From positions 7,130,001 to 7,194,000 of the forward strand of contig CM119371.1 in assembly GCA_051294905.1 (NCBI GenBank): 64,000 bases of DNA, read 5' to 3'. The notes below the pieces were generated by a model. The model worked only from the letters and a program-made list of their open reading frames with translations. It was not told where the DNA came from and ran no database searches. Numbering within the stretch: the stretch's first letter is position 1; each line of letters starts with the position of its first letter. This DNA comes from Botryllus schlosseri. Lineage: Eukaryota. This document shows, piece by piece, positions 1 through 64,000 of the stretch. The position numbers were made by a program, and so were the translations under genes.

Positions 1-555
1 TTTGTATATTTCCACAAAATTACAAGTTACTATTGCTATGACATTCATCAAATGGCACAAATCTACCAAAAGTAGGTTCCACATGCCAAAATTTCAAAAA
101 CTCGACTAACAAAGTTCTGCCGCTTTGAAACAAAAAATGCACAATCTTCAAGGCAATTATCATGGATTCAAAATGAAATGAATCAAAAATTGTGCTCGTG
201 AGCGACTTCATTTTTTTATTCATGTCTCAGCTGCAGACTTGTACAAACTACTAATCTAGTTAGTTAGTTGATGGTCAAGAGTAGTTCTAGTTGCAAATTT
301 TGTAAGCGAGTAGTTTGGCGTGAATAGTGATACTGGTGTTCTGTTGTGTGACGTTCTTGCAGGTATTGCTAGCTTGGAGTCAACACTACTAACAATGGCG
401 TAGCCAGGGATTGGGTTTAGGGGAGATTTCTCCATTTGAACTACAAATCCCGTTCTTTTTAAACTCAGAGTAATTTGCATTACAAGTACCCTACTGCACT
501 TGCTTCAGAACTGAGAAGCCAGTAATTTGCACAAGTTTGCTGAGTTAAGTGCAAT

Positions 556-2187
556 CTATCTCTTCACAAATGCGGATTTGTAAATTCGACAACACTTATC
601 AACTTTTGGCTTCACTACAGTCCATTTATCTTGCGATATATCATAATTTTCAATTGCATTAGGGGTTCCTCCATCTGTTACTGCAAAAATGCACTTGCCA
701 ATGTGATAAGCACAAACTCGACCATGACAAGCATTCATAGAAGATAATGAAGTCCATTGAGCTGAAGTAACATCGTAACATTCTACGCTGTTGACTTTCT
801 TTCTTCCTCCACTCATCCCACCGATCACAAATATCTTTTGTTCAACTGCAACAACACCACTGTAAGACACAGCATATCTCATTGGGTCGAGATCAACCCA
901 CTCTGATGAGGATGGAGTGAATCTGCAGAATGATGAAACTATGACTTCATCTTGCCCTATACCTCCGATACAATAGATGGAATCATTCAATGATACAAGA
1001 CTTGTGAAACAAATCGCGGCAGGTTTGTCTTCTAGTTGAATCCATTGATTCAAGGGTGGGGTGAATACCTCCACCACACTTGTTGCTTTAGGAAAACTTC
1101 CTCCAATAACAAATAGCAATCCTGACGAAGTAACTACACGAGGATAGGTTCCATGCTCACAAATCATATCTTTCTTCCTTTCCCATTTTGAATTTTTGGT
1201 CTGAAAATTGAGCCGATGAACTGATTTATTCCCACATAAAACGTAGATATACGAGTCTAGAGAAATCGCCGAGAAATGTGCTAAATTTTTAAACTTCTCA
1301 TCATGAAACTTCTCTACTTTCTTAGTTACTGGATTGAAGGATTTGATACAATTTGCTTCATCATCAAAAAGAATTATTAATTCATCTTTGCCGATCTCTT
1401 CGTTTGTTTTCTGTGATGCTTTTGAAGCCTTCAAAAGATGTCCAGTGATCAACTTGTACAGTCCTAAGTCGTTACTGATGACTAGGTTTGTTTCCAAAAC
1501 GCGTTCTAAAAATGCCGGAGAGACTTCATCAAACTTGATTGCTTCAAGAAATTCGCACAAATGTTCCTGATTTTTGCGATTTTTTTCAACCCAATTGAAC
1601 AATAACGTTAGTTTTTCTTCTTCGCATAACTTAAATTGTTCTGACTTCACAAAATTGAGGATGCTAGTTTTTTCAACGATTCCAAATTCTGGTTGGTTGG
1701 ATATTTTCACGATATTTTCAAGAAAAAATGCTCTACATCGCGTAGAGACGGCATCCAGTCCATACATATCGGCAACATTTCTTGTGGAAAAGTAATTCTC
1801 TACATTAAGTGATCCCTCCAAAACGTCAGATACTGCCTGCTTCACGTCTTCCAACTGCATCATTATTGCGACATGAATAAGATCATTTATCTTTTCATCA
1901 GGAATCTCAAATTTGCCCGAATATATGAAATCGATGCAGCTTTTCACACACATAGAATCGACCCCTTTCAAAACAACTTTTCCTTCACGACTCTCTTTTG
2001 TATCGTGCTTTAACATAGCTTTGAAATAAGCACAACCAGCCGACAATACATTTCTGTGAGTGTAATAGACGTCATCTCCCACTTGAATTGTGAAATCACA
2101 ATGATCGTTCTCTTGCTTCATTCGATGTAATTCTTCCATCATCTTCACTGAATGTTTCTCTACATTTGGACATACAATCTGCACCAT
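556..2187 (-). CDS. Kelch-like BTB-BACK-Kelch protein, copy 1 (intronless, 543 aa from the ATG)
   Basis: BTB motif (CDFTIQVGDDVYYTHRNVLSAGCAYFKAML, IDFIYSG), BACK region, and Kelch repeats with GG...Y/F...W (IYCIGGIG, IFVIGGMSGG, VECYDVTSAQW). The ORF track starts at a TTG (2196); the ATG is at 2187. Confidence 0.93.
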   Translation of the reverse strand: MVQIVCPNVEKHSVKMMEELHRMKQENDHCDFTIQVGDDVYYTHRNVLSAGCAYFKAMLKHDTKESREGKVVLKGVDSMCVKSCIDFIYSGKFEIPDEKINDLIHVAIMMQLEDVKQAVSDVLEGSLNVENYFSTRNVADMYGLDAVSTRCRAFFLENIVKISNQPEFGIVEKTSILNFVKSEQFKLCEEEKLTLLFNWVEKNRKNQEHLCEFLEAIKFDEVSPAFLERVLETNLVISNDLGLYKLITGHLLKASKASQKTNEEIGKDELIILFDDEANCIKSFNPVTKKVEKFHDEKFKNLAHFSAISLDSYIYVLCGNKSVHRLNFQTKNSKWERKKDMICEHGTYPRVVTSSGLLFVIGGSFPKATSVVEVFTPPLNQWIQLEDKPAAICFTSLVSLNDSIYCIGGIGQDEVIVSSFCRFTPSSSEWVDLDPMRYAVSYSGVVAVEQKIFVIGGMSGGRKKVNSVECYDVTSAQWTSLSSMNACHGRVCAYHIGKCIFAVTDGGTPNAIENYDISQDKWTVVKPKVDKCCRIYKSAFVKR

Positions 2188-2818
2188 GATTGTCAATCAT
2201 CCACAATAGGCTGTACAGAATGATGCTATGATTATTATGATATAGTCAAGCACTGTTTTTGAAGCAAAGATGATTAGTAGGGCGATTTTTTTGACTTCAA
2301 AAAGTCAAATATTTTTTTTACCCCTGCATTTCGTTTGTATCGTACATTTTGCACTGTCGGTGAAGTTATCATTTGATATTTTATAGCTTGTTGCCTATTT
2401 TATAGGCCTACCGTTGCAGACGGCACATTGTCTGCTGATTGTGAATCATAAATGGTTTCAAGCCAACACACTCTCACTACTAATAAGCATTGGTCAGAAA
2501 CGAAATTTAGCAAGTAATTTTGGGACTCCAACTCCATTAAGCGAAAAATTAGCCAAACTATGACTCCACAGTCCACAGCCATGGTTGCAGGGAACAGATA
2601 GGACAAAGTCAGAGAGACAATGAATTTCAAACGTAACCTGAACACTAGGGATGTTAAAAAAAAACTCTTGGATCAAGTGCTGGATTTACCGTTATGTGTT
2701 TAAATAAGACACAAGGTGATCATAACTATGTAAAAAAGAGAAACCAACTTGTGGAAATGAGTGTTTAATCTTATCTAAAAATTAAAGTCACGTATACCAA
2801 TAATGTCAAAAAATAGGC

Positions 2819-3400
2819 GGGCATCCCTAAAAGACGGAAAAGCGGAAAAGCGGAAACAGCGGAAACAGCGGAAAACGAACCCTAAAACGCGGAAACAACG
2901 GAAACAGCGGAAACAATAAAAAAATGCCGATTCCTAAAAGACGGAAAGACGGAAATAGCGGAAAACTTAACCATCGATTAAATATCGGAATTTGATACTT
3001 ACATAATCTGCTCGCTGCGGAATCTAAATCAGCGGAAAAACGGAGTGCAGCCTGAGCAGCGGAAACAGCGGAAAATTTAACCATACCAGTTTGAGGCAAA
3101 TTTGACGGAAAATTTGACCATCGACTGCATAGCGGGCTTTGATACTGACATAATCAGCTCGCTGCGGATTCTAAATCAGCGGAAAACGGAGTGTAGCCTG
3201 AGCAGCGGAAACAGCGGAAAAGTTAACCATACCCGTTTGAGGCAAATTTAACGGAAGATTGACCATCGATTAGAGAGCGGACTTTGATACTGACATAATC
3301 TGCTGGCTGCGGAATCCATAGAAGCGGAAAACGGAGTGTAACCGAAGCAGCGGAAACAGCGGAAAAGTTAACCAAGGCCTACCAGTTTGAGGCGAATATG
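2819..3400. repeat. Left MULE TIR: (GCGGAAACA)n followed by about 3 copies of a ~146-bp unit; interrupted by a hAT MITE and resuming briefly at 4863-4878
   Basis: Reverse complement of the 9925-11275 array. Confidence 0.85.
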
Positions 3401-3408
3401 ACTTTGAT

Positions 3409-4854
3409 CAGTGGTTCCCAACCTTTTTCGGTGGCAGGGCCAAATTTAGAATTTCAGAGCACGGTTGGGGCCGCACGAATACAAGGGCAATGAGAGGAAC
3501 CCAAAATAGTCACCAAAAGATGAAAATTGGCAGTATTCCGATCATTCGCTTGACGCCATTGGCCATTGTGTTGCCGCGCTCCCGTGGTTCTGAAGAATCA
3601 ACATTTGCTGCCCATTTCGGAGTAGTTTTATTGCCCTGGCGAGATTTCAATTCGTATTTTTGGAATCAGTGCGATACTTGCTTTCTATAAACACCGACAT
3701 ATCAAATTATTCGGACGCTTGGGTCGCGAGCTATAGGACTACCAATTATGTTGCTATTTATCATCTTAATCGGGTGTCCCTTTAAGGCAGCTTCGCTCGA
3801 CTAATCGCGCCAAGCGCGAAAAATTTATATAATATAATCGGGAATTCCATAGATATTGGTATCAACTTTTATCCTCTCTCTGCTCACGTAATCAGATTGA
3901 CAGGCTGAGCCGAGTCAGTTGTGTTTGAAAAGGTAGGAACACTCAATCATAATTAAACATCTTCGGGCGTATACCCGTTGGCAGGAACGAAACAGCACTT
4001 CGTCAGGCCAAAAAACTTAGTTCTTGAGCTCCCATAGATTGATAAACCGACCCTCCGCCCCGTTGTTCGCTTCTGCCACGAAATCAGGATCACCGTTTAG
4101 TGAGCCAGCGTGGAGAGCGAAAATGTTCGATAATTCAAAATAAAATAGGTCAATAAGATCGGGAATTGCATAAATATTGCTATCAATTACTTGTCCTCTC
4201 TGCTCACGTAATCACATTTACCGGTTTGAGTGCGGTGTCTTGGAAACTGTAGGGCTCGTAAATAATAAATAAACATATTCGGACGGGCGGACCCGTTGGT
4301 ACGACTTCATTACATGATGTTATTTCATGACCTCAAGTCTACCATACGTATATATATAGAATCGCCCAAACGTACTAAACTAAAAGATGCACACGATTTC
4401 AAATTGGTATTTCTTCACTGACATATAATTCTTCCCTGCGGGATGGTAGCCTATTTGTCTCGTGACGTTCAGATTGCCAAGACAGGAACATTCGGCGCCA
4501 GACATTTAGGCGCCTGTGGTCAATTATACCTATATGTATTTTGTATATACATAACGAAGTTTTCGTTCCGCGTAAGGGCAGTCCTTTTGGGCCCAGGTTT
4601 TCTGGCTGCCGATCGTTCTGGCACACTTCTTGGAGTCGCATGTTACATGGCTGGAAAGTTAGCGCACATTGCATTGAAACAACAGTGACGTAATCTTACC
4701 AGTCTACTCACAACTTTCCTGCAATCCTAATTGAAAACTCCAGACTCAAAGCCAAGCCAGAGTATTTATTAATTTTTTTTTCATAAATCGATTTCTCAAT
4801 ATTTTTGTGGGGGCCGCAAGAAGGCTAGCTGGGGGCCGCGGTTGGGAGTCACTG
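3409..4854. mobile_element. Non-autonomous hAT-type element nested in the left MULE TIR
   Basis: TIRs CAGTGGTTCCCAACC / GGTTGGGAGTCACTG; 8-bp TSD ACTTTGAT (3401-3408 and 4855-4862); no credible ORF. Confidence 0.88.
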
Positions 4855-5031
4855 ACTTTGATACTGACATAATCTGCTAAATGTAATCGTGAGTAATCGT
4901 GATCACTTTTCCAATGTAATGGTAATCGCAATCGACTACTTCCAGATTTTGCTGTAATCGTTATCGCAATCGCGTGATTAAGAACTAATCGTAATCGCAA
5001 TCGATTTCGTTCATTAAGTAATCACCCCATG

Positions 5032-5250
5032 TCTGGTCTCAATATCGCGGTGTTTTCACTATAGCTTTAACCAGAGGTGGTCAGTAACGAAGTACTTCTA
5101 CTTTTTGGAAGTACTCAAGCAGTGTTCCTCTACTTCTGGTACTTACTCAAGTAGATCTGATTTTCTCTACTTCTACTTCGTAATATTTGGTTATCTACTT
5201 ACTTACTTTTCGCTATTTTAAGTTTGTCAAATAGAAGTAGCTTAATCTCC
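5032..5250 (+). repeat. MITE-like fragment (CAGAGGTGGTCAGTAACGAAGTAC..., TACTT-rich); second copy at 9676-9920
   Basis: The same 24-nt start occurs at 5032 and 9676, followed by degenerate CTACTT repeats; the other end was not found. Confidence 0.5.
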
Positions 5251-6027
5251 CAATATAGCCTGAGCCTGAGGAATTTCGGGGCTGTTTACACGGAGTACAA
5301 ACAAAGAACAACAAAGTAAATGGTGAGTTGCGTCATAACCACCGAGCTTTGCGTGCATAAAATTAATGTGAACGGCGTGGCACACTTCAAAGACAGTTTT
5401 AAGGAGTCATCGGAAATCCCGTATCTGCGAGTCTGTGACGATTTGGAGTTAAAAAGCCGAATTACCCAACTCGTTAATCGACAATTACGGGGGAATAATT
5501 TTTAGAGTTCTGAGAGGGGAATGAGACATGATGAAGTCATATTATGCGAAATTTATGCCGGAGTTGCGAGAGAATACTTTGAGTGCATGTTGACATGTTG
5601 ACTTTGAGTACATGTTAAAGCATAAAAACCAGTGTTGTAATGCCTCTATCTTCCGAGAATAAAGCTACATTAAAAATAACGTTAACGATCCACAATATTT
5701 GTTATTAACGTATACTAATCGCGCAAAGTGTTGAAACCGTATCCGATACAACTTCTCCGTATTGCTCTTCGCCTAAACTCGGGGCCTTATCATATGGGGT
5801 AGGGCGCCATGCCATGATATTCTCTAACACAAGGTTTTCCAGTAAACAAAAGGTTAGTATCGCATTTTCATATCAATACTATAATATGCATCCCATGATA
5901 CGAAAGAATGCTTATTCTGTCGATAGTTGCTAACACATGACACTTCATCAACGGAAAATGACAAATGAAACGATGATAATATTTACAGTCATGGCAAAAC
6001 ACAGAGTAAAAGGTCAAATACAAAAGT

Positions 6028-9000
6028 TCACGATTCAAGTTTTGCAGCTAAGCAGTCGTTCCTGTAACAAATGAAGTATGTCATCTCAGCAACATTTTCA
6101 TCGGCGAGACAAGACTTGTGAAACCATTTCCGACATTCGACACACATTATCTGCTGATCGTCGTGTTTACTACCTTGACATATGCTGCTGTCGCAATTAC
6201 CCCATCTCGATTTATCCGTGACAGCAATGACAGATGAGGAATCAGCTAGTTCTTTGTATGGCATATCACTGTCCGATATCGTAGCCCAATTTTCCAATAC
6301 AGAAGCGCATTTTGATCGGGCTGTGTCAGTCAATGTGAATCGGTACTCAGGTGACGGTCGCCGACTCTTTGCTAAGTGGTCCACCCACACTCGGCACCTT
6401 CCCGACGGAAAATCTTCTGACAAGGGTAAATTGTTAGACACGCAATAGGCATTTGCTATTACGTGAATGCCACAGTCGAATGTGTTCAATTACTGCTTCA
6501 CGTCCCTGCATAGAAAAAACTGCCAGTCCTTGATGTTGCATATCACATTCGCAACTGAAAGGCAAGCGCTAATCATTTTAAATATGTTGCGAAAAATATC
6601 CTCGTACCTCTTCCGATTTTGAGATACCATAGAATCCATCACTAGTGTGGTTTTGGTACTCAAGTTGACCACTGCCAGTATCCAGTGACTTTGAACATGC
6701 ACTAGAATAATGAAGAAGTCTTTGTTCGCCGCTTGGTGACTGAGCGCAAACTGGCAGAGATGAGATGCATTGCGATTATGCTCTGCATATCTGTACAGAA
6801 ACAAGTTGAAAAATTGAATACCAGGTTTGTCGATGCAAAATGCTTCTATTGCTCGCTCTATTGTGTCATCATCTAACCATTTCCCAGGTTTCAAGCATTG
6901 GCGTGTCACATGCTGCGGATTTTCATCCGTTGTCGACGAAAGCCATGGGTAATCATTGGGTGCGAGCAGCTTTACGGAGTCGGTCGTCAAATCCAATTGG
7001 AGTGATTCTTCATTCATTTCAGACATGTCTTCGTCGGATATCAACGATTGATCTGGATTTGATGGCTGTTGCGGGGGTGGATGTTTTTTTGACGTTGAAG
7101 AGTCATCTGGCGTGTTTTCAATATAATCAAAATCATTGGCGGCGAGCAGCTTTACGGAGTCGGTCGTCAAGTCCATTGGCAGAGCTTCATTCATTTCAGA
7201 CATGTCTTCGTCTGGTATCATCGATGGATCTGAGTTTGATGGCTGTTGTAAGAGTGGCTGTTTTTTTGGCGTTGAATGGTCAGCTGGCGTGTTCACTTTA
7301 TAATCATAATCTACCGTGCGAGGCCTTTTTCGACCAGACTTCCTGGTTCGACCCTTGCGATTTTTCAGGAGCTTACTCAAACTGCAGGGGACCTCTTTCT
7401 GTATGCTGTTGTCTCCGAGCGACATCGCTACAGCTAGAATATGATAGCATGTTGTAGTGCTTGCGCAAGTGCAAGATGGGGGCTTCGGGTGGTACCGGAC
7501 GCAATGAATCTGACGTTGAGTCATTGAAGCAACGGTGAATACGCCATTTGTCGACGAGAATCCAACCATATTATTAATTCCGCACCACCTTGCCATAGCG
7601 CGTTGGGTGAATCTTCGATTATCCTTTTTGTTCGCCCTGAAGAATTTCGTAAGATTTTCGTCTTTGTTGATTTCACTTATGATATCTTCAAGCGTTAACA
7701 TATCAGGAAACTTGATATCTTTGAGAATTTTTTTCATGTAGTTCAATTCCTCTTTAAGAGCATATCGCCCATATCCGCCTTCCGCGCGACGAAAATCATT
7801 CAAGTAGCCCGTCTGCAGTTGATGAAACCACAATATGATAGCATCCAATGTCATTTCCTTACGCCCGCTCGCAGCTTTCAGAACGTTATTCATTGATTCG
7901 CTGATATTGTTAGTAGGTGGGCCCTCATTCAAAGCGGCAAAATGCTTCGTTCTGAATTTGCAGGTATTTTTAGAAATGTCTCCCTTTAAATACTTGTCGA
8001 AATATGTTCTGAATTTGCCTGGCCATCGATTTGCCAACGTATCGTATTTATCGTTGAATTGATCCTCTTCCTCCGACGAAACCAACGTGCGTATATCCTC
8101 CAATATCCTTTTCAATTCGTCCTTTTTGAAAGAGTTATTGCGAAGCCATCTTTCAGCATCTTTGAGTATATGGTTCAGACAAAAAAACTTCGGCAAGTTT
8201 GGAAAAAATTCATGGAGTGGTTTCGTTATTCCCTTTTCTCGATCTGTGACAAATGGAATGTTTGAGCATTTATCCATCCCGAGGCAGTGCAATATGTCGC
8301 GGAGCATGTTTTCATGGTTTTTCATGAATTTTTTCTCATGCACCATAAATGCAACTGGGAATATTGGGTCCCCTACTAAAAATACGTTGCGGCACACCAA
8401 GACCGAAACGTAGAAGTCTCCGAGGGAGAAAGTGGTATCATAAGACAGTACTTGTGGCAGTTCCGTATTCTGCATTGATGCTTTCAGTATGTTTCTAGTT
8501 TCGTCAAGCAAATCGCTGTGTGCCATGCGGATAGTTATGTCGGGATATATTTCGATCATTCTGACAAAGCCGTCAGTGTGATCCGACATTTCTAATGCAT
8601 TATATACAGTGTCCTTGGAAATTCGAAGCGACTGCCGCTTTATGTATTTCACATTTTCACATTGTTTCACATCGCGCGGTCTGTCAGTGGGCATTCTAGA
8701 TTGATCCGATTGCCTCATTCCTTTAGCTTGTAACTCGGCGTACGTCTGTTTTGGTGTATTCCTGTCGTCTTTTTTGATTTCTTCCAGACATGTCCGAGAC
8801 GTGTGAACGAACACAGAATCCTTTTTCTTAATTGCATTGCCGTGTGAACTGTCTCGGTGCAGGGTACTGTCCCCCAAGTAGTGTACCAGATAAACGGTGC
8901 TGGACTCAGTATCTCTATCTTCTTGTAAAATCAGTGAATATACGTGTCGCTTGAACCCAGACAGCGATTTTCTAAGCTTGCCGTCTGGATCCTTCAAGTG

Positions 9001-9228
9001 ATAATATCTCTTGCGTACCCCTATTTTATCGTCGTGATGCATTCCTATGTGAATGAATCTATATTGATCACACTGAAAGTCGTTTCCTCCTGAGTTACAT
9101 GGAGAGCGATACAAATAACCTTCTCCACCTTTGGGCTGTACTGCCGGTTTGTCGTAAATTATTTGAGGGTTTTCCAATATTTCTTTTGCTCTTGCAAACT
9201 TCAGAGATTTATTTCCAAGCTGGAGCAT
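6028..9228 (-). pseudogene. MULE transposase fused to SWIM, Ulp1/SENP-like (C48) protease and PHD finger; one in-frame TAA at 6490-6492
   Basis: DDE motifs (LSYDTTF, FVTDRE, CLNH, TNNISESMN); SWIM CTCASTTTCYH; Ulp1 HWILAV / VMDS / Q*LNTFDCG; C-terminal C4HC3 finger (C..IC...CVECRKWFHKSC...C....C). ORFs 6490-9228 and 6028-6489 are contiguous and in frame. Confidence 0.88.
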
Positions 9229-9924
9229 ACTTTCAGCTTAGAATTACTTTGACCGCTTGCTTCTCAGCGGAACTGGTCGGCATAATTGGATTTATTCGCT
9301 GTTGCGTGAATCGAAGAGCAAAACATAACTGCTCATACCTCGCTGACATGCTTATCTGGGTCATCTTGGAATAATGAATAACAATAACTTCGCATTTATT
9401 AGAAAGTGTAATTCAATCTTTACCAAATAAACAGCATCGCTTCACAGCATCACACACTGTAAACGAAAATGGTGTGTTTTTGCAATTTACTGCATAGCGC
9501 AGGGCGTATTTCAAGTCATCACACCTTTTGAGTACTAGAATTATTATTTGCACCCATCCCCGTGGGTGTGAATAAGCCTAATACACCCCACCATACCATC
9601 AAAAACAAACCTCAAGCATTGGCATTTCGGGTGAATTATCAGTGATTACACCTTTTTTCAGGCACTTATGAATTCAGAGGTGGTCAGTAACGAAGTACTC
9701 CTACTTTTTGAATTACTTGAAGTAGATTTTGCCCACTCACACTACTTTTTAAGTAGTTATGATTTTAGACTACTTCTACCTCTACTTGACAGTTTTCAGT
9801 TTTGTAGGCAAAAATAAGCCTAGAAAACCTGCTTACTTAATTACTTTGAACCACCACTCCTACTTCTACTTGAGTAGAAATTCCGGTGTTAGTTCTACTT
9901 CTACTTGAGTAGCGACGATGAGCG

Positions 9925-11275
9925 ATTTAGATTCCGTAGCCAGCAGATTATGTAATCGATGGTCAAATTTTCCGTCAAATTTGCCTCAAACTGGTATGGT
10001 TAAATTTTCCGCTGTTTCCGCTGCTTCGGCTGCACTCCGTTTTTCCGCTGATTTAGATTCCGCAGCGAGCTGATTATGTAAGTATCAAAGTCCGCTATGT
10101 AATCGATGGTCATATTTCCGTAATATTCGCCTCAAAATGGTATGGTTAAATTTTCCGCTGTTTCCGCTGCTTCGGCTGCACTCCGTTTTTCCGCTGATTT
10201 AGATTCCGTAGCCAGCAGATTATGTTAGTATCAAAGTCCGCTATGTAATCGATGGTCAAATTTTCCGTCATATTCGCCTCAAACTGGTATGGTTAAATTT
10301 TCCGCTGTTTCCGCTGCTTCGGCTACACTCCGTTTTCCGCTTATATGGATTCCGTAGCCAGCAGATTATGTCAGTATCAAAGCCCGCTATGTAATCGATG
10401 GTCAAATTTCCGTCAAATTTGCCTCAAACTGGTATGGTTAACTTTTCCGCTGTTTCCGCTGCTTCGGCTACACTCCGTTTTTCCGCTGATTTAGATTCCG
10501 CAGCGAGCTGATTATATAAGTATCAAAGTCCGCTATGTAATCGATGGTCATATTTCCGTCAAATTTGCCTCAAACTGGTATGGTTAACTTTTCCGCTGTT
10601 TCCGCTGCTTCGGCTGCACTCCGTTTTTCCGCTGATTTAGATTCCGTAGCCAGCAGATTATGTTAGTATCAAAGTCCGCTATGTAATCGATGGTCAAATT
10701 TTCCGTCATATTCGCCTCAAACTGGTATGGTTAAATTTTCCGCTGTTTCCGCTGCTTCGGCTACACTCCGTTTTTCCGCTGATTTAGATTCCGTAGCCAG
10801 CAGGTTATGTTAGTATCAAAGTCCGCTATGTAATCGATGGTCAAATTTTCCGTCATATTCGCCTCAAACTGGTATGGTTAAATTTTCCGCTGTTTCGGCT
10901 ACACTCCGTTTTCCCGCTGATTTAGATTCCGCAGCGAGCTGATTATGTCAGTATCAAAGTCCGCTATGTAATCGATGGTCATATTTCCGTAATATTCGCC
11001 TCAAAATGGTATGGTTAACTTTTCCGCTGTTTCCGCTGCTCAGGCTACACTCCGTTTTCCGCTGATTTGGATTCCGCAGCGAGCAGATTATGTCAGTATC
11101 AAAGTCCGCTATTTAATCGATGGTTAAGTTTTCCGCTATTTCCGTCTTTCCGTCTTTTAGGAATCGGCATTTTTTATTGTTTCCGCTGTTTCCGTTGTTT
11201 CCGCGTTTTAGGGTTCGTTTTCCGCTGTTTCCGCTGTTTCCGCTGTTTCCGCTTTTCCGTCTTTTAGGGATGCCC
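9925..11275. repeat. Right MULE TIR: about 9 tandem ~146-bp units plus terminal (TGTTTCCGC)n
   Basis: Unit starts (GATTTAGATTCCG) near 9925, 10050, 10196, 10341, 10487, 10634, 10780, 10919 and 11064. Confidence 0.88.
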
Positions 11276-11449
11276 AAAATAGGCTAACCTGCCCCCAGGC
11301 AATTGTAAATTCAAAACTTCTAAAATATAAAACGTGCATGTTAATTCAAATTCAGGCATATTGCAACAACTGATCATAAAGGAAGAGCAACAAGCATTTA
11401 ATTTACATCACATATAAGCAATCGTGGGTCAGATAAGTCCCAAAGATAC

Positions 11450-11966
11450 CAGTGATGAGCGGATAGTGCTTTTCGAGACTCCGAATCCCTCCGACAACTT
11501 TAGTGTCTGAGGAAAACTCCCTCCGACTCCGAAGAGCTCAATCCCAGACTCCGAGATACTCCGGTGAATGTCGTCAAGTATCCGAAACAGTGGCAAGCAT
11601 GGTACATGGTACACATGTTACAACATGGTACATGTGATAATATGGTTGGCCTCATAGTATTGCTTACTCTCCAGTCCCCAATTGCAGTGCAGATGGCTGA
11701 TTTTTATGCATCTGGCAATCATTTTTGCATGTTACCCGTCATATTACAACTTTACAAGGTGTCAACTGTCTGTGTTTTGGTTTGTAATCATAATCAATAG
11801 TGTATTCTGGTCAGAGCTATCCAAAGATATCGGAGACAAAAGTTACAATACTCCGAAATTCTCCGAAAAAATATCCGTAGTAAACTCCGGCTCCGCTCCG
11901 ACTGTCACAAAATTGGCAAAACTCCGCTCCGAATCCACTCCGACTCCGCTCCGATGCTCATCACTA
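11450..11966. mobile_element. hAT-type MITE upstream of the Merlin ORF
   Basis: TIR CAGTGATGAGC / GCTCATCACTA; 8-bp TSD AAAGATAC (11442-11449 and 11967-11974); subterminal CTCCGA repeats. Confidence 0.85.
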
Positions 11967-11985
11967 AAAGATACCCTTTGCAGGA

Positions 11986-12927
11986 ATGGCAAATCCTATC
12001 AAGATGAACATGCGATATTTGGCAAGAATGGGAATAATCACCGATTTGGATAAATGCATAGCATTCTTAAGAAAACACCGTTTACTGGCCTCCAGAATGG
12101 ACTGCCAAGGATGTGGAAGCATAATGACCGAGGAGAGGACTTCCAGTACAGCGGACGGTCTTCGCTGGCGATGCCACGACTCCAAATGCCGGACTACGGC
12201 AACCATACGTAAAAATTCATTTTTTGAGAAGAGTAATTTGGGGCTCATCCAGCTGGTTATACTAACGTACTATTGGGCTTCTCGTACTCCACAACGACGA
12301 ATCTCTTTCGAGGCTGAAATTTCAAAAAGAGCAATAGTAGACTGGGCCAATTTCTTGCGAGAAATATGCTCTGCAGACCTCATAGATAGGAAGGGGCCCA
12401 TCGGCGGACCGAATAGCGAAATTGCAGCGGATGAATCGGTGGTCGCTCGTAGAAAGGCAGGCAACCGACAAGGCCGTCCAGTGAAAGCGGTGTGGATCTA
12501 CGGGGCCGTAGATCTCGTCTCTAAAGAAGCGTTTGTAGAATTGGTCCCGGAGTCAGGCAGAACGACGGAAAATCTGAAAGAAATAACATTGCGCAATGTG
12601 AGAGCAGGAACAACCATCAGAACCGACGCATTTTCTTCATATCGTTCTCTCAGTGACTGGGGAGGGATGGGGTATAAGCACAGGGTGATAAACCACTCGT
12701 TACACTATGTAGACCCGGTGACGCTTTTTCATACGAATGACATTGAATCGTTCTGGCGTCAGGCTAAGGAGCTATTGAAGCTACAAAACGGCGTAAGTCG
12801 AAGATTGATTCCAAGTTATCTGGACCAATTCCTTTGGTCGAGGATGTACCCAAAAGAAGATCATTTTATGCGCATACTTGAAGCAATAGCGGCCAACCCA
12901 AAATACTATATGGGAAGTGAAGTTTGA
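11986..12927 (+). CDS. Merlin / IS1595 (ISXO2-like) DDE transposase, 313 aa, intact
   Basis: N-terminal Zn ribbon (CQGC...WRCHDSKC), helix region, DES...GR...VWIYGAVD, IRTDAFSSY, HRVINHS..YVDP...HTNDIESFW, YLDQFLW: the characteristic IS1595/Merlin motif order. Confidence 0.93.
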   Translation: MANPIKMNMRYLARMGIITDLDKCIAFLRKHRLLASRMDCQGCGSIMTEERTSSTADGLRWRCHDSKCRTTATIRKNSFFEKSNLGLIQLVILTYYWASRTPQRRISFEAEISKRAIVDWANFLREICSADLIDRKGPIGGPNSEIAADESVVARRKAGNRQGRPVKAVWIYGAVDLVSKEAFVELVPESGRTTENLKEITLRNVRAGTTIRTDAFSSYRSLSDWGGMGYKHRVINHSLHYVDPVTLFHTNDIESFWRQAKELLKLQNGVSRRLIPSYLDQFLWSRMYPKEDHFMRILEAIAANPKYYMGSEV

Positions 12928-13106
12928 AACCTCCCTGATGCCAGTCAACTTGCGTTTTACATCGATAATAGCACCTACCAAACATTGAGTTATTTGAAAA
13001 CAAAATACCAAAAATTTTTTATTATATTTTACAGAAATTGGAATATAATAATAGGAAGTCCTATTTTTAATTGAATGAATTTGCCAGCTGTACCTATCAG
13101 TGAAGA

Positions 13107-15512
13107 ATGGAATTCATTTCTGTTATTGGTAATCACTACATTAATGTTCTTTATGCAATTATTTTATTGTATATTTGGACTGAAGAGACGAAAGTTTACT
13201 GCAATATAGTTAACGTTTCGATCACAGAAATGCCCTCAGGATATGAAGACAGTTTCGTGAACGCATCAATCACGAATCTGCCCTCAGGCTATGAAGACCG
13301 TGCTGGGACGATAACCCAGGCCCAGTTCGGTCAGCTGCCTAGAGAATTACCAAAAGACTGGGCCAGATTGAATTCGTCGGCTTGGGAACATATATCACTT
13401 TCACAGTGTTGGCAAATTAAAAATGTAACTCATAATTTTACGAATCCGGGCCTCTTTTTTTCGTCGACCTTTGGATATGTCAAAGCCGAAAAGATCACAT
13501 TGCAAGAATACTTATATCCAACCGGGAAATACTGGACTAGCCTTGACCGGTTTGAACATACCTGTGTTTGTGGGCGCGAAAAGGCATACATCACTCCTGA
13601 TTTGAAGCTCAAGGCCCTGGAATCAGAAATAGTTTACGTTAGACCGACAGGCCACAATGTCAGATTGGCCTGGCGCTTTTCTGAAACATCAAGAAACATT
13701 CGAGATTGGAACCCGCTTGGTTTATATCAAATAGCAATTATGAAGTACAAATTGAAAGCCTTGAAAATGTTTGCTAGTTATTCAAGTATCAAAATCAGTT
13801 GTATAACTGAACAAGTTAGAACCGAAGAAATAATGAGACAGAGAAATATATACAATGATAGTTCTACCGACTTCGTGGACTGTGTCCGCTTATGGCAATT
13901 TTTACAGTGTACTATCTGTACGGTCAGAGGACTGGTAGTAAGTTTCGAGCCACACGCAAGCAAGATAATACTGCAAGAAGAAGATTCAACAAGGAACCTT
14001 CATGTCACATTGAACAAAGAAATGGATTTCGCACCTGGATTACGCAACTATCATCCTTCAGCCCCCGTATGGTTGAGAGACATGGCAGGCGATAAGCCTA
14101 CATTGCCAAAAAATATGATCTGGGTCTATCCTAGCTACATTAATAAGTACGGTTTCGAATATCGCGATGGGCCTACACCAACGAAAATAGCAGGAGCTCT
14201 GCCAATATACCTACAATACCCTTCCATGTTGAAGCAGGATCAATCGTGTATCAGAAGAATTCAAGGCAATAGGGCTATCTGCAATGATCCTGTTGGAGGT
14301 TTAAATATGAAATTGGCGTTTTGGGATCAAATTAAATACGATTCACAGTCAAATGAGAGAAGGTATCCCGGGAAACCATTTGTAATTTTAGGAGGGAAGA
14401 AGACGGGATTGGAACAAAGCGACTCCACGCTACCAGGAAGAACTAGAAAAAAGCGTCTTTTTTTTAGTTTGTTTATTTTATCGTTCTCTGTAATTTTAAC
14501 GTTGGCTGTAACGTCAAACCTTCAGGGAGTTCTGAACAAAAATATGGACCAGCTTACTTCTCAGATGAACGCACGATTCACAAAAATCGAAAATGATTTG
14601 AAGACAGTGGCAGACGGATTAAATGATCTCTCACTTATTGGAATTGCACGCGCCCAGAAACTTAATCAAGTCATTGTGACCAGTATGCGTCGAGATGCAG
14701 CAACTGAGGAAAGATTTAAAACTATTACAAATATGATTTGGACAAATCGTAATATGATAATTGCTCAAATAGACAGTTACTTGTCTACAATCCAAATGGT
14801 ACAAGAAATGACTCTTGCAGAATTAAGTTTGAATCAATTAGTTATGGAGCAATTGCAAAATCTAACTGCAAGACCCATATTCGATAAAAATAAGGCTTAC
14901 GCTGTACGAATAAAATCGGGAATTTTAAGCCTCCGAGAAATAGCTGAAAAAATCATTGAACTAAAAGATGAGTATGTGAACATTTCTCAAAACCAGGCTT
15001 TAGATTTACAAAATACACGAAGAGAGTTGCAGAAAATCGACAATCAAGCTGAAATCGAAATAACACGCTGGCAAGAGGATTTGAACAATAGTATTTTTGT
15101 GAATGCATCAGAGTTCTCAAACGGCAATGTTAGTTTCCACCATCTTGACCAAATAATTGGGGAGGAATTCTTTGACGACGTTGGAACCGCAGTCGAAACC
15201 TTGGCAAACGGGACTTCAAAAATTTTACAGAATGTCGCTAACGGCGCTAAAACTGTAATCACAGAAGGAGTACACGGAATAACTTCTATCCTAGGAGCAG
15301 GGACACAAGCTTTGTTTGGTGACATTGGAAGTATAGTCTTGCCCATAGTGGGAGTGATTGCAGCCATAGGCATATTGATTTGCATGATCAAAATCTATCC
15401 AGTAATATTCCCGAACAAAAAGAGGATCCATCGTGAAATTCAAGGAAGAAACAATAGATCTGAAATGACCACGTATACAGCAATTCTCGCTCCAACGTAC
15501 CATCAAAGATAA
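13107..15512 (+). CDS. Viral envelope-like class I fusion glycoprotein (Env1), 801 aa
   Basis: N-terminal hydrophobic signal; Cys-containing ectodomain with many N-x-S/T sequons; furin site RTRKKR (14439-14456) immediately followed by hydrophobic LFFSLFILSFSVILTLAV; long heptad-like helices; Gly-rich pre-TM; TM IVLPIVGVIAAIGILICMI; short tail with YxxPhi. Confidence 0.8.
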   Translation: MEFISVIGNHYINVLYAIILLYIWTEETKVYCNIVNVSITEMPSGYEDSFVNASITNLPSGYEDRAGTITQAQFGQLPRELPKDWARLNSSAWEHISLSQCWQIKNVTHNFTNPGLFFSSTFGYVKAEKITLQEYLYPTGKYWTSLDRFEHTCVCGREKAYITPDLKLKALESEIVYVRPTGHNVRLAWRFSETSRNIRDWNPLGLYQIAIMKYKLKALKMFASYSSIKISCITEQVRTEEIMRQRNIYNDSSTDFVDCVRLWQFLQCTICTVRGLVVSFEPHASKIILQEEDSTRNLHVTLNKEMDFAPGLRNYHPSAPVWLRDMAGDKPTLPKNMIWVYPSYINKYGFEYRDGPTPTKIAGALPIYLQYPSMLKQDQSCIRRIQGNRAICNDPVGGLNMKLAFWDQIKYDSQSNERRYPGKPFVILGGKKTGLEQSDSTLPGRTRKKRLFFSLFILSFSVILTLAVTSNLQGVLNKNMDQLTSQMNARFTKIENDLKTVADGLNDLSLIGIARAQKLNQVIVTSMRRDAATEERFKTITNMIWTNRNMIIAQIDSYLSTIQMVQEMTLAELSLNQLVMEQLQNLTARPIFDKNKAYAVRIKSGILSLREIAEKIIELKDEYVNISQNQALDLQNTRRELQKIDNQAEIEITRWQEDLNNSIFVNASEFSNGNVSFHHLDQIIGEEFFDDVGTAVETLANGTSKILQNVANGAKTVITEGVHGITSILGAGTQALFGDIGSIVLPIVGVIAAIGILICMIKIYPVIFPNKKRIHREIQGRNNRSEMTTYTAILAPTYHQR

Positions 15513-15615
15513 TATTTGGAAACAAAAGGTAAAATGAAATATTTCTATTAACTGATACCCCTACTATATTTAGATTTAAGCTTAAAGTGTATTGTTAACC
15601 GACAATCGTGAAATC

Positions 15616-18600
15616 ATGAAGATAAAGATCTTCCGGGAGTCGATAATTGGGATCATGTGGATTCTAATCAATTTGAGTCAAGGTAAAAAGGTATCTCTTA
15701 CTGAAATGTCACTAATAAAATTGCACGATTTAAATGTTTCACGTTGGATGCTGTATAATGAGAGTCAAGTTATATTACATGCCCCGTTACATAGGTTATT
15801 TGAACTAGATGCACCCACTACTTCTAATTATGGGCACATCGAAATGATTACAGGACATAGCAGTCAATTTGGACCAGTCAAAACCTTTGGTCAGACATTG
15901 CAAAATAATCTTGGGAGGAAGAATCAACATAACGTATATTGGGAGGATCCTTTAACCTTTGAGCAAACCTGTATTTGCCGAAGGAAGATTCACTATATTG
16001 AACCACCTCTGGCATATGCAAATTTGTATAGAAAGATCAGATACGTAAGAGCAGATAAATTTAATGCGCGTTTCATTTTTCGTTGGGCTGAAAATAATAT
16101 CACCTTACCAATATCAAATCCCCGAAATGCACACACTCCCGTAATGACAGTATACAAATATCTAATCATAAATTTGCTCATAAATTATCGAGTAGTGATT
16201 GCCAATTGTGTAAAAATATGGCATCCTGAGAAATTCGAAACCAGCATCTCAATGCGTAATTTCTATGTCTGTACAACTGGAGATCAAAGATTGACGAAAT
16301 GTTACGCTTGCCAATTTAAGGGAGAAAACCCAGTCATGAATATAGTGGATACTGGAATATTCATACAAGAACAAGATAGTACGATCAATGATTTTGTAAC
16401 AAGGAACGACACTGACAGTGCTTTAGATTCTAGCATACTATATGCCGCCTCAGAAAATAAATGGCCTTTAGAGTATTTTGACAGAGTGGCGTCAAATCGT
16501 ATATATTGGATTAGAGCTAGCTCGAAAATATCTACTGAACTTATATTAGAGGACGGTGACAACTGCTTTCGTGATGGACCAAATCTTAGACAAGCCGGAA
16601 GTATACCAATAAAAGAAACTACACCATCTATGATGGCAAATGACCCAAATTGCCATCGTCGTGTACTGGGAAAGACAAAATGTAATAAACCTATGGGTGG
16701 AGTTGAGGCCAAACTTATGCTTGGAAATCACATGACGTATGACCCTTCACTAAATAAACAACAATTTGTGAATGTTCATGGAGGTTTTTTGATGAAAAAC
16801 AAAGGATTTCGCATTCCCGAATCATTTGAACATAGTAATCAGACTTTCCTTTTGGTATGGAGACATGGAAATACGAATAGAATTGGCCAAATACTACGTG
16901 AAAGTTGGTTTCAAGCACGAGAAAGGGTAGTTACCATTTTCGCTAATATATCCAGACCAATTAACATGATAAGATCTAGATTACGAGCAATGATGTCTCG
17001 CGAACGAAATTTTCCAAGAACGATGAATATATTATCGAACAAAATCTCCAGACTAAAGAGGGGACTATTGCCAACAGAAGTATCACGATTAAACAAAGCA
17101 TTCAGTCAGATGACTGCAGCTATGATTCTATTGAGAGCGACTATGCGACAGATAGAACTGTTTGAAATAAGAATTTGTTATAAAGCTAGCTTTCAAAATG
17201 GAAGTTTAATTTATGTTCCTTTCGCCTATAAGGAAACTGTGCCCCGAAGCGATTCACTAACATCCAGCATACCAGAAACAGATATGACTACATTGACGAA
17301 TAGCGAAATTACACTATCTCGAATGACATCATCAGTTGTGACAAATATTACGGATAATATAGGAATTGGCGCATATACAGTGGTAGAGTCACCATTAAGG
17401 ACTAAGATTTTGACATCGTCTCTATCGACATCGCCTGATACAATATTGAAATCATCAAACGTTACTATTGGGAGAAATCAGACATATGATGTCACTAGGC
17501 CCGAGGCCCTACTATCACAAATACCAACACAGGTAACCTTGTCCGAATATTCAACTAATTCACCGACTACAAGAGAAACTGATCAGCACCGGCAAATGCT
17601 AACAGCAGCATCAGATACGACCATCTTTTTGCCAGAAGTTCAGCGAAATTCAAATTATTTCAATACCACAACACCATCAATAATACTTCCATATGAGGTA
17701 AGTGCACAAAGAGTAAGCATTCTCATTACAGGTATATTTAATACAACGACACAAGCAATGAAGAATACAGATATAATCACAAGGAATGCCACGTTCACCC
17801 GATCTACAACACATACAACACCGATGTCAATCATGATGGCCATTACTACATTAACAGAAGACAACTCAAGCTCAACTGCAAACTCCACAAACTACAAGGA
17901 AGACTCAATTAAATTGCCGCAAGCCGGTAAGTGGACTGTAACGACAAATGAAGATATATTGTTCAGACCAACGATAGAACCAAAGTCAAATTCGACAACT
18001 GAAACGCCAAATCCATTCTCACCCATATCAAACTTATTAAACACGTCGGAAGAATTACAACAAATTTCAACAACCCCAGTGGGAAAACGCAGCTCAGTTG
18101 CAGAAACCATTACCCAAGAAGATATGCGAGGTAACAACGTTTCAACACAAAATGACTCGAGTCATACAAACAGATTACAATCAAGTGCTCCAACGTTCAT
18201 AACAAAACATGCAAGTATAGTAGAAATTTCAAAAATGTCTCACAAGATTGTAATGAATAATTCTAACAGCTCAGTCAATGACAACATAAGTATTTTTGCC
18301 ACGCCTGATCCTAGTAGACATAGGGTTGGAAAAAGATCCTGGGAAAATACCACCATTTTGGCCAATAGCACGAATCAAAATCCAATTATGACGGAAGAAA
18401 TAACATTTAGGTCAACAAGCCAACCATTGATGTCAGTTAGAAGAGTTGAAATCGGACCCACGACTGATAGTAGAAGTACTAATTTCAGTGGACAGAGCCC
18501 CATGCACGTCACAAGAAGTAGTACTGAAGAAAAATTGAACACTAATCACAATACTACGTCTTTAGCATCATATACTACGCAAGCTACAACAGAAACTGGT

Positions 18601-19218
18601 GAAAAGATCAAACCAACTATGAGAAGTCGGGTAACCCACATGAATATTACTTGGGAAAATATCACGTTAGCACCAAATAGATCAAACTGGGACACCACTA
18701 ACTTAAATCTAAGTAATTATGAGACTACTATGAAGTATGAGTTGGGCCCTGAGCATACCAGAGATCAACAGTTGATTACCAAGAATATGCCTAAGGCGAC
18801 ATATTTAGCTTTTCAACCTAATGTAAATTCAAGCTGGATGGTATCGCCAAGTGATAATGAAGAAAAATTCAATTGGACTCAAGAACTTTACAAATTATCC
18901 GCCTTGGAGAGGAATTTTTCATTGGAAATAGATTCATACATCATCTTCAGAACTCATGTCAAGCGTGTCAGGGAACTTGCAAATGAAAATCTCTCTGGCA
19001 TTGTAAGCGCTGGAATCATTATAGCAATAATCACTGGAATAATGATATATCTAGTACGAAAATTCTGCAGTCAAAAGAAACAATACAATATGCGTGCTCA
19101 ACGTAGAATTGTAAAACGTAATGTGAGACACGAGTTGAAAAGGAAAATCCTAGAAGAATTGCAGAATAACTCAGAAATAATGGCATTAAATCATGAAATG
19201 AATGAATTAATCGCATAA
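15616..19218 (+). CDS. Type I membrane glycoprotein (Env2): Env1-paralogous head, mucin-like Ser/Thr stalk, TM anchor; 1200 aa from the ATG
   Basis: Signal peptide (IIGIMWILINLSQG); head motifs collinear with Env1 (FEQTCICRR vs FEHTCVCGR; QEQDST vs QEEDST; RDGP; CHRRVLG..CNKPMGG vs CIRRIQG..CNDPVGG); ~500 aa T/S/N-rich; TM GIVSAGIIIAIITGIMIYLV; basic tail. Confidence 0.78.
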   Translation: MKIKIFRESIIGIMWILINLSQGKKVSLTEMSLIKLHDLNVSRWMLYNESQVILHAPLHRLFELDAPTTSNYGHIEMITGHSSQFGPVKTFGQTLQNNLGRKNQHNVYWEDPLTFEQTCICRRKIHYIEPPLAYANLYRKIRYVRADKFNARFIFRWAENNITLPISNPRNAHTPVMTVYKYLIINLLINYRVVIANCVKIWHPEKFETSISMRNFYVCTTGDQRLTKCYACQFKGENPVMNIVDTGIFIQEQDSTINDFVTRNDTDSALDSSILYAASENKWPLEYFDRVASNRIYWIRASSKISTELILEDGDNCFRDGPNLRQAGSIPIKETTPSMMANDPNCHRRVLGKTKCNKPMGGVEAKLMLGNHMTYDPSLNKQQFVNVHGGFLMKNKGFRIPESFEHSNQTFLLVWRHGNTNRIGQILRESWFQARERVVTIFANISRPINMIRSRLRAMMSRERNFPRTMNILSNKISRLKRGLLPTEVSRLNKAFSQMTAAMILLRATMRQIELFEIRICYKASFQNGSLIYVPFAYKETVPRSDSLTSSIPETDMTTLTNSEITLSRMTSSVVTNITDNIGIGAYTVVESPLRTKILTSSLSTSPDTILKSSNVTIGRNQTYDVTRPEALLSQIPTQVTLSEYSTNSPTTRETDQHRQMLTAASDTTIFLPEVQRNSNYFNTTTPSIILPYEVSAQRVSILITGIFNTTTQAMKNTDIITRNATFTRSTTHTTPMSIMMAITTLTEDNSSSTANSTNYKEDSIKLPQAGKWTVTTNEDILFRPTIEPKSNSTTETPNPFSPISNLLNTSEELQQISTTPVGKRSSVAETITQEDMRGNNVSTQNDSSHTNRLQSSAPTFITKHASIVEISKMSHKIVMNNSNSSVNDNISIFATPDPSRHRVGKRSWENTTILANSTNQNPIMTEEITFRSTSQPLMSVRRVEIGPTTDSRSTNFSGQSPMHVTRSSTEEKLNTNHNTTSLASYTTQATTETGEKIKPTMRSRVTHMNITWENITLAPNRSNWDTTNLNLSNYETTMKYELGPEHTRDQQLITKNMPKATYLAFQPNVNSSWMVSPSDNEEKFNWTQELYKLSALERNFSLEIDSYIIFRTHVKRVRELANENLSGIVSAGIIIAIITGIMIYLVRKFCSQKKQYNMRAQRRIVKRNVRHELKRKILEELQNNSEIMALNHEMNELIA

Positions 19219-20038
19219 TGATTAATGTTTTCAGACTATTATTCACTGAAATATGAAGCATGAAAACTTGACTAACTATGTAATACTAGTGGAAACGGAC
19301 TGACACGCCCAAGGCTATGAAGTCGTGATAAGTTGTAAACAGGCTTATTGCTGTACTGTGGAAAATATGATTCCTTATTCCTGCAATGCAGTAAAAACCT
19401 TGCTAGCCCGGGGCTGTAACAAAACAAGTACTAAGACTACATTGGAAGCTTGACGTAAAAATGTGAAAGATACACTTACTTTCATATGTGAAACGTGATC
19501 TCAAGACCGTCGCATAAATACAATGTCTTTTGTAAAACTGATGATATATCCCAAAATAGGCAGTAGTCCATCACCTCTGCAATAAAGTAGATATATTTTC
19601 GAAAATGGAATGGCAATGACTGTATATTAACAAGAGATATACGGGCAAATTTTAGTGACGAGTCGTTAAAGCAGTATTCATTTCTCAAATACGATCCCAA
19701 ACCCTTACCTTTCCAGATTACCATTTCTTTTTTCAGGCAAGCGCTACATCAGATTGCTGTGAAATGACACAGTAACATTTACATACATTGGATCAAATGT
19801 AAATAATTATAAAAATCATTTAATATCTCATTTCTTGTTTCATTATACTGTAATTCATTCCTTTCGTTATATTTTGGTGAAAATATGTTGACATGAAGAA
19901 AATCACGACAACATGATTATAATTAAATAAATATACCTAAAAAATTCACAAAACCCTCAAAAACCGAAAAATATTTTGTTATTTAGTCTATACAGGTGAA
20001 TTTAATTTTGAAGCTTTCAATTTTGCTGCTAAATTGCA

Positions 20039-20670
20039 ATGATATCATTTTTGGGTGTTCTTATTGTTATAAAACACAAAAAAAAACATATATTACAAAA
20101 GAATCTTAAAATTCAGATTCAACAAAAAAAGGTATTCGCAAAAACATGTAGATTTAGATTTGTAACGATAGAAGATTCCAAAATTCTGTACATAAGGAAT
20201 ATTATTTCTGGACAGCACAGGCTGACAATTATGAAACCTTGTGAATATACTGAGCATCCAGGGCCCTAGATTATCGAAGACACCTCCTGGGTAAGTATGA
20301 TGTAAGTATATTTTACTGTTTTCTATCAAAGTTTCGAGACCATATTTAGTAGAAATATGGACAATCTCCTATAAACTGCGAAACCAGGGCAGGCTAATCC
20401 ATACGAAGCCGAGTAGAAAAAGATACATGCCATTGCGTAAAGCAATAGATAATTGCCCCTCTAGAACTAACAATACTGGCCCTTTATTTTATAACTAATA
20501 AAAAATACGACACAATTGGACCAAACATGAGTAGTTTATGCGATCTTCCAATTACGAGATAGGTAGTAAATGTATATAAATTCACGCATCACCATACTGT
20601 AGACACAATCCAGTCGTTAATGGAATGGATGTTGGGACACATTGTACAATTCTGGGATCAATTGTAGGTA
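20039..20670 (+). pseudogene. Possible decayed accessory ORF
   Basis: Protein-like reading (KTCRFRFVTIEDSKILYIRN...; HHHTVDTIQSLMEWMLGHIVQFWDQL) broken by several stops and a probable frameshift near 20425; no family recognised. Confidence 0.3.
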
Positions 20671-22255
20671 TGTTTTAATAAATTATAGGATTGTGAGAAG
20701 AGAGAATAACTCGGCACAGAATCAATAATATTCTGAAGTCGGAGGGCAGCATATTTCCTTTAGTAACCCTGTGAAAAGGAAGTAGAGCATTATGTTATGT
20801 TTTTTTTTGTACAATAATCAGTTATCAGTTTAACTCAATTTAAGAACAAGACCAAATGCTAATGAAATCAGAGTTTTCTATGGCTAATTATAACATAATT
20901 ACAAGTACCTGGTTCAATCAAAGTCCTTCATTGTGTAGTGAGAACTTGGATGCATGATTATGTTGAATTGGTCCTTAAGATTTCTTGAAAGATTGATTTG
21001 GCTGTTAGTACAAGGAAAATGGAAGTTCAAAACATTATTTACAAAATTTAACGTCTATCCTAGAAACAGGTTAATTTGTCACTTACTAAAAGTTTAAGCC
21101 TGGTTATTATTGAAGAATACTGCCGCCCCAAAAAATACCCAATAAATAAGGGAGTTAAGAACTACATATTTAAAATGAAGGTAACTACTGAACCCTATAA
21201 CTCAATCGGTATGGCTGAACACCAATAGCCATTACATCATGGAACAGGCCAAATTTGCTCAATTTCCTTTCAAATGAAGCTGTAAAGCACCCAACACTAT
21301 TGAAATGTTTCACTAGGCATCACAGAAATAGTGGAAAGCTTGACAAGTGAGTTTTCACAAAAATGTCTAAAGTGACATATTTTTTCTTTCAAGTAGGCAT
21401 AGAAATTGTCATGGAAAATTACTGGTACGATATAAAAAAATGAAGCACCAACAGATTATGAAATTCTGCTTTCTGAATGACAGATCGTGAGTGCAAACCA
21501 ACATATTTTGGAAGATAAAATCTCTAAAATATATAAACTGAGTAGAATTGACCTATGAAGTAATGTGCACACTACGTAATACAAGTGAAAACTAACCTTG
21601 TGTCGGATGATGCCTGGGCGATGTCTCGCGGTATTGTGCGGTGTCTCCTGGTACCTTCCGGTGCCGTGATATAATCTAAAATGACGGAAGTAATGTGAAA
21701 CTTATTATCAGATAAACTTCTCACGACATTTTGCAAAACAGGGCGTAGTCATCCAAAGAATGTAAAAATCTATATATACAAGCATAGATTTTTTTCTGAA
21801 TATTTCGAAATAAATATATACACCCACTCAAGATAGAACATTCATTCGGTCACTAGCATATTCTTATATCTGGAGGTCAGATACTCATGAATTATATTGA
21901 AGATAGAACAAGATAGTTTTTGTAATGACATATTACTAGACGGAATAGTACATGGATATATATACTTACCGATTGTTGAATTTAGGTGAAGTGATTGATA
22001 TAGGCTATTATAACTGAAAGAAAGTAAGTAGAGAGAGTTAATTATAAAAAAAAGGATAATAGAACGACAAGATCCAGGCCTTGCAAGTGACAATCATGTA
22101 TCGTTATGTTATATTGATGTTGTATCATATGTTATTTTACATAGTGTGTTATTGATTGCACAAAGTGAAGCTTTTACATATAGTAAAATGTTTGCTATTG
22201 ATTCTAGATTGTTTAATGTGAGATTGATTCATTGTAAACTTTCATTACAAAGAAT

Positions 22256-23167
22256 ATGGCAACTCCTTCAGATCTACCAGCAACATCACAATCTTCTGTC
22301 ATTATACTTGAAGATTGGGAGCCTGTACTACGGGAAACTGATTCCGATGATGATTTCCCTCTAGACAATGATTACAGAGTCCAGATTGAAATGGAATGTA
22401 GATGCAATACATTTTGTAATCTTTTTTTCTGCCGCGGACCTCTACTGAAAGGAAAGGGAAGATCGCGATTTTATGGCCTGAGTTTGACAACCTTGCTAAC
22501 AGGCCTTGTCAACAACATGCACAGATACGGTGGTGAATTGGTAGATAGACTGGCGTTCAGATTGAATTCACGAATCAGAGAATGGACTCAACAACGAGCT
22601 GTTTGTAACAGAAGAAACAAGCTCAATATAATCAACTACCAGTTCATTGTCGGTGGAATCGAAATGGATATCGACCATTATATAACACGATTTGCAAGAA
22701 AACACCTACTAAGACACGACATAATCCCATCTCTCAAAGGTGGATACAGCAAGAGGGATTGGAATGAGATGAACATTGATGTGTGGGAAAGAACTAATTG
22801 CCCAGTTTTTCTCGAGAGAGAGGAAGATATATTTCATGCGTTCTCGATTTGCGACGAAATATGGAGAAGATTGCCAACAGCCTTCCCAATGTTCAAGGGA
22901 TTAGAGTCGTCCTTGTGTGAACCCGTGAAAGACGTGAACTGGAAGAAAGCAGCTGTCGAGCAAATAAGAAGGGATGCCATTATATTCATCTACTATCCCA
23001 ACCTTATCATTGAATCGCTAGCAGCAGGCGACTGTTTTTACAATGTAGAAGAACTCCGACCGGAGGCGGAGAATGTGTACAAAAACAGGTACCTAATGCA
23101 TGTAAAGATTGGGAAACTAAGAACATTATTGATCCGATATGATGAGAAGAATAAGAATAAGGAATAA
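22256..23167 (+). CDS. Orphan 303-aa protein within the virus-like cassette
   Basis: ATG-initiated 912-bp intronless ORF in AT-rich surroundings; acidic N-terminus (ETDSDDDF) and Cys cluster CRCNTFCNLFFC; no family recognised. Confidence 0.7.
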   Translation: MATPSDLPATSQSSVIILEDWEPVLRETDSDDDFPLDNDYRVQIEMECRCNTFCNLFFCRGPLLKGKGRSRFYGLSLTTLLTGLVNNMHRYGGELVDRLAFRLNSRIREWTQQRAVCNRRNKLNIINYQFIVGGIEMDIDHYITRFARKHLLRHDIIPSLKGGYSKRDWNEMNIDVWERTNCPVFLEREEDIFHAFSICDEIWRRLPTAFPMFKGLESSLCEPVKDVNWKKAAVEQIRRDAIIFIYYPNLIIESLAAGDCFYNVEELRPEAENVYKNRYLMHVKIGKLRTLLIRYDEKNKNKE

Positions 23168-24903
23168 GGAGCTGATGTTGCTGAATAATCTGAGAACTGG
23201 AGAGTTGCTATATGAAACTGTTTATTTCTGGAGTTATCCATTTACCTGTGATCTGCTGAGTACTGCAATTATTGGTGTGAGTACACTCTTTATCTATGAC
23301 AAAACATTACTTTCCCCTGTTAAGATATCTTAAGCTGTCTGGTCCTAGGTATCTGATTGCAAAATACGGAAATATTTGCCGTTGATATCAGATTAAACAA
23401 AGCATAAATAACACCTTAATCACACTATATTATGGCCTCAGCATTAACAGAATAAACTAAATGATTAGATACATTAATCAATTCCTAACTGTCCTTTCTA
23501 CCGACTAACTGAAATCCCTGACTATTTGTCGCTAGACAAAGTTTTCGCCAAAAATCAATGTCATGGTTTATGAGTAACCACTATTGTCGCCATTGAGTAT
23601 TTCGAACAAGTGACGTATTTTGAATTAAAACAAAATCTGACATGGCCTTAGGCATTGCAGTCAAGGGCGTGAAAAATTCTTTAAAATTTAACTTAAGATG
23701 TGCTTTTCGTATTGGTGATTGCTGAATTATTATGTATAAAGTATAAGATGTTGTAACAAAAATGGACGTTACGTGTTATAACTGACAACACCACATATAT
23801 ATATGTCAGGATCCTTCGATCTAAAGGAGCGAAGTTACAAATTCGCTTTAAAATGGGAAATGTTTGCTCTGATAGGCGGTACATACGAATATTGAAAAAA
23901 AGCTTAATACAACTATATATTGATAATAGGGATTAAAGTTGCACAATACCCTATGAAAAAATAAAAACCAGAATTAATAGTACTGAGTTAGCACATTTAA
24001 CATCTGCAAGCCATGTACAAGGGACTACTTCTCCCAAATGTAAAATGTGTAATGATTGACGCGATACCTTTCGAAATTTTTCATAATGATACATTCGTAC
24101 CGCACTGAATCATTCACTTAAATGGCGCCAGTCAGAGAAACCGTTGCTATGGTTTTTGATAAACAACTGATATGTGCATTTCGTATAGTTTGACTGTATA
24201 TTGCATTTTGAAGATAATCTACATCTGAAATTGACTGACAGATGATTCAAATCGATACTAGAGCGTTATGAGTGTAATTTGGTTTATAAATTGTGCATGA
24301 TAGACGTGAATGGAAAAATTTTAATTATACCTTGAAGAATTTTATAAGTGCGAATCATTTATGATTGAATTTATTGTTAATTAGATCTGTATATCTGTTA
24401 AATGACGCAAAATTCATTGGAGTATTTGGTTGTATTAAGACAGGAAATGTGTTTTCTAGTAATATCTGAGCTCTGGACCGCATATGGTCGTTGTTGACTG
24501 GGGCAATGCGTGAAGATTGAACACCTGGAAGGTTACAGAAGAAAGAAAAGAACCTGGAATAAAGGTTTCAAGACTGATATCTACTGAAATTCATAGACTG
24601 TTAGAACCAGTGATATCACTGTCCCCTGAACATTCTATTCCACACAATTGGTGGCCAGTACGGATTCTTCAACTTCCATTTGTGATATCTCACATGCACT
24701 GCACAGAACAACGTTGCAGACTGATTTTCACAAGGTGTATTTTAGCAACTATCTCGACATTCATACTCATATGGACGGTGGTACAAGTATGCTGGTCTTC
24801 AAAAGGTGAATACCCATCTTCGAACTCTACGAATATTTCAACAGATGAGGGTGTTTATTTCAAATTATAAAGACAACAAAAATAGTGGGTCAATATTTTC
24901 ACA

Positions 24904-26037
24904 ATGAAGAAAATTTTTTCGAAAAAGCCGAAATCTACATCAAAGGATGCTCAAGCCTTACAAGAGAATCTTGCTCTTATGAAGGACACAGTCAAACGTC
25001 ACCAAGATGTTGAAATGAAACGAAGCCAGTTGAAATTGGCCGTAAAACAACAAGCAGAATTATTCAACGACATGAAAAATTTAATTCCAAAAACCACAAA
25101 AGAACTAGACTCGGCAAATCGTGACGTCAAGACCGCTCAAGCCGACCTATCAATGATAAAGCGCGCAACTGAAAAAGCATCTATGAAGATTGATTCTCAG
25201 ACGTTAAATGAAGTTCTTTCGGCGGAATTTGATTTAGGAAAAGCACATCAGAGAACAATAACCGGCTCCGGTCCAGCAACGTTATCGGCCGCCGTAGAAG
25301 TTATATCACCGCCTGCACCAAACTTGATTTCGATTAAACAACCAACTAAGCCACCAGCATATGCAGTAACCAGACAGCAATTGCAAACTGGCGAGAAGGG
25401 AAATAACAGTGATGTCTTTGCCCAAAAAATAGCCCCGCTTATACCGCAGAAATTGGTACCAACAGGCTCCAAACAGAAAAATACTTACAAGAATATATAC
25501 CCCCGATTAGATGGAGGTAGCGATACACAGTGTTATGTGACAGGTATCGAAGGTGTGGATACAATCCCTAATAACCTCATAATCCGGGGGTCATTTTTAC
25601 CCCAGCAAGACCCAGAATTCGAGCCGAGAATCCTGGCTTCACAGCGGACTCAGTTAATCCCACCGCCACTTTTCTCGCCAAATGTGATTCATGAACAAGG
25701 CCGTTTAGTAGTACCTTCCCCTGAGAGACGCGGGGTACCGTGGTACCTGCCGGAAGAGGCTCAAAATGACGATTCGGGGAGGCTCGATGATTCAGATGCT
25801 GCGGCATCTAATATCTCTGACCCACTGCCATACAGAAACAAGCGAATTATGCCGATGTCAGAGATGATCTCTGTAATGAAATCGGCTGGGTCAACACCGT
25901 TATTGCCTTGGTTGGAGGATAACCTCCGTATCCTGGATCATAAAAACGGCAATAGCCTTATCGATCGAGTCCTGGCTAACGCGATGCAGGCAAAATTGAT
26001 CGAAGCAGGCCGTCGGGAGGATGCAGAAATATTCGAT
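24904..26037 (+). CDS. Gag/matrix-like protein, truncated at 26037 by repeat DNA (ORF reads through to 26181)
   Basis: Basic amphipathic N-terminus (MKKIFSKKPK), ~100-aa coiled coil, Pro-rich middle with PPAY and YPRL late-domain motifs, then a helical capsid-like start (PLPYRNKRIMPMSEMISVMK...PWLEDNL). The last ~47 aa come from the minisatellite. Confidence 0.6.
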
Positions 26038-27500
26038 AGGGTTGGTGCTCTCACTTTACAAATAGGAAAAAAAGTTTGCAAATGGGCAAGGATTTACTTT
26101 GCAAATGGGCAAGAAAGTTTGCAAATGGGAAAGTATTTACTTTGCAAATGGCCAAGAAGTTTGCAAATGGGCAAGGACTGATTTCACTTTGCAAATGGCC
26201 AAGAACGGTCAAAAATCACGGCTTTTCATTGTATCGCATTTTTTGTGGTGTATTGAACTGATAAAATTGCTAATAAACCAATGATGATGGGTGGGGCCAT
26301 CAGCACCCTCAGTTGAGCATTGGAGCCAGATGGGTCCTCTCCCGCAAATTCGGCGAAATCCAAATCCAAATTAAAAAATCTAGATCTTAATCCAAAATTG
26401 ACGTCAGTTAGTTCGTGCTACCATGTGACCCCCATCGCCAGATTCACCACCACTAATTCGGATAAATCCAGATTTAGTTGGTGCTGTCAAAACTCACGAC
26501 ATGGTGGGGTCGTCAGCCCCCCAGTTGAGCAAGACCCAGATGAGGCCTCCCTCAACACATTCGGAGAAATCCAAATTCGAAAATCCAGATCTTCATCCAA
26601 AACTGGCGTGAGTTAGATCGTGCTGCCATGTGACCCCCGCATCCCCCATCACCACCACCAATTTTGATAAATCCAAATCCAGAATTAGTTGGTGCGGTCA
26701 GTCCCCCAGTCGAGCAAGACCCAGATGAGTCCGCCTCCCACATATTCGGCGAAATCCGATCGTGGTCAAAACTCACGACAATGTGGGGTCAGCGCCCCCC
26801 CCATACTTGGACACTACCCAAAAGAACCCTCATCCCCCAGAAATACGGCGACAAGGACACTCATCCCCCAGAAATACGGCGACCCATCGTCTATTTGACC
26901 AAATCCCGAACCCGAAAATCCATACTTTCATCAGAGTACACCCCTCCCGCACTTCTTTTCTCTTAAGTTGCAAATGGGCAGGAAATTTTTCAAATTCGAA
27001 GGATTTACTTTGCAAATGGGCAAGCATTTACTTTTCAAATGGGTAAGCGTTTACTCTTCAAATAGGCAAGGATTTATTTTCCAAATGGGCAAGAAAATTT
27101 GCAAATGGGCAAGGATTTACTTTGCAAATGCGGGCAAGAAAGTTTTCGAATGGGCAAGGATTTACTTTGCAAATGGGCAAGGATTTACTTTGCAAATGGG
27201 CACGGATTCACTTTGCAAATGGGCAAGAAAGTTTTCAAATGGGTAAGGATTTACTTTGCAAATGGGCAAGAAAGTTTACAAATGGGCAAGGATTTACTTT
27301 GCAAATGGGCAAGAAAGTTTGCAAATGGGCAAGGATTTACTTTGCAAATGGGCAAGGATTTACTTTGCAAATGGGCAAGGTCGGTGTCCGATTCCATAGA
27401 CAACTCCTAGTCGCTTCGACATCTTCCTTTCTTTTCATTGTATCGCATTTTTTGTAGTGTAGTGGATTGAACTGATAAAATTGCTAATAAACCAATGATG
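26038..27500 (+). repeat. Composite repeat copy A: TTTGCAAATGGGCAAG minisatellite, LINE-type 3' tail, GC-rich subrepeats
   Basis: Starts AGGGTTGGTGCTC; alternating 20/23-bp units; tail ...ATTGAACTGATAAAATTGCTAATAAACCAATGATG at ~26250-26290 and ~27465-27500; reverse complement at 37742-38967. Confidence 0.85.
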
Positions 27501-27503
27501 AAG

Positions 27504-28010
27504 TCTGTTCTGCAAATTGTGAATTCAAATACCGGTGAAAAATTTTCAGACCCTGCGATCGTCGCGAATCACTTCAATGAATATTTTTGTAACGTAGGCT
27601 AGGTCCTAATATTGTCTCTTCTCTTGCGAAACCTGCGTCAGCCAGGCCGGAGGTAAGATCGACATCTCAGTCTGTTATGCTCGATCCTGCCAATCACGCC
27701 GAAGTAGAAGTAGCCATCCACAAACTGAAATCCAACAAGGCCGTCGGCAATGATCAAGTCCTATTTTTTAAACTTCATGATAGAAAGCGGTGTCTATCCC
27801 AGCTCTGAAAACAGTCAGAGTGGTACCAATACACAAAGCTGGGGTTGGAACTAATGTCACTAACTATACAGAGTACAGACCGATATCTGTTCTTCCGTGT
27901 ATTGGGATTGTCTTCGAAAAGCTGCTCCTGTCTCGCCTATCTTTCTTCAATACCTCGCCAAAATGTCTATAATTTCCCCGCATCAATTTCGATTCCGCAT
28001 TAAACACCAA
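27504..28010 (+). pseudogene. Degenerate LINE (CR1/L2-group) ORF2 fragment upstream of the RT core
   Basis: Translates as DPAIVANHFNEYFCNVG*, EVEVAIHKLKSNKAVGND, VVPIHKAG, YRPISVLP, FEKLLLSRL, with stops and frameshifts. Confidence 0.85.
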
Positions 28011-28014
28011 ACCT

Positions 28015-28215
28015 CACATCATCATCATCATCATCTAATGGTTTATTAGCAATTTTATCAGTTCAATACACCACACAATATGCGATACAATGAAAAGACA
28101 GGAAGAAGTCCAAGCGACTTGGAGTAGGCTAGTCTATGGAATCAGACACCCGCCTTAGCCTAGGAGATGTAAAGAGGAGGCATGCACAGTTGCACAGAAT
28201 GCACACTGAATGAAA
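28015..28215 (-). repeat. LINE/SINE-type 3' tail ending in (GAT)n
   Basis: Reverse complement of the tail inside repeat A, ending in a longer (GAT)n run. Confidence 0.7.
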
Positions 28216-28337
28216 GTAAAGATCTAGGGATGGTGTGAACTTCTGAAAGGTTCAGGTTCGTGTGAACGCGAACCGAAAGGTTCTGTGTGAACGCGAACGT
28301 GAACCTCACGACGTCACGTGACGTCATATTGCTAATT

Positions 28338-28823
28338 CCAGCCCTATATTTGAATGAATGTGACAGCCTTTATAGTCTTGTAGAATTTTCGGTCAACCTA
28401 GAAAAAATTCTTATAAAGACGTATTATATACGGTTGGAAAGATAATTTTATCAGCTTTTCAATGTTGGGTTTTGTCACTTTTTTACCTTGGGGAAGAAAA
28501 GTTATGACCAAAAACGTGCCAGGGGGTAAAGCACTATTTTGCCTAACATTAAAATACAATTACAAGCTAAAACGCGATATCCAGCCCTATATTTGAATGA
28601 ATGTGACAGCCTTTATAGTCTTGTAGAATTTTCGGTCAACCTAGAAAAAATTCTTATAAAGACGTATTATATACGGTTGGAAAGATAATTTTATCAGCTT
28701 TTCAATGTTGGGTTTTGTCACTTTTTTACCTTGGGGAAGAAAAGTTATGACCAAAAACGTGCCAGGGGGTAAAGCACTATTTTGCCTAACATTAAAATAC
28801 AATTACAAGCTAAAACGCGATAT
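28338..28823. repeat. Perfect 2 x 243-bp tandem duplication
   Basis: CCAGCCCTATATTTG...AAAACGCGATAT at 28338-28580 and 28581-28823, with no differences seen. Confidence 0.9.
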
Positions 28824-30257
28824 CTTCGTAACATAATACAACACCATAAATTGGAATATCACTCTCAGTAAAGCAAACTAACAATCGAACAGCAAAAAAA
28901 AATGAAAAATAACTTTATTAAGAGGTATTTATGATACGTTAAGGGGTCAAAAGTTGACCGAGACGGAGATAACACTGGTAAAATTTCGAAAAAAATGATC
29001 GTCAAAATGAGCGTCAACCCCATGGACCCCCCTCGAAGTTTTTGTTCAAATATAGCTCAATTATCGTACAATCGTCATCTGTCTTGTGCAAATGATAACT
29101 GTAGGCTAGTGGTAAACAGCAACAAAATGACTTTTCTTTAAAATAACAGCATTCTATTTATGTAGAAATTGGGTTGACTTTTATTATTTCAAAGCTAATT
29201 ATTCAACTGCATTTTTTGAAATACGTGGTCGTGTCTTTATAATCTGCGCCTTCGATTTCATATCAATAAGTGCTGAAAATCCATTTAGACAAGGAAAGGT
29301 GGTGGCGAATGTAATAACAAGGCATAACGCTTTCGACGACACATTTGGGTATGATCGCAAAAATGATGACACCAAAATTGACTAACAAATTTTTTTATTG
29401 AACATATAACATCAAGCCGGTTCAAGCAGCTCATCTTGAAGTTATTAGAGAAATGGTTATGTAGGCCTATATCACAGGAGAAAACGGATTTTTGCGAACA
29501 TTTCGAAGTCTCCGTGATTGACTTTACGTATCCAACCATTTATTTTTTACACAATGCCCAGCAAAACACCTCTATACGCAGCCAAATATTTGTATCAGTG
29601 GGCTATTGACAATTTCGCAACTAAAATGAGTCCACACAGCATGAGGATATTCAATCTCAGACGGCCATTCTGTTTATGTGAGATCTACTGTAATGAAGTA
29701 AAACTGCCTCGTGATTTCCGTAATTTGAAAAATATAAATTAGGCTATCAATTATTTTGTAAATTCGCCTCGCTTCGCGGACCCCCAGTTGAGAACTACTG
29801 AACTAGAGTTTGTAGAAGTGCTACTCAAGTAGCACAAGTAACTCCCTATGTTTTCTACTAAATTAACAGTATAATTAGCAATTTTTGTGAAACGTGAAAA
29901 CTACTTCAAGTAGCAGAAAATCTAAGTATATGTGGTCGGGGAAAGGGTGGTCGCATATACTTTCGACATTTCGTCGGAGGTGGCTACATACGAAATCGCA
30001 ACATGTATCTTCTCGGGTAACGCAAAATGTTTATAATGACACAATACTCATTGGTAGAATATTTGAAAATATATTCAGTTACCGCGCTTTAAGGGTTGTT
30101 AAGGCTACTACATTTATTAATCATATGCAGCCAACCTCGTCGCGGAGCGGAACAGGAATACATTCGTGTTAAAATTAATAACTGGGTGCAGTACCAAATT
30201 CAATGTGGGCAGATATCTCCATGACATTCCCAGTTGATTTACTAGTCACACAAAGCA

Positions 30258-30728
30258 CGGGGGGGGCGTATTCATGGGGGAGGATCCTTCTGGGTAGCGC
30301 CCAAGTATGCGGGGGGGCTGACCCCACATTGTCGTGAGTTTTGACCACGATTGGATTTCGCCGAATTTGGGGGAGGAAGACTCATCTGGGTCTTGCTCGA
30401 CTGGGGGGGGGGGGGGGGTGGGGGCTGACCGCACCAACTACTTCTGGATTTGGATTTATCCAAATTGGTGGTGGTGGTGATGGGGGAGAGGGCGAACTAA
30501 CCCTGTCGTGATTTTTGAACGTTCTTGGCCATTTGCAATGTGAAATCAATCCTTGCCCATTTGAAAACTTCTTGGCCATTTGCAAAGTAAATCCTTACCC
30601 ATTTGCAAACTTTCTTGCCCATTTGCAAAGTAAATCCTTGCCCATTTGTAAACTTTCTTGCCCATTTGCAAAGTAAATCCTTGCCCATTTGTAAACTTTC
30701 TTGCCCATTTGCAAAGTAAATCCTTACC
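30258..30728 (-). repeat. Distal part of composite repeat copy B (left of the BEL insertion)
   Basis: Reverse-complement minisatellite and GC-rich subrepeats; continuous with 37742 onward once the BEL element and one TTACC are removed. Confidence 0.8.
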
Positions 30729-31139
30729 TGTTACTGTAGGCATTTCATGTTAATCTTGGGGGGTTCAATAATTTAGGAGCCATACTTGTATTCGCTAGAT
30801 GGCGTATGCTTGACGATACTTCCTGGTCTGGTCTAAGGGAATATTCTGGATATAGCTGTGATAGGGTACAGTTTGTCAATAGTAATTGGCCCACCGGACG
30901 TTCCCCCACTGTATTTACCGATCTTGTTGGGACAATATCTTATTCGTGCTACTACTGTGTCGTATTATAATTTGGATATAAGGAAATTCGATCAATTGGA
31001 ACTTCAAGCAATATACTTTTCTACCGTACTTCAAGATCGCGTATATTTACATCGGGAAACTTATAGGACTTTGCGGCGCTGTAAGTTCAAGGGAAGACAG
31101 CTTACACAGAATCACATAGGCAGTTCAGCGACCGCAACA
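30729..31139 (+). repeat. 5' LTR of BEL/Pao element
   Basis: No differences from 37331-37741 by eye. Confidence 0.95.
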
Positions 31140-31365
31140 GTAAATACAGCTAAAGGTCCGGTCGTGGAGTATTGGAATATACAGTGCAACGCCTGGAAGC
31201 GGAACTAAACAAAGGACAGGACGGCTATCGGTACCTAAGGAAAGGACAATTCCATATTGTGTGGATTGGTGCCGGTAATAGGACTTGCTTCATTTATACT
31301 AATATTGGAGAAAAGGACACACTTCTGTTGAAGAAAACACTAAGTTGGTGTACTCTGGTTTCATA

Positions 31366-34300
31366 ATGACTCCTGGAAGAAATAAGAAGAAGTCTGGAAA
31401 GGCTTCAGGTGGTGGCCGAAATGGTGCTAATTCAAGGAATTCTACTTTGGTGGGTGAAGATAACGTAGATTCGGATCCTAATAGAATCATGGCCGAGGAT
31501 TACAAGCATGGCCACACCGTGATATCGGACAGGAGAACTAGAGGAACCTCCGCTTATATTGAAAACATGAAGCAAGAGTTTGACTTCCATGTCAAAGAGG
31601 TATTGCGACAGTGCAAATGTCTGAATGACCTACTAGAGTCACGGGACGGTCGGGAATATGTTTCAAAAGCATATTTAGATATGCGAAAGAAGTTTGCTCT
31701 ACTACAAGATTTTTGGATTGATCTTGAGCCTCGTCTTAGGCCAGAGGAATCGGAAGCAATTTCTTGTTCATTCAAGGATATACAAGATCGGGTAGAAGAG
31801 ACTGGCTACAACGCAAAGGATTATTTGGATGAGTACAATGGCGAAACGAAGGCTAAGTTCTCTGAGCCCACTGCGAGACGAAATAGGCTTGTTGTACTAG
31901 AAGATTCAAACTCTCCTGATAGAGAGACTGCTCTGCTGCTTGAACAGAACCAACGAGACTACGAGCAGAAGATGAAGGACCTGTCGGCTCAGAATCAACG
32001 AGACATACAAAGGCTAATGGATAGAGGGCGGAAGTCGAAACCGAGTAGTGTACTGGATAACACCGAAAATGTAATGGATAGAGCTCCTAATAACGATGGT
32101 GCTCATGGGATATATCATGTTAATGCAAATCTGGATCAGGTTTTGAAGGAATTGGCTGTTTCGAATGCTATGTTGGCACGATCCTGTGGTCTACCAGAAA
32201 TTAAGGTTGGTGTTTTTGATGGCAATATTCTTGAATATTTAGCCTGGGAAACTTCGTTTGATGCATTGATTCAATCGAAGACATGCAATGTGCATGAGCT
32301 CTTGAACTATCTAGAGTCGCATCTATCTGGTGAGCCTAAGGAAATGATAAAGGGTTTACTGCTCTTGCAGAATAGAGATGCCTATGAAAGAGCACGTAAG
32401 AGATTGAAAACTAGATACGGCAACGACAATGTAATTGGAAATGCATTTTTGAATCGACTATCCTCTTGGCCAAAAATCAATGTCAAAGATGGGATTGGTC
32501 TAAGAAAATTTGCAGACTTTTTGGATCAAATAGCGGCAGCTGAGCAGAAAATACCTGCGCTTGGTGTTTTGAACTATGCCATTGAGAGTAATAAAATCAT
32601 TGGAAAACTACCGCAATTTCTGAGAGGTAAATGGCGGGATGAAGTTTACAAATGGCAAAGTAAATATGGTGAGGCGTCATATCCACCATTGAAAGAAGTG
32701 GCAGGATTTGTCGATGTCTGTGCCGAAAAGATGAATATTCCAGAATTGGATGATCTGGATTCGCCAAATGACAAAGGGAAAATTGACTCTCCTGAAGTAG
32801 TGAGCTATAAAGACTCTTACAAAGGAAAATTTAAGGTCACATCGTTCTCGACAGAATGTCAGGACGACACGAGTGCTACAAGGACAAAGTGTTATTTTTG
32901 TGACGAACTACATCACATTGATGATTGTGAAGGCTTTGGAAAGCTATCCCATATGGAGAAACGGGAATTTATAATGAAACGAGGACTATGTTTTGGTTGT
33001 GGCTCGTCGCAAGACCACATGGCCAAGTTCTGCACAGCAAGAATAACTTGCAGGATATGTAAAAGGAGGCATATGACATCGCTGCATATAGAAACTGATG
33101 AGGTGGACTCGAAATGTACGCAAGTGTGCTCCAAGGAAGGACAGAAGGGAGGTAAGCAAAATACTATGATCGTTCCGGTTTATGTGAGTACTGCTGCCAA
33201 TCCATCGAAGAAGGTCAAATGTTATTGTGCGCTAGATGGTCAATGTAATCGGACTTTCATGGTTGATGATCTGAAGGAAAGTTTAGGACTGGAATCTGTC
33301 AATACTAAGTTGCAGATGTCCACATTGTACAAATCTGGTGCAGTCATTAACTCAAGCAGGATCACTGGAATTATAGTTTCAAGTATCGATGAAACTTCTT
33401 CTGTCACTATTCCTCAAGTGTACACAAGAGCAGAAATTCCAGTTGAAATTTCACAAATCCCCAAACCTCAGGTTGCAAGAGAGTGGGCTCATCTTCGGAG
33501 CATTGCGGATAAAATTATGCCCTACGACCCATCTATGAAGGTTGGAATATTAATTGGTGCTGATGTTCCAAACGCGTTACGTCCTCGTGAGATTGTAGCC
33601 GGTGGTGATTCGGACCCATATGGTCAACTATCTATGTTTGGTTGGGGAATTGTTGGTAATGTTTGTAAAGACTTGACGGGTGAATCACCTAGCGTGGTAT
33701 CGCATCATACTATTGTGAGAGATGCACAAATGGAAGAAGGCTTTGAAACTTCAGAAGTTGTTGCTGACGGGAATACCGCCTTTGTATACATGTCAAAGGC
33801 GAAGGAAGTTATGTGTCCACAGAATATCAATCATTTGCTAGAAATGGATTTCATCGAACATAGGAATTTGGAAGCTTCTTTGTCGGTTGAGGAAAAGCGT
33901 TTTATGGACATCCTCTCAAAAGGTGTTGCAAGGAGAGAGGATGGGCATTACGAATTCCCTCTGCCATTGAAATACGACAATGTTAGAGTGCCAAACAACA
34001 GAGCTTTGGCTGCGAAAAGAGCGGAGCAGGTCAAAAGAAGATTGAGTAAAAACCAGAATCTTCATGAGGAGTATAAGGATCAAATGAATCTGACTATTGA
34101 AAAGTATGCGGAAAAGGTTCCAGAAGACATACTTGATTTAAAGAATGGTCGTATCAACTACATACCTCATTCTCCTGTTTTTCATAACAAGAAAGGAAGT
34201 CTTCGTATTGTAAATGATATGAGTGCCAAGTACGGTGGTCTGTGCATTAATGACGTACTATTGAGTGGACCAAATTTGATGGACAATATGACGGGAATCT

Positions 34301-37272
34301 TGTTGAGATTCAGAAAGAACGAAGTAGCCATCATGGCGGACATTGAAAAAATGTTTTTTCAATTTTATGTCAATGAAAAGGATCGTGATATGCTGAGATT
34401 TCTGTGGTGGAAAGATGGAGATATTTCAAGGGAACTTTTAGAGTATCGTATGAAGGTATTTCCCTTTGGAAGTGTCTCATCGCCAGGCGCGGCCATGTAT
34501 GGCATGAAGTTGGCCGCTGATGATGGAGAGCAAGAGTTCGGCTCCAAGGCTGCAGAATTTGTTCGATCCAATTTCTACGTGGATGATGGATTAACCTCGG
34601 TAGAAAATGTGGATGAAGCTGTTGAATTGGTGAAAAACAGCGTGGGTATATGTGGAAAGGCTGGATTGAGACTGCATAAATTTGTGTCGAACAAAATGCA
34701 AGTATTGGAATCGATTGATAAATCGGAAAGGGCGAAGGGATTGCAGGACATTGACTTCGATACTATGTCATCGTTGACAGAGAGGTCTTTGGGAATTTTA
34801 TGGAATCCATCATTGGATGTGTTTCGGTTCCACAGGGAATTGGTGGATAAACCAGTAACAAGACGAACAGTATTGAGTGTCGTATCGTCTATCTTTGATC
34901 CGATGGGTTTTCTAGCCCCTGTTCTGCTGGTTGGAAAGGTATTATTGCAAGAATTGTGCAAAATGAAACTTGATTGGGACACTGCGCTACCAGAAAGTTA
35001 TGCTCGTAGATGGGAAGATTGGTTAAATGATTTGAACAATTTGGATAAAATTCAAATCAAAAGATGTGTGAAACCTGATGAATTCGGCACCGTTGAGGAA
35101 GTGGAGCTTCACCATTTTTATGACGCATGTGAGTATGGATACGGGCAATGCTCATATCTCCGCTTGGTTGATGATAAAGGGAAAGTGCATTGCACTCTCA
35201 TTATGTCAAAATCGAGAGTTGCACCCTTGAAGCAAGTGTCAATTCCTAGGATGGAACTGACTGCGGCTGTGGTATCAGCCAAGATGAGCAAATTTCTCAA
35301 CACAGAGTTGCGGTATGAAAATTTGAAGGAGTATTTTTGGACTGACAGCAATGTTGTTTTGGGATATATAAATAACGTAGCGAGGCGATTTCATGTTTTC
35401 GTGGCAAACAGAGTTCAACTGATACATGATTTGACAGACTCTTCTGCATGGATGCATGTGGCAGGACATGATAATCCAAGTGACATTGCAAGCAGAGGTA
35501 CGTCGCTGGAAAAACTTTTATCACTTTCGTTATGGTGGGATGGACCGCAATTCTTGTGGAAAGAGGGAAGATTTGAAATACCAAAGGACGCTCATCCATC
35601 AGGCGAAGCTGTGGATGACTTGGTAGATGTGGAAGTCAGAAAGGCTGTGTCACTCAGTACAACTTCCAATGAAAATTCGGGATCTAAATCTTGGAATACA
35701 AACTTGAAACAGTTTTCGTCGTGGTTCAAGGCAAAACGGGCTGTTGCAAACTGCCTGCAATTCAAAGACAGATTGAAGGGTTTGCCCATAAACAGTTCTC
35801 TCACTATTGAAAGGTTATCAGTGGCAGAAAGGATCATCTTGAAAGACTTACAGAGTGAATTCTTTCCTGATGACATGGAACGTCTTGATCCTGCATCAAA
35901 GTCGAAGAGTTCTTCTGTAAAGAAAGGCAGTCCTTTGTACAAACTAGATCCATTTGTGGACAGAGATGGCTTGATAAGAGTTGGCGGAAGAATCCGTAAT
36001 AGCTCTTTGTCTTCTGAAGTCAAGAATCCAATTTTGCTGCCTCGGAAATCTCACGTAACGGACTTGATTATTCGCCATTTTCATGGAAAGGTCAATCATA
36101 TGGGACGTGGAATCACGCACAATGAGATACGTCAACATGGATATTGGATTATAGGTGGTGTGAGTGCTGTCTCTCAGCACATCCACCAATGCATAACTTG
36201 TCGGAAATTACGGAAACCATTATCGGCACAAAAGATGTGCGAATTACCAGAGTCGAGAATGGCTGAGCAAGGTCCATTCACATTTTGCTCGTGCGATTTC
36301 TTCGGGCCATTTGAAATCAAAGAAAGGCGATCCGTATTGAAAAGGTACGGAGTTATTTTCTCTTGTTTGTCATCCAGAGCTATACACTTGGAGACAACAA
36401 ACTCTATGGACTTGGATTCATTTATTAATGCACTGAGAAGATTTCTTGCAAGGAGAGGACCGATAAAATCACTGTTGAGTGATTGCGGAAGCAACATCAT
36501 TGGGGGAAAGAATGCTTTCCAAAAGGCGATGGGTGAGATGAATCAGAAAAAGGTCAGAGATTATCTATTGTCTGAAAATTGTGATCTGATAGAATTCAAC
36601 TTTCACGTGCCAAAAGCTAGTCATATGAATGGGAATGTCGAACGCCAAATTCTTACGGTGCGTCGTGTTTTGGAACCATTGCTTTGTCAAATAGGTTCAC
36701 ATTTGGATGATGAATCACTCAGAACCTTTTTCGCAGAAGTGGAAAATGTGGTAAATTCAAGACCACTAACTGTTATCAATTTGGGTGATGTCAATGCGCC
36801 AGAACCATTGACACCAAATCATCTGTTAACGATGAAACCAAAAATTTTGTTGTCACCTCCAGGGGAATTTGGCAAGCCAGATCTCTATGCAAGAAGGCGC
36901 TGGAGAAGAACACAATACGCTGTGAATCAATTTTGGTTCAGATGGAGAAGGGAGTTTTTACCTGGCATGCAACAACGCACTAAATGGAGCAAAGTTAGTC
37001 GAAATGTTCGAGTGGGAGATATTGTTATCGTTCATGATGATGACCTTCCGCGAAACTCTTGGAAATTGGGAATCGTACACTCGGTTTCGAATTCGACAGA
37101 TGGGCTGGTGCGAAAGGCCAAGATACGCATCGCCGACCGTACTATTGATCAGTACGGAAGAAGAATCAACGATGTGCAGTTTTTGGAGCGACCTATCCAC
37201 AAATTGGTCGTGCTTCTCGCTGCAGAGGAAGTTACCGAGGATTCCACCGGCGAGGAGCCACTAATGGACTAA
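31366..37272 (+). CDS. BEL/Pao Gag-Pol polyprotein
   Basis: Gag, three Cys/His knuckles (CYFCDELHHIDDC; CFGCGSSQDHMAKFC; CRICKRRH), protease (ALDGQ), RT (MADIEKMFFQ, FYVDDGL), Pao RNase H (HHFYDAC, KSRVAP), integrase (H..H...CITC, DFFGP, SDCGSN, VER), C-terminal FW.RWRREFL / VGDIV. The ORF track starts at a TTG (31345); the first ATG is at 31366. Confidence 0.95.
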   Translation: MTPGRNKKKSGKASGGGRNGANSRNSTLVGEDNVDSDPNRIMAEDYKHGHTVISDRRTRGTSAYIENMKQEFDFHVKEVLRQCKCLNDLLESRDGREYVSKAYLDMRKKFALLQDFWIDLEPRLRPEESEAISCSFKDIQDRVEETGYNAKDYLDEYNGETKAKFSEPTARRNRLVVLEDSNSPDRETALLLEQNQRDYEQKMKDLSAQNQRDIQRLMDRGRKSKPSSVLDNTENVMDRAPNNDGAHGIYHVNANLDQVLKELAVSNAMLARSCGLPEIKVGVFDGNILEYLAWETSFDALIQSKTCNVHELLNYLESHLSGEPKEMIKGLLLLQNRDAYERARKRLKTRYGNDNVIGNAFLNRLSSWPKINVKDGIGLRKFADFLDQIAAAEQKIPALGVLNYAIESNKIIGKLPQFLRGKWRDEVYKWQSKYGEASYPPLKEVAGFVDVCAEKMNIPELDDLDSPNDKGKIDSPEVVSYKDSYKGKFKVTSFSTECQDDTSATRTKCYFCDELHHIDDCEGFGKLSHMEKREFIMKRGLCFGCGSSQDHMAKFCTARITCRICKRRHMTSLHIETDEVDSKCTQVCSKEGQKGGKQNTMIVPVYVSTAANPSKKVKCYCALDGQCNRTFMVDDLKESLGLESVNTKLQMSTLYKSGAVINSSRITGIIVSSIDETSSVTIPQVYTRAEIPVEISQIPKPQVAREWAHLRSIADKIMPYDPSMKVGILIGADVPNALRPREIVAGGDSDPYGQLSMFGWGIVGNVCKDLTGESPSVVSHHTIVRDAQMEEGFETSEVVADGNTAFVYMSKAKEVMCPQNINHLLEMDFIEHRNLEASLSVEEKRFMDILSKGVARREDGHYEFPLPLKYDNVRVPNNRALAAKRAEQVKRRLSKNQNLHEEYKDQMNLTIEKYAEKVPEDILDLKNGRINYIPHSPVFHNKKGSLRIVNDMSAKYGGLCINDVLLSGPNLMDNMTGILLRFRKNEVAIMADIEKMFFQFYVNEKDRDMLRFLWWKDGDISRELLEYRMKVFPFGSVSSPGAAMYGMKLAADDGEQEFGSKAAEFVRSNFYVDDGLTSVENVDEAVELVKNSVGICGKAGLRLHKFVSNKMQVLESIDKSERAKGLQDIDFDTMSSLTERSLGILWNPSLDVFRFHRELVDKPVTRRTVLSVVSSIFDPMGFLAPVLLVGKVLLQELCKMKLDWDTALPESYARRWEDWLNDLNNLDKIQIKRCVKPDEFGTVEEVELHHFYDACEYGYGQCSYLRLVDDKGKVHCTLIMSKSRVAPLKQVSIPRMELTAAVVSAKMSKFLNTELRYENLKEYFWTDSNVVLGYINNVARRFHVFVANRVQLIHDLTDSSAWMHVAGHDNPSDIASRGTSLEKLLSLSLWWDGPQFLWKEGRFEIPKDAHPSGEAVDDLVDVEVRKAVSLSTTSNENSGSKSWNTNLKQFSSWFKAKRAVANCLQFKDRLKGLPINSSLTIERLSVAERIILKDLQSEFFPDDMERLDPASKSKSSSVKKGSPLYKLDPFVDRDGLIRVGGRIRNSSLSSEVKNPILLPRKSHVTDLIIRHFHGKVNHMGRGITHNEIRQHGYWIIGGVSAVSQHIHQCITCRKLRKPLSAQKMCELPESRMAEQGPFTFCSCDFFGPFEIKERRSVLKRYGVIFSCLSSRAIHLETTNSMDLDSFINALRRFLARRGPIKSLLSDCGSNIIGGKNAFQKAMGEMNQKKVRDYLLSENCDLIEFNFHVPKASHMNGNVERQILTVRRVLEPLLCQIGSHLDDESLRTFFAEVENVVNSRPLTVINLGDVNAPEPLTPNHLLTMKPKILLSPPGEFGKPDLYARRRWRRTQYAVNQFWFRWRREFLPGMQQRTKWSKVSRNVRVGDIVIVHDDDLPRNSWKLGIVHSVSNSTDGLVRKAKIRIADRTIDQYGRRINDVQFLERPIHKLVVLLAAEEVTEDSTGEEPLMD

Positions 37273-37330
37273 TGTTTTACTTGATTTGCAAAAAAGTTCT
37301 TTGTCATTTTATAACTTTTTTGGGGGGGTA

Positions 37331-37741
37331 TGTTACTGTAGGCATTTCATGTTAATCTTGGGGGGTTCAATAATTTAGGAGCCATACTTGTATTCGCTAG
37401 ATGGCGTATGCTTGACGATACTTCCTGGTCTGGTCTAAGGGAATATTCTGGATATAGCTGTGATAGGGTACAGTTTGTCAATAGTAATTGGCCCACCGGA
37501 CGTTCCCCCACTGTATTTACCGATCTTGTTGGGACAATATCTTATTCGTGCTACTACTGTGTCGTATTATAATTTGGATATAAGGAAATTCGATCAATTG
37601 GAACTTCAAGCAATATACTTTTCTACCGTACTTCAAGATCGCGTATATTTACATCGGGAAACTTATAGGACTTTGCGGCGCTGTAAGTTCAAGGGAAGAC
37701 AGCTTACACAGAATCACATAGGCAGTTCAGCGACCGCAACA
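37331..37741 (+). repeat. 3' LTR of BEL/Pao element
   Basis: Matches the 5' LTR; followed by TSD TTACC. Confidence 0.95.
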
Positions 37742-38967
37742 TTACCCATTTGCAAACTTTCTTGCCCATTTGCAAACTTTCTTGCCCATTTGCAAAGTAA
37801 ATCCTTGCCCATTTGTAAACTTTCTTGCCCATTTGCAAAGTAAATCCTTGCCCATTTGAAAACTTTCTTGCCCATTTGCAAAGTAAATCCTTGCCCATTT
37901 GCAAATTTTCTTGCCCATTTGGAAAGTAAATCCTTGCCTATTTGAAGAGTAAACGCTTACCCATTTGAAAAGTAAATGCTTGCCCATTTGCAAAGTAAAT
38001 CCTTCGCATTTGAAAAGTTTTCTGCCCATTTGCAACTAAAGAGAAAATAAGTGCGGAAGGGGTGTACTCTGATGAAAGTATGGATTTTCGGGTTCGGGAT
38101 TTGGTCAAATAGACGATGGGTCGCCGTATTTCTGGGGGATGAGTGTCCTTGTCGCCGTATTTCTGGGGATGAGGGTCCTTTTGGGTAGTGTCCAAGTATG
38201 GGGGGGGGGGGGCGCTGACCCCACATTGTCGTGAGTTTTGACCACGATCGGATTTCGCCGAATATGTGGGAGGCGGACTCATCTGGGTCTTGCTCGACTG
38301 GGGGGCTGACCGCACCAACTAATTCTGGATTTGGATTTATCAAAATTGGTGGTGGTGATGGGGGATGCGGGGGTCACATGGCAGCACGATCTAACTGACG
38401 CCAGTTTTGGATGAAGATCTGGATTTTCGAATTTGAATTTCTCCGAATGTGTGGAGGGAGGCCTCATCTGGGTCTTGCTCAACTGGGGGGCTGACGACCC
38501 CACCATGTCGTGAGTTTTGACAGCACCAACTAAATCTGGATTTATCCGAATTAGTGGTGGTGAATCTGGCGATGGGGGTCACATGGTAGCACGAACTAAC
38601 TGACGTCAGTTTTGGATGAAGATCTAGATTTTTTAATTTGGATTTGGATTTCGCCGAATTTGCGGGAGAGGACCCATCTGGCTCTTGCTCAACTGAGGGT
38701 GCTGATGACCCCACCAATCATCATTGGTTTATTAGCAATTTTATCAGTTCAATACACCACAAAAAATGCGATACAATGAAAAGTCGTGATTTTTGACCGT
38801 TCTTGGCCATTTGCAAAGTGAAATCAATCCTTGGCCATTTGCAAACTTCTTGGCCATTTGCAAAGTAAATACTTTCCCATTTGCAAACTTTCTTGCCCAT
38901 TTGTAAAGTAAATCCTTGCCCATTTGCAAACTTTTTTTCCCATTTGTAAAGCGAGAGCACCAACCCT
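37742..38967 (-). repeat. Composite repeat copy B (inverted relative to copy A)
   Basis: Reverse complement of ~26038-27300, beginning at the same AGGGTTGGTGCTC nucleotide. Confidence 0.88.
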
Positions 38968-39531
38968 TCTCGGCCTTTGTTGGATGGGCTGGTAAGGTCA
39001 TGTAGGATCTCCATAATCCACTAACACCGGCTTTCGTAAGCCTATAGCGATCAGAACACAGTTCCTCAGTGATGTATTCCACGGGATTACCAAAATCTGT
39101 AAGGCACTTCCGTACTTGCTGCAGTCTGTTTCCATTCACTTGCATATAATATTCTAACATATCTATGTCAATAGCTATTTTATCTGAAAGGAATGAAACA
39201 CGTACCGTATACCTATCTGCCAATATGGAATCGGTGTCTCGTGCACACCAAAGATTCTACTAACTGTCCTCACGGTGTGATACTGCACACCAAATATATT
39301 ACGCTAAACGTACCGGGATTCCAACCCGGCATCTTAACAGTTCATACCGAGCGAGCGCACGGCGCACAGTTGCGAATGATGCCAGACGTGTCGAGTAAGA
39401 CTCGAAACTGAGCAAAGCCAGAAAATGTCTTTGAATACCAAGGAGCTACTCCAATGGAGTTGAACTCCGCCTTTACTCCGTCGAGTAAGCCTTGAGTTTG
39501 AGTTCGAGGCGTCTCTTTGAATACGGGCCTG
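38968..39531 (-). pseudogene. 5' fragment of a PIF/Harbinger transposon and transposase
   Basis: Minus strand reads VRKCLTDFGNPVEYITEELCSDRYRLTKAGV, then after a frameshift MEILHDLTSPSNKGR, matching the Harbinger/HARBI1 N-terminal NP.E...E...RYR...L.EL...L..PT.R pattern; terminal-like AGGCCCGTATTCA at ~39530. Confidence 0.7.
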
Positions 39532-40849
39532 AATACCAAACAGCTCGAAGTCGAGCTCGACAGACCGCGAAGTCCGACTCCAGCCGTGCTCCTACTCATT
39601 ATTGAGTTGCGCTTTCTGAATACCGATTGTTACGCAATTTTGACGCAAAGTGAGTTTGAGCACTGAGGGCCGAGACCAATTTCTCTACTGAGTAGCGATT
39701 CTCTACTCAGCAGCGAATTTTTTACTCAACTCACGCCAAAAAGTATACTCACACTCAAATACGTTCGAATCGGCACTCAAATCTAAGTCAGCGGACCACC
39801 AGACTTAAGTATCGGGTCGAGCAGCCAACTGTAGGCATTTTAGGCAACAGTCGCTGCGGGGTTCGCCAAATACCGGAATACCGGACACCGGTACGGTACT
39901 CTATTGCTTTCTGCTGAACGGCTGAAATCAGTGTCGCCTGCTGTACCATTTCGGCTTCTTGTACGGTATCTCGATTTACCGGAATGGTAACTTCTGCTGT
40001 ATGAATTCGTTAGCGTCAAGTTCCGTTGAGTGAATGAGTGCGCTTTGATGGATTTTGTTCCATAAAATTTTATTATACATACCGTGCGGCATGTCAACTG
40101 CCATTTGAAATTTATAGATACAGAAATGGCGACAAAGGTTGATCGTCAAGCAAAACCGACAAGTTTTGGGCTGCTGCTAGCGATTGAATTTAACGCTGCC
40201 GGCACTTTACGAATGCTCCTCTCACAATTAAGAAGATGCAGCATTTTGAACCTGAACTGATAGAATTCTTTGTGATATCCGTGTTGGGATGGAGTCACTA
40301 TACCTTCAGGCCTTTCAAAATTCAGACGAGACTCCCCGTCAACAGACCAGCAATAAGCTTTTGGAAACAAAAAATGCTGAATATATCAGAGAGAAAATGT
40401 AGAGTGGATATGGCAAAGTTTAATGGTAGAGGAGCTAAGTGATTCGTGCATGGACGATCTACGATTGGAAAGAAATCCTGAAGAAATGTCAACTTTCAAT
40501 TTATTTACACGATATCGACGCATTTTGTTCTTAGAGGCCTGCACTTACGTTATTGTGGCCTGTTGTGAAACTTTAACTTGATAGATTTCGAATGGGTTTG
40601 TGGTATCTTGCGAATATACTTCTGTGGGGCAATGGAACGTTGTGGGTATCTTCAAGGACTTCTAATATTTCTAATGGGCCATCTTCAAAGGGTATTGATA
40701 AGGTAAATCAGTGAGATCGACGTATACGTAAGTAAGTTTTGTGACGAAATAACGAGGCAAGCGTCTCGTTGTCATGACAAAATCGTTCACGCGTGTCTGG
40801 TTCAAGGCTAAAAAAATCTGGCAACACAACTTCGGAAAATGACGCCTGG

Positions 40850-41002
40850 AAATCGATACTCAACTGAGTTGAGAGAATTGGCGCGCACTCAACGCTGAGT
40901 ATCGATCGATACTTAGTTGAGTGGAGATACGCATTTAAGCATTACTTAGTTGAGGAGAAGAATTGGGCTCCACCCTGAGTGAGGTTTCTTGAATACGGGC
41001 CT
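40850..41002. mobile_element. Harbinger-like terminal sequence
   Basis: Ends TTGAATACGGGCCT like the 39531 terminus; homology to the duplicated Kelch upstream block begins right after it. Confidence 0.45.
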
Positions 41003-42156
41003 TGGTCTTGTTAGGCTAATGTTCATTGTCGAAAACATTGGCTCGCGAGTGAATGTAGACGTGGGCCACATTATCGTATACGACCGGAAGCTAGCTGCGG
41101 GCCGCATGTTGCCCGCCCATGATTTAGAACAACCCACAGTCGCTCAACATAGACTTTGGAACAACCAAGCATGAAACTTAACAACAAACGAATGTCAAAG
41201 GGCACACGGTGAATGCAGATTTTACAGTCAGGGAGAGTGTCACGCGGATGCAGGTAACGTACTCCACTTTTTGCTGGAGGTAATCCCGCTATTTTCAAAG
41301 ATTGTACCCATTTGTAGGGCTAGCTTGTCTTTTATATTTTCTGCTTTACTTTTTTTCCATTCAGTGTAATTGCATGCCTCTTCTCTACATCCACGGATAT
41401 CTAGAACTAGTTCTAAATATCCCTGTCTACATCGTCTAGTCGCAGTCTTGTGGTGTTTTGAAATGAATAAAACATTCATAAACTGAATAACTGTTACTGA
41501 TAGCACGAGGTTTATCGCGTCAGTAACCGCAATGATAAATATTATATCATTGGTGGTAGCGGCTACACTGCAAATGCAAAAACTAATTATCCATTAGATG
41601 ACACTGACAAGCTACATGCTTCGCTGATTTCGTTTCCAAACACGGAGTGAAATCAGCGTGATTTTCGTGTTGCTTCTCTGTTAAAACCAATCTTTGTGAT
41701 ATTCGGTTGGAGGATGAAGCTGATGCGGCCGCTCCTGGAATATACCACAGTATGAAATTAATTGACGATGTTCCAAAATACAATTTAGATTACGGACAAT
41801 CAACTCGATCATTCGCGAGGTGGTGGTATTAGACCGCAATAACTCTTAGGTTTCGTGTCAATAGTCAATACTCAATATTCAATAATACAACGAATAAAAA
41901 GTAAAGCAAATCGATGGATGAAGTTTTAATAACTGCATTATGGCAGGGTTGCGTCTGATTTAGCACTGTTCAGTGTTCACCTTGTGGGTAGTTGAAGGTC
42001 CTTCAATTCATTCTCGTGATGTTGATATACGTAGGCCTATTACGGTTCTTTCAACAGGCATTACTTGAGTCTTGAGTTAACTAATCATCTTTAATTCAAT
42101 AACAGTGCTTGACTATATTATAATAATCGTAGGATAATTATAGTTGATCGACAATC
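41003..42156 (+). repeat. Kelch upstream block duplicated at 52430-53440 and 55850-56273
   Basis: Collinear similarity, e.g. TTGTTAGGCTAATGTTCAT...GACCGGAAGCT and GATGCGGCCGC..CTGGAATATACCACAGTATGAAATTA. Confidence 0.85.
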
Positions 42157-43785
42157 ATGGTGCAGATTGTGTGTAGAAATGTAGAGAAACATTCAGTGAA
42201 GATGATGGACGAAATACATCGAATGAAGCAAGAAAACGATCATTGTGATTTCATAATTCAAGTAGGAGATGATGTCTATTACACTCACAAAAATGTATTG
42301 TCGGCTGGTTGTGCTTATTTCAAAGCGATGTTGAAACACGACACTAAAGAGAGTCGTGAAGGAAAAGTTGTTTTGAAAGAGGTCGATTCTCAGTGTACGA
42401 AAAACTGCATCGATTTCATATATTCCGGCAAATTTGAGATTCCTGATGAAAAGATGAATGATCTTCTACATGTTGCAGTCATGATGCAGTTGGAAGACGT
42501 GAAACATGCAGTATCTGACGTATTGGAGGAATCGGTTGATATAAAGAATTACTTTTCCACAAGAAATCTCGCCGATATTTATGGACTGGATCCCGTATCT
42601 ACGCGATGTAGAGAGTTTTTTTATGAAAATATCATGGAAATATCAAACCAACCTGAATTTGGAAATATTGAAAAATCTAACATCCTCGAATATGTGATGT
42701 CGGAAAAATCAAAGTTATGTGGAGAAGAAAAACTATCTTTATTGTTCAATTGGGTTGAGAAAAATCGCAACAATCAGGAACATTTGCTAGAATTTCTTGA
42801 ACTAATCAAATTTGATAAAGTATCTCCAGCATTTTTAGAATGTCTTTTGGTATCGAACCAAATTATCAGTAACGACTTCGGACTGTACAAGTTGATCTCT
42901 GGACATCTTTTGAAAGCTTCAAAAGCATCGCACAAAACAAACAAAAAAATTGACAACGATGAATTGATAATTCTTTTTGATCCTAAGGCAGATTGTATCC
43001 GATCCTTCAATCCAGTAACTGAGAAAGTAGAGAAGTTTCATGATAAGAAGTTTGAGAATTTAGAACAATTCTCGGCGATTTCTCTAGACTCGTATATCTA
43101 CATTTTAAGTCGTGATAAATCAGTTCATCGACTCGATTTTCAGAGCAAAAATTCAAGATGGGGAAAGATGAAAGATATGATTTGTGACCATGGATCCAAT
43201 CCTCGCTCAGTTTCTTGGTCAGGATCGATATTCGTTGTTGGAGGAAGTGATTCTAAAGCAACAAGTGATGTGGAAATGTTTACTTCCCCCGCGAATCAAT
43301 GGTTTCAACTGAAAGACAAACCTGCAGCAATTCGTTTAACAAGTCTCGTATCATTGAATGATTCCATCTATTGTATTGGAGGTATAGGCCGAAATGGTTT
43401 CCCAGTTTCATCATTCTGCAGATTCACTCCATCCTCATCAGAATGGGTAGATCTCGACCCAATGAGATATCCTGTACGTTGGAGTGGTGTTGTTGCAGTT
43501 GATCAAAAGATTTTTGTGATTGGTGGCTGGAGTGGAGGAAAAAAAGTCGACAACGTAGAATGTTACGATGTTACTTCATCTCAGTGGACTTCATTATCTT
43601 CCATGAATGCTTGTCATTATCGAGTTTCTGCGTATCACATTGACAAGTGGATTTTTGCAGTAACAAATTTCGAAACCTCTAATGCAATTGAAAAGTATGA
43701 TACATCGCAAGACAAATGGACTACGGTGACACCAAAAGTGGATCAATGTTTTAAGATTTACACATCCGTATTTGTGAAGAGATAG
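42157..43785 (+). CDS. Kelch-like BTB-BACK-Kelch protein, copy 2 (542 aa)
   Basis: Close paralog of copies 1 and 4 with the same domain motifs; intronless. Confidence 0.93.
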   Translation: MVQIVCRNVEKHSVKMMDEIHRMKQENDHCDFIIQVGDDVYYTHKNVLSAGCAYFKAMLKHDTKESREGKVVLKEVDSQCTKNCIDFIYSGKFEIPDEKMNDLLHVAVMMQLEDVKHAVSDVLEESVDIKNYFSTRNLADIYGLDPVSTRCREFFYENIMEISNQPEFGNIEKSNILEYVMSEKSKLCGEEKLSLLFNWVEKNRNNQEHLLEFLELIKFDKVSPAFLECLLVSNQIISNDFGLYKLISGHLLKASKASHKTNKKIDNDELIILFDPKADCIRSFNPVTEKVEKFHDKKFENLEQFSAISLDSYIYILSRDKSVHRLDFQSKNSRWGKMKDMICDHGSNPRSVSWSGSIFVVGGSDSKATSDVEMFTSPANQWFQLKDKPAAIRLTSLVSLNDSIYCIGGIGRNGFPVSSFCRFTPSSSEWVDLDPMRYPVRWSGVVAVDQKIFVIGGWSGGKKVDNVECYDVTSSQWTSLSSMNACHYRVSAYHIDKWIFAVTNFETSNAIEKYDTSQDKWTTVTPKVDQCFKIYTSVFVKR

Positions 43786-44037
43786 ATTGAGCAAACTTCT
43801 ACAAATTTCTGGATTTTTCAGATCCGAAGCAACTGCAGTACTTATAATGCGAATTACTGAGTTGGAAATCGAATCTGCGTTTCAAAAGAACACCTTTTAG
43901 AGTTTGAAATGAACGATTTTTGACCCTCAAAACCCATTCCCTGGCTACGCCATTGTTAGTAGTGTTGACTCCAAGCTAGCAATAACTGCAGGAACGTCAC
44001 ACAACAGAACACCAGTATCATTATTCACGCTAAACTA

Positions 44038-44852
44038 CCGTAATTTTCCATGTATAATGCACAAAATTTTCACCATTTTTTGCCCTAAAATAGGGGGTGC
44101 GTATTATACATGGGTACAACAAGCCTTGAAAAAAATATCCCTTGATAAAAAACTTGAAATCACACCTATCTTCATGTTTGTTTCCAATCGCGCATCACTT
44201 TCAGCCATCGCACGTAGTAATTCGTGTTATAGAGTGTAACGCGCTGCCAATTAGTGGGAAGCTTGTTGCCAATTAACGAGAGTGTGCACAAGCACGCGAT
44301 CTCCTGCTGAGTTGGTTTGCTGTTTGTACGCGAGCGAAATTAGGTCACCAATAGACGGTCGCGCGCGACAATTCTCGCCAATTCATCGCGTCAGCGACAG
44401 GCCCGCACAATCGCATATGCAATTTATACATATACAAGACGCCATGTGCGCAAGATATAATCGCTTGCGTAATCAGTCGCATCTTCAACAGACCAGTTGC
44501 TCATGACATAACCGTTAGCCTAGGCGCAATCGCATCTTTAATAGGCATTGTGCGCAAGATGTCGGTTCGTCGGCCTAAACTAGCTCGCCGCCGGCCTCGC
44601 AGGCTTTGGCTGCTATCTACTATCGTTTAGAGACAATTCCGCTAATTGTATAATGATTAGCGATCGTTGTGTAATGATTGTTCAAGAGTGACATCGCAAA
44701 ACAGAATGACATCGTATACGAAATCGGAACTATTCATGTACTGAAATGCAGGGTGCGTACTATACATGGATACAGGCTTTTCCCCAGAATTTACATTCTA
44801 TTTTAGGGGTGCGTATTATACATGGGGGCGTACTATACTTTGAAAATTACGG
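44038..44852. mobile_element. Tc1/mariner-superfamily (pogo/Tc2-like) MITE
   Basis: TIR CCGTAATTTTC / GAAAATTACGG with TA duplication; the paralogous empty site AAACTACTCGCT is present (reverse complement) near 305-316. Confidence 0.88.
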
Positions 44853-45814
44853 TACTCGCTTTCAAAATTTGCAACTGGAACAACTCTTGACCATGAACCA
44901 ATTAGATTTGTAGTTTGTACAGATCTGCAGCTGAGACATGAATGAAAAAAAAGTCGCTCACTATTACAATTTTCAACCCATAAAGCTATATGCGTCATAA
45001 TTGCCTTCAAGATTGTGCATATTTCTGTTTCAAATCGTCAGAACTTGTATGTTCAATTTTTCAAATTGTGTCATGTAGAAACTACTTTCCGGTAGATTCG
45101 TATCATTTGATGAATGAAATAGCAATAGTAAGCAGTAATTTTGTGAAAATATACTTGATGACTTGTACGACTGTGCATAATCCTGCTGACAATCCTAGTT
45201 GATACTGCGTACTGCCCATCATATTTTTACTACCTTACTCAATATAGATACGGTCGATCATTTTGATGACTTGCACAATTGATCACACTAGGGTTATATG
45301 GCCAATATCAGGAGTGGGGGAAACCTGATTACTTTAAGCCGTATAAGTTTTACCCTTCCCATAATTCAGTATGAAATAACCTGCGACACTCAATGACCCC
45401 ATGCATGACAATTTCAAATGAGTGTTTATGATCTCTTCCTTGTCCTTGCCGCATACAATATTTGCCGCATACGTTATTTGTTCTTCAAAAAGTATACTCA
45501 CAACGGTGTGTGCTTCCGAATTGAGTCTAAGTTACAAGTTTTTATGATAATCGTGGATTAACAATGAATGACTAGGCCTACGTAATAAAATCTGATGAAA
45601 TTTTTGTTTATCCTGTTTTTTTTATTGTTTTTGACGAATTTGGGGCGCTCATTGAATAATTGTCATCAGTTTTTCGCTATCCATAATCAAGATACTGTAC
45701 TAAAATTGTACACATACTCAACGTAACCATTTCGATTATGTTTTTATTGGTAGCTCGTTTTGTACCACAGCTGCTGGTACGATTGCCATGCTTGAGCAGC
45801 CTGTGCTGTATATA

Positions 45815-46520
45815 TGGATTTATTGATTTTACTTTTCATAACCACTCTTCATTTTGTCTCTGTGGATTGCAATCAGAAGACCACAATTCATAGCATATCA
45901 TTTATTGATTTGGCCGCCTGTTGTGAAATGAATCAGTTGGAATCTGACACGGTGCATCAATGTCTGACGACTCTACCTGGGAGATGAAAGTGAATGATAT
46001 TTACAAAATCAAAGATTTCAAATTCGGTCATTTGCCATCAATGGTATGTCGGGATGTTTTGAAATGATAAAATTATCAGCAATAAACTCAACCACTAGTA
46101 CCGATCTTATTTCAATCTGCAACAACAAATTGGGTGACTGTTAAGTTCCAATTTAAGTTGTTTCGAACCCGATGTATCCTTTCTTTATCATCACAGGCAC
46201 GGATGTTCTTTCGATCAGAGTCAAGCAAGTTTATTTAATGCCATTCAAGGTGAGTTTTATCGGGCTGCGTTATTAGGATGTACATCATTCTATTCAAACC
46301 TACCTAGGTATTTAACAATTGATAACTGAAGTAATGATATCAGTTTTCTATTTGAGGCTACGTTGAAGTTATTATCCAAGTTTGTAGGAAGTGATCGATC
46401 CGCACGTGACTTCTAATAGAACGATTGAGATATGGCTAATAGCTATCCTCTCTCGTGCTGCATATGCTCCTCGAAATCCCATTTGAAAGCATGCATTCAT
46501 CCACACCTCTGTATTCGTTA
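45815..46520 (+). other. Degenerate exon-like block, duplicated at 56355-57140
   Basis: Shared segments bounded by CATCACAG| and |GTGAGT-type junctions; shared peptide LEIP..S.HSSTPLYS; stops in both copies. Confidence 0.4.
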
Positions 46521-48739
46521 GTGGCAATCGTGGTCGAAGCTCGTCCTTCGCCAAGTCCTGTTACAGACCACTTACTTGATAGTGAGTGTTCAGCATTTTT
46601 TTTAAAGAAACGCGACTTTGCTGTTTGCTATAGTCTCCATTATATTGTCAAGTGCGTAATTGCATTGTCGAAATTTAACGAAGTTTGTTTCAAAGTCACT
46701 GTAGTTTTCAAATATATGGAACTCCTCAGAAGTTGTAGGCTAATTTCCAACGGTTTCGTACAACAGTGGCACCATTGTGTTGTACGCCCAAAGTAGCAGT
46801 GTTGGCATGACTCGAGTCAACTTTTTCGTATGACTTGACTCGGCGTTCCAGAAATGCTGATTTACTCGTGACTTGCAGAAAATTGTTGAGTCAATTTCAA
46901 GTACTCGGGGTCAATAAAAATACGTGCACTTTACTAATGCTCGGATTGCAGCAGTGACGCAATAAAATAACGAGGTATCTATCTATTTTCTATAGACTGA
47001 TGGTCATTGTTTCTAGGTGATCACCATAACAAAATCTATTGGATAATTTCTCAAACCAGCGTCCCGCGGGCATTTTTTTCGCGTCCTGCAAAGGCATTTT
47101 GGAGTTCGAAGCATTCGAGAATCTTTAACTGCTAATTTTTTTTTTAATTTGATAACTGGGAATTTGCTCTAAAACTACTCATCAAACTTCACTATTACAT
47201 CACTTTCAAAAGTTGCTACACAGTGGAAGAGCAGCTATTACGTCAAACACTCACACTACTTGTTTATGATGGTAAAACATGGCCCGTTAATGATTCGTGA
47301 CTGAAAATTGTGATTTGGACTTGAGTGCGACCGTTTGTAGAATAACTCGATCTCGGACCCCCGTCCCGTCAAACGTCACAATCAGAGAAGGAATTATTGG
47401 GACTCGGAACGCCACGGACGCAAAAAACTATCAAACTGGTATGGGGAATGGTAACATATCAAAAGGTCTTATCTTGTGTTGCGTAGTTTATGTAGATATC
47501 TAAGTAGCTCGGTATGCAGACATTGGGAGTATGTTACCCTCTTGATGTATAGTTGTTACATCCTGTGTCATCTTGGGTATCTTTATCCTTGTTACCATCG
47601 CCAATAAATGTAGCGAGTATGCAGTAGTCGTAGCCTTCACGCCTGTAATACCAATGGATTCTTCGGCGAATTGACATATCTCATGCTATGGCACAGTAAT
47701 CATTATGTTCAAGCTGTTATAAATCTGTTCCAATAATCGATGGTAAATCTAACGCTGATTTAATTTGACTTAGGTAGTGATTGATCAATACCTCAGTTAT
47801 CAGGAGAAACCCCGAAACCCGGATTAGGCTGTACTGCTCCAATGCTCTGATATCAGATCAATTTTTGTAAAACTCTATAATATTCTATTGTGACAGTCAA
47901 AAGTCCGCTAGCTGCAAAATTATTACGCAACAGCTTTTACGATGTCCTGATGCATTTGTACGGTGTTTTGGTGGTTTTGGAAATAAATGTGTGGTTACAA
48001 TTATAATTTTAATCCAGTCTAGTCTATGTCGCAATTTGCTTCCTCTTGCCTTAAAAAAAAACGTATCCCGTTTTATTCCAGCGTCCGCCTCGTTCGGGGG
48101 GGGATTTCCGGCCCGTCACATAACTGGTCAAAGGTCGGCCCATCAGCGGGAGTGATATGCCAGAAAGTGCCCCAGGTCCCACCGCTGGTTCGTGTGCGTA
48201 CAGGAAAAGTAGTTTGATCCCGATTTAAAAAGGTGGGTGACAAATGTAGGTGAAGGTTGGGTTGGGGGTGAATCGACATTGTTGTTTCAGGAGCAGAGTT
48301 GATCAAAGTGTTCATCGTCGGTACTCAAATAAAAGGAGAAGGAGCGTTGAAATTTCTACTGAAGTACAAATGGAAATCGTGATTTCCAGATATGTAAAAA
48401 AGTACCGTAAGTAATCTCTGTTTTGCCGAAAAACTATAGCTGGTAGTAGTTTAAAATTGCTACCACGCAAGTTGCAAAACTATCACAAAACTACTACCTA
48501 CTATAATAAACGAGTAGTTTTTCCTAAAAACTTGAGTAGAAATGGAAGTAGTTTGAAATCGTCATCAATTAAGTAAGAATTACAAGTATCACAAAACTAC
48601 ATTCCACTTTGCGAAATCCAAAGTGTGACAAGCAACTAGTTTTTTCAAAAAGTAGAAGTGTAAGAGTAGAAAAACTATCGAATGTATACATATAATGGTT
48701 TTGCAGCTTCGTTCTGCTTGCTGAGGCTTTATTCAGTCT

Positions 48740-49180
48740 TAATTTGCAGCAGCGACTGTAGGATATCTACCAATCCAAAACTTATCCCCCAAAGTGCAGA
48801 CTTTACTGAATCTGGCCTCAATCGAGAGCTACTGTCGCTACTGATTCCAAAAATGTATATCAAAATATTGGCAGGCTCCATAAATGGGTGAAAAATCTCC
48901 CTCAACATTTAAAATCTGCATTGTTCAGAACAATCGGATGACCGCAAAACAATGACCAAAACAATACCCATCGCGGATCCTCCGTTGCTCGGACAATGAT
49001 GATAATTCAGACTTGGAGGGTGAATTCTGGGTGGTTCAGTGCCTGATCATATTTTAATTTATATTTTCGGAGTCTGTGCGACAGTAGCTTTCGATCAAGA
49101 CCAGATTCAGTAAATTCTGCGCTCTGGAAGATAACTTTTGGATTGCCAGAAATCCTACATTCGCTGCTGCAAAATGGGTC
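48740..49180. repeat. Degenerate palindromic MITE-like element
   Basis: TTGCAGCAGCGACTGTAGG...TACTGAATCTGG mirrored by CCAGATTCAGTA...CCTACATTCGCTGCTGCAA. Confidence 0.55.
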
Positions 49181-49959
49181 GTTGCCATTCCATGTTTACA
49201 TTCGATAATAAAAACTAACCACTTGTAGTAGTTGTAGAAGTAGACGAAACCTACATGAAGAACTTTAAAAAGTACAAGTTCAGATTCCTATCATTTGTGC
49301 AATCATTTTTGTCAAAATGGGATATCAAAATAAGTTCGGGACCCACGGAAGATGGTGAGTTTTTTTGGGTCGCCCCCCCTGCGTGGGTGTATTGACGAGG
49401 GTTGGGATTTCGGGATCAAAATTGAAATCGCCAGATTGTGATTTTTACTCACCTATTCCAGGATTAGCGAACTGAAAAAATACACATGCATGCCACATTC
49501 ATTTATTGTAACACCGACGTAAAATCATGGGAACACTGAGAGTATCATCGTTTAGGCTGTTTCTTATTAATGTCGCTCTGTTTGACCTTTCTATTCCTAA
49601 TTTGCAGTTTTCCCACAAACCTCAACAAATCAGCCCGATACAGCGAAATGTTTGTATCATTAGGGCTACCCATTGACTAAATGGCTTGCAGGCAGTTAAA
49701 ATGAGCTGGCACAGTTTGATATCTGGTATCAAACGGTCATTCGACTGATGTAAGCCATGAAGTTTTAGCAGTTAGAAGCAAAATTGCTTCACGTAATATA
49801 CCCTAGCTCCCAATACTATATTTGTCCATAAGCTCGCAGTTTCCTAATAATGTTTCCTAGGCCCCAGTTGAAGACCACTGTAAGACCGGGATCCAATACT
49901 CTCGAACGTCGACTAGTTTTTAGCATTAGCATTTCCGAAGGGTTGCAGCCTTACCCATC

Positions 49960-52000
49960 CCTATTCCGATAAGGATTGCTACGGATATGATGTATTAGGT
50001 GAAGGTGAACTGGACAATTTTTGAGTATACTACAAAATATTGAGCTATTACGAAAAAGATAACGTCCACTGGCATAGTTCATTTTTGTTCCATAGTTTGT
50101 ATTATTATATCAGCAATGTAGACTGTTCAAGACTGTCAGCTTATATTTTAATGCTGCTTAAGAGCAAAGTAAGCGCTACATCAGGTCTGGTAGAAGCTTT
50201 CTCCAAATTTTGGGATTTCAATAGAATTAATCCCGGGATCGGGCTCAGAAATATACCTTAAAATCTTGTGATTCCACTGCTATTTTTTGCAGATCGAGGA
50301 GGACGTGAACCGGCACAGTCCTGCACGACGTTCCAAAGCGAGTAATCAAACGACGAATTCATAAAATTCCTGGGTCACAGGTTGTCACGACTCACGGCGA
50401 TAGAATCAGGCACCGACAAAATTTCAAGTTTTTCAAGGGAGAACTCGTTACGAAAAGCGCCTCTTTCACTTTGTCGACATCTAGTGACTGGGCGAAGCAC
50501 ACTGCAGGCACCAATTTATAATCCAAATCGGACGCCCTAATCAAACAATAGAGCCCAAAAAGGCGGATACGGTTCAGACAGACTTGGACAACTGGATATT
50601 TTAGGTCTAATTAGAGCAGTGGTTCCCAACCTTTTTCGTCTCGTGCCCCCCTTGGCCGATATTTGAGCTAAAATTCCTCTCCCGGGTAAAAGTTGCCTGT
50701 GACTAAACAAATGTGCTTTTTAACGCACAAACATTTGTTGACTGATCAATTAATGTCAAAACATATTGAGATATGTCCGTACTATGGCGAATGCGGACCG
50801 CACTAAACTTTGGTAAAGTACAGTCGGTACCGGTACCGGTCGGGTAGCCGCTGACGAAAAATAAATCACCAAGTCCGCTTGTTATGGACTTGAGTTGAAT
50901 CGATGGATTTGGTATGTTTTTCACCTTAGCTCATATGTTCGCCTAAAAAGTTAAACGATTTCACTAGCGGCCTTGTGCTGAATTCGGCTTGACGATTTAC
51001 TTACTGCTTAGTAGAAATTTGGTCGAGAGGCTGTCGCGGACCCAACGAAATCGTCTTTATCAGGGGGTGTAATATCTACGGAAGGTACTTAAACATACAC
51101 CTAGCTTGAAATCCGCCAACGAAACATACAATTGTAAAGAAATAATTTCTACTCAACAGTTCTATACCATAAAAATCAAAAAACCTTTAAACCCAGTGTG
51201 TCTTCTGATACGATGCCAAAGCCAGATTCCCCCTAAAAATTTCAAAATTCCCTTCAAGGGGAGAATTCCCCCCGGTTGGGAACTACTGAATTAGAGGAAC
51301 ATGCCAGTAGTCACACTCTAATGTAATTTGTGAAATGTTTCTTGCTCTAATTCTAATATAATTTGGGAAATGTTCCACTCTAATTTCCAGTTTTTCCTAT
51401 CAAGGCTACAGAAGAACTGCATAGTTTGAAGCGTCCAAGCTTGCGATACATTCATATAGACATTAGTCATTCTCGTGCTCATGAGAACATGATTTGATAT
51501 GAACTGCTAGACCTAAATCTGCCGTATTGCCGCTGTTTAAAACTAGATTGAGGCTGAGCGGTGGGTCATGGCATATTTGCAAAATGGAAGTTGGGCCACG
51601 GCAATGAAAAAGGACAATAACCGCTACTTTTGCAGATATGTTAACCCTCACTATTCCCAAAGCCACACACGGTCTCTTTCTTGACTTAGGGAAACTGCAA
51701 TTTAGGTTGCACATTCTTATACTTACTGTGTACAGATAATTGTACAGAAGATTTGATTCTTTCGCCCTCCGTTACTACAGCTGGTTTGACATCTTCACTT
51801 TGCCTTAGTGGTTTGAATAATATTGGGTTGTTGTTTGCGGAACCTGATGCATTGGCATTGCAGGTTTTTAAAATATATCAAAACTAAATTTAAGATACGA
51901 CTGTGTCAATGTTCAGGTTAAGCTTGAAATTCAATGTCGCTCTGTCTTCGTTCTATCAGTTGCTTACAACAGTGTAAGAGTAAATTCTCATAATTGCTTG
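49960..52000 (+). repeat. Segmental duplication block homologous to ~58900-61110
   Basis: Collinear matches (GCAGATCGAGGAGGACGTGAACCGG vs GCAGATTTAGGAGGATGTGAACCGG; GACATCTTCACTTTG...TTGTTGTTTGCGGAACCTGA), interrupted by different MITE insertions. Confidence 0.8.
50617..51288. mobile_element. hAT-type MITE
   Basis: CAGTGGTTCCCAACC / GGTTGGGAACTACTG; 8-bp TSD AATTAGAG; same family as 59059-59810. Confidence 0.88.
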
Positions 52001-53784
52001 CGAAATGAATCACGCATACTTGGGTTTCTTACTTATTTACTGTTTGTAAAAAATAAACTGTGTTGAAAGCATGAAATTGGGAATCTAGCGAGTTGTCAAC
52101 CTGATTATTATGCTGTGAATATTTAGAGAGGGGGGGGGGGGCAACTTCTCCGTTCGTCGGGCCGGATATAGAAAAATGAAGTACTTGGCGTGCCGGATTG
52201 CTGGATCGATACATCAATCGTGTCTTTATCCACCTATACAAGGAACAAATCATACATAATATAAACTTTGAGCGTAAAGCATAGAGACCAAAAACAGTTG
52301 TCAATGAATTCAGTAGATGTTAAAATTAATCGGTGGTCGAGAAAGTTCTTTGAACTATCTGGCTGCATGTTGGACGTACAAACCCTCTGTAGAGACTGCC
52401 CGTAAACATAAGTTTGATTGGAACGAGGCTTTGTCTTGTTAGGCTAATGTTCATGGTCGAAAACGATGGCTCGCGGGTGAATGTAGACGACGGCGACATT
52501 ATCGTATACGACCGGAAGCTGTCTGCAGGCCGCATGTTGCTCGACCCTGATTTAGGACAACCAAGCATGAATAACAAAGGGTACACAGTGAATGCAGATT
52601 TTACAGTGTGAGAGAGAGAGAGAGAGTCCACGCGGCTCCATATAATCTTCTCCACTTTTTGACATGCCAGAGGGGGTCTATAACAATGTACTACTACTTT
52701 GGGGTAGTAATGAAGTGGCTGCCTTTTTATACTATTAGTAACAGCAACTACTTGAACAGATTATATGCAAACTACTTTTCACACATTGGGTTTTGGAAAG
52801 TAGAATGTATAGCTTTTGGATAATTGGGATCATTTTATGAGCGACATTGTCATAAGAAGGCCGTAAAATAGCCACATATCGTAACTGAATATGTTGCTGA
52901 AGATTGCTGCTATTCGCAGTGCTTGAGTACGTTTTGCTTATTTGCGCTACATGCCCTAATGGTGACATTTTGAAAATTTACTTCCGCTACTACTTGAAAT
53001 GTTGTTTAGGCCCACAACTACCTACTTTCTACACTTTGGATTTTGAAAAGAATAATTTAGTTGTGTGATAAATCTGATACACATTTGTGAGTCGTAAAAA
53101 CTGCACTAAATAGCTCCTGCATCATCGTAAATGTATATATTTTCAAAGACTGTACCCATTTGTTGGGCTAGCATGCCTTTTATATTCTCTGTTTAAATTT
53201 TCAATCAGCGTGCATGCTTATTCTCTACATCGCCTAGTCGCAGTCTTGTGGTGTTTTGAAATGATGAAAATAATAATAAACTGAATAATTGTCACTGATA
53301 GCACAAGGTTTACCCCGTCAGTAACCGCAATGACATCATTGGTAACGGCTACACTACACTGCAAATGCAAAAACTAATCCGTCAGGTGGCACTGACATGC
53401 CACATGCTTCGCTGATTTCGTTTCCAAACACGGAGTGAACAGACATGCCACAGCGGCTTCACAGTAGTTGCCACTGCTGGGTTTTTCCACCCAGGTCTGG
53501 TTTTTTTAAGCATCAACTGGGTTTCTGGGTTTTTGTCCTTGAAATCTGGGTTCATTTCGACATCATGTTCGTCAGGTCAGTTTTACGCTCAAAAATTTAT
53601 TATAATAGTAGTAAGATCATAATGTCGTAAAATCCACGCACTTCAGTTCGCCAAGAGTCTTGTAGAGATTGTTTCACTACTAAAATGAGGAGCCTCGGCG
53701 TGATGCGATGGAGTTTCATTGAATTGGAGCCTTCAATTCGCAGAAAGTCATGTTCATAAGGGCGAATCATTGGAAAGGTTATTT

Positions 53785-54924
53785 GGTACTTCTTCGGTAT
53801 TCTCCACTCAGCGACCAGTGTTCCCCAAAGACACCAACAAATGTTTCCCATGAACACGAACTAAAATTTATAAACGTCAAAATATTTTTTTTTGTGTCTT
53901 TGTACTTTGTAGAGACGGATATTTGGGTGGGGATATTAGGGTTGGGGAAAGGGGGATTGGATGCGGGTTAGGGCCAAGGTTGGGGTAGGGTATCCCAAGA
54001 TTAGGGTTGCGGGATATTAGGGGTAGGGTAAGGGGGGATATTAGGGTTGGGGAAAGGGGGATTGGATGCGGGTTAGGGCCAAGGTTGGGGTAGGGTATCC
54101 CAAGATTAGGGTTGGGGGAAAGGGGGATTGGATGCGGGTATTAGGCAGATATTAGGGTAAGGGGGGATATTAGGGTATCTGCCAACCCCAATCTTGGGAT
54201 ACCCTACCCTAACCCACCTCCAATCTCCCTTTCCCCAACCCTAATCTTGGGATACCCTACCCTAACCCGCATCCAATCCCCATTTCCCCAAACCCTAATC
54301 TTGGGATACCCTACCCCAACCTTGGCCCTAACCCACATCCAATCCCCCTTTCCCCCAACCCTAATCTTGGGATACCCTCCCCCAACCTTGGCCCTAACCC
54401 GCATCCAATCCCCCTTTCCCCCAACCCTAATATCCCCCCTTACCCTAACCCAAATCTTGGGATACCCTACCCCAACCTTGGCCCTAACCCACATCCAATC
54501 CCCCTTTCCCCAACCCTAATATCCCCCCTTACCCTAACTCTAATCTTGGGATACCCTAACCCGCATCCAATCCTCCTTTCCCCCAACCCAAATACCCCCC
54601 CCCCCATTTACCCTAACCCTAATATCCCCCAACCATAATTTTGGGATACCCTACCCCAACCTTGGCCCTAACCCGCATCCAATCCCCCTTTCCCCCAACC
54701 CTAATCTTGGGATACCCTACCCCAACCTTGGCTCTAACCCGCACCCAATTCTCCTTTCCCCAACCCTAATACCCCTATCCCCACCCAAATATCCGTCTCT
54801 ACAAAGACCCAAAAAAAAACAATTTATTTTGACGTTTATAAATTTTTGTTCGTGTATATGGGAAACACTTGTTCGTGTCATGGGGGAACACTGGTCGCTG
54901 AGTGGAGAATACCGAAGAAGTGCC
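53785..54924. mobile_element. Merlin-type foldback MITE with telomere-like G-rich/C-rich arms
   Basis: TIR GGTACTTCTTCGGTATTCTCCACTCAGCGACCAGTGTTCCCC / ...GAGAATACCGAAGAAGTGCC; perfect 8-bp TSD GGTTATTT; interior TAGGGTTGGGG-type repeats inverted about ~54180. Confidence 0.85.
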
Positions 54925-56273
54925 GGTTATTTTACCATTTGAAACGATTTAAGATTAAGACTTGGATACTAGTATCACTCCACTCCAACAAATTCGATAA
55001 ATAACATGTATAACTGTAAAGTATTAATATGGATAGACCCGGTGATGATCTGACTAATATATCATATTGTTATCTAAAAATATTTAGTTCCAACTGAGAC
55101 ACTCGGGGAGACAGTTGGACACCCCAAGCAATTTAGGCAGAGGTGTTGGACCAATACTGTTGGTTATCAGCGCATTCGAATATAGCCTGGATTTCATGAT
55201 TCGTCAGTTATTATTTCGACCAAAAATGGGTATGTGTCATTATTCCAGATCAAAGTGATTGTGCCAGGATTAATCAATCGAAAGCTAATACTTTCAATCT
55301 GGTCAGTCACTGAAAATACACGAAAATCATCCTCAGAAATGGGGAATCGGTGGCACTGTTACGAGCTTACAACCATTCGCAGTACAATGATATATTTAAT
55401 ACTCCATTAAGTATTGACACCGCGCGCCAATTGTTCCATAGCAATGCGTCTTGAGGAAAACAACATATTTGCAGTGTTAACCGAGCAAAATATATAGCAT
55501 GAATCAGGCTATATCTGCACCTTCCTGGTCCAGCAGCATATGCACATCGTGCACTCATGGTATGCATTGCATATGCACAGATCGTGTGTATGTCTATCGT
55601 GAGTCGGTGTAAATGCCGCAAAAACATCAAGGAAAAACATAAACTACGTCCATTGCTTTCCTGAATTGTTGGAGATTCAATGTTAAAGGCTTCTATGACT
55701 GTATTACTGTAATTGATGACTGTCAGGCTCCAGTTTCACAGTTATCTTATCGATATTTAAGTAAAATAGGATCTGGGTTTATTTAGCCTCCACATCTGGG
55801 TTTATCCGAAATGTCCCGGTGGCATCTCTGAGCGAAATAAGCGCGATCTTTCGTGTTACGGCCACTTTAAAACCAATCTTTGTGATGTTTGGTTGGAGCA
55901 TTGAAACAGATGCGGCCGCCCCTGGAATATACCACAGTATGAAATTATTTTTGATGTTCCAAAATACAATTTAGATTACGGGTAATCAACTCGATCATTC
56001 GCGAGGCAGGGGTAATCGACCTCAATAACTCTTTAGTTTCGTGTTGATACAACGAATAAAACTTGAGGCAAATCGATGGAAGAAGTTTTCATTACTGCAT
56101 TATGGCAGGTATGCCTCTGATTTAGCACTGTTCAGTGTTCACTTTGTGTGTAGTTGAATATCATTCAATTCATACAGGCATTACTTGAGTTAACTAATCT
56201 TTAATTCAATAACAGTGCTTTACTATATTATAATAATCGTAAGATAATTATATACTGTAGTTGATCGACAATC

Positions 56274-56353
56274 ATGGTGCAGATTGTGTCTCGAAATGTA
56301 GAGCAACATTCAATGAAGATGATGGAAGAATTACATCGAATGAAGCAAGAAAA
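56274..56353 (+). pseudogene. 5' remnant (about 27 codons) of a third Kelch-like gene
   Basis: MVQIVSRNVEQHSMKMMEELHRMKQEN matches the paralog N-termini, then joins sequence homologous to ~45815. Confidence 0.88.
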
Positions 56354-58188
56354 TTCATTGATTTTACTGTCCGTAACCACTCTTCATTTTGTTGCAGTGG
56401 ATTGCAATCAGAAGATTATCATATATAACATACCATGTATTGGTTTGGTCGTCGGATGTGAAATGGCTTTGGTGATAAAAGTAGTTTGTATGACAATCTC
56501 GGCCGATATCAATCAGTTGGAATCTGACATGCATCAATGTCTGACAATTCTGTCCAGGAGATAAAGGTGAGTAATTCTTATTCTGAATTTATTTTCCTGC
56601 AAAATCAATGATTTTGGATCCCATTATTTGCCATCAATGCTATGATGGGGTGTTTTGAAATGATAAAATTATTCACAATAAACTCGACTCAACCACTAGT
56701 GACGATCTTATTTCTATCTGTAACAACAAGTCTGAACACATTGGGCGACTGTAAAGTTCGAATTTCAATCGTTTCTAACCCATCACAGGCAAGGATTTTC
56801 TTTCGATCATAATACATCAAGTTGAAACTTTCAAGCAATTTACCAATTTTCATGCAATGTGAGTTTTATCTGGCTGCGTATTTTCAAGTCAGAATTTGGA
56901 CTGACATCAACATTCTATTCACACCAGACAGAAGTATTTAAGAATTGATTTGTGAAGTTAACACAATGATATCAGTTTTCAATTTGCTCCAACGCTAAAG
57001 TTATTATATCCTGGTTTGAAGGAACTGATTGAACCATGAATGGCTTGTAATAGAACAATTGAAGTATGGCTACTCCTGCGCAACTGGATGTTCTTGAAAT
57101 CCCGTCTAAAAGCATTCATTCAAGCACGCCTCTGTATTCGTGAGTGCTGATTATGATTGAACTTTTTGATGTGATGGTTGATTACATCGTTGATGTGACA
57201 TTGGGCACAGGGCAGAGTCTAATAACCAAACAAATCTTTCTAAATGCTGTCACCGGTAATCTAATTCTAATCTAATTTGTAAAATGTTTCTATGCTCTAC
57301 TTTCATTTCTAATCTACTTTCTGGTTTTCCTGTAAATTCTACAGGCGAGTTGCATACGAAACGAGCCATGTTTGCTCTACAGACATTTGCTATTCTCATG
57401 CAGCATGCTGTACTCGAGTCATGCTAATAAGAATGAACCATGATTGGATATTAACGGAAGTTGATTCAATGTTCAAGTTTTCGCGAATTCAGTAATTCTA
57501 ATCTAATCGGGACAAAGCTGTAGCTATATTTATAATTTTAATCTAATTTGGAAATAACTGTGTAGCTATAATTTTAATTCTACTCTAATTTGCAAAAAAT
57601 TTGTAGCTGTAACTGTAATCTAATTTGGAAATGCTGAAAATTTTCCAGTTGTCCATGTCTAGTTCAAGTCTATTTTTCTGGCTGTGTAATTGTAAGATTT
57701 TCTTTCAGGCTTTCACCTGCCAAAAGACAAGATCTCGATATCAAGACTTCCAGTAATCGTGATGACTTCAGGTGAGTTGCTATGAAATATTGTGACATAT
57801 CCAGAATTGGCAACAGTGTTACAAATATATATAGCAAACATTCATGTTGTAAATTTCAGAATGAAATCCCATATATATTCACAGCACTTTGCTATTTCTG
57901 GTGACATGAGCACACCAATATTTACACTCTCTACCTATGTCTACATCCAATATTTTCTCATTCCTAGCTGACAAAGAAATCATGCAATAAATGTTGCACA
58001 CTGAGACCAGTAACTTTCGACAGAGGTAAAGTCTCTTGGCTGTCTCGAAAAAGTTTCTAAGAATAAGAACAACAATCTCTGATTGCATGAGCCCATATGT
58101 GTGATCAGAAGTGGTCGAAAAAGTTACTCCAAGTAAAAGTATCAATGCAAAGTTCACTCCAGTACGAGTAAAAGCATTGCTTTTTCAA

Positions 58189-58586
58189 TAGGGTGACCAT
58201 TTTACCATATTTTGGAAAACTCAAAATAGGACACTTCATCAAAATTCTCAGACTGACGATACTGGAGTAACATCCGGATAAAATGTTAATTTATATCTAG
58301 ACTTGATGGTTGCTTGACTAGAAAAAGGTCATCACTTTGGTTCGACTCCCGTTTTACACACTTTTTACTTGAAATTAGCGGTGATGGCTTGTAAAAAAGG
58401 TATTCACTTTCGATCAAACAGAAAATTTCCTATTTGGCGTCACATATGCCCATTTTCACTCGAAACTATCCATTATCTTAGCTGTAAAAGCGGTAAAGGA
58501 GGACGAATTGCTAAAAAGGAGGACATTTAGGCGTCCTCGGAGGACATTTTCATAAACGTCAAAAAGGAGGACATATTGTAACCCTA
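58189..58586. mobile_element. hAT-type MITE (TAGGGTGAC...GTAACCCTA)
   Basis: Imperfect TIRs; near-perfect 8-bp TSD TTTTTCAA / TTTTCCAA; internal AGGACA repeats. Confidence 0.75.
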
Positions 58587-59058
58587 TTTTCCAAGCAACC
58601 CTGAAGTAGACTACTTCAAGGATAAATAGAATTTGCTGTCTTTGAAAACTACTGAATTAGGTATGTAGTTTTGATAATCAGTTATAAAACACTCTCGAAA
58701 CCTGGATGGGCGGTGCAGAAATCTGGGTTTGTGTTGGTCGACCCTAGCTTCCAATGTCACAAATTATGTTTAATAATTGGTTCACGGCTTCCTAATAATG
58801 TTTCGTAGACCCCGGATGAAAACCACTGTGTTAGATCGTGATCCAGTTATGTCAAAAGCTAATTGGTTGGTAGCATTATCATTTTCAATGAAATTCTGTA
58901 GGGTAACATCCTTATTGCGATTAGGATTACTACAGATTCGATATATGTGAAGTGAGGTGGACAAGTTTTGAGCATTCTTTACAATGCTGTACCTTACCTA
59001 CCATTCCGGAAAATATTGAAGGCCACTGTTGTAGTTCATTGTTATGCAATAGTTAGTT

Positions 59059-59810
59059 AAGTGGTTCCCAACCTTTTTCGTTTGTGGACCCCTTAAGCAA
59101 TATTTGGGCTAAAATTCCCCCTATAAGGAAAAGTGGCCCGGTGACAAAAAAAATGTGCTTTTTAACGCCATACCATTTGTTAACTGAGCAATATGTCCCC
59201 AAACTACGTCGAAACCGACCGCATTACACTTAGGTAGAATACCGCGGGCTACTTCCATATATAATATTTAACGCTAGGTGTACAGTTATTTAGAAATTAA
59301 TTAGATAAGAAGAAATCAGGTCGTCAAACATTGCGCTAATTTTGGCCTGATGTTTAACGGTCAGTTAGCTGCTGACGAAAAATAAATCACCAAGTTCGCT
59401 TTGGATGGAATTGAGTAGAGTATACAAATTTCATATCTTTTACACGTTAGCTCAGATGTTGGCTTAAAGAGATAAACATTTTCGCCAACGGCGCTGTGCT
59501 AAACTTGGCAAGACTTTTCCCAGGTTATCAAGAGGCTGTTGCGGGCCCAACGAAATCGCCTCATGAGCCTCACTTGATCAGGGGGTGGAATTTCTATAGA
59601 AAGCCGTTACACATACATCTAGAATTCCACCAGAAGATATCACAATTGTAAAGAACTAGTTTCATACTTCACAGTTATACGATAGCAGTGAAAAAAACTT
59701 ATGAACCCCGGCCTATCTTTGTTCTTTGACACAACCCTAAAGCCAGATTCCCCCTAAAAGTTTCAAAGTTCCCCCCAATGGGGCAATTTCTCCCCGGTTG
59801 GGAACCACAG
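59059..59810. mobile_element. hAT-type MITE, same family as 50617-51288
   Basis: AGTGGTTCCCAACC / GGTTGGGAACCACAG; CAATAGTT on both flanks (left copy offset by 4 nt). Confidence 0.8.
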
Positions 59811-60460
59811 CAATAGTTGGTATTATTATCACAGCAATGTAGCGTGACAGCTGATATTGTAACACTGCTTTGAAAGCTAAGTAAGCGCTGCTTTCTCGAA
59901 ATCCCGGGATTTCCAAAATACCTTAAAATACTGTGACTCCAATGCTAGTATTGACTGACCCCTTAATATCTTTTGCAGATTTAGGAGGATGTGAACCGGC
60001 CCAGTCCCGGCGAAATTCCAGGGGAGTACGAATATGGCGTCTTGAAGCAGGCAATGAAACGAAGAATTCATAAAATTCAAACCCGAGCCCCTCTCTGGGT
60101 CACAGGTTGTCACGACAACGGAATCAGACACTGAAAAAATTTCAAATTTGTCGAGGGAGAACTCATTACGAAAAGAGCCGCCTTCACTTTGTTGACATCT
60201 AGTGACCGGGCGAAGCGCACAATCCAAGTCGGAGGCCAAATCAAACAATTGTCCCAAAAAGGTGGATACGGTCCAGACAGACTTGGACAACTACATAATT
60301 CAAGAACTACTGCATTTCGCAGATGTGTTACCCTGACTATTCCCAAAGCCAAAATACGGTGCCTTTTACTTTGGGAAAATATGCAATTTAGGTTGCATAT
60401 TCTAATACTCACTATGCACAGATGATATTGTACAGAAATTTTGATTCTTTCGCTCTAGTT

Positions 60461-60912
60461 CAGTGGTTCCCAACCTTTTTGTCTTCATTCCCCAGTTCAG
60501 ATTTATTCCAAGCCTTCATTCCCCAATATCCAAAATTTTTGTCATTATGGAGCAGCTGTTTCCTTGTTTGAGTACACAAGACACAACTGCGCCAGTAGTA
60601 CACAAGACAATCGCACATAACTGCAACATAAAACGTATTCTGAACCGATACCGGTAACCATCAAAATTAAGCGAAACCGGTATTTCACGTCGTACTGATC
60701 GTGCTGGATGGGATTGTACGTTAAAAATGAGTTTTGTGAACAACACGCAATATAATTTTCATTACATGCATTCCAGAGTAGTTAACTAGTAGCGATAATC
60801 GTGCGTGTGTCTCCGTAAATATGCAGACTGTCATGTATATGTATATAGTGTTTGACAAATGGTCTATTCCCCACCAGAAAACATTAAATTCCCCACCGGT
60901 AAGGAACTACTG
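60461..60912. mobile_element. hAT-type MITE
   Basis: CAGTGGTTCCCAACC...GGAACTACTG; flanks share TCTAG (imperfect TSD). Confidence 0.7.
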
Positions 60913-62031
60913 TTCTAGAGCTGTTTGCTACAGTTGCTACTGCTAGTTCGACATCTTCACTTTGTGTCTGTGTTTTGAGTAGGATTAAGTTGTTGTTTGC
61001 GGAACCTGAGGCTTTTGGCATAGCAGGTTTTTATGAACATATCAACACTAAATTTAAGACACGACTGTGTTCAGGTTAAGCTTGAAATTCAATGTCTCTC
61101 TGCTTTTGTGCTATCTGTTGCTTACAACCAGGGCTGTAGAGTCGGAGATTTGGCTAGTTTTTCACCTGATGGAGTCGGATCTCAGAATTTTTTAGCATTT
61201 CTTGGAGTCGGAGTCATGAAAACTATTGTGGTTGGAGTCAGAGTCGTGGAACGAATACTGACTCAAATTGGAGTTTCTAATAATGTCCCTGACTCCGACT
61301 TCAACTTCTGTATTATGATAACAATTGCTTTCAAGGGTATCTTTAAATTACTAATAATAACTGAAATAGGATTTTTATGTACCATCAATCATGTCATTAG
61401 TAAGAGAAAGAAATTCGCAATATGCATCTTCGCGATGCAGTCACAATTTGATGCATATTTTGGAATTATGCCGTGATACTGTGACTGAGTAAATACATCG
61501 TCTGGTTTCCTTAAATTGTAAAATCGATGTAAATATAACCAAACGCTGCTTCTCACTTGACTAAATTAAAAATACTTTTAGTGTAGCTCAGCTGCTTGGG
61601 TCGAACAAATGATTAAGAAAGACTGCAAGTCCTAGTCCTTGAATACTTAACTAAGTGCATGTGGACTAGACATATGCTATTTGACTACTTCCTGAATTCC
61701 GTTTCTGACCAATGTTTATTACTAATGAGATGATGCGCAATGAGCAGACAATGGGCCGTCTACAACGGTAGGCCTATGAAATAGGCTACAAGCTGTAAAA
61801 TACCAAATGATAAGTTCACCGACAGTGCAAAATCTACGATAAAAACAAAATGCACAGGTCAAACAAATTTTGACTTTGTGAACATTTTTGACCTAGCGCT
61901 TCAATTTAGACTTATTTTGACATGTCAAAAAGATCCCCCTACTAATCATCTTTCCTTCAATAACAGTGCTTGACTATATCATATTAATCATAGGATCATT
62001 CTATATTGCCTATTGTGGATGATTGACAATC

Positions 62032-63651
62032 ATGGTGCAGATTGTGTGTCCAAATGTAGAGAAACATTCAGTGAAGATGATGGAAGAATTACATCGAATG
62101 AAGCAGGAAAACGATCATTGTGATTTCATAATTCAAGTAGGAGATCGTGTCTATTACACTCACAAAAATGTATTGTCGGCTGGTTGTGCTTATTTCAAAG
62201 CTATGTTAAAGCACGATACAAAAGAGAGTCGTGAAGGAAAAGTTGTTTTGAAAGAAGTCGATTCTCAGTGTGTGAAAAACTGCATCGATTTCATATATTC
62301 GGGTAAATTTGAGATTCCTGATGAAAAGATGAATGATCTTCTCCATGTCGCAATCATGATGCAGTTGGATGACGTGAAACAGGCAATATCTGACGTTTTG
62401 GAGAAATCAGTTAATGTGGGGAATTACTTTTCCACAAGAAATGTCGCCGATGTTTATGGACTGGATGCTGTCTCTACGCGATGTAGAGCATTTTTTCATG
62501 AAAATATCATGGAAATATCGAACCAACCTGAATTTGGAAATATTGAAAAAACTATCATTTTCTGTTTTTTGAAGTCGGAACAATCAAAGTTATGCGAAGA
62601 AGAAAAACTAAGGTTATCGTTCAATTGGGTCAAGAAAAAAACGAAAAATCAGGAACATTTGCACGAATGTCTCGAAGAAATCAAGTTCGATAAAGTCTCT
62701 CCGGCATTTTTAGAACATCTTTTGGAATCAAACCAAATTATCGGTAACGACTTTGGACTGTACAAATTGATCAATGGACATCTTTTGAAAGCATCGCACA
62801 AAATGAACGAAGAAATTGACAACGATGAATTGATAATTCTTTTTGATAATGACGCAGATTGTATCCGATCCTTTAATCCAGTAACTGAGAAAGTAGACAA
62901 GTTACATGATGAGAAGTTTTGGAATTTAGCACAGTTCTCGGCGATTTCTCTTGACTTTTACATCTACATTTTAGGTCTGGATAAATCAGTTCATCGGCTC
63001 AATTTTCAGAGCCAAAATTCAAAATGGGAAAGAATGAAAGATATGATTTGTGATCATGGAGCCTATCCCCGATCAGTTTCATTGTTAGGATCGATATTTG
63101 TTGTCGGAGGAAGTTCTCCCAAAGCAACAAGTGATGTGGAAGTATTTACTTATCCCGCGAATCAATGGATTCAACTAAAAGACAAACCTACAGCGATATG
63201 TGGTGCAAGTCTCGTACCATTGAATGAGTCCATCTATTGTATCGGAGGTATAGGACAAGATGGTGTCGCAGTTTCTTCATTCTGCAGATTCACTCCATCC
63301 TCATCTGAGTGGGTTGACCTCGACACAATGAGATATCCTGTGTCTGACAGTGGTGTTGTTGCAGTTGATCAAAAGATATTTGTGATCGGTGGGGGGAGGG
63401 AAGAATTCCAAGTCAGCAACGTAGAATGTTACGATGTTACTTCAGCTCAGTGGACTTCATTGTCTTCTATGAATGATTGTCATGATCAAGTTTCTGCGTA
63501 TCACATTGACAAGTGGATTTTTGTAGTATCAAATTTTGAAGCCTCCAATCAAATTGAAAAGTATGATATATCGCAAGACAATTGGACGATAGTGAAACCA
63601 AGAGTAGATCAAGAGTTTGAAATTTATGCATCCATATTCATGAAGAGATAA
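62032..63651 (+). CDS. Kelch-like BTB-BACK-Kelch protein, copy 4 (539 aa from the ATG)
   Basis: Close paralog of copies 1 and 2; its upstream region 61060-62031 matches the reverse complement of 2197-2646. Confidence 0.93.
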   Translation: MVQIVCPNVEKHSVKMMEELHRMKQENDHCDFIIQVGDRVYYTHKNVLSAGCAYFKAMLKHDTKESREGKVVLKEVDSQCVKNCIDFIYSGKFEIPDEKMNDLLHVAIMMQLDDVKQAISDVLEKSVNVGNYFSTRNVADVYGLDAVSTRCRAFFHENIMEISNQPEFGNIEKTIIFCFLKSEQSKLCEEEKLRLSFNWVKKKTKNQEHLHECLEEIKFDKVSPAFLEHLLESNQIIGNDFGLYKLINGHLLKASHKMNEEIDNDELIILFDNDADCIRSFNPVTEKVDKLHDEKFWNLAQFSAISLDFYIYILGLDKSVHRLNFQSQNSKWERMKDMICDHGAYPRSVSLLGSIFVVGGSSPKATSDVEVFTYPANQWIQLKDKPTAICGASLVPLNESIYCIGGIGQDGVAVSSFCRFTPSSSEWVDLDTMRYPVSDSGVVAVDQKIFVIGGGREEFQVSNVECYDVTSAQWTSLSSMNDCHDQVSAYHIDKWIFVVSNFEASNQIEKYDISQDNWTIVKPRVDQEFEIYASIFMKR

Positions 63652-64000
63652 ATTGCACTCATCTGAGCAGACTTGCACAAATTACTGGATTTTAAAAATG
63701 CAACTCAACCTAGAACTAAATCCACTCACTTTTCAAAACTGTCTACTAGAACTAAAATTAATATGCTTTAAAAATCCATAACCTGGAACTAAAACACAAC
63801 TTAGTCGATTCAATTCCGAAGCCACTGCAGCAGTGATAATGTGAATTACTGAATTGGAAATGACCTTCAAAATATCGGGGATAGAATCGGCGTTTATAAA
63901 GAATTTAGTTTATAGTTCGAGATGTAACGGTTTTCAACCAACCCATACCACTGTTTATATTCACACTAATTTTAACACAAGAACTATTCGCTTTCAAAAT

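Follow-up and report, generated by a model that had tools for sequence, protein, structure and literature searches.

A truncated retrovirus-like mobile element carrying a Merlin/IS1595 transposase in the genome of Botryllus schlosseri

The window, a 64-kb stretch of the B. schlosseri genome (contig CM119371.1, positions 7,130,001 to 7,194,000), contains a truncated copy of a retrovirus-like mobile element that occurs in dozens of copies in this genome. Its left terminus, beginning GGATC, and the first part of its 5' leader lie at 2670..2818 on the plus strand, preceded by 8 bp of left flank (2662..2669, plus strand) whose right-end partner has been lost; close copies on C3, C9 and C10 begin to align at 2670 and have different flanks. 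The leader is split by a nested Mutator-like element on the minus strand (2819..11275; Pfam MULE and Ulp1) flanked by a 9-bp duplication (2810-2818 and 11276-11284), resumes at 11276..11450 (plus strand; 92-97% identity to close copies) and is followed by a nested MITE (11451..11967, no strand assigned), which has short inverted termini and is flanked by an 8-bp duplication. Both insertions are foreign to the element and missing from close copies. The initial annotation had set the start of the cassette at 11986, which holds for the genes; the element itself begins at 2670, and these two insertions lie between that end and the transposase.

The five plus-strand ORFs of that annotation are all present, and the spacing given for the first three, 179 and 103 bp, is correct. 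The first ORF (11986-12927, 313 aa) is, as proposed, a Merlin/IS1595 DDE transposase (PF12762 DDE_Tnp_IS1595, E 2e-14), and is followed by env1 (13107-15512, 801 aa) and env2 (15616-19218, 1200 aa), both without a significant Pfam match, and by ORF303 (22256-23167, 303 aa), an orphan accessory gene of the window copy's subfamily that has no Pfam match and was found at six loci, every one a close copy (88-100% identity). A 15-nt primer-binding site (24649..24663, plus strand), complementary to the 3' end of tRNA-Ile(AAT) plus CCA, precedes the N-terminal part of gag (24904..26031, plus strand; no significant Pfam match), where homology to fuller copies stops at approximately 26031 and the frame extends to 26181 only by running into an inserted repeat. 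The copy is truncated by an unrelated inverted-repeat element with a BEL/Pao-type ORF (26038..38967, no strand assigned, without target duplication), with the loss of half of gag, the whole of pol and the right end; blastn and tblastn found no RT or RNase H of the element in the 64-kb window and no pol match near it. The window is crowded with nested insertions.

Fuller copies elsewhere in the genome define a mobile unit of 18-40 kb that encodes gag, pol, a pair of envelope-like genes and either one or two Merlin/IS1595 transposases, in the order transposase-env1-env2-(cargo)-gag-pol. Replication genes had been suspected to be lost at 26038, and the complete gag and pol of these copies bear this out. 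The reported absence of RT is therefore correct for the window copy and wrong for the element, which is reverse-transcribing, a property that had not been seen from the truncated copy. A second transposase is often found inside the element ends beside gag, pol and env; large subfamilies hold cargo genes, the accessory genes including IAP-type BIR and LRR, and gag-only derivatives of 12-13 kb, in which no pol was scored, share the element's end motifs. The transposase lies directly upstream of env1 at 54 of 55 env1 loci, a linkage that holds across 30-95% env identity, and the env block is thus hardly ever without it. Neither outcome that would have refuted the initial reading was observed: an env/gag block with LTRs and a normal gag-pol in place of the transposase, or transposase copies whose TIRs end before 13107. 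As originally observed, no terminus ends the transposase before env1, and all seven close copies run into env1, one of them across an insertion. Copies are dispersed as single units, and every one tested has a duplication of its own. At seven loci the order is permuted to gag-pol-transposase-env, and at six a right-end motif follows env2 and is homologous to other right ends (z 5.6-11.4). Searches by duplication-plus-GG patterns and by homology found neither a left end nor a duplication for this permuted subfamily, and a left-end candidate 44 kb from the right end was rejected as unlike known left ends. The permuted order could derive from a tandem pair.

Both ends were tested in nine copies of 17.8-40 kb from four subfamilies. 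All nine run from GG to CC, have imperfect inverted termini and are flanked by an exact 8-bp target duplication that encloses the whole cassette. Of the first 24 bases only 14-18 pair, against the terminal inverted repeats of at least 24 bp expected of Merlin. Judged by sequence, these ends and duplications are the Merlin signature; for Merlin elements, PMC8101967 gives 5'-GG ends, an 8-bp duplication and, in some cases, highly imperfect inverted repeats. No LTR was detected in the subfamily A parts or in the ends of four subfamilies, in agreement with the initial annotation, and there were no terminal or split repeats among the subfamily A parts compared. Degenerate LTR remnants were considered and rejected, most left-right end comparisons being at chance level; one of two subfamily-A comparisons gave a weak direct similarity between left and right ends (z 3.0).

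The transposase residues D149, D214 and E254 and the N-terminal CxxC...CxxxxC do not vary among the aligned copies (18 of 18), which are all linked to the element. Purifying selection was found in all five genes tested (dN/dS 0.09-0.24 among close copies), with values of 0.09-0.21 for the transposase, 0.13-0.22 for env1 and 0.19-0.24 for env2. The copies are recombinant mosaics (404 runs versus a shuffled mean of 520, with 0 of 2000 shuffles as low); such mosaics could alternatively stem from gene conversion.

In fuller copies gag is approximately 820 aa long and has a CX2CX4HX4C knuckle; pol comes next and overlaps it in another frame. Retroelement capsid domains (C-terminal domain) made up six of the top seven fold matches to the gag of a fuller copy, and 20 of 50, although the best (Z 5.9, rmsd 3.2, 86 aligned residues) came from a weak model; Foldseek gave no match for the gag model, and Atlas leads were to Retrotrans_gag (0.92-0.93). 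Pol comprises protease, RT, RNase H and Tpt1/KptA domains, RT and RNase H being identified by Pfam and the protease by a DSG motif (Pfam RVP in relative P0025), and its best PDB matches were Ty3 (E 4e-56) and 8r0s (E 1e-54). The last domain, Tpt1/KptA (E 1.7e-8; aligned to PDB 9ld4 at E 1e-10), retains the RH, GR and RQY motifs, which we take to be catalytic, and ends pol in 9 of 12 relatives scanned. No KptA match was found in relatives P0087, P0090/L074 and P0098, and the domain is therefore dispensable in the clade. Speculatively, it probably processes or ADP-ribosylates nucleic-acid ends. None of the 150 scored rve integrase matches (of 1389 candidates) fell within 5 kb of the 64 pol loci, and at 32 of these loci a right-end motif lies 226-285 bp past the pol match, leaving no space for an integrase.

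The primer site of the window copy lies 240 bp upstream of gag, internal to the element, and is the sole match there (0 of 100 shuffles); ARAGORN identified genomic tRNA-Ile(AAT) genes at all three loci fetched. A site of 15-17 nt, CCA included, was present in six of six copies inspected from three groups, is common to subfamilies with pol approximately 52% identical, and its motif lies 239-336 bp upstream of 41 of 83 gag matches. Of 45 gag+pol loci, 19 lack the exact motif upstream of gag, and all three stretches fetched from the subfamilies concerned yielded no primer site. A purine tract of 21-25 nt lies downstream of pol in three of three close copies; the tract measures 13 nt in subfamily E and, in the ends tested from A2, B and C, did not reach the threshold. 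With the primer site before gag and the purine tract after pol, both DNA ends fall between the plus- and minus-strand priming sites, in the place of an LTR. At the level of sequence, the features of tRNA-primed reverse transcription thus appear to be in place.

The predicted Env1 has a signal peptide, RKKR at 447, a hydrophobic peptide at 451, long helices and a membrane anchor at 743, a layout conserved in 14 aligned copies that suggests a class I fusion protein. Its predicted structure is poor (pLDDT 44), PDB fold matches were to generic coiled coils only, the model had no match in BFVD at E 0.001 or better, Atlas leads were below 0.9, and a single database homologue was found (P0232, 49% identity). 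In its N-terminal part, Env2 is paralogous to the surface subunit of Env1 (the env1 profile matches env2 28-384, E 8e-32); a Ser/Thr-rich stalk and a membrane anchor follow. Env2 has 36 N-glycan sequons and 31% Ser+Thr, and may serve in attachment. The element may accordingly be carried in enveloped particles, as the initial annotation had suggested. Its proposal of an undescribed element using an IS1595-type transposase as integrase is supported, with the nature of the element changed to reverse-transcribing.

How such an element moves can be accounted for by a cycle with caulimovirus-like replication and transposon-like integration, via a circle with joined termini, and we regard this as the probable explanation. 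The element ends would be joined into a DNA circle, and a promoter upstream of the primer site would give an RNA slightly longer than the genome, reading gag and pol, across the joined ends, and then the transposase and env. Gag would package this RNA, RT primed by tRNA-Ile would copy it back into a circle, the transposase would cut the circle at the joined ends and insert the element, and Env1 and Env2 would allow particles to enter new cells. Caulimoviruses provide a precedent for a circular cycle (PMC7660458), and a circular form of the IS1595-family ISApl4 is reported in PMC12561309. In favour of this cycle are the transposase-env1 linkage, the 8-bp duplications, the absence of rve matches near pol and of terminal or split repeats among the parts compared, the primer site and purine tract, the purifying selection on all five genes, the mosaic copies, and the permuted loci together with the right-end motif that follows env2. 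A 40-kb RNA genome, very large for an RT element, counts against the cycle, as do the lack of a transposase in the metagenome relative L074, the patchy primer motif and purine tract, and the missing left end and duplication of the permuted subfamily. Across 7.2 kb, two raw RNA runs of minimal depth yielded 57 and 119 reads, most of them in host flank, and none of the reads listed spanned joined ends.

It is unlikely that the element is instead a giant Merlin transposon moving by cut-and-paste only, with gag-pol-env as cargo (as in Teratorn) or replicating separately. Merlin-type ends and 8-bp duplications (PMC8101967), the gag-only derivatives with the same end motifs and the cargo genes of large subfamilies would all fit such a transposon; however, purifying selection acts on gag, RT-RNase H-KptA and both env genes even among close copies, subfamilies with pol approximately 52% identical have the primer site in common, and the copies are recombinant mosaics. 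Slightly less probable is a linear DNA, made by strand transfers invisible in the sequence or from the RNA of tandem head-to-tail proviruses, on whose ends the transposase would act like an integrase. A tandem pair could yield the permuted order, and the weak left-right end similarity in one of two subfamily-A comparisons would also fit a linear DNA, but no repeat suited to strand transfer was found, and the dispersed single copies with their own duplications argue otherwise. Less favoured again is a route through circular RNA, in which a terminus-to-terminus transcript would be ligated, Tpt1/KptA would remove the 2'-phosphate and RT would cross the joint, giving a DNA circle without provirus excision; the conserved Tpt1/KptA at the end of pol, here and in most relatives, is in its favour, whereas the RNA ends would have to be base-exact and the domain is dispensable in the clade. 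The insertion of a free Merlin by chance beside a decayed retroviral block is refuted by the transposase-env1 linkage and the nine of nine enclosing duplications, even though the genome does hold free Merlin-like transposases (no env, gag or pol is linked to 12 of 102 mapped matches) and the window is rich in nested insertions.

The element combines features of several known systems. With Merlin/IS1595 elements it shares the DDE_Tnp_IS1595 domain, the DDE triad, 5'-GG ends, imperfect inverted repeats and the 8-bp duplication (PMC8101967), but it differs in its size of 18-40 kb, its gag, pol, env, primer site and cargo, and its often paired transposases, where Merlin elements have one transposase gene and none of a retroelement; the term 'reverse transcriptase' is absent from the main text of that paper. 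Like Caulimoviridae (PMC7660458), it has protease-RT-RNase H without integrase, a tRNA primer site, purine tracts and a proposed circular cycle. In contrast, Caulimoviridae are non-enveloped and without an integration step, while the element has an animal host, envelope-like genes, a tRNA-Ile primer, and a dedicated integration enzyme with target duplication. DIRS, PAT, Ngaro, VIPER and TATE also pair a virus-like RT with a non-integrase integration enzyme, although, as PMC12440569 summarises, theirs is a tyrosine recombinase and protease is lacking. In the element the enzyme is a DDE transposase, and a protease motif, a tRNA primer site, env and 8-bp duplications are present; the DIRS order has split or inverted repeats, and no split repeats occurred in the parts compared here. 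In Teratorn (PMC10175614), virus-like genes are likewise bounded by the ends of the cut-and-paste transposon that inserts them, but there piggyBac is joined to a DNA herpesvirus, and here Merlin is joined to a reverse-transcribing element, with transposon ends replacing LTRs. The element resembles errantiviruses (env-bearing Metaviridae) and Retroviridae in its CCHC Gag with a putative capsid, its pol overlapping gag, its primer site and purine tract, and its predicted cleaved envelope protein. It differs from them in having neither LTR nor rve integrase, in duplicating 8 bp of target, in placing env mostly ahead of gag, and in its second, mucin-like env and the Tpt1/KptA ending pol. Troyka (PMC12440569) has a similar tree position and a Gypsy-like RNase H without tether domain, but identity with it was rejected: Troyka elements carry LTRs and an integrase, end in CG...CG, make 3-bp duplications, have a CX2CX8-10HX4C knuckle and lack env, and the element departs from them on each of these points. 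The element has the retropepsin, RT and RNase H in pol that characterise Ortervirales, and lacks the LTRs and the rve integrase in pol with 3-6-bp duplication of Metaviridae, Retroviridae, Belpaoviridae and Troyka.

As reviewed in PMC12440569, described virus-like retroelements integrate by means of an rve integrase with LTRs or, in DIRS, a tyrosine recombinase, while caulimoviruses and hepadnaviruses lack a dedicated integration step. The element points to a fourth way of integration that blurs the boundary between retrotransposons and DNA transposons, and offers a natural case for how Ortervirales gain or swap integrases and for whether eukaryotic Merlin enzymes act on end-joined circles; it also places a Tpt1/KptA domain within an RT polyprotein. 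Annotation pipelines seeking LTRs or short transposons would break such elements into unrelated parts. On balance, we lean towards the view that these are enveloped reverse-transcribing viruses of animals, forming a new lineage at family level. Their genomes would reach approximately 40 kb and hold accessory genes; they would have lost LTRs and integrase, adopted a caulimovirus-like circle and captured a Merlin transposase, with relatives in other assemblies. If true, the agent would resemble a pararetrovirus of animals, with an integration step reacquired from a DNA transposon. A full-text literature search found no description of the layout; Repbase, most subscription journals and supplements (e.g. 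Troyka Data S1) fell outside its scope and may hold an entry.

In fast trees the RT of the element forms its own clade, apart from the two caulimovirus-like contigs sampled and positioned outside Gypsy, caulimoviruses and retroviruses, resembling the place of Troyka. The evidence for the transposase-retroelement link comes solely from the B. schlosseri genome. A protein search among longer proteins returned only distant rve-bearing polyproteins, the RTs found in viral contigs (19 loci) were all distant, and a metagenome scan with P0024 found no match, while a scan with an alignment recovered one close relative among 80 kept of 398. The metagenome relative L074 carries gag-pol-env without a transposase on a 13.9-kb contig, which has no GG...CC pair with a 7-9-bp duplication. 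Possible primer sites, presumably for tRNA-Met in L074 (at approximately 1846) and for a tRNA-Thr-like primer in L189, were seen in these relatives.

In the B. schlosseri genome, the Merlin/IS1595 transposase and envelope genes of the window belong to an element that is real, multi-copy and under selection. The genome was searched with env1, transposase, ORF303, gag, pol and env2, and the counts are lower bounds because the best candidates alone received scores. The initial annotation considered that the envelope block might occur elsewhere without the transposase; instead the linkage recurs, with a same-strand transposase <5 kb upstream of env1 at 54 of the 55 mapped env1 loci (best-scored candidates; 97 rows, the remainder being second pieces of the same loci). 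The map also includes 102 of 130 transposase rows, after 27 weak partial ones were excluded and two pieces joined; 107 of 144 gag rows, without second pieces; and 64 of 65 pol rows, one pair having been merged. The commonest order, transposase-env1-gag-pol, and an equally common one with a second transposase between env1 and gag were each found in at least 19 clusters. Free-standing transposase matches numbered 12 among the 102 mapped and scored 124-192 bits, versus at least 205 bits for full-length element-linked transposases. Between close copies, dN/dS was 0.09-0.21 for the transposase, 0.13-0.22 for env1, 0.19-0.24 for the N-terminal part of env2, 0.14-0.15 for gag and 0.11-0.16 for pol. 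The 40-kb subfamily carries cargo around its second transposase (L045-L060): an IAP-type BIR domain (E 4e-16), an LRR protein and two orphan ORFs.

Termini were fixed by comparison among copies. All nine copies tested at both ends, representing four subfamilies and 17.8-40.0 kb in length, begin with GG, finish with CC and have an exact 8-bp duplication that differs in sequence from site to site, with terminal pairing at 14-18 of the first 24 bases. Merlin elements are described as having GG ends and 8-9-bp duplications (PMC8101967). Rather than the transposase being closed by its own ends before the envelope gene, ends and duplication bound the whole cassette in 9/9 cases, and the cassette almost certainly moves as a single unit that its Merlin enzyme inserts. 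A search of subfamily A turned up neither LTRs nor split repeats nor internal complements, in keeping with the lack of an LTR pair first noted in the window, and left and right ends compared mainly at chance level, with one weak exception (z 3.0).

The window (G000:C1:7130001-7194000 in the 495 Mb assembly) holds a truncated copy. An ORF check reproduced the five ORFs and spacing originally reported, one of which, the first, had a Pfam match (DDE_Tnp_IS1595). The left end lies at 2670, and the leader is interrupted by a Mutator-like element and a MITE. The former (2819-11275) encodes a 912-aa transposase fused to a Ulp1 protease, has arms made of 146-bp repeats and is flanked by a 9-bp duplication. 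The rest of gag, pol and the right end are missing, with the breakpoint at an unrelated element; the suspicion that replication genes had been lost there proved correct, as fuller copies have complete gag and pol. The reported absence of RT thus holds for the truncated copy but not for fuller copies, whose pol carries one. An inverted-repeat element with 23/43-bp repeats occupies 26038-38967 and contains an open 1989-aa BEL/Pao-type ORF (31303-37272) flanked by direct repeats at 30729 and 37331.

In three close copies, gag encodes ~820 aa with a CX2CX4HX4C knuckle, and the pol frame behind it runs to 1067 codons, with a single interrupting stop in the C16 copy. A weak gag model matched retroelement capsid domains in 6 of the top 7 and 20 of 50 fold matches (best Z 5.9). 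Pol carries a protease motif (DSG), RT (E 3e-22) and RNase H, and ends in a Tpt1/KptA domain (E 1.7e-8). The domain scan found no integrase in pol of fuller copies, and none of the 150 scored matches to the retroviral-type integrase domain (rve) lay within 5 kb of any of the 64 mapped pol loci. The right-end motif lies 226-285 bp past the pol match at at least 32 of these 64 loci, among the 100 of 202 motif matches listed. In all three copies the gag and pol reading frames, which differ, overlap across an A-rich stretch (L061 2690-2708), where ribosomal frameshifting is likely.

Several features, among them the dN/dS values given above, suggest that RT is very probably used in the spread of the element. 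Positions 24649-24663 pair with the 3' end of the host genome's tRNA-Ile(AAT) plus the post-transcriptional CCA. The 12-base core of this primer site has 140 genomic matches versus 14 for a reversed control, part of the 140 being tRNA genes (3/3 checked); it lies 239-336 bp ahead of 41 of 83 gag matches among those in the range listed, and precedes 26 of the 45 gag matches followed by pol. The exact motif was absent in other subfamilies, where three stretches examined yielded no verified site. In 3/3 close copies the pol stop is followed by a purine tract 21-25 nt in length, which in the C12 copy lies 469 bp from the right end; subfamily E has a tract of 13 nt, and in the remaining ends tested it was below threshold. 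In three copies the nearest neighbour changes along gag-pol, a mosaic pattern that would be expected from template switching and could instead reflect gene conversion.

Across 14 aligned env1 copies (30-95% identity), the basic cleavage site, hydrophobic peptide, long helices and anchor are all kept, and env2 has the surface part of env1 (E 8e-32) plus a glycosylated stalk. Structure prediction and fold searches for env1 did not single out one fold, and the Atlas gave leads to class I fusion proteins that scored <0.9. From these sequence features, the element would form enveloped particles.

Public assemblies contain relatives of pol with 35-46% identity, some within clusters of 31 and 215 members. 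Of 12 close relatives scanned (P0090 and the pol of metagenome contig L074 being one protein, counted once), 0 had rve and 9 had KptA. Contig L074 encodes gag, a homologue of env (E 2e-15) and a pol that lacks integrase; neither a transposase nor LTRs nor paired ends of Merlin type were found on it. The other relatives were compared as proteins, and the transposase link is established in the B. schlosseri genome only. On L074, a perfect 27-bp inverted repeat (1713-1816) immediately precedes a probable primer site. In relatives P0098 and P0233 the usual integrase place is taken by a dUTPase that follows RNase H or by an AP-endonuclease-like domain that follows KptA. In RT-RNase H trees, the element and its relatives form one clade with support 97 in both FastTree (107 rows) and quick IQ-TREE (54 rows) analyses; in the latter, rooted on the long BEL branch, the group is sister to Gypsy-like, caulimovirus-like and retrovirus-like rows jointly (support 99). 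Both trees are fast, without bootstraps or named Troyka or DIRS rows, and viral labels are our reading of size and grouping.

Read as a circle, the map runs primer site, gag, pol, purine tract, right end, left end, transposase, env1, env2, cargo and primer site, placing the DNA ends where LTRs would be. For an RNA starting near the primer site to span the whole element, the ends must first be joined. In caulimoviruses, a circle yields terminally redundant RNA that is copied back with the help of tRNA priming and purine tracts (PMC7660458), and for one bacterial IS1595-family element a circular form is reported to have been detected by inverse PCR (PMC12561309). Together, this geometry and these precedents make a DNA-circle route rather likely, in which the element, as a circle with joined ends, would be transcribed into RNA, the RNA copied back to a circle and the circle inserted by the transposase. 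RNA reads on a 7.2-kb stretch numbered 57 and 119, from ~6% and ~3% of two runs, and fell mostly on the host flank; no joined-end junction was present among those listed, to which 105 further loose-end rows do not belong. A permuted order, with pol 135-147 bp ahead of transposase-env1, occurs at at least seven loci; here the right end comes after env2 and shares homology with right ends found after pol in other copies, while a left end was sought and not found. This arrangement fits the circle route, and could also derive from a tandem pair of copies.

The element resembles caulimoviruses in its inferred mode of copying, Merlin in its mode of insertion, shown by the insertion marks, and Teratorn in overall design (PMC10175614). 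On the features tested it falls outside the LTR groups, Caulimoviridae and DIRS. Membership of Troyka was rejected, as ends, duplication, integrase, knuckle and env all differ from those described for that group (PMC12440569). The element is apparently undescribed: a literature search, with Repbase, subscription journals and supplements outside its reach, found no description.

Derivatives of 12-13 kb (for example G000:C1:19042164-19054584 and C2:15288067-15301718) share the element's end motifs, contain the primer site and have a ~620-aa gag frame, with insufficient space for pol, and are probably non-autonomous. Three similar intronless ORFs in the window (556-2196, 42148-43785 and 62023-63651) were labelled by eye as BTB-kelch-like. 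Gag relatives with frames of ~954-988 aa (for example G000:C11:1301146 and C1:16839530) have no pol, env or transposase match scored in their vicinity and may represent further subfamilies.

Follow-up and report, generated by a model that had tools for sequence, protein, structure and literature searches.

An unannotated viral-type envelope gene located beside an IS1595/Merlin-type transposase gene in the genome of Botryllus schlosseri

Env proteins of retroviruses and ERVs, including gamma-type Env and syncytins, are class I fusion proteins with the following order of parts: a signal, a glycosylated and disulfide-bonded surface subunit, a furin-type R-x-K/R-R site, a hydrophobic fusion peptide, a helical ectodomain, a single anchor, and a short tail. 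Gamma-type proteins additionally carry a CX6CC loop and an immunosuppressive domain in TM and a CWLC motif in SU. Among Ty3/gypsy errantiviruses across Metazoa, a survey found only F-type and gB-type env (PMC13524379), and the F type also has a conserved furin site and a hydrophobic fusion peptide. In nematodes, Maverick/Polinton DNA transposons have captured a viral fusogen, so that a gene for a DNA-transposon-type integration enzyme is physically linked to a membrane-fusion gene, suggesting a route for cell-to-cell or cross-species spread (bioRxiv 10.1101/2022.07.12.499685). Merlin/IS1595 transposons, in contrast, are described as single-gene elements with 24-462-bp inverted ends and 8-9-bp target duplications, and they lack the N-terminal zinc finger (PMC8101967). 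Here we describe an intact env-type gene that follows an IS1595/Merlin-type transposase gene, a pairing for which we found no report in the papers that could be searched.

The gene is located at 13107..15512 (+) of the window, which is the whole 64,000-nucleotide stretch that we analysed (Botryllus schlosseri, GCA_051294905.1, contig CM119371.1, positions 7,130,001 to 7,194,000). It is open from ATG to stop without breaks and encodes 801 aa. The other two forward frames of the same stretch hold 64 and 52 stops, and the longest stop-free run in 200 shuffles of the window is 190 codons, so the ORF is far beyond chance. An earlier note, made from the sequence alone, described it as an intact class I fusogen with no recognisable family, and its observation of the gene and its layout is confirmed by our analysis. 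The protein begins with a hydrophobic signal peptide or signal anchor (13107..13181 (+), aa 1-25; hydrophobic at aa 3-24, predicted helix at 3-25). This is followed by a tandem duplication of 48 nt or 16 aa (13209..13304 (+), aa 35-50 and 51-66), in which 35 of 48 nt and 11 of 16 aa are identical and each copy carries an N-x-S/T site. The duplication lies in a variable region of low model confidence (pLDDT below 50 for aa 26-103) and is absent from the two closest relatives, P0001 and P0002. The core of the surface subunit (13434..14381 (+), aa 110-425) is predicted to be a beta-rich domain, with pLDDT mostly above 90, and contains the conserved cysteines. There are ten Cys in the surface part (32, 101, 153, 155, 232, 259, 268, 271, 381, and 392), eight of which are invariant in the three closest proteins. 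We note that this is only 2.4 per cent, so the term Cys-rich in the earlier note is generous.

The only R-x-K/R-R site is RKKR at aa 447-450 (14445..14456 (+)), a predicted furin-type cleavage site that is invariant in the three closest proteins. It is directly followed by a 20-residue hydrophobic peptide (14457..14516 (+), aa 451-470, Kyte-Doolittle up to 2.4), the predicted fusion peptide. No Cys is found between residues 451 and 740, and this region of about 285 aa of ectodomain is predicted to be almost all helical. It contains a long helix (14520..14807 (+), aa 472-567) as the candidate N-terminal heptad region, a second long helix (14934..15086 (+), aa 610-660) as the candidate C-terminal heptad region, and a membrane-proximal amphipathic helix (15165..15227 (+), aa 687-707). 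The hydrophobic periodicity of 3.5-3.6 residues is weak in the single sequence, where the a/d test is not significant, and becomes clear only in the family profile, where it is strong for 610-660 (at 3.5 residues exceeded by 0 of 2000 shuffles) and moderate for 472-530 and 687-735. The AlphaFold2 models were monomers, and the fusion-subunit model has only moderate confidence (pLDDT 63). The membrane anchor lies within aa 733-770, with the strongest hydropathy windows from aa 739 and a predicted helix at 741-763 (15327..15395 (+)). The cytoplasmic tail (15396..15509 (+), aa 764-801) contains YTAI at 790-793. This YxxPhi motif is not conserved in the two closest relatives, whereas the neighbouring E786, M787, and P796 are conserved. 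There are 13 N-x-S/T sites in total, 12 of them before the anchor, consistent with a type I membrane glycoprotein.

To find relatives of the protein, we searched sequence, profile, and structure databases. Pfam, NCBIfam, and PDB sequence searches, PDB profile searches with two family alignments, and Foldseek searches of the full model against PDB and BFVD and of the fusion subunit alone against PDB gave nothing significant. The best PDB Foldseek E-values are 0.5 for the whole chain and 0.58 for the fusion subunit, the latter hitting only generic antiparallel coiled coils. In contrast, a HMMER search against 1.84 billion representatives found about 40 relatives, none of them named. The absence of a recognisable family proposed in the earlier note therefore holds only for annotated families. 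Of the 23 relatives that cover the site, 19 keep R-x-K/R-R followed by a hydrophobic peptide (family mean Kyte-Doolittle 1.70 over the 18 aa after the site), the surface-subunit Cys are conserved in the family, and the fusion-subunit ectodomain has 0-2 Cys in all 19 members that cover it. The retroviral CX6CC, CWLC, and immunosuppressive-domain signatures are thus absent, as the earlier note had stated for CX6CC/ISD. Back-translated pattern scans for env relatives in JGI metagenomes and IMG/VR, and for the transposase in IMG/VR, returned nothing significant.

We compared the family with individual groups of fusion proteins. Foamy virus Env (PF03408; PDB 8ozh) is the only viral Env family touched at all. 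One of 40 relatives, P0026, matches the last 60 positions of the Pfam model (positions 913-972 only) at E 1.2e-5, and the family profile touches the C-terminal 70-80 residues of chain 8ozh_A at E 0.14-0.28. However, the Pfam score of 23.8 bits is under the curated cut-off of 27 and covers only the membrane-anchor region, the window protein itself gives no hit, and no fold match was found, so we rejected membership in this family. No F family was found among the Pfam hits of 40 members, and no F structure among the Foldseek or PDB profile hits. In our protein the predicted beta-rich domain lies before the cleavage site and the fusion subunit is almost purely helical, whereas in F proteins the globular domains lie after the site. 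No Pfam, PDB, or Foldseek hit to herpesvirus gB was found. Hits to coronavirus and torovirus spikes were sub-threshold only, with Spike_torovirin at E 0.027 in one member, HR1 peptides at E 0.1-0.6, and spike chains at a Foldseek E of about 1, and hits to HA2 were sub-threshold as well. The PDB profile hits to HA2, coronavirus HR1, and the foamy Env C-terminus were of coiled-coil type.

The family is tied to mobile elements. Three distant relatives, P0008, P0013, and P0010, lie just after gag (zinc knuckle) and pol (RVP, RVT_1, and RNase H, without an integrase domain) in retrovirus-like elements, the position of env. This pol is nearest to caulimovirus, Ty3, and foamy-virus enzymes, with foamy Pol ranking third. 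The closest relatives, like the window copy, lie directly downstream of an intact DDE transposase of a bacterial type (IS1595/Merlin). In the window this gene is located at 11986..12927 (+) and encodes 313 aa, similar to the about 310 aa of Merlin transposases. It matches Pfam DDE_Tnp_IS1595 at 2.1e-14 and NCBIfam transpos_IS1595 at 8.5e-19 (68.3 bits, under its 75-bit cut-off), and it has a conserved four-Cys N-terminal region and the D149, D214, and E254 triad, which is invariant in the alignment (A5). The transposase-env order is found in 5 independent contigs, namely the window, the contig of sequencing run SRR25569784 that carries P0001, and the contigs L007, L008, and L009, in the last three of which transposases 43-48% identical sit upstream of env relatives. 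L007 has both genes intact. The env-linked transposases are monophyletic in a neighbour-joining tree. The other 24 transposase relatives carry no env in the stretches examined, although only about ten of these stretches extend roughly 700 nt or more downstream of the match.

A second glycoprotein gene, which the earlier note had not seen, follows the env at 15616..19218 (+) and encodes 1200 aa from its first ATG. It is a paralogue of the env (28% identity over 320 aa, E 5e-27), with a signal peptide, a surface-subunit-like domain, a Ser/Thr-rich mucin-like region (about nt 17263-18765), 36 N-x-S/T sites, one anchor (about nt 18988-19065), and a tail. RLKR is present, but no hydrophobic peptide follows it. 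The pair of env and mucin-like paralogue recurs as P0002 with P0022, and probably in a third contig, where P0001 is followed by a further, unidentified gene of at least 463 aa. The three genes of the window are tightly packed on one strand, with spacers of 179 nt and 103 nt. Directly upstream of the transposase start, two blocks at 11479..11953 (+) hold 16 copies of the short motif CTCCG without an inverted partner elsewhere in the window. They may be regulatory or subterminal repeats, if they belong to the unit. No inverted pair was found between the upstream region and the 19.2-26 kb or 39-42 kb stretches, nor in L007, although the ends could lie outside the stretches compared. No LTRs were found around the unit, no capsid gene is seen, and tblastn with the gag and pol of relatives found nothing cognate in the window.

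Based on these observations, we believe with fair confidence that the ORF is the env gene of a virus-like mobile element sitting in an animal genome, and that it represents a new sequence family and, judging from the predicted models, a new fold family. The layout and its conservation, the membership in an unannotated family, the gag-pol context of distant members, and the position of close members immediately downstream of a transposase that has diverged along with them are established by our analysis, whereas cleavage, trimerisation, fusion, the class I fold, and any assignment of the machinery that moves the unit are inferred at most from layout, context, and predicted helices, and the structure searches neither confirmed nor refuted the fold. 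The interpretation in the earlier note, a divergent fusogen either from a recent virus or retained by the host in a syncytin-like manner, is partly supported; the context favours an element-borne env over a syncytin-like host gene. In this view, the protein would enter the ER through its N-terminal signal, be N-glycosylated, and be cut after RKKR450 by a furin-type protease into a receptor-binding surface subunit (about aa 26-450, with a disulfide-bonded core at 110-425) and a membrane-anchored fusion subunit (451-801). The two subunits would stay together without a disulfide, because the fusion-subunit ectodomain has no Cys. On triggering, the hydrophobic peptide would insert into the target membrane, and the helices 472-567 and 610-660/687-707 would fold back into a hairpin that pulls the membranes together, as in class I fusion proteins. 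The paralogue would be a duplicated surface subunit with a mucin-like stalk, most likely acting as an attachment or shielding partner.

If this reading is correct, the family would add to the F-like and gB-like env of invertebrate elements a third, unannotated type with a class I-like layout and no detectable relative among solved or predicted viral structures. The repeated, co-diverging linkage to an IS1595/Merlin-type transposase would be a second example, after nematode Mavericks, of a DNA-transposon enzyme travelling with a viral fusogen, which bears on how mobile elements cross cell and species boundaries. The Maverick fusogen is herpesvirus gB-like, and in our unit the enzyme is of a different type and no polymerase or packaging genes are seen. 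Relative to described Merlins, the unit has the four-Cys N-terminal region, one or two passenger glycoprotein genes, and no detectable inverted ends. The tandem pair would also show how an attachment protein can arise by duplication of an env. A further, tentative possibility that the evidence leaves standing is that a lineage of IS1595/Merlin-type DNA transposons, or of integrase-less retroelements using such a transposase in place of an integrase, carries its own envelope module of a class I-like fusion glycoprotein and a mucin-like attachment paralogue, taken from or shared with gag-pol retroelements. This would be a new kind of enveloped mobile element in animals.

Among alternative explanations, the unit may be the 3′ part of a larger retrovirus-like element in the order pol, transposase, env, and env2 (the paralogue), with the transposase standing where an integrase would be and the 5′ half lost or never received by the window copy. 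The lack of an integrase domain in the pol of distant relatives and the otherwise retroelement-borne nature of the env family are consistent with this, as is an unidentified gene of at least 613 aa on the same strand, 440 nt upstream of the transposase, in the P0001 contig. We consider it unlikely, however. In the window, the 9-bp target-site duplication of a MULE shows that the sequence to its left was once continuous with the upstream region of the transposase, and this sequence leads within about 1.3 kb to an opposite-strand BTB-Kelch gene, not to pol. The only RT next to the transposase, in L008, is LINE-like and unrelated, so we rejected it as the pol of the element. The RT fragments in L009 lie after the env fragment, not before the transposase, and no gag-pol contig of the family shows an IS1595 domain.

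A domesticated, syncytin-like origin is less likely still. In this case, an env captured long ago would be kept with its paralogue for cell-cell fusion or as an antiviral restriction factor, and the transposase would be co-domesticated or irrelevant. The absence of gag-pol, LTRs, or inverted ends around the unit agrees with this reading. All three ORFs remain intact although other transposons have landed on both sides, intact relatives at 38-50% identity imply long-term constraint, and base composition resembles that of neighbouring genes. Conserved Merlin-type transposases without detectable ends have also been read as domestication in other eukaryotes (PMC8101967). On the other hand, run SRR25569784 alone holds at least two diverged loci, P0001 and P0002, fragmentary copies exist (P0006, P0007, and many short members), distant members are plainly element-borne, compact same-strand packing with a catalytically complete transposase (as judged from its triad) is typical of an element, and upstream synteny is not kept between the window and the P0001 contig. 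Finally, a non-fusogenic surface glycoprotein, such as an adhesion, receptor-mimic, or immune-modulating protein that resembles a class I fusogen only by coincidence, would fit the lack of a significant structural match, the weak single-sequence heptad signal, and the moderate model confidence, but is very unlikely, as the basic site with its hydrophobic peptide is kept across a family diverged to 20-30% identity, family members sit in the env position after gag-pol, and the paralogue lacking the peptide shows that the peptide is a specific, retained feature of this gene.

Rfam and tRNA scans of the window gave nothing significant, nor did Pfam and PDB searches of the ORFs 22256..23167 and 24904..26181. 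The only LTR pair (30729-31139 / 37331-37741) belongs to a separate BEL/Pao element at 30.7-37.7 kb, which we rejected as the owner of the env because it has its own identical LTRs and lies 11.5 kb beyond the end of env2 (about 15 kb beyond the env), inside another transposon. The BTB-Kelch copies were considered as inverted ends of a giant element and rejected, as there are three paralogues; the nearest named proteins to the BTB-Kelch gene are from gastropods and are only 20-24% identical.

The open reading frame at 13107..15512 on the + strand runs from ATG to stop and encodes a protein of 801 residues, and the observation made in the earlier note stands. Chance does not give an intact frame of this kind, as the other two forward frames of the same stretch hold 64 and 52 stops, and the longest stop-free run in 200 shuffles of the window is 190 codons. 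The protein contains the features that the note had listed: a hydrophobic N-terminus (residues 3-24), a tandem duplication of 16 residues (residues 35-50 and 51-66, identical at 11/16 residues and 35/48 nucleotides), ten cysteines before residue 393, a single R-x-K/R-R site (RKKR, residues 447-450) followed at once by a hydrophobic stretch (residues 451-470), no cysteine from residue 451 to 740, one membrane anchor within residues 733-770 (predicted helix 741-763), and a 38-residue tail containing YTAI. We note that the duplication and the YxxPhi motif are absent from the two closest relatives, that ten cysteines in 425 residues is not especially rich, although the note had called the surface subunit Cys-rich, and that the heptad pattern in the single sequence is not significant against shuffles.

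The note had described the protein as having no recognisable family, which holds for annotated families, but the protein is not an orphan. Searches of Pfam and NCBIfam gave no hit, and sequence and profile searches of the PDB gave only sub-threshold hits of the coiled-coil type. In contrast, a full HMMER scan of 1.84 billion representatives found 40 relatives, 12 of them below an E-value of 1e-30. All of them come from metagenome or read-archive assemblies, and none of the 20 that we looked up carries a name. The closest relatives are P0001 (791 residues, about 50% identical) and P0002 (769 residues, 38% identical), and P0003/P0041 (892 residues, about 30% identical) is also full length. In a three-way alignment of the window protein with P0001 and P0002, RKKR, eight cysteines of the surface subunit and many helix positions are invariant. 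Across the family, 19 of the 23 members covering the site keep R-x-K/R-R followed by a hydrophobic 18-mer (mean Kyte-Doolittle value 1.70), the main cysteines are kept in at least 82% of occupied rows, and the fusion-subunit ectodomain holds 0-2 cysteines in every member that covers it. The family has two modules, an N-terminal one (window protein residues about 60-246) and a C-terminal one (residues about 322-790), and some relatives carry them in separate open reading frames or with CUB or EGF-like extensions.

To examine the fold, we built an AlphaFold2 monomer model with the 40-sequence alignment, which has a mean pLDDT of 68.5. The beta-rich surface core (residues 110-425) is confident, with values mostly above 90, while the N-terminal region holding the duplication is disordered. 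The fusion subunit is predicted to consist of a helix over the hydrophobic peptide, a helix of about 95 residues (472-567), a short helix, a small hairpin, a second long helix (610-660), a membrane-proximal helix (687-707) and the anchor. A model of the fusion subunit alone repeats this arrangement at pLDDT 63. Foldseek searches found nothing at E <= 0.001. The best E-values for the full chain were 0.5 against the PDB and 0.02 against BFVD, and the best for the fusion subunit against the PDB was 0.58, where the top hits were Smc arms, BAR domains and chemoreceptors, that is, generic antiparallel coiled coils. In the family-averaged hydropathy profile, a periodicity of 3.5-3.6 residues is strong for residues 610-660 (reached by 0 of 2000 shuffles), whereas the 3.5-residue signal is marginal for residues 472-530 and 687-735 (reached by about 5% of shuffles); power at 3.6 residues is higher in both of these regions, a value without a comparison to shuffles. 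The predicted geometry is therefore compatible with a class I hairpin but is no proof of it, and the surface core looks like a fold with no solved counterpart.

The gene is closely flanked by two others. Upstream, after 179 nt, lies an intact gene for a 313-residue IS1595/Merlin-type DDE transposase (11986..12927), which matches the Pfam model at 2.1e-14 and the NCBIfam model at 8.5e-19 (68.3 bits, under its 75-bit cut-off). It has a conserved four-Cys N-terminal region and an invariant D-D-E triad. Sixteen copies of CTCCG in two blocks (11479-11953) lie right upstream of its start codon and have no inverted counterpart anywhere in the window. Downstream of the env, after 103 nt, lies a second large open reading frame of 1200 residues counted from its first ATG at 15616 (env2). 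Its N-terminal 300 residues are a paralogue of the env surface subunit (28% identity, E 5e-27). It keeps a basic site (RLKR), but no hydrophobic peptide follows, and it then has a Ser/Thr-rich region of about 500 residues, one anchor and a tail, with 36 N-x-S/T sites in the whole protein. Two further same-strand open reading frames, 22256-23167 (303 residues) and 24904-26181 (425 residues, with a coiled-coil N-terminus), lie downstream of the glycoprotein pair, and neither has a match in Pfam or the PDB. A tblastn search with the gag and pol of the env relatives found nothing cognate in the 64 kb, and no inverted ends for the transposase-env unit were found in the stretches compared.

The neighbourhoods of the relatives fall into two groups. 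The distant members P0008, P0013 and P0010 (25-29% identical) lie directly after gag and pol. The gag has a zinc knuckle, and the pol has retroviral protease, RT and RNase H domains but no integrase domain. The nearest solved enzymes to that pol are those of cauliflower mosaic virus, Ty3 and foamy virus. After RNase H, the pol of the env-carrying relatives (contigs L003, 3480-6563, and L001, 6573-9305) ends in about 250 residues with only a weak likeness to RNA 2'-phosphotransferase (Tpt1/KptA), at E-values of about 3e-4 to 2e-3. One such element, in contig L001, is framed by inverted repeats of about 4 kb at 99% identity (1-3963 and 17910-21868), which themselves contain small open reading frames, an unusual frame for a retroelement. 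A different arrangement is seen in contig L004 (1-13173), where about a dozen open reading frames are packed on one strand, including MATH/TRAF-like, ubiquitin E2 and BIR-RING (IAP-like) genes together with the two env modules. This contig looks like a virus-like genome with captured host genes, and it has no RT.

For the close members, an IS1595-type transposase gene sits immediately upstream of the env in four further contigs. These are the SRR25569784 contig with P0001, which is also followed by a further gene of at least 463 residues; L007, where a 311-residue transposase and an 892-residue env are both intact and 93 nt apart; L008; and L009. These transposases are 43-48% identical to that of the window and form one clade in a neighbour-joining tree computed without support values. 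The other 24 relatives of the transposase in JGI metagenomes carry no env in the stretches examined, but these contigs are short, and only about ten of them extend roughly 700 nt or more downstream of the match. The RT beside the transposase in L008 is LINE-like and unrelated. The pair of an env and a mucin-like paralogue recurs as P0002 with P0022.

These observations partly support the interpretation in the earlier note, which proposed a divergent fusogen either from a recent virus or retained by the host in a syncytin-like way. The layout of a divergent class I-like fusogen is real and has no annotated family. As the protein belongs to an unnamed env family of mobile elements, an element-borne gene is more likely than a syncytin-like host gene. 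Our analysis shows the layout and its conservation, the family membership, the env position in gag-pol elements and the conserved linkage to a transposase. The working of the protein, in contrast, is inferred: it would enter the ER and be glycosylated, a furin-type protease would cleave it after RKKR450 into a surface subunit and a fusion subunit held together without a disulfide, peptide 451-470 would insert into a target membrane, and helices 472-567 and 610-707 would fold back into a hairpin that drives fusion. In this view, the neighbouring paralogue, having lost the fusion peptide and gained a mucin-like stalk, would serve attachment or shielding. The compact same-strand packing suggests an element-style expression unit, but this is weak evidence. 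No AATAAA or ATTAAA was found in the two spacers, and the first one within the about 480 nt scanned after env2 is at 19581. The unit could be moved by the transposase acting on ends that we could not find, or by a larger retroelement in which the transposase stands in for an integrase, or nothing may move it any more.

Compared with known systems, the protein is inferred to work like a retroviral or ERV Env, but it lacks the gamma-type signature (no CX6CC or ISD) and matches no Env family. The single Foamy_virus_ENV hit is under the curated cut-off and confined to the anchor region. Judged by the Pfam and Foldseek searches, it is not of the F type or gB type, the two env kinds reported for invertebrate Ty3/gypsy elements (PMC13524379). 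The transposase has the Merlin/IS1595 domain but, unlike described Merlins (PMC8101967), has an N-terminal Cys cluster, passenger genes and no detectable ends. A full-text literature search found no paper linking Merlin or IS1595 with an envelope gene, and the nearest conceptual parallel is the capture of a fusogen by Maverick transposons in nematodes (bioRxiv 10.1101/2022.07.12.499685). What is new here is the env family and the gene linkage, and if the transposase-env unit proves to be a self-contained element, it would represent a new category.

The rest of the window is ordinary animal genome rich in transposons. A MULE-type DNA transposon occupies 2826..11275 and contains an intact 912-residue open reading frame (6490..9228, minus strand) that combines a MULE transposase with a C-terminal Ulp1 (C48) protease domain. 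It has inverted ends with 146-bp subterminal tandem repeats, and its 9-bp target-site duplication (AAAATAGGC) shows that it landed upstream of the IS1595-type transposase. An element with long inverted arms (about 97-99% complementary) built of 43-bp subterminal repeats occupies 26038..38967. Its left arm supplies the last ~48 codons of the open reading frame at 24904..26181, which is therefore probably cut by the insertion. Nested in its right arm is a BEL/Pao LTR retrotransposon (30729..37741) with one 1975-residue gag-pol open reading frame and 411-bp LTRs that are 100% identical, indicating a very recent insertion. There are three intronless BTB-BACK-Kelch paralogues, at 556-2196 (-), 42157-43785 (+) and 62023-63651 (+), which are 87-93% identical in DNA including their upstream regions; the nearest named proteins, gastropod KLHL10-like, are only 20-24% identical. 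A 243-bp unit is perfectly duplicated in tandem at 28337-28822, and an array of degenerate 53-66-bp repeats rich in CCCTAA-like motifs, which resemble telomere repeats, lies in an interstitial position at 54182-54832.

Follow-up and report, generated by a model that had tools for sequence, protein, structure and literature searches.

A pair of paralogous envelope-type genes beside a transposase gene in the genome of Botryllus schlosseri

The stretch of DNA analysed here, referred to as the window, comprises 64,000 nucleotides of the Botryllus schlosseri assembly GCA_051294905.1 (contig CM119371.1, positions 7,130,001 to 7,194,000, forward strand), and all coordinates below are those of the window. 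Three intact open reading frames follow one another on the forward strand. The first, at 11986-12927, encodes a 313-aa DDE transposase of the IS1595/Merlin type with an N-terminal Cys/His zinc-finger-like region. The second, Env1, starts 180 nt further downstream, at 13107-15512, and encodes 801 aa, while the third, Env2, occupies 15616-19218, with its ATG at 15616, its stop codon at 19216-19218 and no internal stop in its 1200 codons. Just upstream of the transposase ATG, at 11479-11949, lies a cluster of CTCCG motifs, containing 16 of the 46 copies found in the window, all on the forward strand and without a mirrored cluster downstream. This cluster may be a regulatory or terminal region of the cassette. 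A scan for bacterial promoters and terminators was uninformative for this eukaryote-like DNA.

Env1 is a predicted class I fusion glycoprotein, and in terms of sequence and predicted structure it shows every hallmark of this class. Namely, it has a signal peptide at residues 3-25, a cysteine-rich head at about 118-420 (nt 13458-14366), a polybasic site RTRKKR at 445-450 (nt 14439-14456), directly followed by a hydrophobic fusion peptide at 451-473 (nt 14457-14525), a long helix at 471-566 (nt 14517-14804), a beta hairpin and a second helix at 598-659 (nt 14898-15083; the helix itself at 613-659), and a membrane anchor at 738-767 (nt 15318-15407), as obtained from the translation, hydropathy analysis and a scan for R-x-K/R-R sites. 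R450 is conserved in 26 of 27 aligned rows. AlphaFold2 run on a 3-row alignment was of no use (mean pLDDT 34), but with a 44-row alignment the head was predicted mostly with pLDDT above 90, while the helices listed above were predicted with pLDDT of only about 40-77.

Env2, in turn, has a signal-like N-terminus at residues 1-24 (nt 15616-15687), a head at 82-384 (nt 15859-16767), a conserved middle region at 385-546 (nt 16768-17253), a Ser/Thr/Asn-rich stalk at about 547-1060 (nt 17254-18795), a membrane anchor at 1121-1152 (nt 18976-19071) and a basic tail, predicted to be cytoplasmic, at 1153-1200 (nt 19072-19215). The sequence-only reading had claimed that the head of Env2 is an old duplicate of the Env1 surface subunit mounted on a mucin stalk, and this observation is confirmed. 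In particular, BLASTP aligns Env1 119-420 with Env2 82-384 (28% identity over 320 aa, 43% positives, E 4e-27), and every motif pair that had been listed as shared between the two proteins lies within this alignment. The Smith-Waterman score of 264 compares with 37.3 +/- 5.3 for 500 shuffled sequences (z = 42.6), whereas the C-terminal parts of the two proteins are not similar (z = 0.9) and blastn finds no similarity at the DNA level. What is more, seven cysteines align across Env1, Env2 and P0001, an Env1-type relative introduced below. Residues 540-1060 of Env2 contain 31% Ser/Thr, 9% Asn and 6% Pro, as compared to 12% Ser/Thr in residues 1-539, and they hold 23 of the 36 N-glycosylation sequons of the whole protein, with no tandem repeats. 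In composition this region is therefore mucin-like, although its proline content is lower than in classical mucin domains, and any O-glycosylation is an inference from composition alone.

One correction to the sequence-only reading concerns the place where the stalk begins. Namely, the stalk does not start right after the head, as residues 385-546 form a separate region which is conserved with P0011, an Env2-type relative, and which aligns weakly, but in the same order, with the first half of the Env1-type fusion subunit. In a profile-profile comparison with hhalign, Env2 81-546 aligns with Env1 118-622, and the sub-region alone gives an E-value of 0.0014, as compared to 0.59 for controls. P0011 scores 15.7 bits against the fusion profile of the Env1 type, while the best of 400 shuffles reaches 10.9. 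That said, the middle region of Env2 itself does not match this profile (score -6.5), meaning that the argument for a remnant of the fusion subunit rests on P0011 and on a weak profile-profile score. Env2 is, consequently, not simply a head on a stalk, since it probably keeps a degenerate piece of the fusion subunit. As for the fusion machinery proper, an R-x-K/R-R site followed at once by a hydrophobic segment is present in Env1, P0001 and P0002 (a second Env1-type relative), while no hydrophobic segment follows the head in either Env2 or P0011. P0011 has no R-x-K/R-R site at all, and Env2 has one at residue 479 which is neither conserved nor followed by a hydrophobic stretch.

The family to which these proteins belong is very small, with 44 hits among 1.84 billion representative sequences, and it has no relative in Pfam, the PDB or BFVD. 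A word-indexed search with the Env2 head found nothing, and neither did pattern scans for Env relatives in IMG/VR and JGI metagenomes, while larger alignments were too diverse to yield search patterns. On one contig, an Env1-type gene (P0002, 769 aa) and an Env2-type gene (P0011, 722 aa) lie 98 nt apart, in the same order as in the window. The contig of P0001 likewise has a gene starting 90 nt after its Env1-type gene; in these contigs, from sample SRR25569784, the 463-aa gene after P0001 and the 613-aa gene upstream of the transposase gene are as yet unidentified. Env2 and P0011 are 28% identical over 541 aa (E 8e-51) and share a tail motif. In trees of the heads, Env2 and P0011 form one clade, and Env1, P0001 and P0002 another, each with 100% bootstrap, so that the duplication predates the split of these lineages. 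It should be noted that only two Env2-type proteins are known, not counting a third, on the P0001 contig, the sequence of which was not read.

The surroundings of the pair are not what the sequence-only reading had assumed, as the window shows no retroelement around these genes. In particular, there is no similarity to the gag or pol of the relatives anywhere in the window, and the BEL/Pao element at 30729-37630 is separate. If one sets aside a MULE insertion with a clean 9-bp target duplication, about 1.3 kb remain between a host-like BTB-Kelch gene and the ORF upstream of Env1. This ORF is not gag or pol, but matches Pfam DDE_Tnp_IS1595 (E 2.1e-14); its columns D214 and E254 are invariant in the alignment with relatives, and the DE(S/T) motif is shared by the three full-length rows. 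A relative of the transposase lies upstream of an Env1-type gene, on the same strand, on the P0001 contig and at two further loci, L003 and L088, directly in the first two cases and with a 487-aa ORF in between in L088. The linkage is thus seen in four lineages including the window, and the window and L003 transposases are sisters in a neighbour-joining tree (bootstrap 88/100). More distant Env1-type genes lie in gag-pol elements without a retroviral integrase, namely after gag and a PR-RT-RNaseH pol at loci L002 and L006, and after a pol C-terminal end at locus L001, while a fragmented remnant of pol is present in L088. No IS1595-type DDE is present in the RT-bearing relatives L001, L002 and L006, or in L007, and none of 80 metagenome loci holding transposase relatives carries an Env gene.

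The limits of the window cassette and its mobility remain unproven. Searches for terminal inverted repeats, LTRs or a target-site duplication around it were negative: no direct repeats flank it, and no convincing inverted pair exists between the left flank (2300-2819 plus 11285-11990) and 19219-30700, the best match being 12 nt. The cassette carries a transposase of the Merlin/IS1595 kind, but lacks detectable inverted repeats with the 8-9 bp target-site duplication of such transposons, and, equally, the locus does not qualify as an LTR retrotransposon or endogenous retrovirus.

We also asked whether Env1 could be assigned to an established class of envelope proteins. An F-type env of paramyxoviruses, pneumoviruses, baculoviruses or errantiviruses can be rejected, as none of the 44 members has an F-family Pfam hit, and the cleavage site lies at 56% of the protein length, while F proteins combine a small F2 with a large F1. 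Foldseek against the PDB and BFVD gave no hit below E 0.1, and the PDB profile search gave only insignificant coiled-coil hits to HA2 and coronavirus S2. A gamma-type retroviral Env would be expected to carry a CX6C(C) loop in the ectodomain of its transmembrane subunit, but Env1 has no cysteine between residues 393 and 758, and the only TLV_coat hit, in one relative, is insignificant (E 0.12). Finally, a foamy virus Env was suggested by one relative only (P0029), the match of which covers just the anchor and tail end of the Pfam model Foamy_virus_ENV (913-972 of 982) at 23.8 bits, below the cut-off of 27, and no foamy virus chain appeared in the PDB profile search.

How can these findings be explained? 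We consider it somewhat more likely than not (a probability of roughly 0.55) that Env2 is the second member of a conserved pair of paralogous membrane glycoprotein genes belonging to a virus-like mobile cassette, in the order transposase, Env1, Env2. In this view, Env1 is the fusogen, which would be cleaved at RTRKKR into a receptor-binding head of roughly 425 aa and a fusion subunit of roughly 350 aa, with a fusion peptide, two helical repeats and a membrane anchor. Env2 would have arisen from an old duplication of the whole env gene, keeping the head fold and a degenerate stub of the first helical region, but losing the cleavage site and the fusion peptide, while its membrane-proximal part would have become a long, non-repetitive, heavily glycosylated stalk that holds the head far from the membrane. 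Env2, on this account, therefore cannot fuse membranes and most likely acts beside Env1, on the same membrane, as an attachment or regulatory partner. The wider family would be the env gene of a little-known group of gag-pol elements that lack a retroviral integrase. What our analysis demonstrates directly is the homology of the two proteins, the age and retention of the pair, the loss of the fusion motifs and the linkage to the transposase gene, while cleavage, any trimer formation, glycosylation, surface display and the division of labour between the two proteins are inferred. The interpretation put forward in the sequence-only reading, i.e., a two-component entry system in a retroelement, is thus only partly supported: ancient paralogy, the missing furin site and fusion peptide, the stalk and the anchor all hold, the retroelement context in the window does not, and the two-protein entry role, while plausible, is an inference from anatomy.

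A bolder possibility, which is tentative and in our estimate more likely wrong than right, is that these genes belong to a previously undescribed lineage of retrovirus-like elements of invertebrate-type genomes. Such elements would carry a DDE transposase of the IS1595/Merlin superfamily, placed between pol and env, in place of a retroviral integrase, an envelope fusion protein of a fold with no known relative, and a two-glycoprotein surface built by duplicating env and turning one copy into a stalked, glycan-coated, non-fusogenic head.

Of the competing explanations, the one that survives best, although we deem it unlikely, is that Env2 is not an entry helper, but a blocker or shield, i.e., a membrane-anchored, non-fusogenic copy of the head that occupies the receptor in cells already carrying the element, or that masks Env1 behind a glycan coat. 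The anatomy in its favor is the same as for the main explanation, with the head kept, the cleavage site and fusion peptide lost and a heavy predicted glycan load, and env-derived surface-subunit proteins that block receptors exist in vertebrates (Fv4, Rmcf, Refrex-1, suppressyn). Moreover, Env2-type heads diverge faster than Env1-type heads (30% as compared to 41% identity for the matching pairs), as expected under conflict. However, known blockers are host-fixed single genes and not genes kept in tandem inside the element, and a long stalk projecting the head outward fits attachment better than retention of a receptor in the same cell. Less likely still, the cassette may no longer be mobile, with Env1 and Env2, and perhaps the transposase, domesticated by the host for a cellular role such as cell-cell fusion or adhesion. 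The three intact ORFs, the lack of detectable terminal repeats, the single copy in 64 kb and the absence of gag or pol nearby speak in favor of this, but two lineages only about 40% identical (P0001 and P0002) coexist in a single sample, truncated or rearranged copies occur elsewhere (L088), the family is patchy and very rare, and its relatives sit inside gag-pol elements. That Env2 is a decaying duplicate without function is improbable: it does diverge fast, its stalk length varies widely (about 520 aa as compared to about 140 aa in P0011) and the fusion motifs are lost, but a 3.6-kb open frame in DNA of 37% G+C does not persist by chance, and P0011 is also intact and keeps the head cysteines, the middle region, the anchor and the tail motif. 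Finally, an ordinary multi-exon host mucin, which had been named in advance as the case that would overturn the observation and for which only the Ser/Thr-rich composition speaks, is refuted, since Env2 is a single uninterrupted ORF with no Pfam domain and no tandem repeats, its head is homologous to that of a predicted furin-cleaved fusion glycoprotein, and its only relative, P0011, lies directly after an Env1-type gene.

It is instructive to compare the pair with the closest known systems. In pneumoviruses and paramyxoviruses, an attachment protein (G, HN or H) and F are likewise encoded by two adjacent genes, one for a cleaved class I fusogen and one for a non-fusogenic surface glycoprotein, and pneumovirus G also carries a long Ser/Thr-rich, heavily glycosylated region. 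There, however, the two proteins are unrelated and the attachment protein is a type II membrane protein, while here the partner is a type I paralogue of the predicted fusogen itself, and Env1 has a large N-terminal subunit (predicted cleavage at residue 450 of 801). Filovirus GP is a class I glycoprotein with a mucin-like domain, and a second, secreted product shares its receptor-binding N-terminal part without the fusion subunit, but in that case the shared head comes from one gene through transcript editing, and not from an ancient duplication with a membrane-anchored second product; no sequence or fold relation to it was found. The env genes of invertebrate LTR retrotransposons, i.e., the F-type and gB-type env of errantiviruses and relatives (PMC13524379), lie downstream of pol in endogenous elements, as do the distant members of the present family in L002, L006 and L001. 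Those elements carry one env of the F or gB type and a retroviral integrase, while the present family matches neither type, its pol has no rve domain, and one sub-lineage has an IS1595-type DDE gene before env. That paper contains neither the words attachment, mucin or transposase nor the phrases "two env" or "second env", and literature searches on Merlin together with envelope genes, on the sample accessions, on Tpt1 together with retrotransposons, and on duplicated or two env genes found nothing relevant. Ordinary Merlin/IS1595 transposons carry only the transposase between short inverted repeats, and the nearest relatives of the window transposase in metagenome contigs are solitary transposase genes, while the lineage studied here is stably followed by envelope genes and no inverted repeats were found around it. 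Lastly, virus-like DNA transposons with fusogens, such as nematode Mavericks with a captured fusogen and Teratorn, a piggyBac-herpesvirus fusion, also link a DDE-type integration enzyme to envelope glycoprotein genes, but they are large elements with capsid and DNA polymerase genes, none of which was seen here, and the relatives of the present env family sit with reverse transcriptase instead.

Separate attachment and fusion proteins are usually unrelated. Here, the putative partner was made from the predicted fusogen itself, and the pair has been kept across deep divergence, which gives a natural example of how a one-protein entry machine can split into two. What is more, while the protein family is absent from Pfam, the PDB and BFVD, the Env1 head is predicted with high confidence and may, therefore, represent a new receptor-binding fold. 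Finally, the repeated linkage of these envelope genes to a Merlin-type transposase gene, and of their distant relatives to gag-pol elements without an integrase, points to an unrecognised way of combining integration and envelope modules in animal mobile elements.

The two genes are long, unbroken ORFs on the + strand, lying 103 nt apart: Env1 runs 13107-15512 (801 aa), and Env2 runs 15616-19218 (1200 aa from its first ATG). Neither has a Pfam domain, even at E = 10, and neither has a sequence relative in the PDB. BLASTP aligns Env1 119-420 with Env2 82-384 at 28% identity, with E 4e-27, and this alignment contains every one of the motif pairs on which the sequence-only reading based its claim that the Env2 head is an ancient duplicate of the Env1 head. 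We compared the local alignment score with that of shuffled sequences and obtained 264 against 37.3 +/- 5.3 for 500 shuffles (z = 42.6). In contrast, the C-terminal parts are unrelated (z = 0.9), and there is no similarity at the DNA level. What is more, seven cysteines align across Env1, its closest relative P0001 and Env2, while each head has nine in all. The original observation is, therefore, confirmed.

As for the anatomy of the two proteins, Env1 has a hydrophobic N-terminus, followed by the cysteine-rich head, a polybasic RTRKKR at residues 445-450 with a hydrophobic segment immediately after it at 451-473, a long helix at 471-566, a hairpin at 598-611, a second helix at 613-659 and a membrane anchor at 738-767. 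The ectodomain of its C-terminal subunit has no cysteine, and the arginine that precedes the predicted cut is conserved in 26 of 27 aligned relatives. Env2, on the other hand, has a signal-like start and the head, but no hydrophobic segment after the head and no conserved polybasic site. Instead, residues 385-546 form a basic, conserved region, followed by about 520 residues with 31% Ser/Thr, 9% Asn and 6% Pro, which carry 23 of the 36 N-glycosylation sequons of the protein and no tandem repeats, and finally by a membrane anchor at 1121-1152 and a basic tail. Both paralogue types keep a cysteine at the cytoplasmic end of the membrane anchor (Env1 C759, Env2 C1151, and, in the relatives discussed below, P0001 C743, P0002 C726/C734 and P0011 C686). 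This residue could be an acylation site, and it hints that the anchors are homologous as well.

Is the region after the Env2 head really new? Env2 and its Env2-type relative P0011 align continuously through residue 538. A profile-profile comparison of the Env2 type against 21 Env1-type proteins runs in the same order from the head to the conserved F-D...A-Y...G motif that follows the first helix (Env2 81-546 against Env1 118-622). Taken alone, this sub-region gives E 0.0014, against 0.59 for a reversed control and a stalk control. Moreover, P0011 scores 15.7 bits against a profile of the first half of the Env1-type fusion subunit, where the best of 400 shuffles scores 10.9, although it should be noted that Env2 itself does not score. 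We read this as suggestive evidence that the whole env gene was duplicated and that the fusion subunit of the copy then decayed. The alternative, namely a head grafted onto a stalk, fits less well.

Relatives of these proteins are few. A word-indexed search of 5.8 billion proteins found one relative of Env1, P0001, which is 49% identical, while a profile search of 1.84 billion cluster representatives found 44 proteins at E <= 0.001 and 19 at E <= 1e-30, most of them fragments. Only P0011 (722 aa) is of the Env2 type: it has a head, a middle region, a short Ser/Thr-rich stretch of about 140 aa, an anchor and a tail with the same R-R-I-x-K-R-N motif. P0011 lies 98 nt downstream of the Env1-type gene P0002 on one contig, and on the contig with P0001 a further gene, considered here by its position alone, starts 90 nt after it. 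In a neighbour-joining tree of the heads, Env2+P0011 and Env1+P0001+P0002 are separate clades, each with 100% bootstrap. The duplication is therefore older than the split of these lineages, which are about 40% identical, and the pair has been kept, with the Env2-type heads having diverged more than the Env1-type heads (30% against 41% identity). Finally, some distant Env1-type proteins (P0005, P0008 and P0044, from the loci L001, L002 and L007) have N-terminal extensions of 200-400 aa. Those of P0008 and P0044 contain a membrane-span-like segment of their own, and P0005 has a weak EGF-like match (E 0.031), a layout that recalls a leader peptide.

With the 44-row alignment, AlphaFold2 predicts the Env1 head (about 110-420) mostly above pLDDT 90, while the mean for the whole chain is 67. 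Foldseek found nothing below E 0.1 in either the PDB or BFVD, and a profile search of the PDB gave only insignificant matches of the long helix to HA2 and coronavirus S2. One relative has a sub-threshold match to the anchor end of the foamy-virus Env model, which we treat as a lead only.

The gene directly upstream of Env1 (11986-12927, 313 aa, intact) is an IS1595/Merlin-type DDE transposase with conserved acidic residues, and all three genes of this cassette are unbroken. Directly upstream of the transposase start codon, at 11479-11949, lies a dense same-strand cluster of CTCCG motifs (16 of the 46 in the window) in two groups, with no mirrored cluster downstream of Env2. Further upstream lies a MULE transposon, 2820-11275, bounded by a 9-bp target-site duplication AAAATAGGC. 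Its transposase ORF (6490-9228, minus strand) has MULE and Ulp1-protease (Peptidase_C48) domains, and the transposon has long subterminal arrays of a 146-nt unit, with three copies on the left and about eight on the right. Setting the MULE aside leaves about 1.3 kb between a BTB-Kelch gene and the transposase ORF. There is no room here for gag and pol, and no similarity to the gag or pol of the relatives was found anywhere in the window, nor did we find inverted or direct terminal repeats around the cassette. The wider window contains three intronless BTB-BACK-Kelch paralogues of 542-546 aa (559-2196 on the minus strand, and 42157-43785 and 62023-63651 on the plus strand), which are 86-93% identical at the DNA level, two of them lying in a segmental duplication about 19.9 kb apart. 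It also contains a BEL/Pao LTR retrotransposon (30729-37630, within 26038-38967), whose LTRs are 100% identical over at least 300 nt and which has one 1975-aa gag-pol ORF (31345-37272). This element lies between large inverted repeats (26038-27356 and 37781-38967, 97-99% identical) that contain 43-nt tandem units, and it looks like a young insertion nested in another repeat-bounded element. In addition, there is a perfect tandem duplication of a 243-nt unit at 28337-28822.

A relative of the transposase lies on the same strand just upstream of an Env1-type gene in three other lineages: on the P0001 contig; in the locus L003, where the transposase is 41% identical to that of the window; and in the locus L088, where a 487-aa ORF with a PWP3A-B_C domain (1063-2526) lies between them. 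The window and L003 transposases are sisters, with bootstrap 88/100. Their nearest other relatives are solitary transposase genes, and none of 80 metagenome loci holding such relatives has an Env gene.

More distant Env1-type genes (20-27% identical) are the env-position gene of one family of reverse-transcribing elements. Namely, the loci L002 and L006 have a gag with a weak zinc knuckle and a pol with RT and RNaseH (plus a protease match in L002), but no rve integrase and no IS1595 domain, while L001 has the end of such a pol just before its env. After RNaseH, where an integrase would be expected, the pol of L002 (6573-9308) and that of L006 (4206-7190) end in a domain resembling RNA 2'-phosphotransferase (Tpt1/KptA); the PDB match is E 4.5e-7, while the Pfam PTS_2-RNA matches are below the cut-off in both. 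The gag-pol-env unit of L002 is flanked by inverted repeats of about 4 kb (1-3963 and 17910-21868), 99% identical, that reach the edge of the locus examined, and no LTRs were seen in L002 or L006. Like L088 with its PWP3A-B_C protein, L006 carries an extra cell-like gene inside the element, in this case for a 424-aa protein with two CUB domains between pol and env (7242-8516). Not all of these genes are intact: the env of L006 is called as two ORFs (one break), the Env1-type gene of L088 is truncated once, and the transposase of the locus L004 is degenerate. L088 also carries remnants of the same pol family downstream of its truncated Env1-type gene, surviving only as several fragments.

In comparison with what is already known, the pair would work like the F plus G/HN pairs of pneumo- and paramyxoviruses, and like the mucin-bearing filovirus GP with its head-sharing products, but it belongs to none of these families by sequence or fold. 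It also differs from the F-type and gB-type env genes recently mapped across metazoan Ty3/gypsy elements (PMC13524379), a paper that does not contain the words attachment, mucin or transposase, or the phrases 'two env' or 'second env'. A phrase search of the literature library used here for duplicated or paired env genes within one element found nothing relevant.

Two readings of the kind of element may be considered. On the one hand, the cassette may be the 3' part of a retroelement in which the DDE gene serves integration, which fits the same-strand 613-aa gene upstream on the P0001 contig and the pol remnants in L088. On the other hand, it may be a transposase-plus-envelope unit in its own right. 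The window copy has neither pol nor recognisable ends.

The sequence-only reading had proposed a two-component entry system that arose by duplication of one receptor-binding domain, and this interpretation is partly supported: the paralogy of the heads holds, while the entry system is an inference from anatomy. While the homology of the heads, the absence of a conserved cleavage site and of a post-head hydrophobic segment from Env2, and the age and retention of the pair follow from the analyses described here, the cleavage of Env1, the glycosylation of Env2 and the role of either protein are inferred. In particular, sequence alone does not distinguish between an Env2 that binds a receptor for entry, one that blocks a receptor, and one that shields Env1. 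We favour a role as an attachment or regulatory partner, with a probability of roughly 0.55, over that of a blocker or shield, which we consider possible but unlikely. The best-supported reading is that Env1/Env2 is an old, retained pair of paralogous envelope genes of a virus-like mobile element, in which Env1 is the predicted fusogen and Env2 is a non-fusogenic, stalked and, judging from its sequons and composition, glycan-rich partner.

Follow-up and report, generated by a model that had tools for sequence, protein, structure and literature searches.

A gag-type gene behind a candidate LTR and downstream of env-like genes in Botryllus schlosseri, a plausible junction of retroelement units

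How does a gag-like gene come to lie downstream of env-like genes in a tunicate genome? In the window, that is the whole 64,000-nucleotide stretch of Botryllus schlosseri DNA analysed here, the features of the locus follow one another along the plus strand as an env-like open reading frame (ORF), a second glycoprotein gene, an orphan ORF, a candidate LTR, a primer-binding site (PBS) and gag (Table 1). An earlier note on this DNA had pointed to a gag-like ORF located downstream of env-like ORFs, an order that our analysis confirmed, with both on the same strand. It had taken the product for a structural protein involved in the budding of an enveloped particle, and had proposed a non-retroviral genome plan, a circularly permuted integrant or the junction of two tandem copies as possible origins of the arrangement.

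The gag ORF is stop-free over its 378 codons. Shuffling the interval 13000-26037 200 times produced a maximum stop-free frame of 212 codons, against these 378. The gene breaks off at 26038, where the left arm of a long inverted repeat begins (26038-27269 and 37742-38967, 96% identical); the frame stays open into this arm for a further 47 codons, until a stop at 26181. The coiled coil, the two motifs and the terminal helical segment cut by repeat DNA, as described in the earlier note, were all recovered. No match to the remaining 3' part of gag was found in the window by tblastn and profile searches, and no target-site duplication was found at the outer junctions of the inverted-repeat element, so that the 3' part of the gene was either lost or moved. 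The present copy is dead, as most of the capsid is missing and a DNA transposon interrupts the gene.

Table 1. Coordinates of the features discussed, numbered from the first letter of the window
Feature	Position	Strand	Basis and remarks
Merlin/ISXO2-type transposase ORF, left bound of the block	11986..12927	+	PF12762, E 2e-14; 180 nt before the env-like ATG
Env-like ORF, 801 aa	13107..15512	+	Membrane-glycoprotein anatomy
Second membrane glycoprotein (glycoprotein 2), 1200 aa	15616..19218	+	Surface domain paralogous to that of the env-like ORF
Non-coding stretch of 3 kb, unique in the window	19219..22255	+	Low GC, A-skewed as the flanking ORFs
Orphan ORF, 303 aa, placed as a 3' accessory gene would be	22256..23167	+	No Pfam or PDB match
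Candidate polypurine tract, 22/25 purines, then TG	23147..23171	+	Overlaps the end of the orphan ORF; weak
Candidate LTR, ~1.47 kb	23173..24646	+	Good support for the 3' end; 5' limit tentative
PBS, pairing with the last 15 nt of tRNA-Ile(AAT), 2 nt after a CA	24649..24663	+	15/15; starts 255 nt upstream of the gag ATG
gag, 5' part, 378 aa	24904..26037	+	ORF, homologues; ~40-45% of the 848-976 aa homologue length
N-terminus, basic and lacking Gly2; candidate patch for membrane binding	24904..24939	+	Composition; homologues
Long helix/coiled coil (residues 13-93) and helix 98-116, matrix position	24940..25251	+	Predicted fold
PPAY, PPxY-type late motif (residues 150-153)	25351..25362	+	Aligned PPxY in P0003 and P0004; LPxY in P0007
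IYPRL, (hydrophobic)YPxL-type late motif (YPRL: residues 199-202, 25498-25509)	25495..25509	+	Aligned in P0003 and P0004; elsewhere in P0007
First three helices of the capsid N-terminal lobe	25849..26037	+	37-51% identity to five homologues; mapping on the P0008 model
Inverted-repeat DNA element truncating gag, with an intact BEL/Pao element nested inside	26038..38967	.	Arms; no outer target-site duplication

Sequence comparison of the window protein with Pfam and with PDB sequences gave no significant match, the best result of a PDB profile search being a nucleocapsid knuckle (E 0.07). A word-indexed homologue search returned 0 matches among 4,400 candidates, the same type of search with an alignment (A3) returned P0003 as sole match among 8,000 scored, and an Atlas query with the entire protein returned nothing usable. 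Scans of prokaryotic genomes for gag and env produced 56 and 69 pattern matches, respectively, none of which was confirmed. When 1.84 billion representatives, at 50% clustering, were searched exhaustively with phmmer, 7 homologues emerged at E<=0.001, the best of which (P0003) is Styela clava LOC144432391, with 30% identity over 405 columns (E 9e-37). Four of the 7 are long proteins (705-976 aa), all with a conserved helical domain of ~180 aa, an arginine-rich linker and a CX2CX4HX4C zinc knuckle in a second conserved domain; the knuckle is missing from the window copy, which ends before it. On these four proteins, the Pfam zf-CCHC family scored 12.6-17.6 bits in three, below its 20.8 cut-off, and left P0007 unscored, and no continuation into a pol family was detected with Pfam. 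The knuckle is itself embedded in a conserved domain of ~150 aa (P0003 ~665-815, also in P0004, P0007 and P0008), part of which is confidently modelled in P0008 (~560-650, pLDDT 76-85) and without structural match among the rows listed.

The earlier note had suggested comparing the fold of residues ~300-378 with retroviral capsids and recovering the uninterrupted gene elsewhere. Carried out on homologues, both comparisons supported a structural protein. In the AlphaFold model of P0008, produced from the 7-sequence alignment, residues 178-355 form a confident two-lobed domain (pLDDT mostly 77-92), and residues 314-378 of the window Gag correspond to residues 177-241 of this homologue. Compared with 48,161 chains using VIA, the P0008 capsid model retrieved, by a count of row titles, Gag capsids or capsid-derived proteins in 12 of the 14 top rows (Z 5.0-6.4) and in 26 of the 50 best rows. 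These matches span foamy virus, RSV, MLV, copia, Ty1, PEG10, Arc, HERV-K and HIV. The top row was the PFV capsid (rmsd 3.6, 84 aligned), with a Z of 6.4 that falls in the range treated by VIA as possibly generic for helical bundles. Foldseek returned no match for the same model at E<=0.001 in PDB or BFVD. The closest Atlas neighbours of P0003 335-515 were Retrotrans_gag/Ty3_capsid clusters (0.89-0.92), and the case for a capsid thus relies on the enrichment of capsids in the VIA rows and on its agreement with the Atlas. These structural matches come from the model of the homologue P0008, the window protein holding the first three capsid helices only; by position, its truncated terminal helices are the start of the capsid N-terminal lobe. 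A crude pattern for the major homology region (MHR) was absent from the window Gag, which ends before the relevant half.

Taken together, the capsid-like model, the Atlas neighbourhood, the CCHC knuckle and the PBS described below support the identification of a Gag, and we consider that the window protein is almost certainly a true, structural Gag, as judged from its sequence relatives and their predicted fold. The four long homologues continue past the point of the break into the two-lobed domain and the knuckle, indicating a structural rather than a non-structural protein. From sequences and models, the layout of the family is a basic tip with a coiled coil, a proline-rich linker with 2-3 late motifs, a two-lobed capsid, an arginine-rich linker and a single CCHC knuckle inside a conserved domain predicted to be folded. 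This family is apparently undescribed in the open-access literature searched. Four short Gag/env peptide motifs were absent from 7 text supplements of PMC13524379, files that need not contain Gag.

A single-sequence model of the window Gag reached a mean pLDDT of 50 and was poor outside the coiled coil, which appeared as one continuous helix over residues 13-93 (pLDDT about 79-95). A fold search with this model returned generic coiled coils only. The coiled coil is conserved in P0003, P0004 and P0009, and partly in P0005 and P0007. Ahead of it, K/R account for 6 of the first 20 residues and residue 2 is a Lys, not a Gly, and the N-termini of P0003, P0004 and P0009 are likewise basic, contain an aromatic residue and lack Gly2. 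The N-terminus had been described as basic and amphipathic, without a myristoylable Gly2; its basicity and the absence of Gly2 stood, and its amphipathic character found weak support, with a hydrophobic moment of 0.45 over residues 1-11, a pLDDT below 50 for residues 1-7 and no helix before residue 13. Downstream, residues 112-316 are proline-rich and modelled with low confidence, the linker that carries the late motifs being predicted as disordered (pLDDT <50), and three helices then span residues 318-376.

The two motifs of this linker belong to known classes, PPxY recruiting NEDD4-like ligases, (L)YPxnL recruiting ALIX and P(T/S)AP recruiting TSG101 (as summarized in PMC3705266). PPxY and YPxL co-occurred by chance in 0.16% of whole-protein shuffles and in 0.55% of shuffles restricted to residues 120-310 (20,000 each). 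Among the 6 homologues with pre-capsid sequence, both motif types are present in three: P0003 and P0004, where PPxY and hydrophobic-YPxL occupy aligned positions with a PTAP in addition, and P0007, where LPxY and LYPxL occur in a different order. Linker motifs are absent from P0005 (58-aa linker), P0008 and P0009; P0008 lacks the coiled coil and has a PPxY near its C-terminus. Shuffling the linkers gave P values for the motif counts of 0.006 (window), 1e-4 (P0003), 0/20,000 (P0004) and 0.018 (P0007), obtained with linker bounds and a widened [PL]PxY pattern that were set post hoc, after the data had been viewed. The proposal of two late domains in a budding protein can be kept in part: the motifs are real and recur in relatives above chance, in three pre-capsid linkers of six, and budding itself would follow by analogy. 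On this analogy, we regard the use of the motifs for budding as likely. It is unlikely that, in a genuine Gag, PPAY and YPRL arose by chance in a linker rich in proline, or that they work in assembly instead of budding. Such a reading could invoke their absence from half of the six homologues and the precedent of foamy Gag, whose YEIL and PPPI resemble late domains and were shown not to be so (PMC3705266). It accounts poorly for motifs kept aligned in P0003 and P0004 although the linkers otherwise align poorly, and for the hydrophobic residue before YPxL and the additional PTAP in these two proteins.

The strongest clue to the order of the genes is the PBS, which had gone unnoticed in the earlier note. 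It is exactly complementary to the 3' end of the human tRNA-Ile(AAT) sequence given in PMC13439101, and PMC1084362 shows a related PBS for tRNA-Ile. A match of this quality is expected by chance at ~1e-5 in the 1.7-kb gap, allowing for 60 tRNA ends, and its 15-mer has no other match in the window within 2 mismatches. Pairing ends at 15 nt, against the usual 18, with a human tRNA as reference. No tRNA gene and no Rfam family was found. The CA dinucleotide and the PBS place the end of an LTR at 24646, between the glycoprotein genes and gag, and the glycoprotein block consequently lies upstream of this LTR and not between a 5' LTR and gag. On sequence grounds, an LTR-PBS pair very probably directly precedes gag.

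The extent of the LTR is less firmly drawn. TATA-like boxes at 24285 and 24343 and an AATAAA at 24558 have a spacing that fits a U3-R-U5 organization, and the purine tract at its presumed upstream edge ties as the most purine-rich 25-mer of 19219-24646, where 21 looser candidates exist; in such AT-rich DNA, the TATA, AATAAA and purine signals are individually weak. An alternative LTR of 92 bp, beginning at 24555, stays in consideration. No second copy of the LTR was found in the window.

Upstream of the LTR, the env-like ORF displays the anatomy on which its label rests: a signal-like segment (residues 3-21), a Cys-containing surface part, an RxKR site (447-450) followed by a hydrophobic segment (451-469), a transmembrane segment (TM, 743-761) and 13 N-glycosylation sequons, with no Cys from the cleavage site to the TM and hence a stalk presumed to be long, Cys-free and helical. 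It has no significant Pfam or PDB sequence match and a single homologue, P0002, 49% identical. Glycoprotein 2 shares 28% identity with the env-like surface domain over 320 aa (E 9e-27), 7 Cys being invariant among the two proteins and P0002. It carries a furin-type site at 479, a Ser/Thr-rich stalk (about 500-1100), a C-terminal TM and 36 sequons. A duplicated surface domain combined with a ~600-aa mucin-like stalk and a TM makes it an unusual companion for a retroelement env. Neither of these two paralogous glycoproteins could be placed in any of the families tested. The orphan ORF contains a Cys cluster at residues 48-59.

The search for a pol accompanying gag was negative in the gaps, both by motif scan and by tblastn with the BEL protein. 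The non-coding stretch after glycoprotein 2 contained no pol motif and no curated Pfam match, and Pfam applied to 33 selected short frames (of about 100) gave one sub-threshold DUF match. The only pol within the window belongs to a nested BEL/Pao element. A strict pattern for splice acceptors gave no clear match ahead of the upstream ORFs.

The block is set among DNA transposons. The inverted-repeat element on its right, which we take from its anatomy to be Foldback-like, has 1.2-kb arms made of 23/43-bp repeats, with partial internal copies, and may have caused the rearrangement. It hosts an exact 243-bp tandem duplication (28337-28822), which could be recent or an assembly artefact, and the BEL/Pao element (30729-37741, plus strand), which is a very recent insertion, intact with a 1,989-codon frame, identical LTRs of ~410 bp and a TTACC target duplication. 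On the minus strand, a 95-codon frame (39253-38969) enters the right arm; it looks protein-like and has no Pfam match. To the left lies a Mutator-type element (2819-11275) that has terminal inverted repeats, carries subterminal arrays of 146 bp and shows a target duplication of 9 bp; on the minus strand it encodes a MULE transposase, an Ulp1-type protease and a PHD finger, interrupted by a single stop at ~6487. Just upstream of the Merlin transposase ATG, a short non-autonomous element (11450-11966), presumably hAT-type from its anatomy, is flanked by an exact 8-bp target duplication. Elsewhere in the window, three paralogues, each a single ORF and about 85% identical at the DNA level (556-2196, minus strand; 42148-43785 and 62023-63651, plus strand), look on inspection like BTB-Kelch host genes, and positions 53917-54790 hold inverted arrays that are asymmetric between the strands, contain telomere-like words and have units of 53, 66, 90 and 105 bp.

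Which history best accounts for this order? We lean towards a junction between units of an LTR element, in which gag is of retroviral type and the env block upstream derives from a neighbouring copy, and the oddity of env before gag then most likely dissolves into a junction of copies. The circularly permuted integrant and the tandem junction put forward in the earlier note both survive the finding of the PBS, and the locus as trimmed by Merlin and the inverted-repeat element is compatible with either. That the env block and gag come from the same family is, in our estimate, more likely than not. The four ORFs share one strand and an AT skew of 0.12-0.21, the three segments sampled in the gaps have a lower GC than all 14 background segments, and the two segments of the first gap a higher AT skew than all 14; common strand, A-rich skew and gap composition were counted in favour of a single origin. 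Counted against it were the 5.7 kb, 3 kb of them non-coding, that separate glycoprotein 2 from gag, and the length of ~19-20 kb that a single unit would reach, which would be unusually long. The same 5.7-kb gap feeds a competing explanation, missing from the earlier list, in which an LTR-PBS-gag element was inserted downstream of an unrelated glycoprotein block, either another endogenous virus or cargo of Merlin. The region is indeed a pile of nested transposons, no homologue locus joining env and gag was found, and the env-like ATG closely follows the transposase of a Merlin element whose terminal repeats were looked for and not resolved. Against unrelated neighbours speak, besides strand and skew, an orphan ORF ending in a purine tract that adjoins TG at a plausible LTR start, the absence of host-type repeats within the interval and the late motifs of Gag, which would predict an enveloped element. 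On balance we hold this explanation to be improbable, while giving it more weight than any other competitor on the origin of the locus.

An element natively ordered ENV-GAG-POL would also produce the order seen in the window. GAG-ENV-POL orders have been reported (PMC4402516, PMC13524379), and two mites, Medioppia subpectinata and Oppia nitens, are reported to have gypsy-type elements ordered ENV-GAG-POL (PMC13524379), so that even a native env-first order would have a precedent. In such an element the PBS is expected before env, yet it was found immediately ahead of gag, 11.5 kb past the env ATG, which makes a native order very improbable. The least credible alternative, to which we attach next to no weight, is a gene from a non-retroviral enveloped virus, for its matrix or nucleocapsid, or else a coiled-coil gene of the host. 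Two consecutive glycoprotein genes are reminiscent of non-retroviral genome plans, and the window protein itself matches nothing in Pfam or among PDB sequences; the capsid-like two-lobed domain, the CCHC knuckle and the tRNA PBS largely refute this alternative. The non-retroviral plan raised in the earlier note, like a natively reversed order, is therefore not supported, given an LTR-PBS-leader-gag arrangement within 255 nt of the ATG.

Under the junction of LTR-element units that we favour, the ORF would be the upstream portion of a gag gene from an Ortervirales LTR retroelement. The window would then show where one unit gives way to another: env, glycoprotein 2 and the accessory ORF would close the first, gag would open the second, and a single LTR would stand between them. 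Such a junction could come from tandem copies with an LTR in common or from the integration of a circle with one LTR, and DNA transposons would later have trimmed it on both sides, Merlin on the left and the inverted-repeat element on the right. The element's own order would be the usual LTR-PBS-gag-(pol)-env-accessory-LTR. Full-length Gag would bind the membrane through its basic tip, assemble around an RNA primed by tRNA-Ile and package it through the CCHC knuckle. Budding would proceed via ESCRT, with recruitment of NEDD4-type ligases by PPxY, ALIX by YPxL and, in some members, TSG101 by PTAP, the particle taking up the two glycoproteins encoded upstream, a putative fusogen and a putative attachment protein.

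Should the env block and gag be parts of one element, the locus would document an enveloped retroelement in tunicates, a lineage sister to the vertebrates, with an envelope that looks unlike the catalogued F-type and gB-type envelopes of invertebrates. We also considered, as a distinctly speculative proposal, that tunicates host an apparently new lineage of LTR elements that are retrovirus-like, complex and enveloped. It would combine an ESCRT-recruiting Gag, an unplaced cleaved fusogen, a mucin-stalked attachment glycoprotein, an accessory gene and an LTR of ~1.5 kb, and its reverse transcriptase (RT), in the boldest form, would branch beside Retroviridae and lokiretroviruses and not inside Ty3/gypsy. 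Should the RT branch there, the retroviral particle design would predate vertebrates. A Gag family without Pfam match and with 7 representatives at 50% clustering, yet with up to three canonical budding motifs in the orthoretroviral position, is unusual in itself. Styela clava LOC144432391 provides a named handle on its pol and true gene order, which bear on how retroviruses gained their budding and entry machinery.

Ty3/gypsy elements with an env, called 'errantiviruses' in a broad sense, are already documented in tunicates, including Oikopleura Tor and ascidian gB-type elements (cases listed in PMC13524379 and PMC4402516). The present element resembles them by its LTR, its 3'-end tRNA PBS, its separate gag ORF, its env-like glycoprotein and its tunicate host, as well as by the Retrotrans_gag/Ty3_capsid clusters closest to its capsid region. 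It differs from them by an env-like ORF that has a surface part of ~450 aa, lacks Cys from the cleavage site to the TM and matches no Pfam family, and by the extra, mucin-like glycoprotein. The Cys layout of the env-like ORF looks unlike those of F-type and gB-type Env. In the 15 tunicate rows shown in PMC13524379, Env is F-type (appendicularians) or gB-type (ascidians), none of the rows is from Styela and none is labelled tRNA-Ile, several reading 'others' or 'none'. Styela clava is entered as having 'no intact copies' in the errantivirus surveys (tabulated in PMC4402516 and PMC13524379), and the terms 'late domain' and 'ESCRT' are absent from the main text of PMC13524379.

With the Gag of orthoretroviruses (RSV, MLV, HIV-1), the family shares the order matrix, late motifs, capsid and CCHC knuckle, a PPxY and YPxL pair as in RSV p2b (described in PMC3705266) and capsid-lobe matches to the RSV and MLV CA-CTD (Z 5.7-6.1). 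It departs from them by a single long coiled coil in the matrix position, the lack of Gly2, a knuckle located inside a larger conserved domain and an invertebrate host. Foamy Gag, for its part, is described as non-myristoylated, with an N-terminal coiled coil, a late motif before a central two-lobed capsid and an arginine-rich C-terminal part, and as lysine-poor and devoid of Cys-His boxes (features given in PMC3705263). The unmyristoylated coiled-coil N-terminus, the pre-capsid late motif, the two-lobed capsid and the arginine-rich part are common to both, and the lead of the PFV capsid over other capsids, with a Z difference below 1, amounts to a tie. Unlike foamy Gag, the proteins of the window family carry a CCHC knuckle and are rich in lysine at the N-terminus, and membership in Spumaretrovirinae was rejected on the CCHC found in all four long homologues.

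Two further groups invite comparison. When genomes including 19 from tunicates were screened, lokiretroviruses, like canonical retroviruses, were recovered from vertebrates only, and Odin retrotransposons from sea anemones only, without env (as reported in PMC9040795). As LTR elements near the boundary between retroviruses and retrotransposons, both resemble the present element, lokiretroviruses also by a non-canonical Env (PMC9040795); these groups are defined on Pol, which was not found with the window element. Troyka/Kuafuorterviruses are marine LTR elements found in stolidobranch ascidians, usually with a single Gag-Pol, a CX2CX8-10HX4C knuckle, no env and LTRs of 100-400 bp (characters given in PMC12440569 and PMC11673190). 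Assignment to Troyka/Kuafuorterviridae was rejected on the CX2CX4HX4C knuckle, on long homologues ending without pol and on the env-like genes. Considered as a whole, the window protein belongs to the Ortervirales Gag class, and in its presumed mode of action it resembles the Gag of orthoretroviruses or of foamy viruses.
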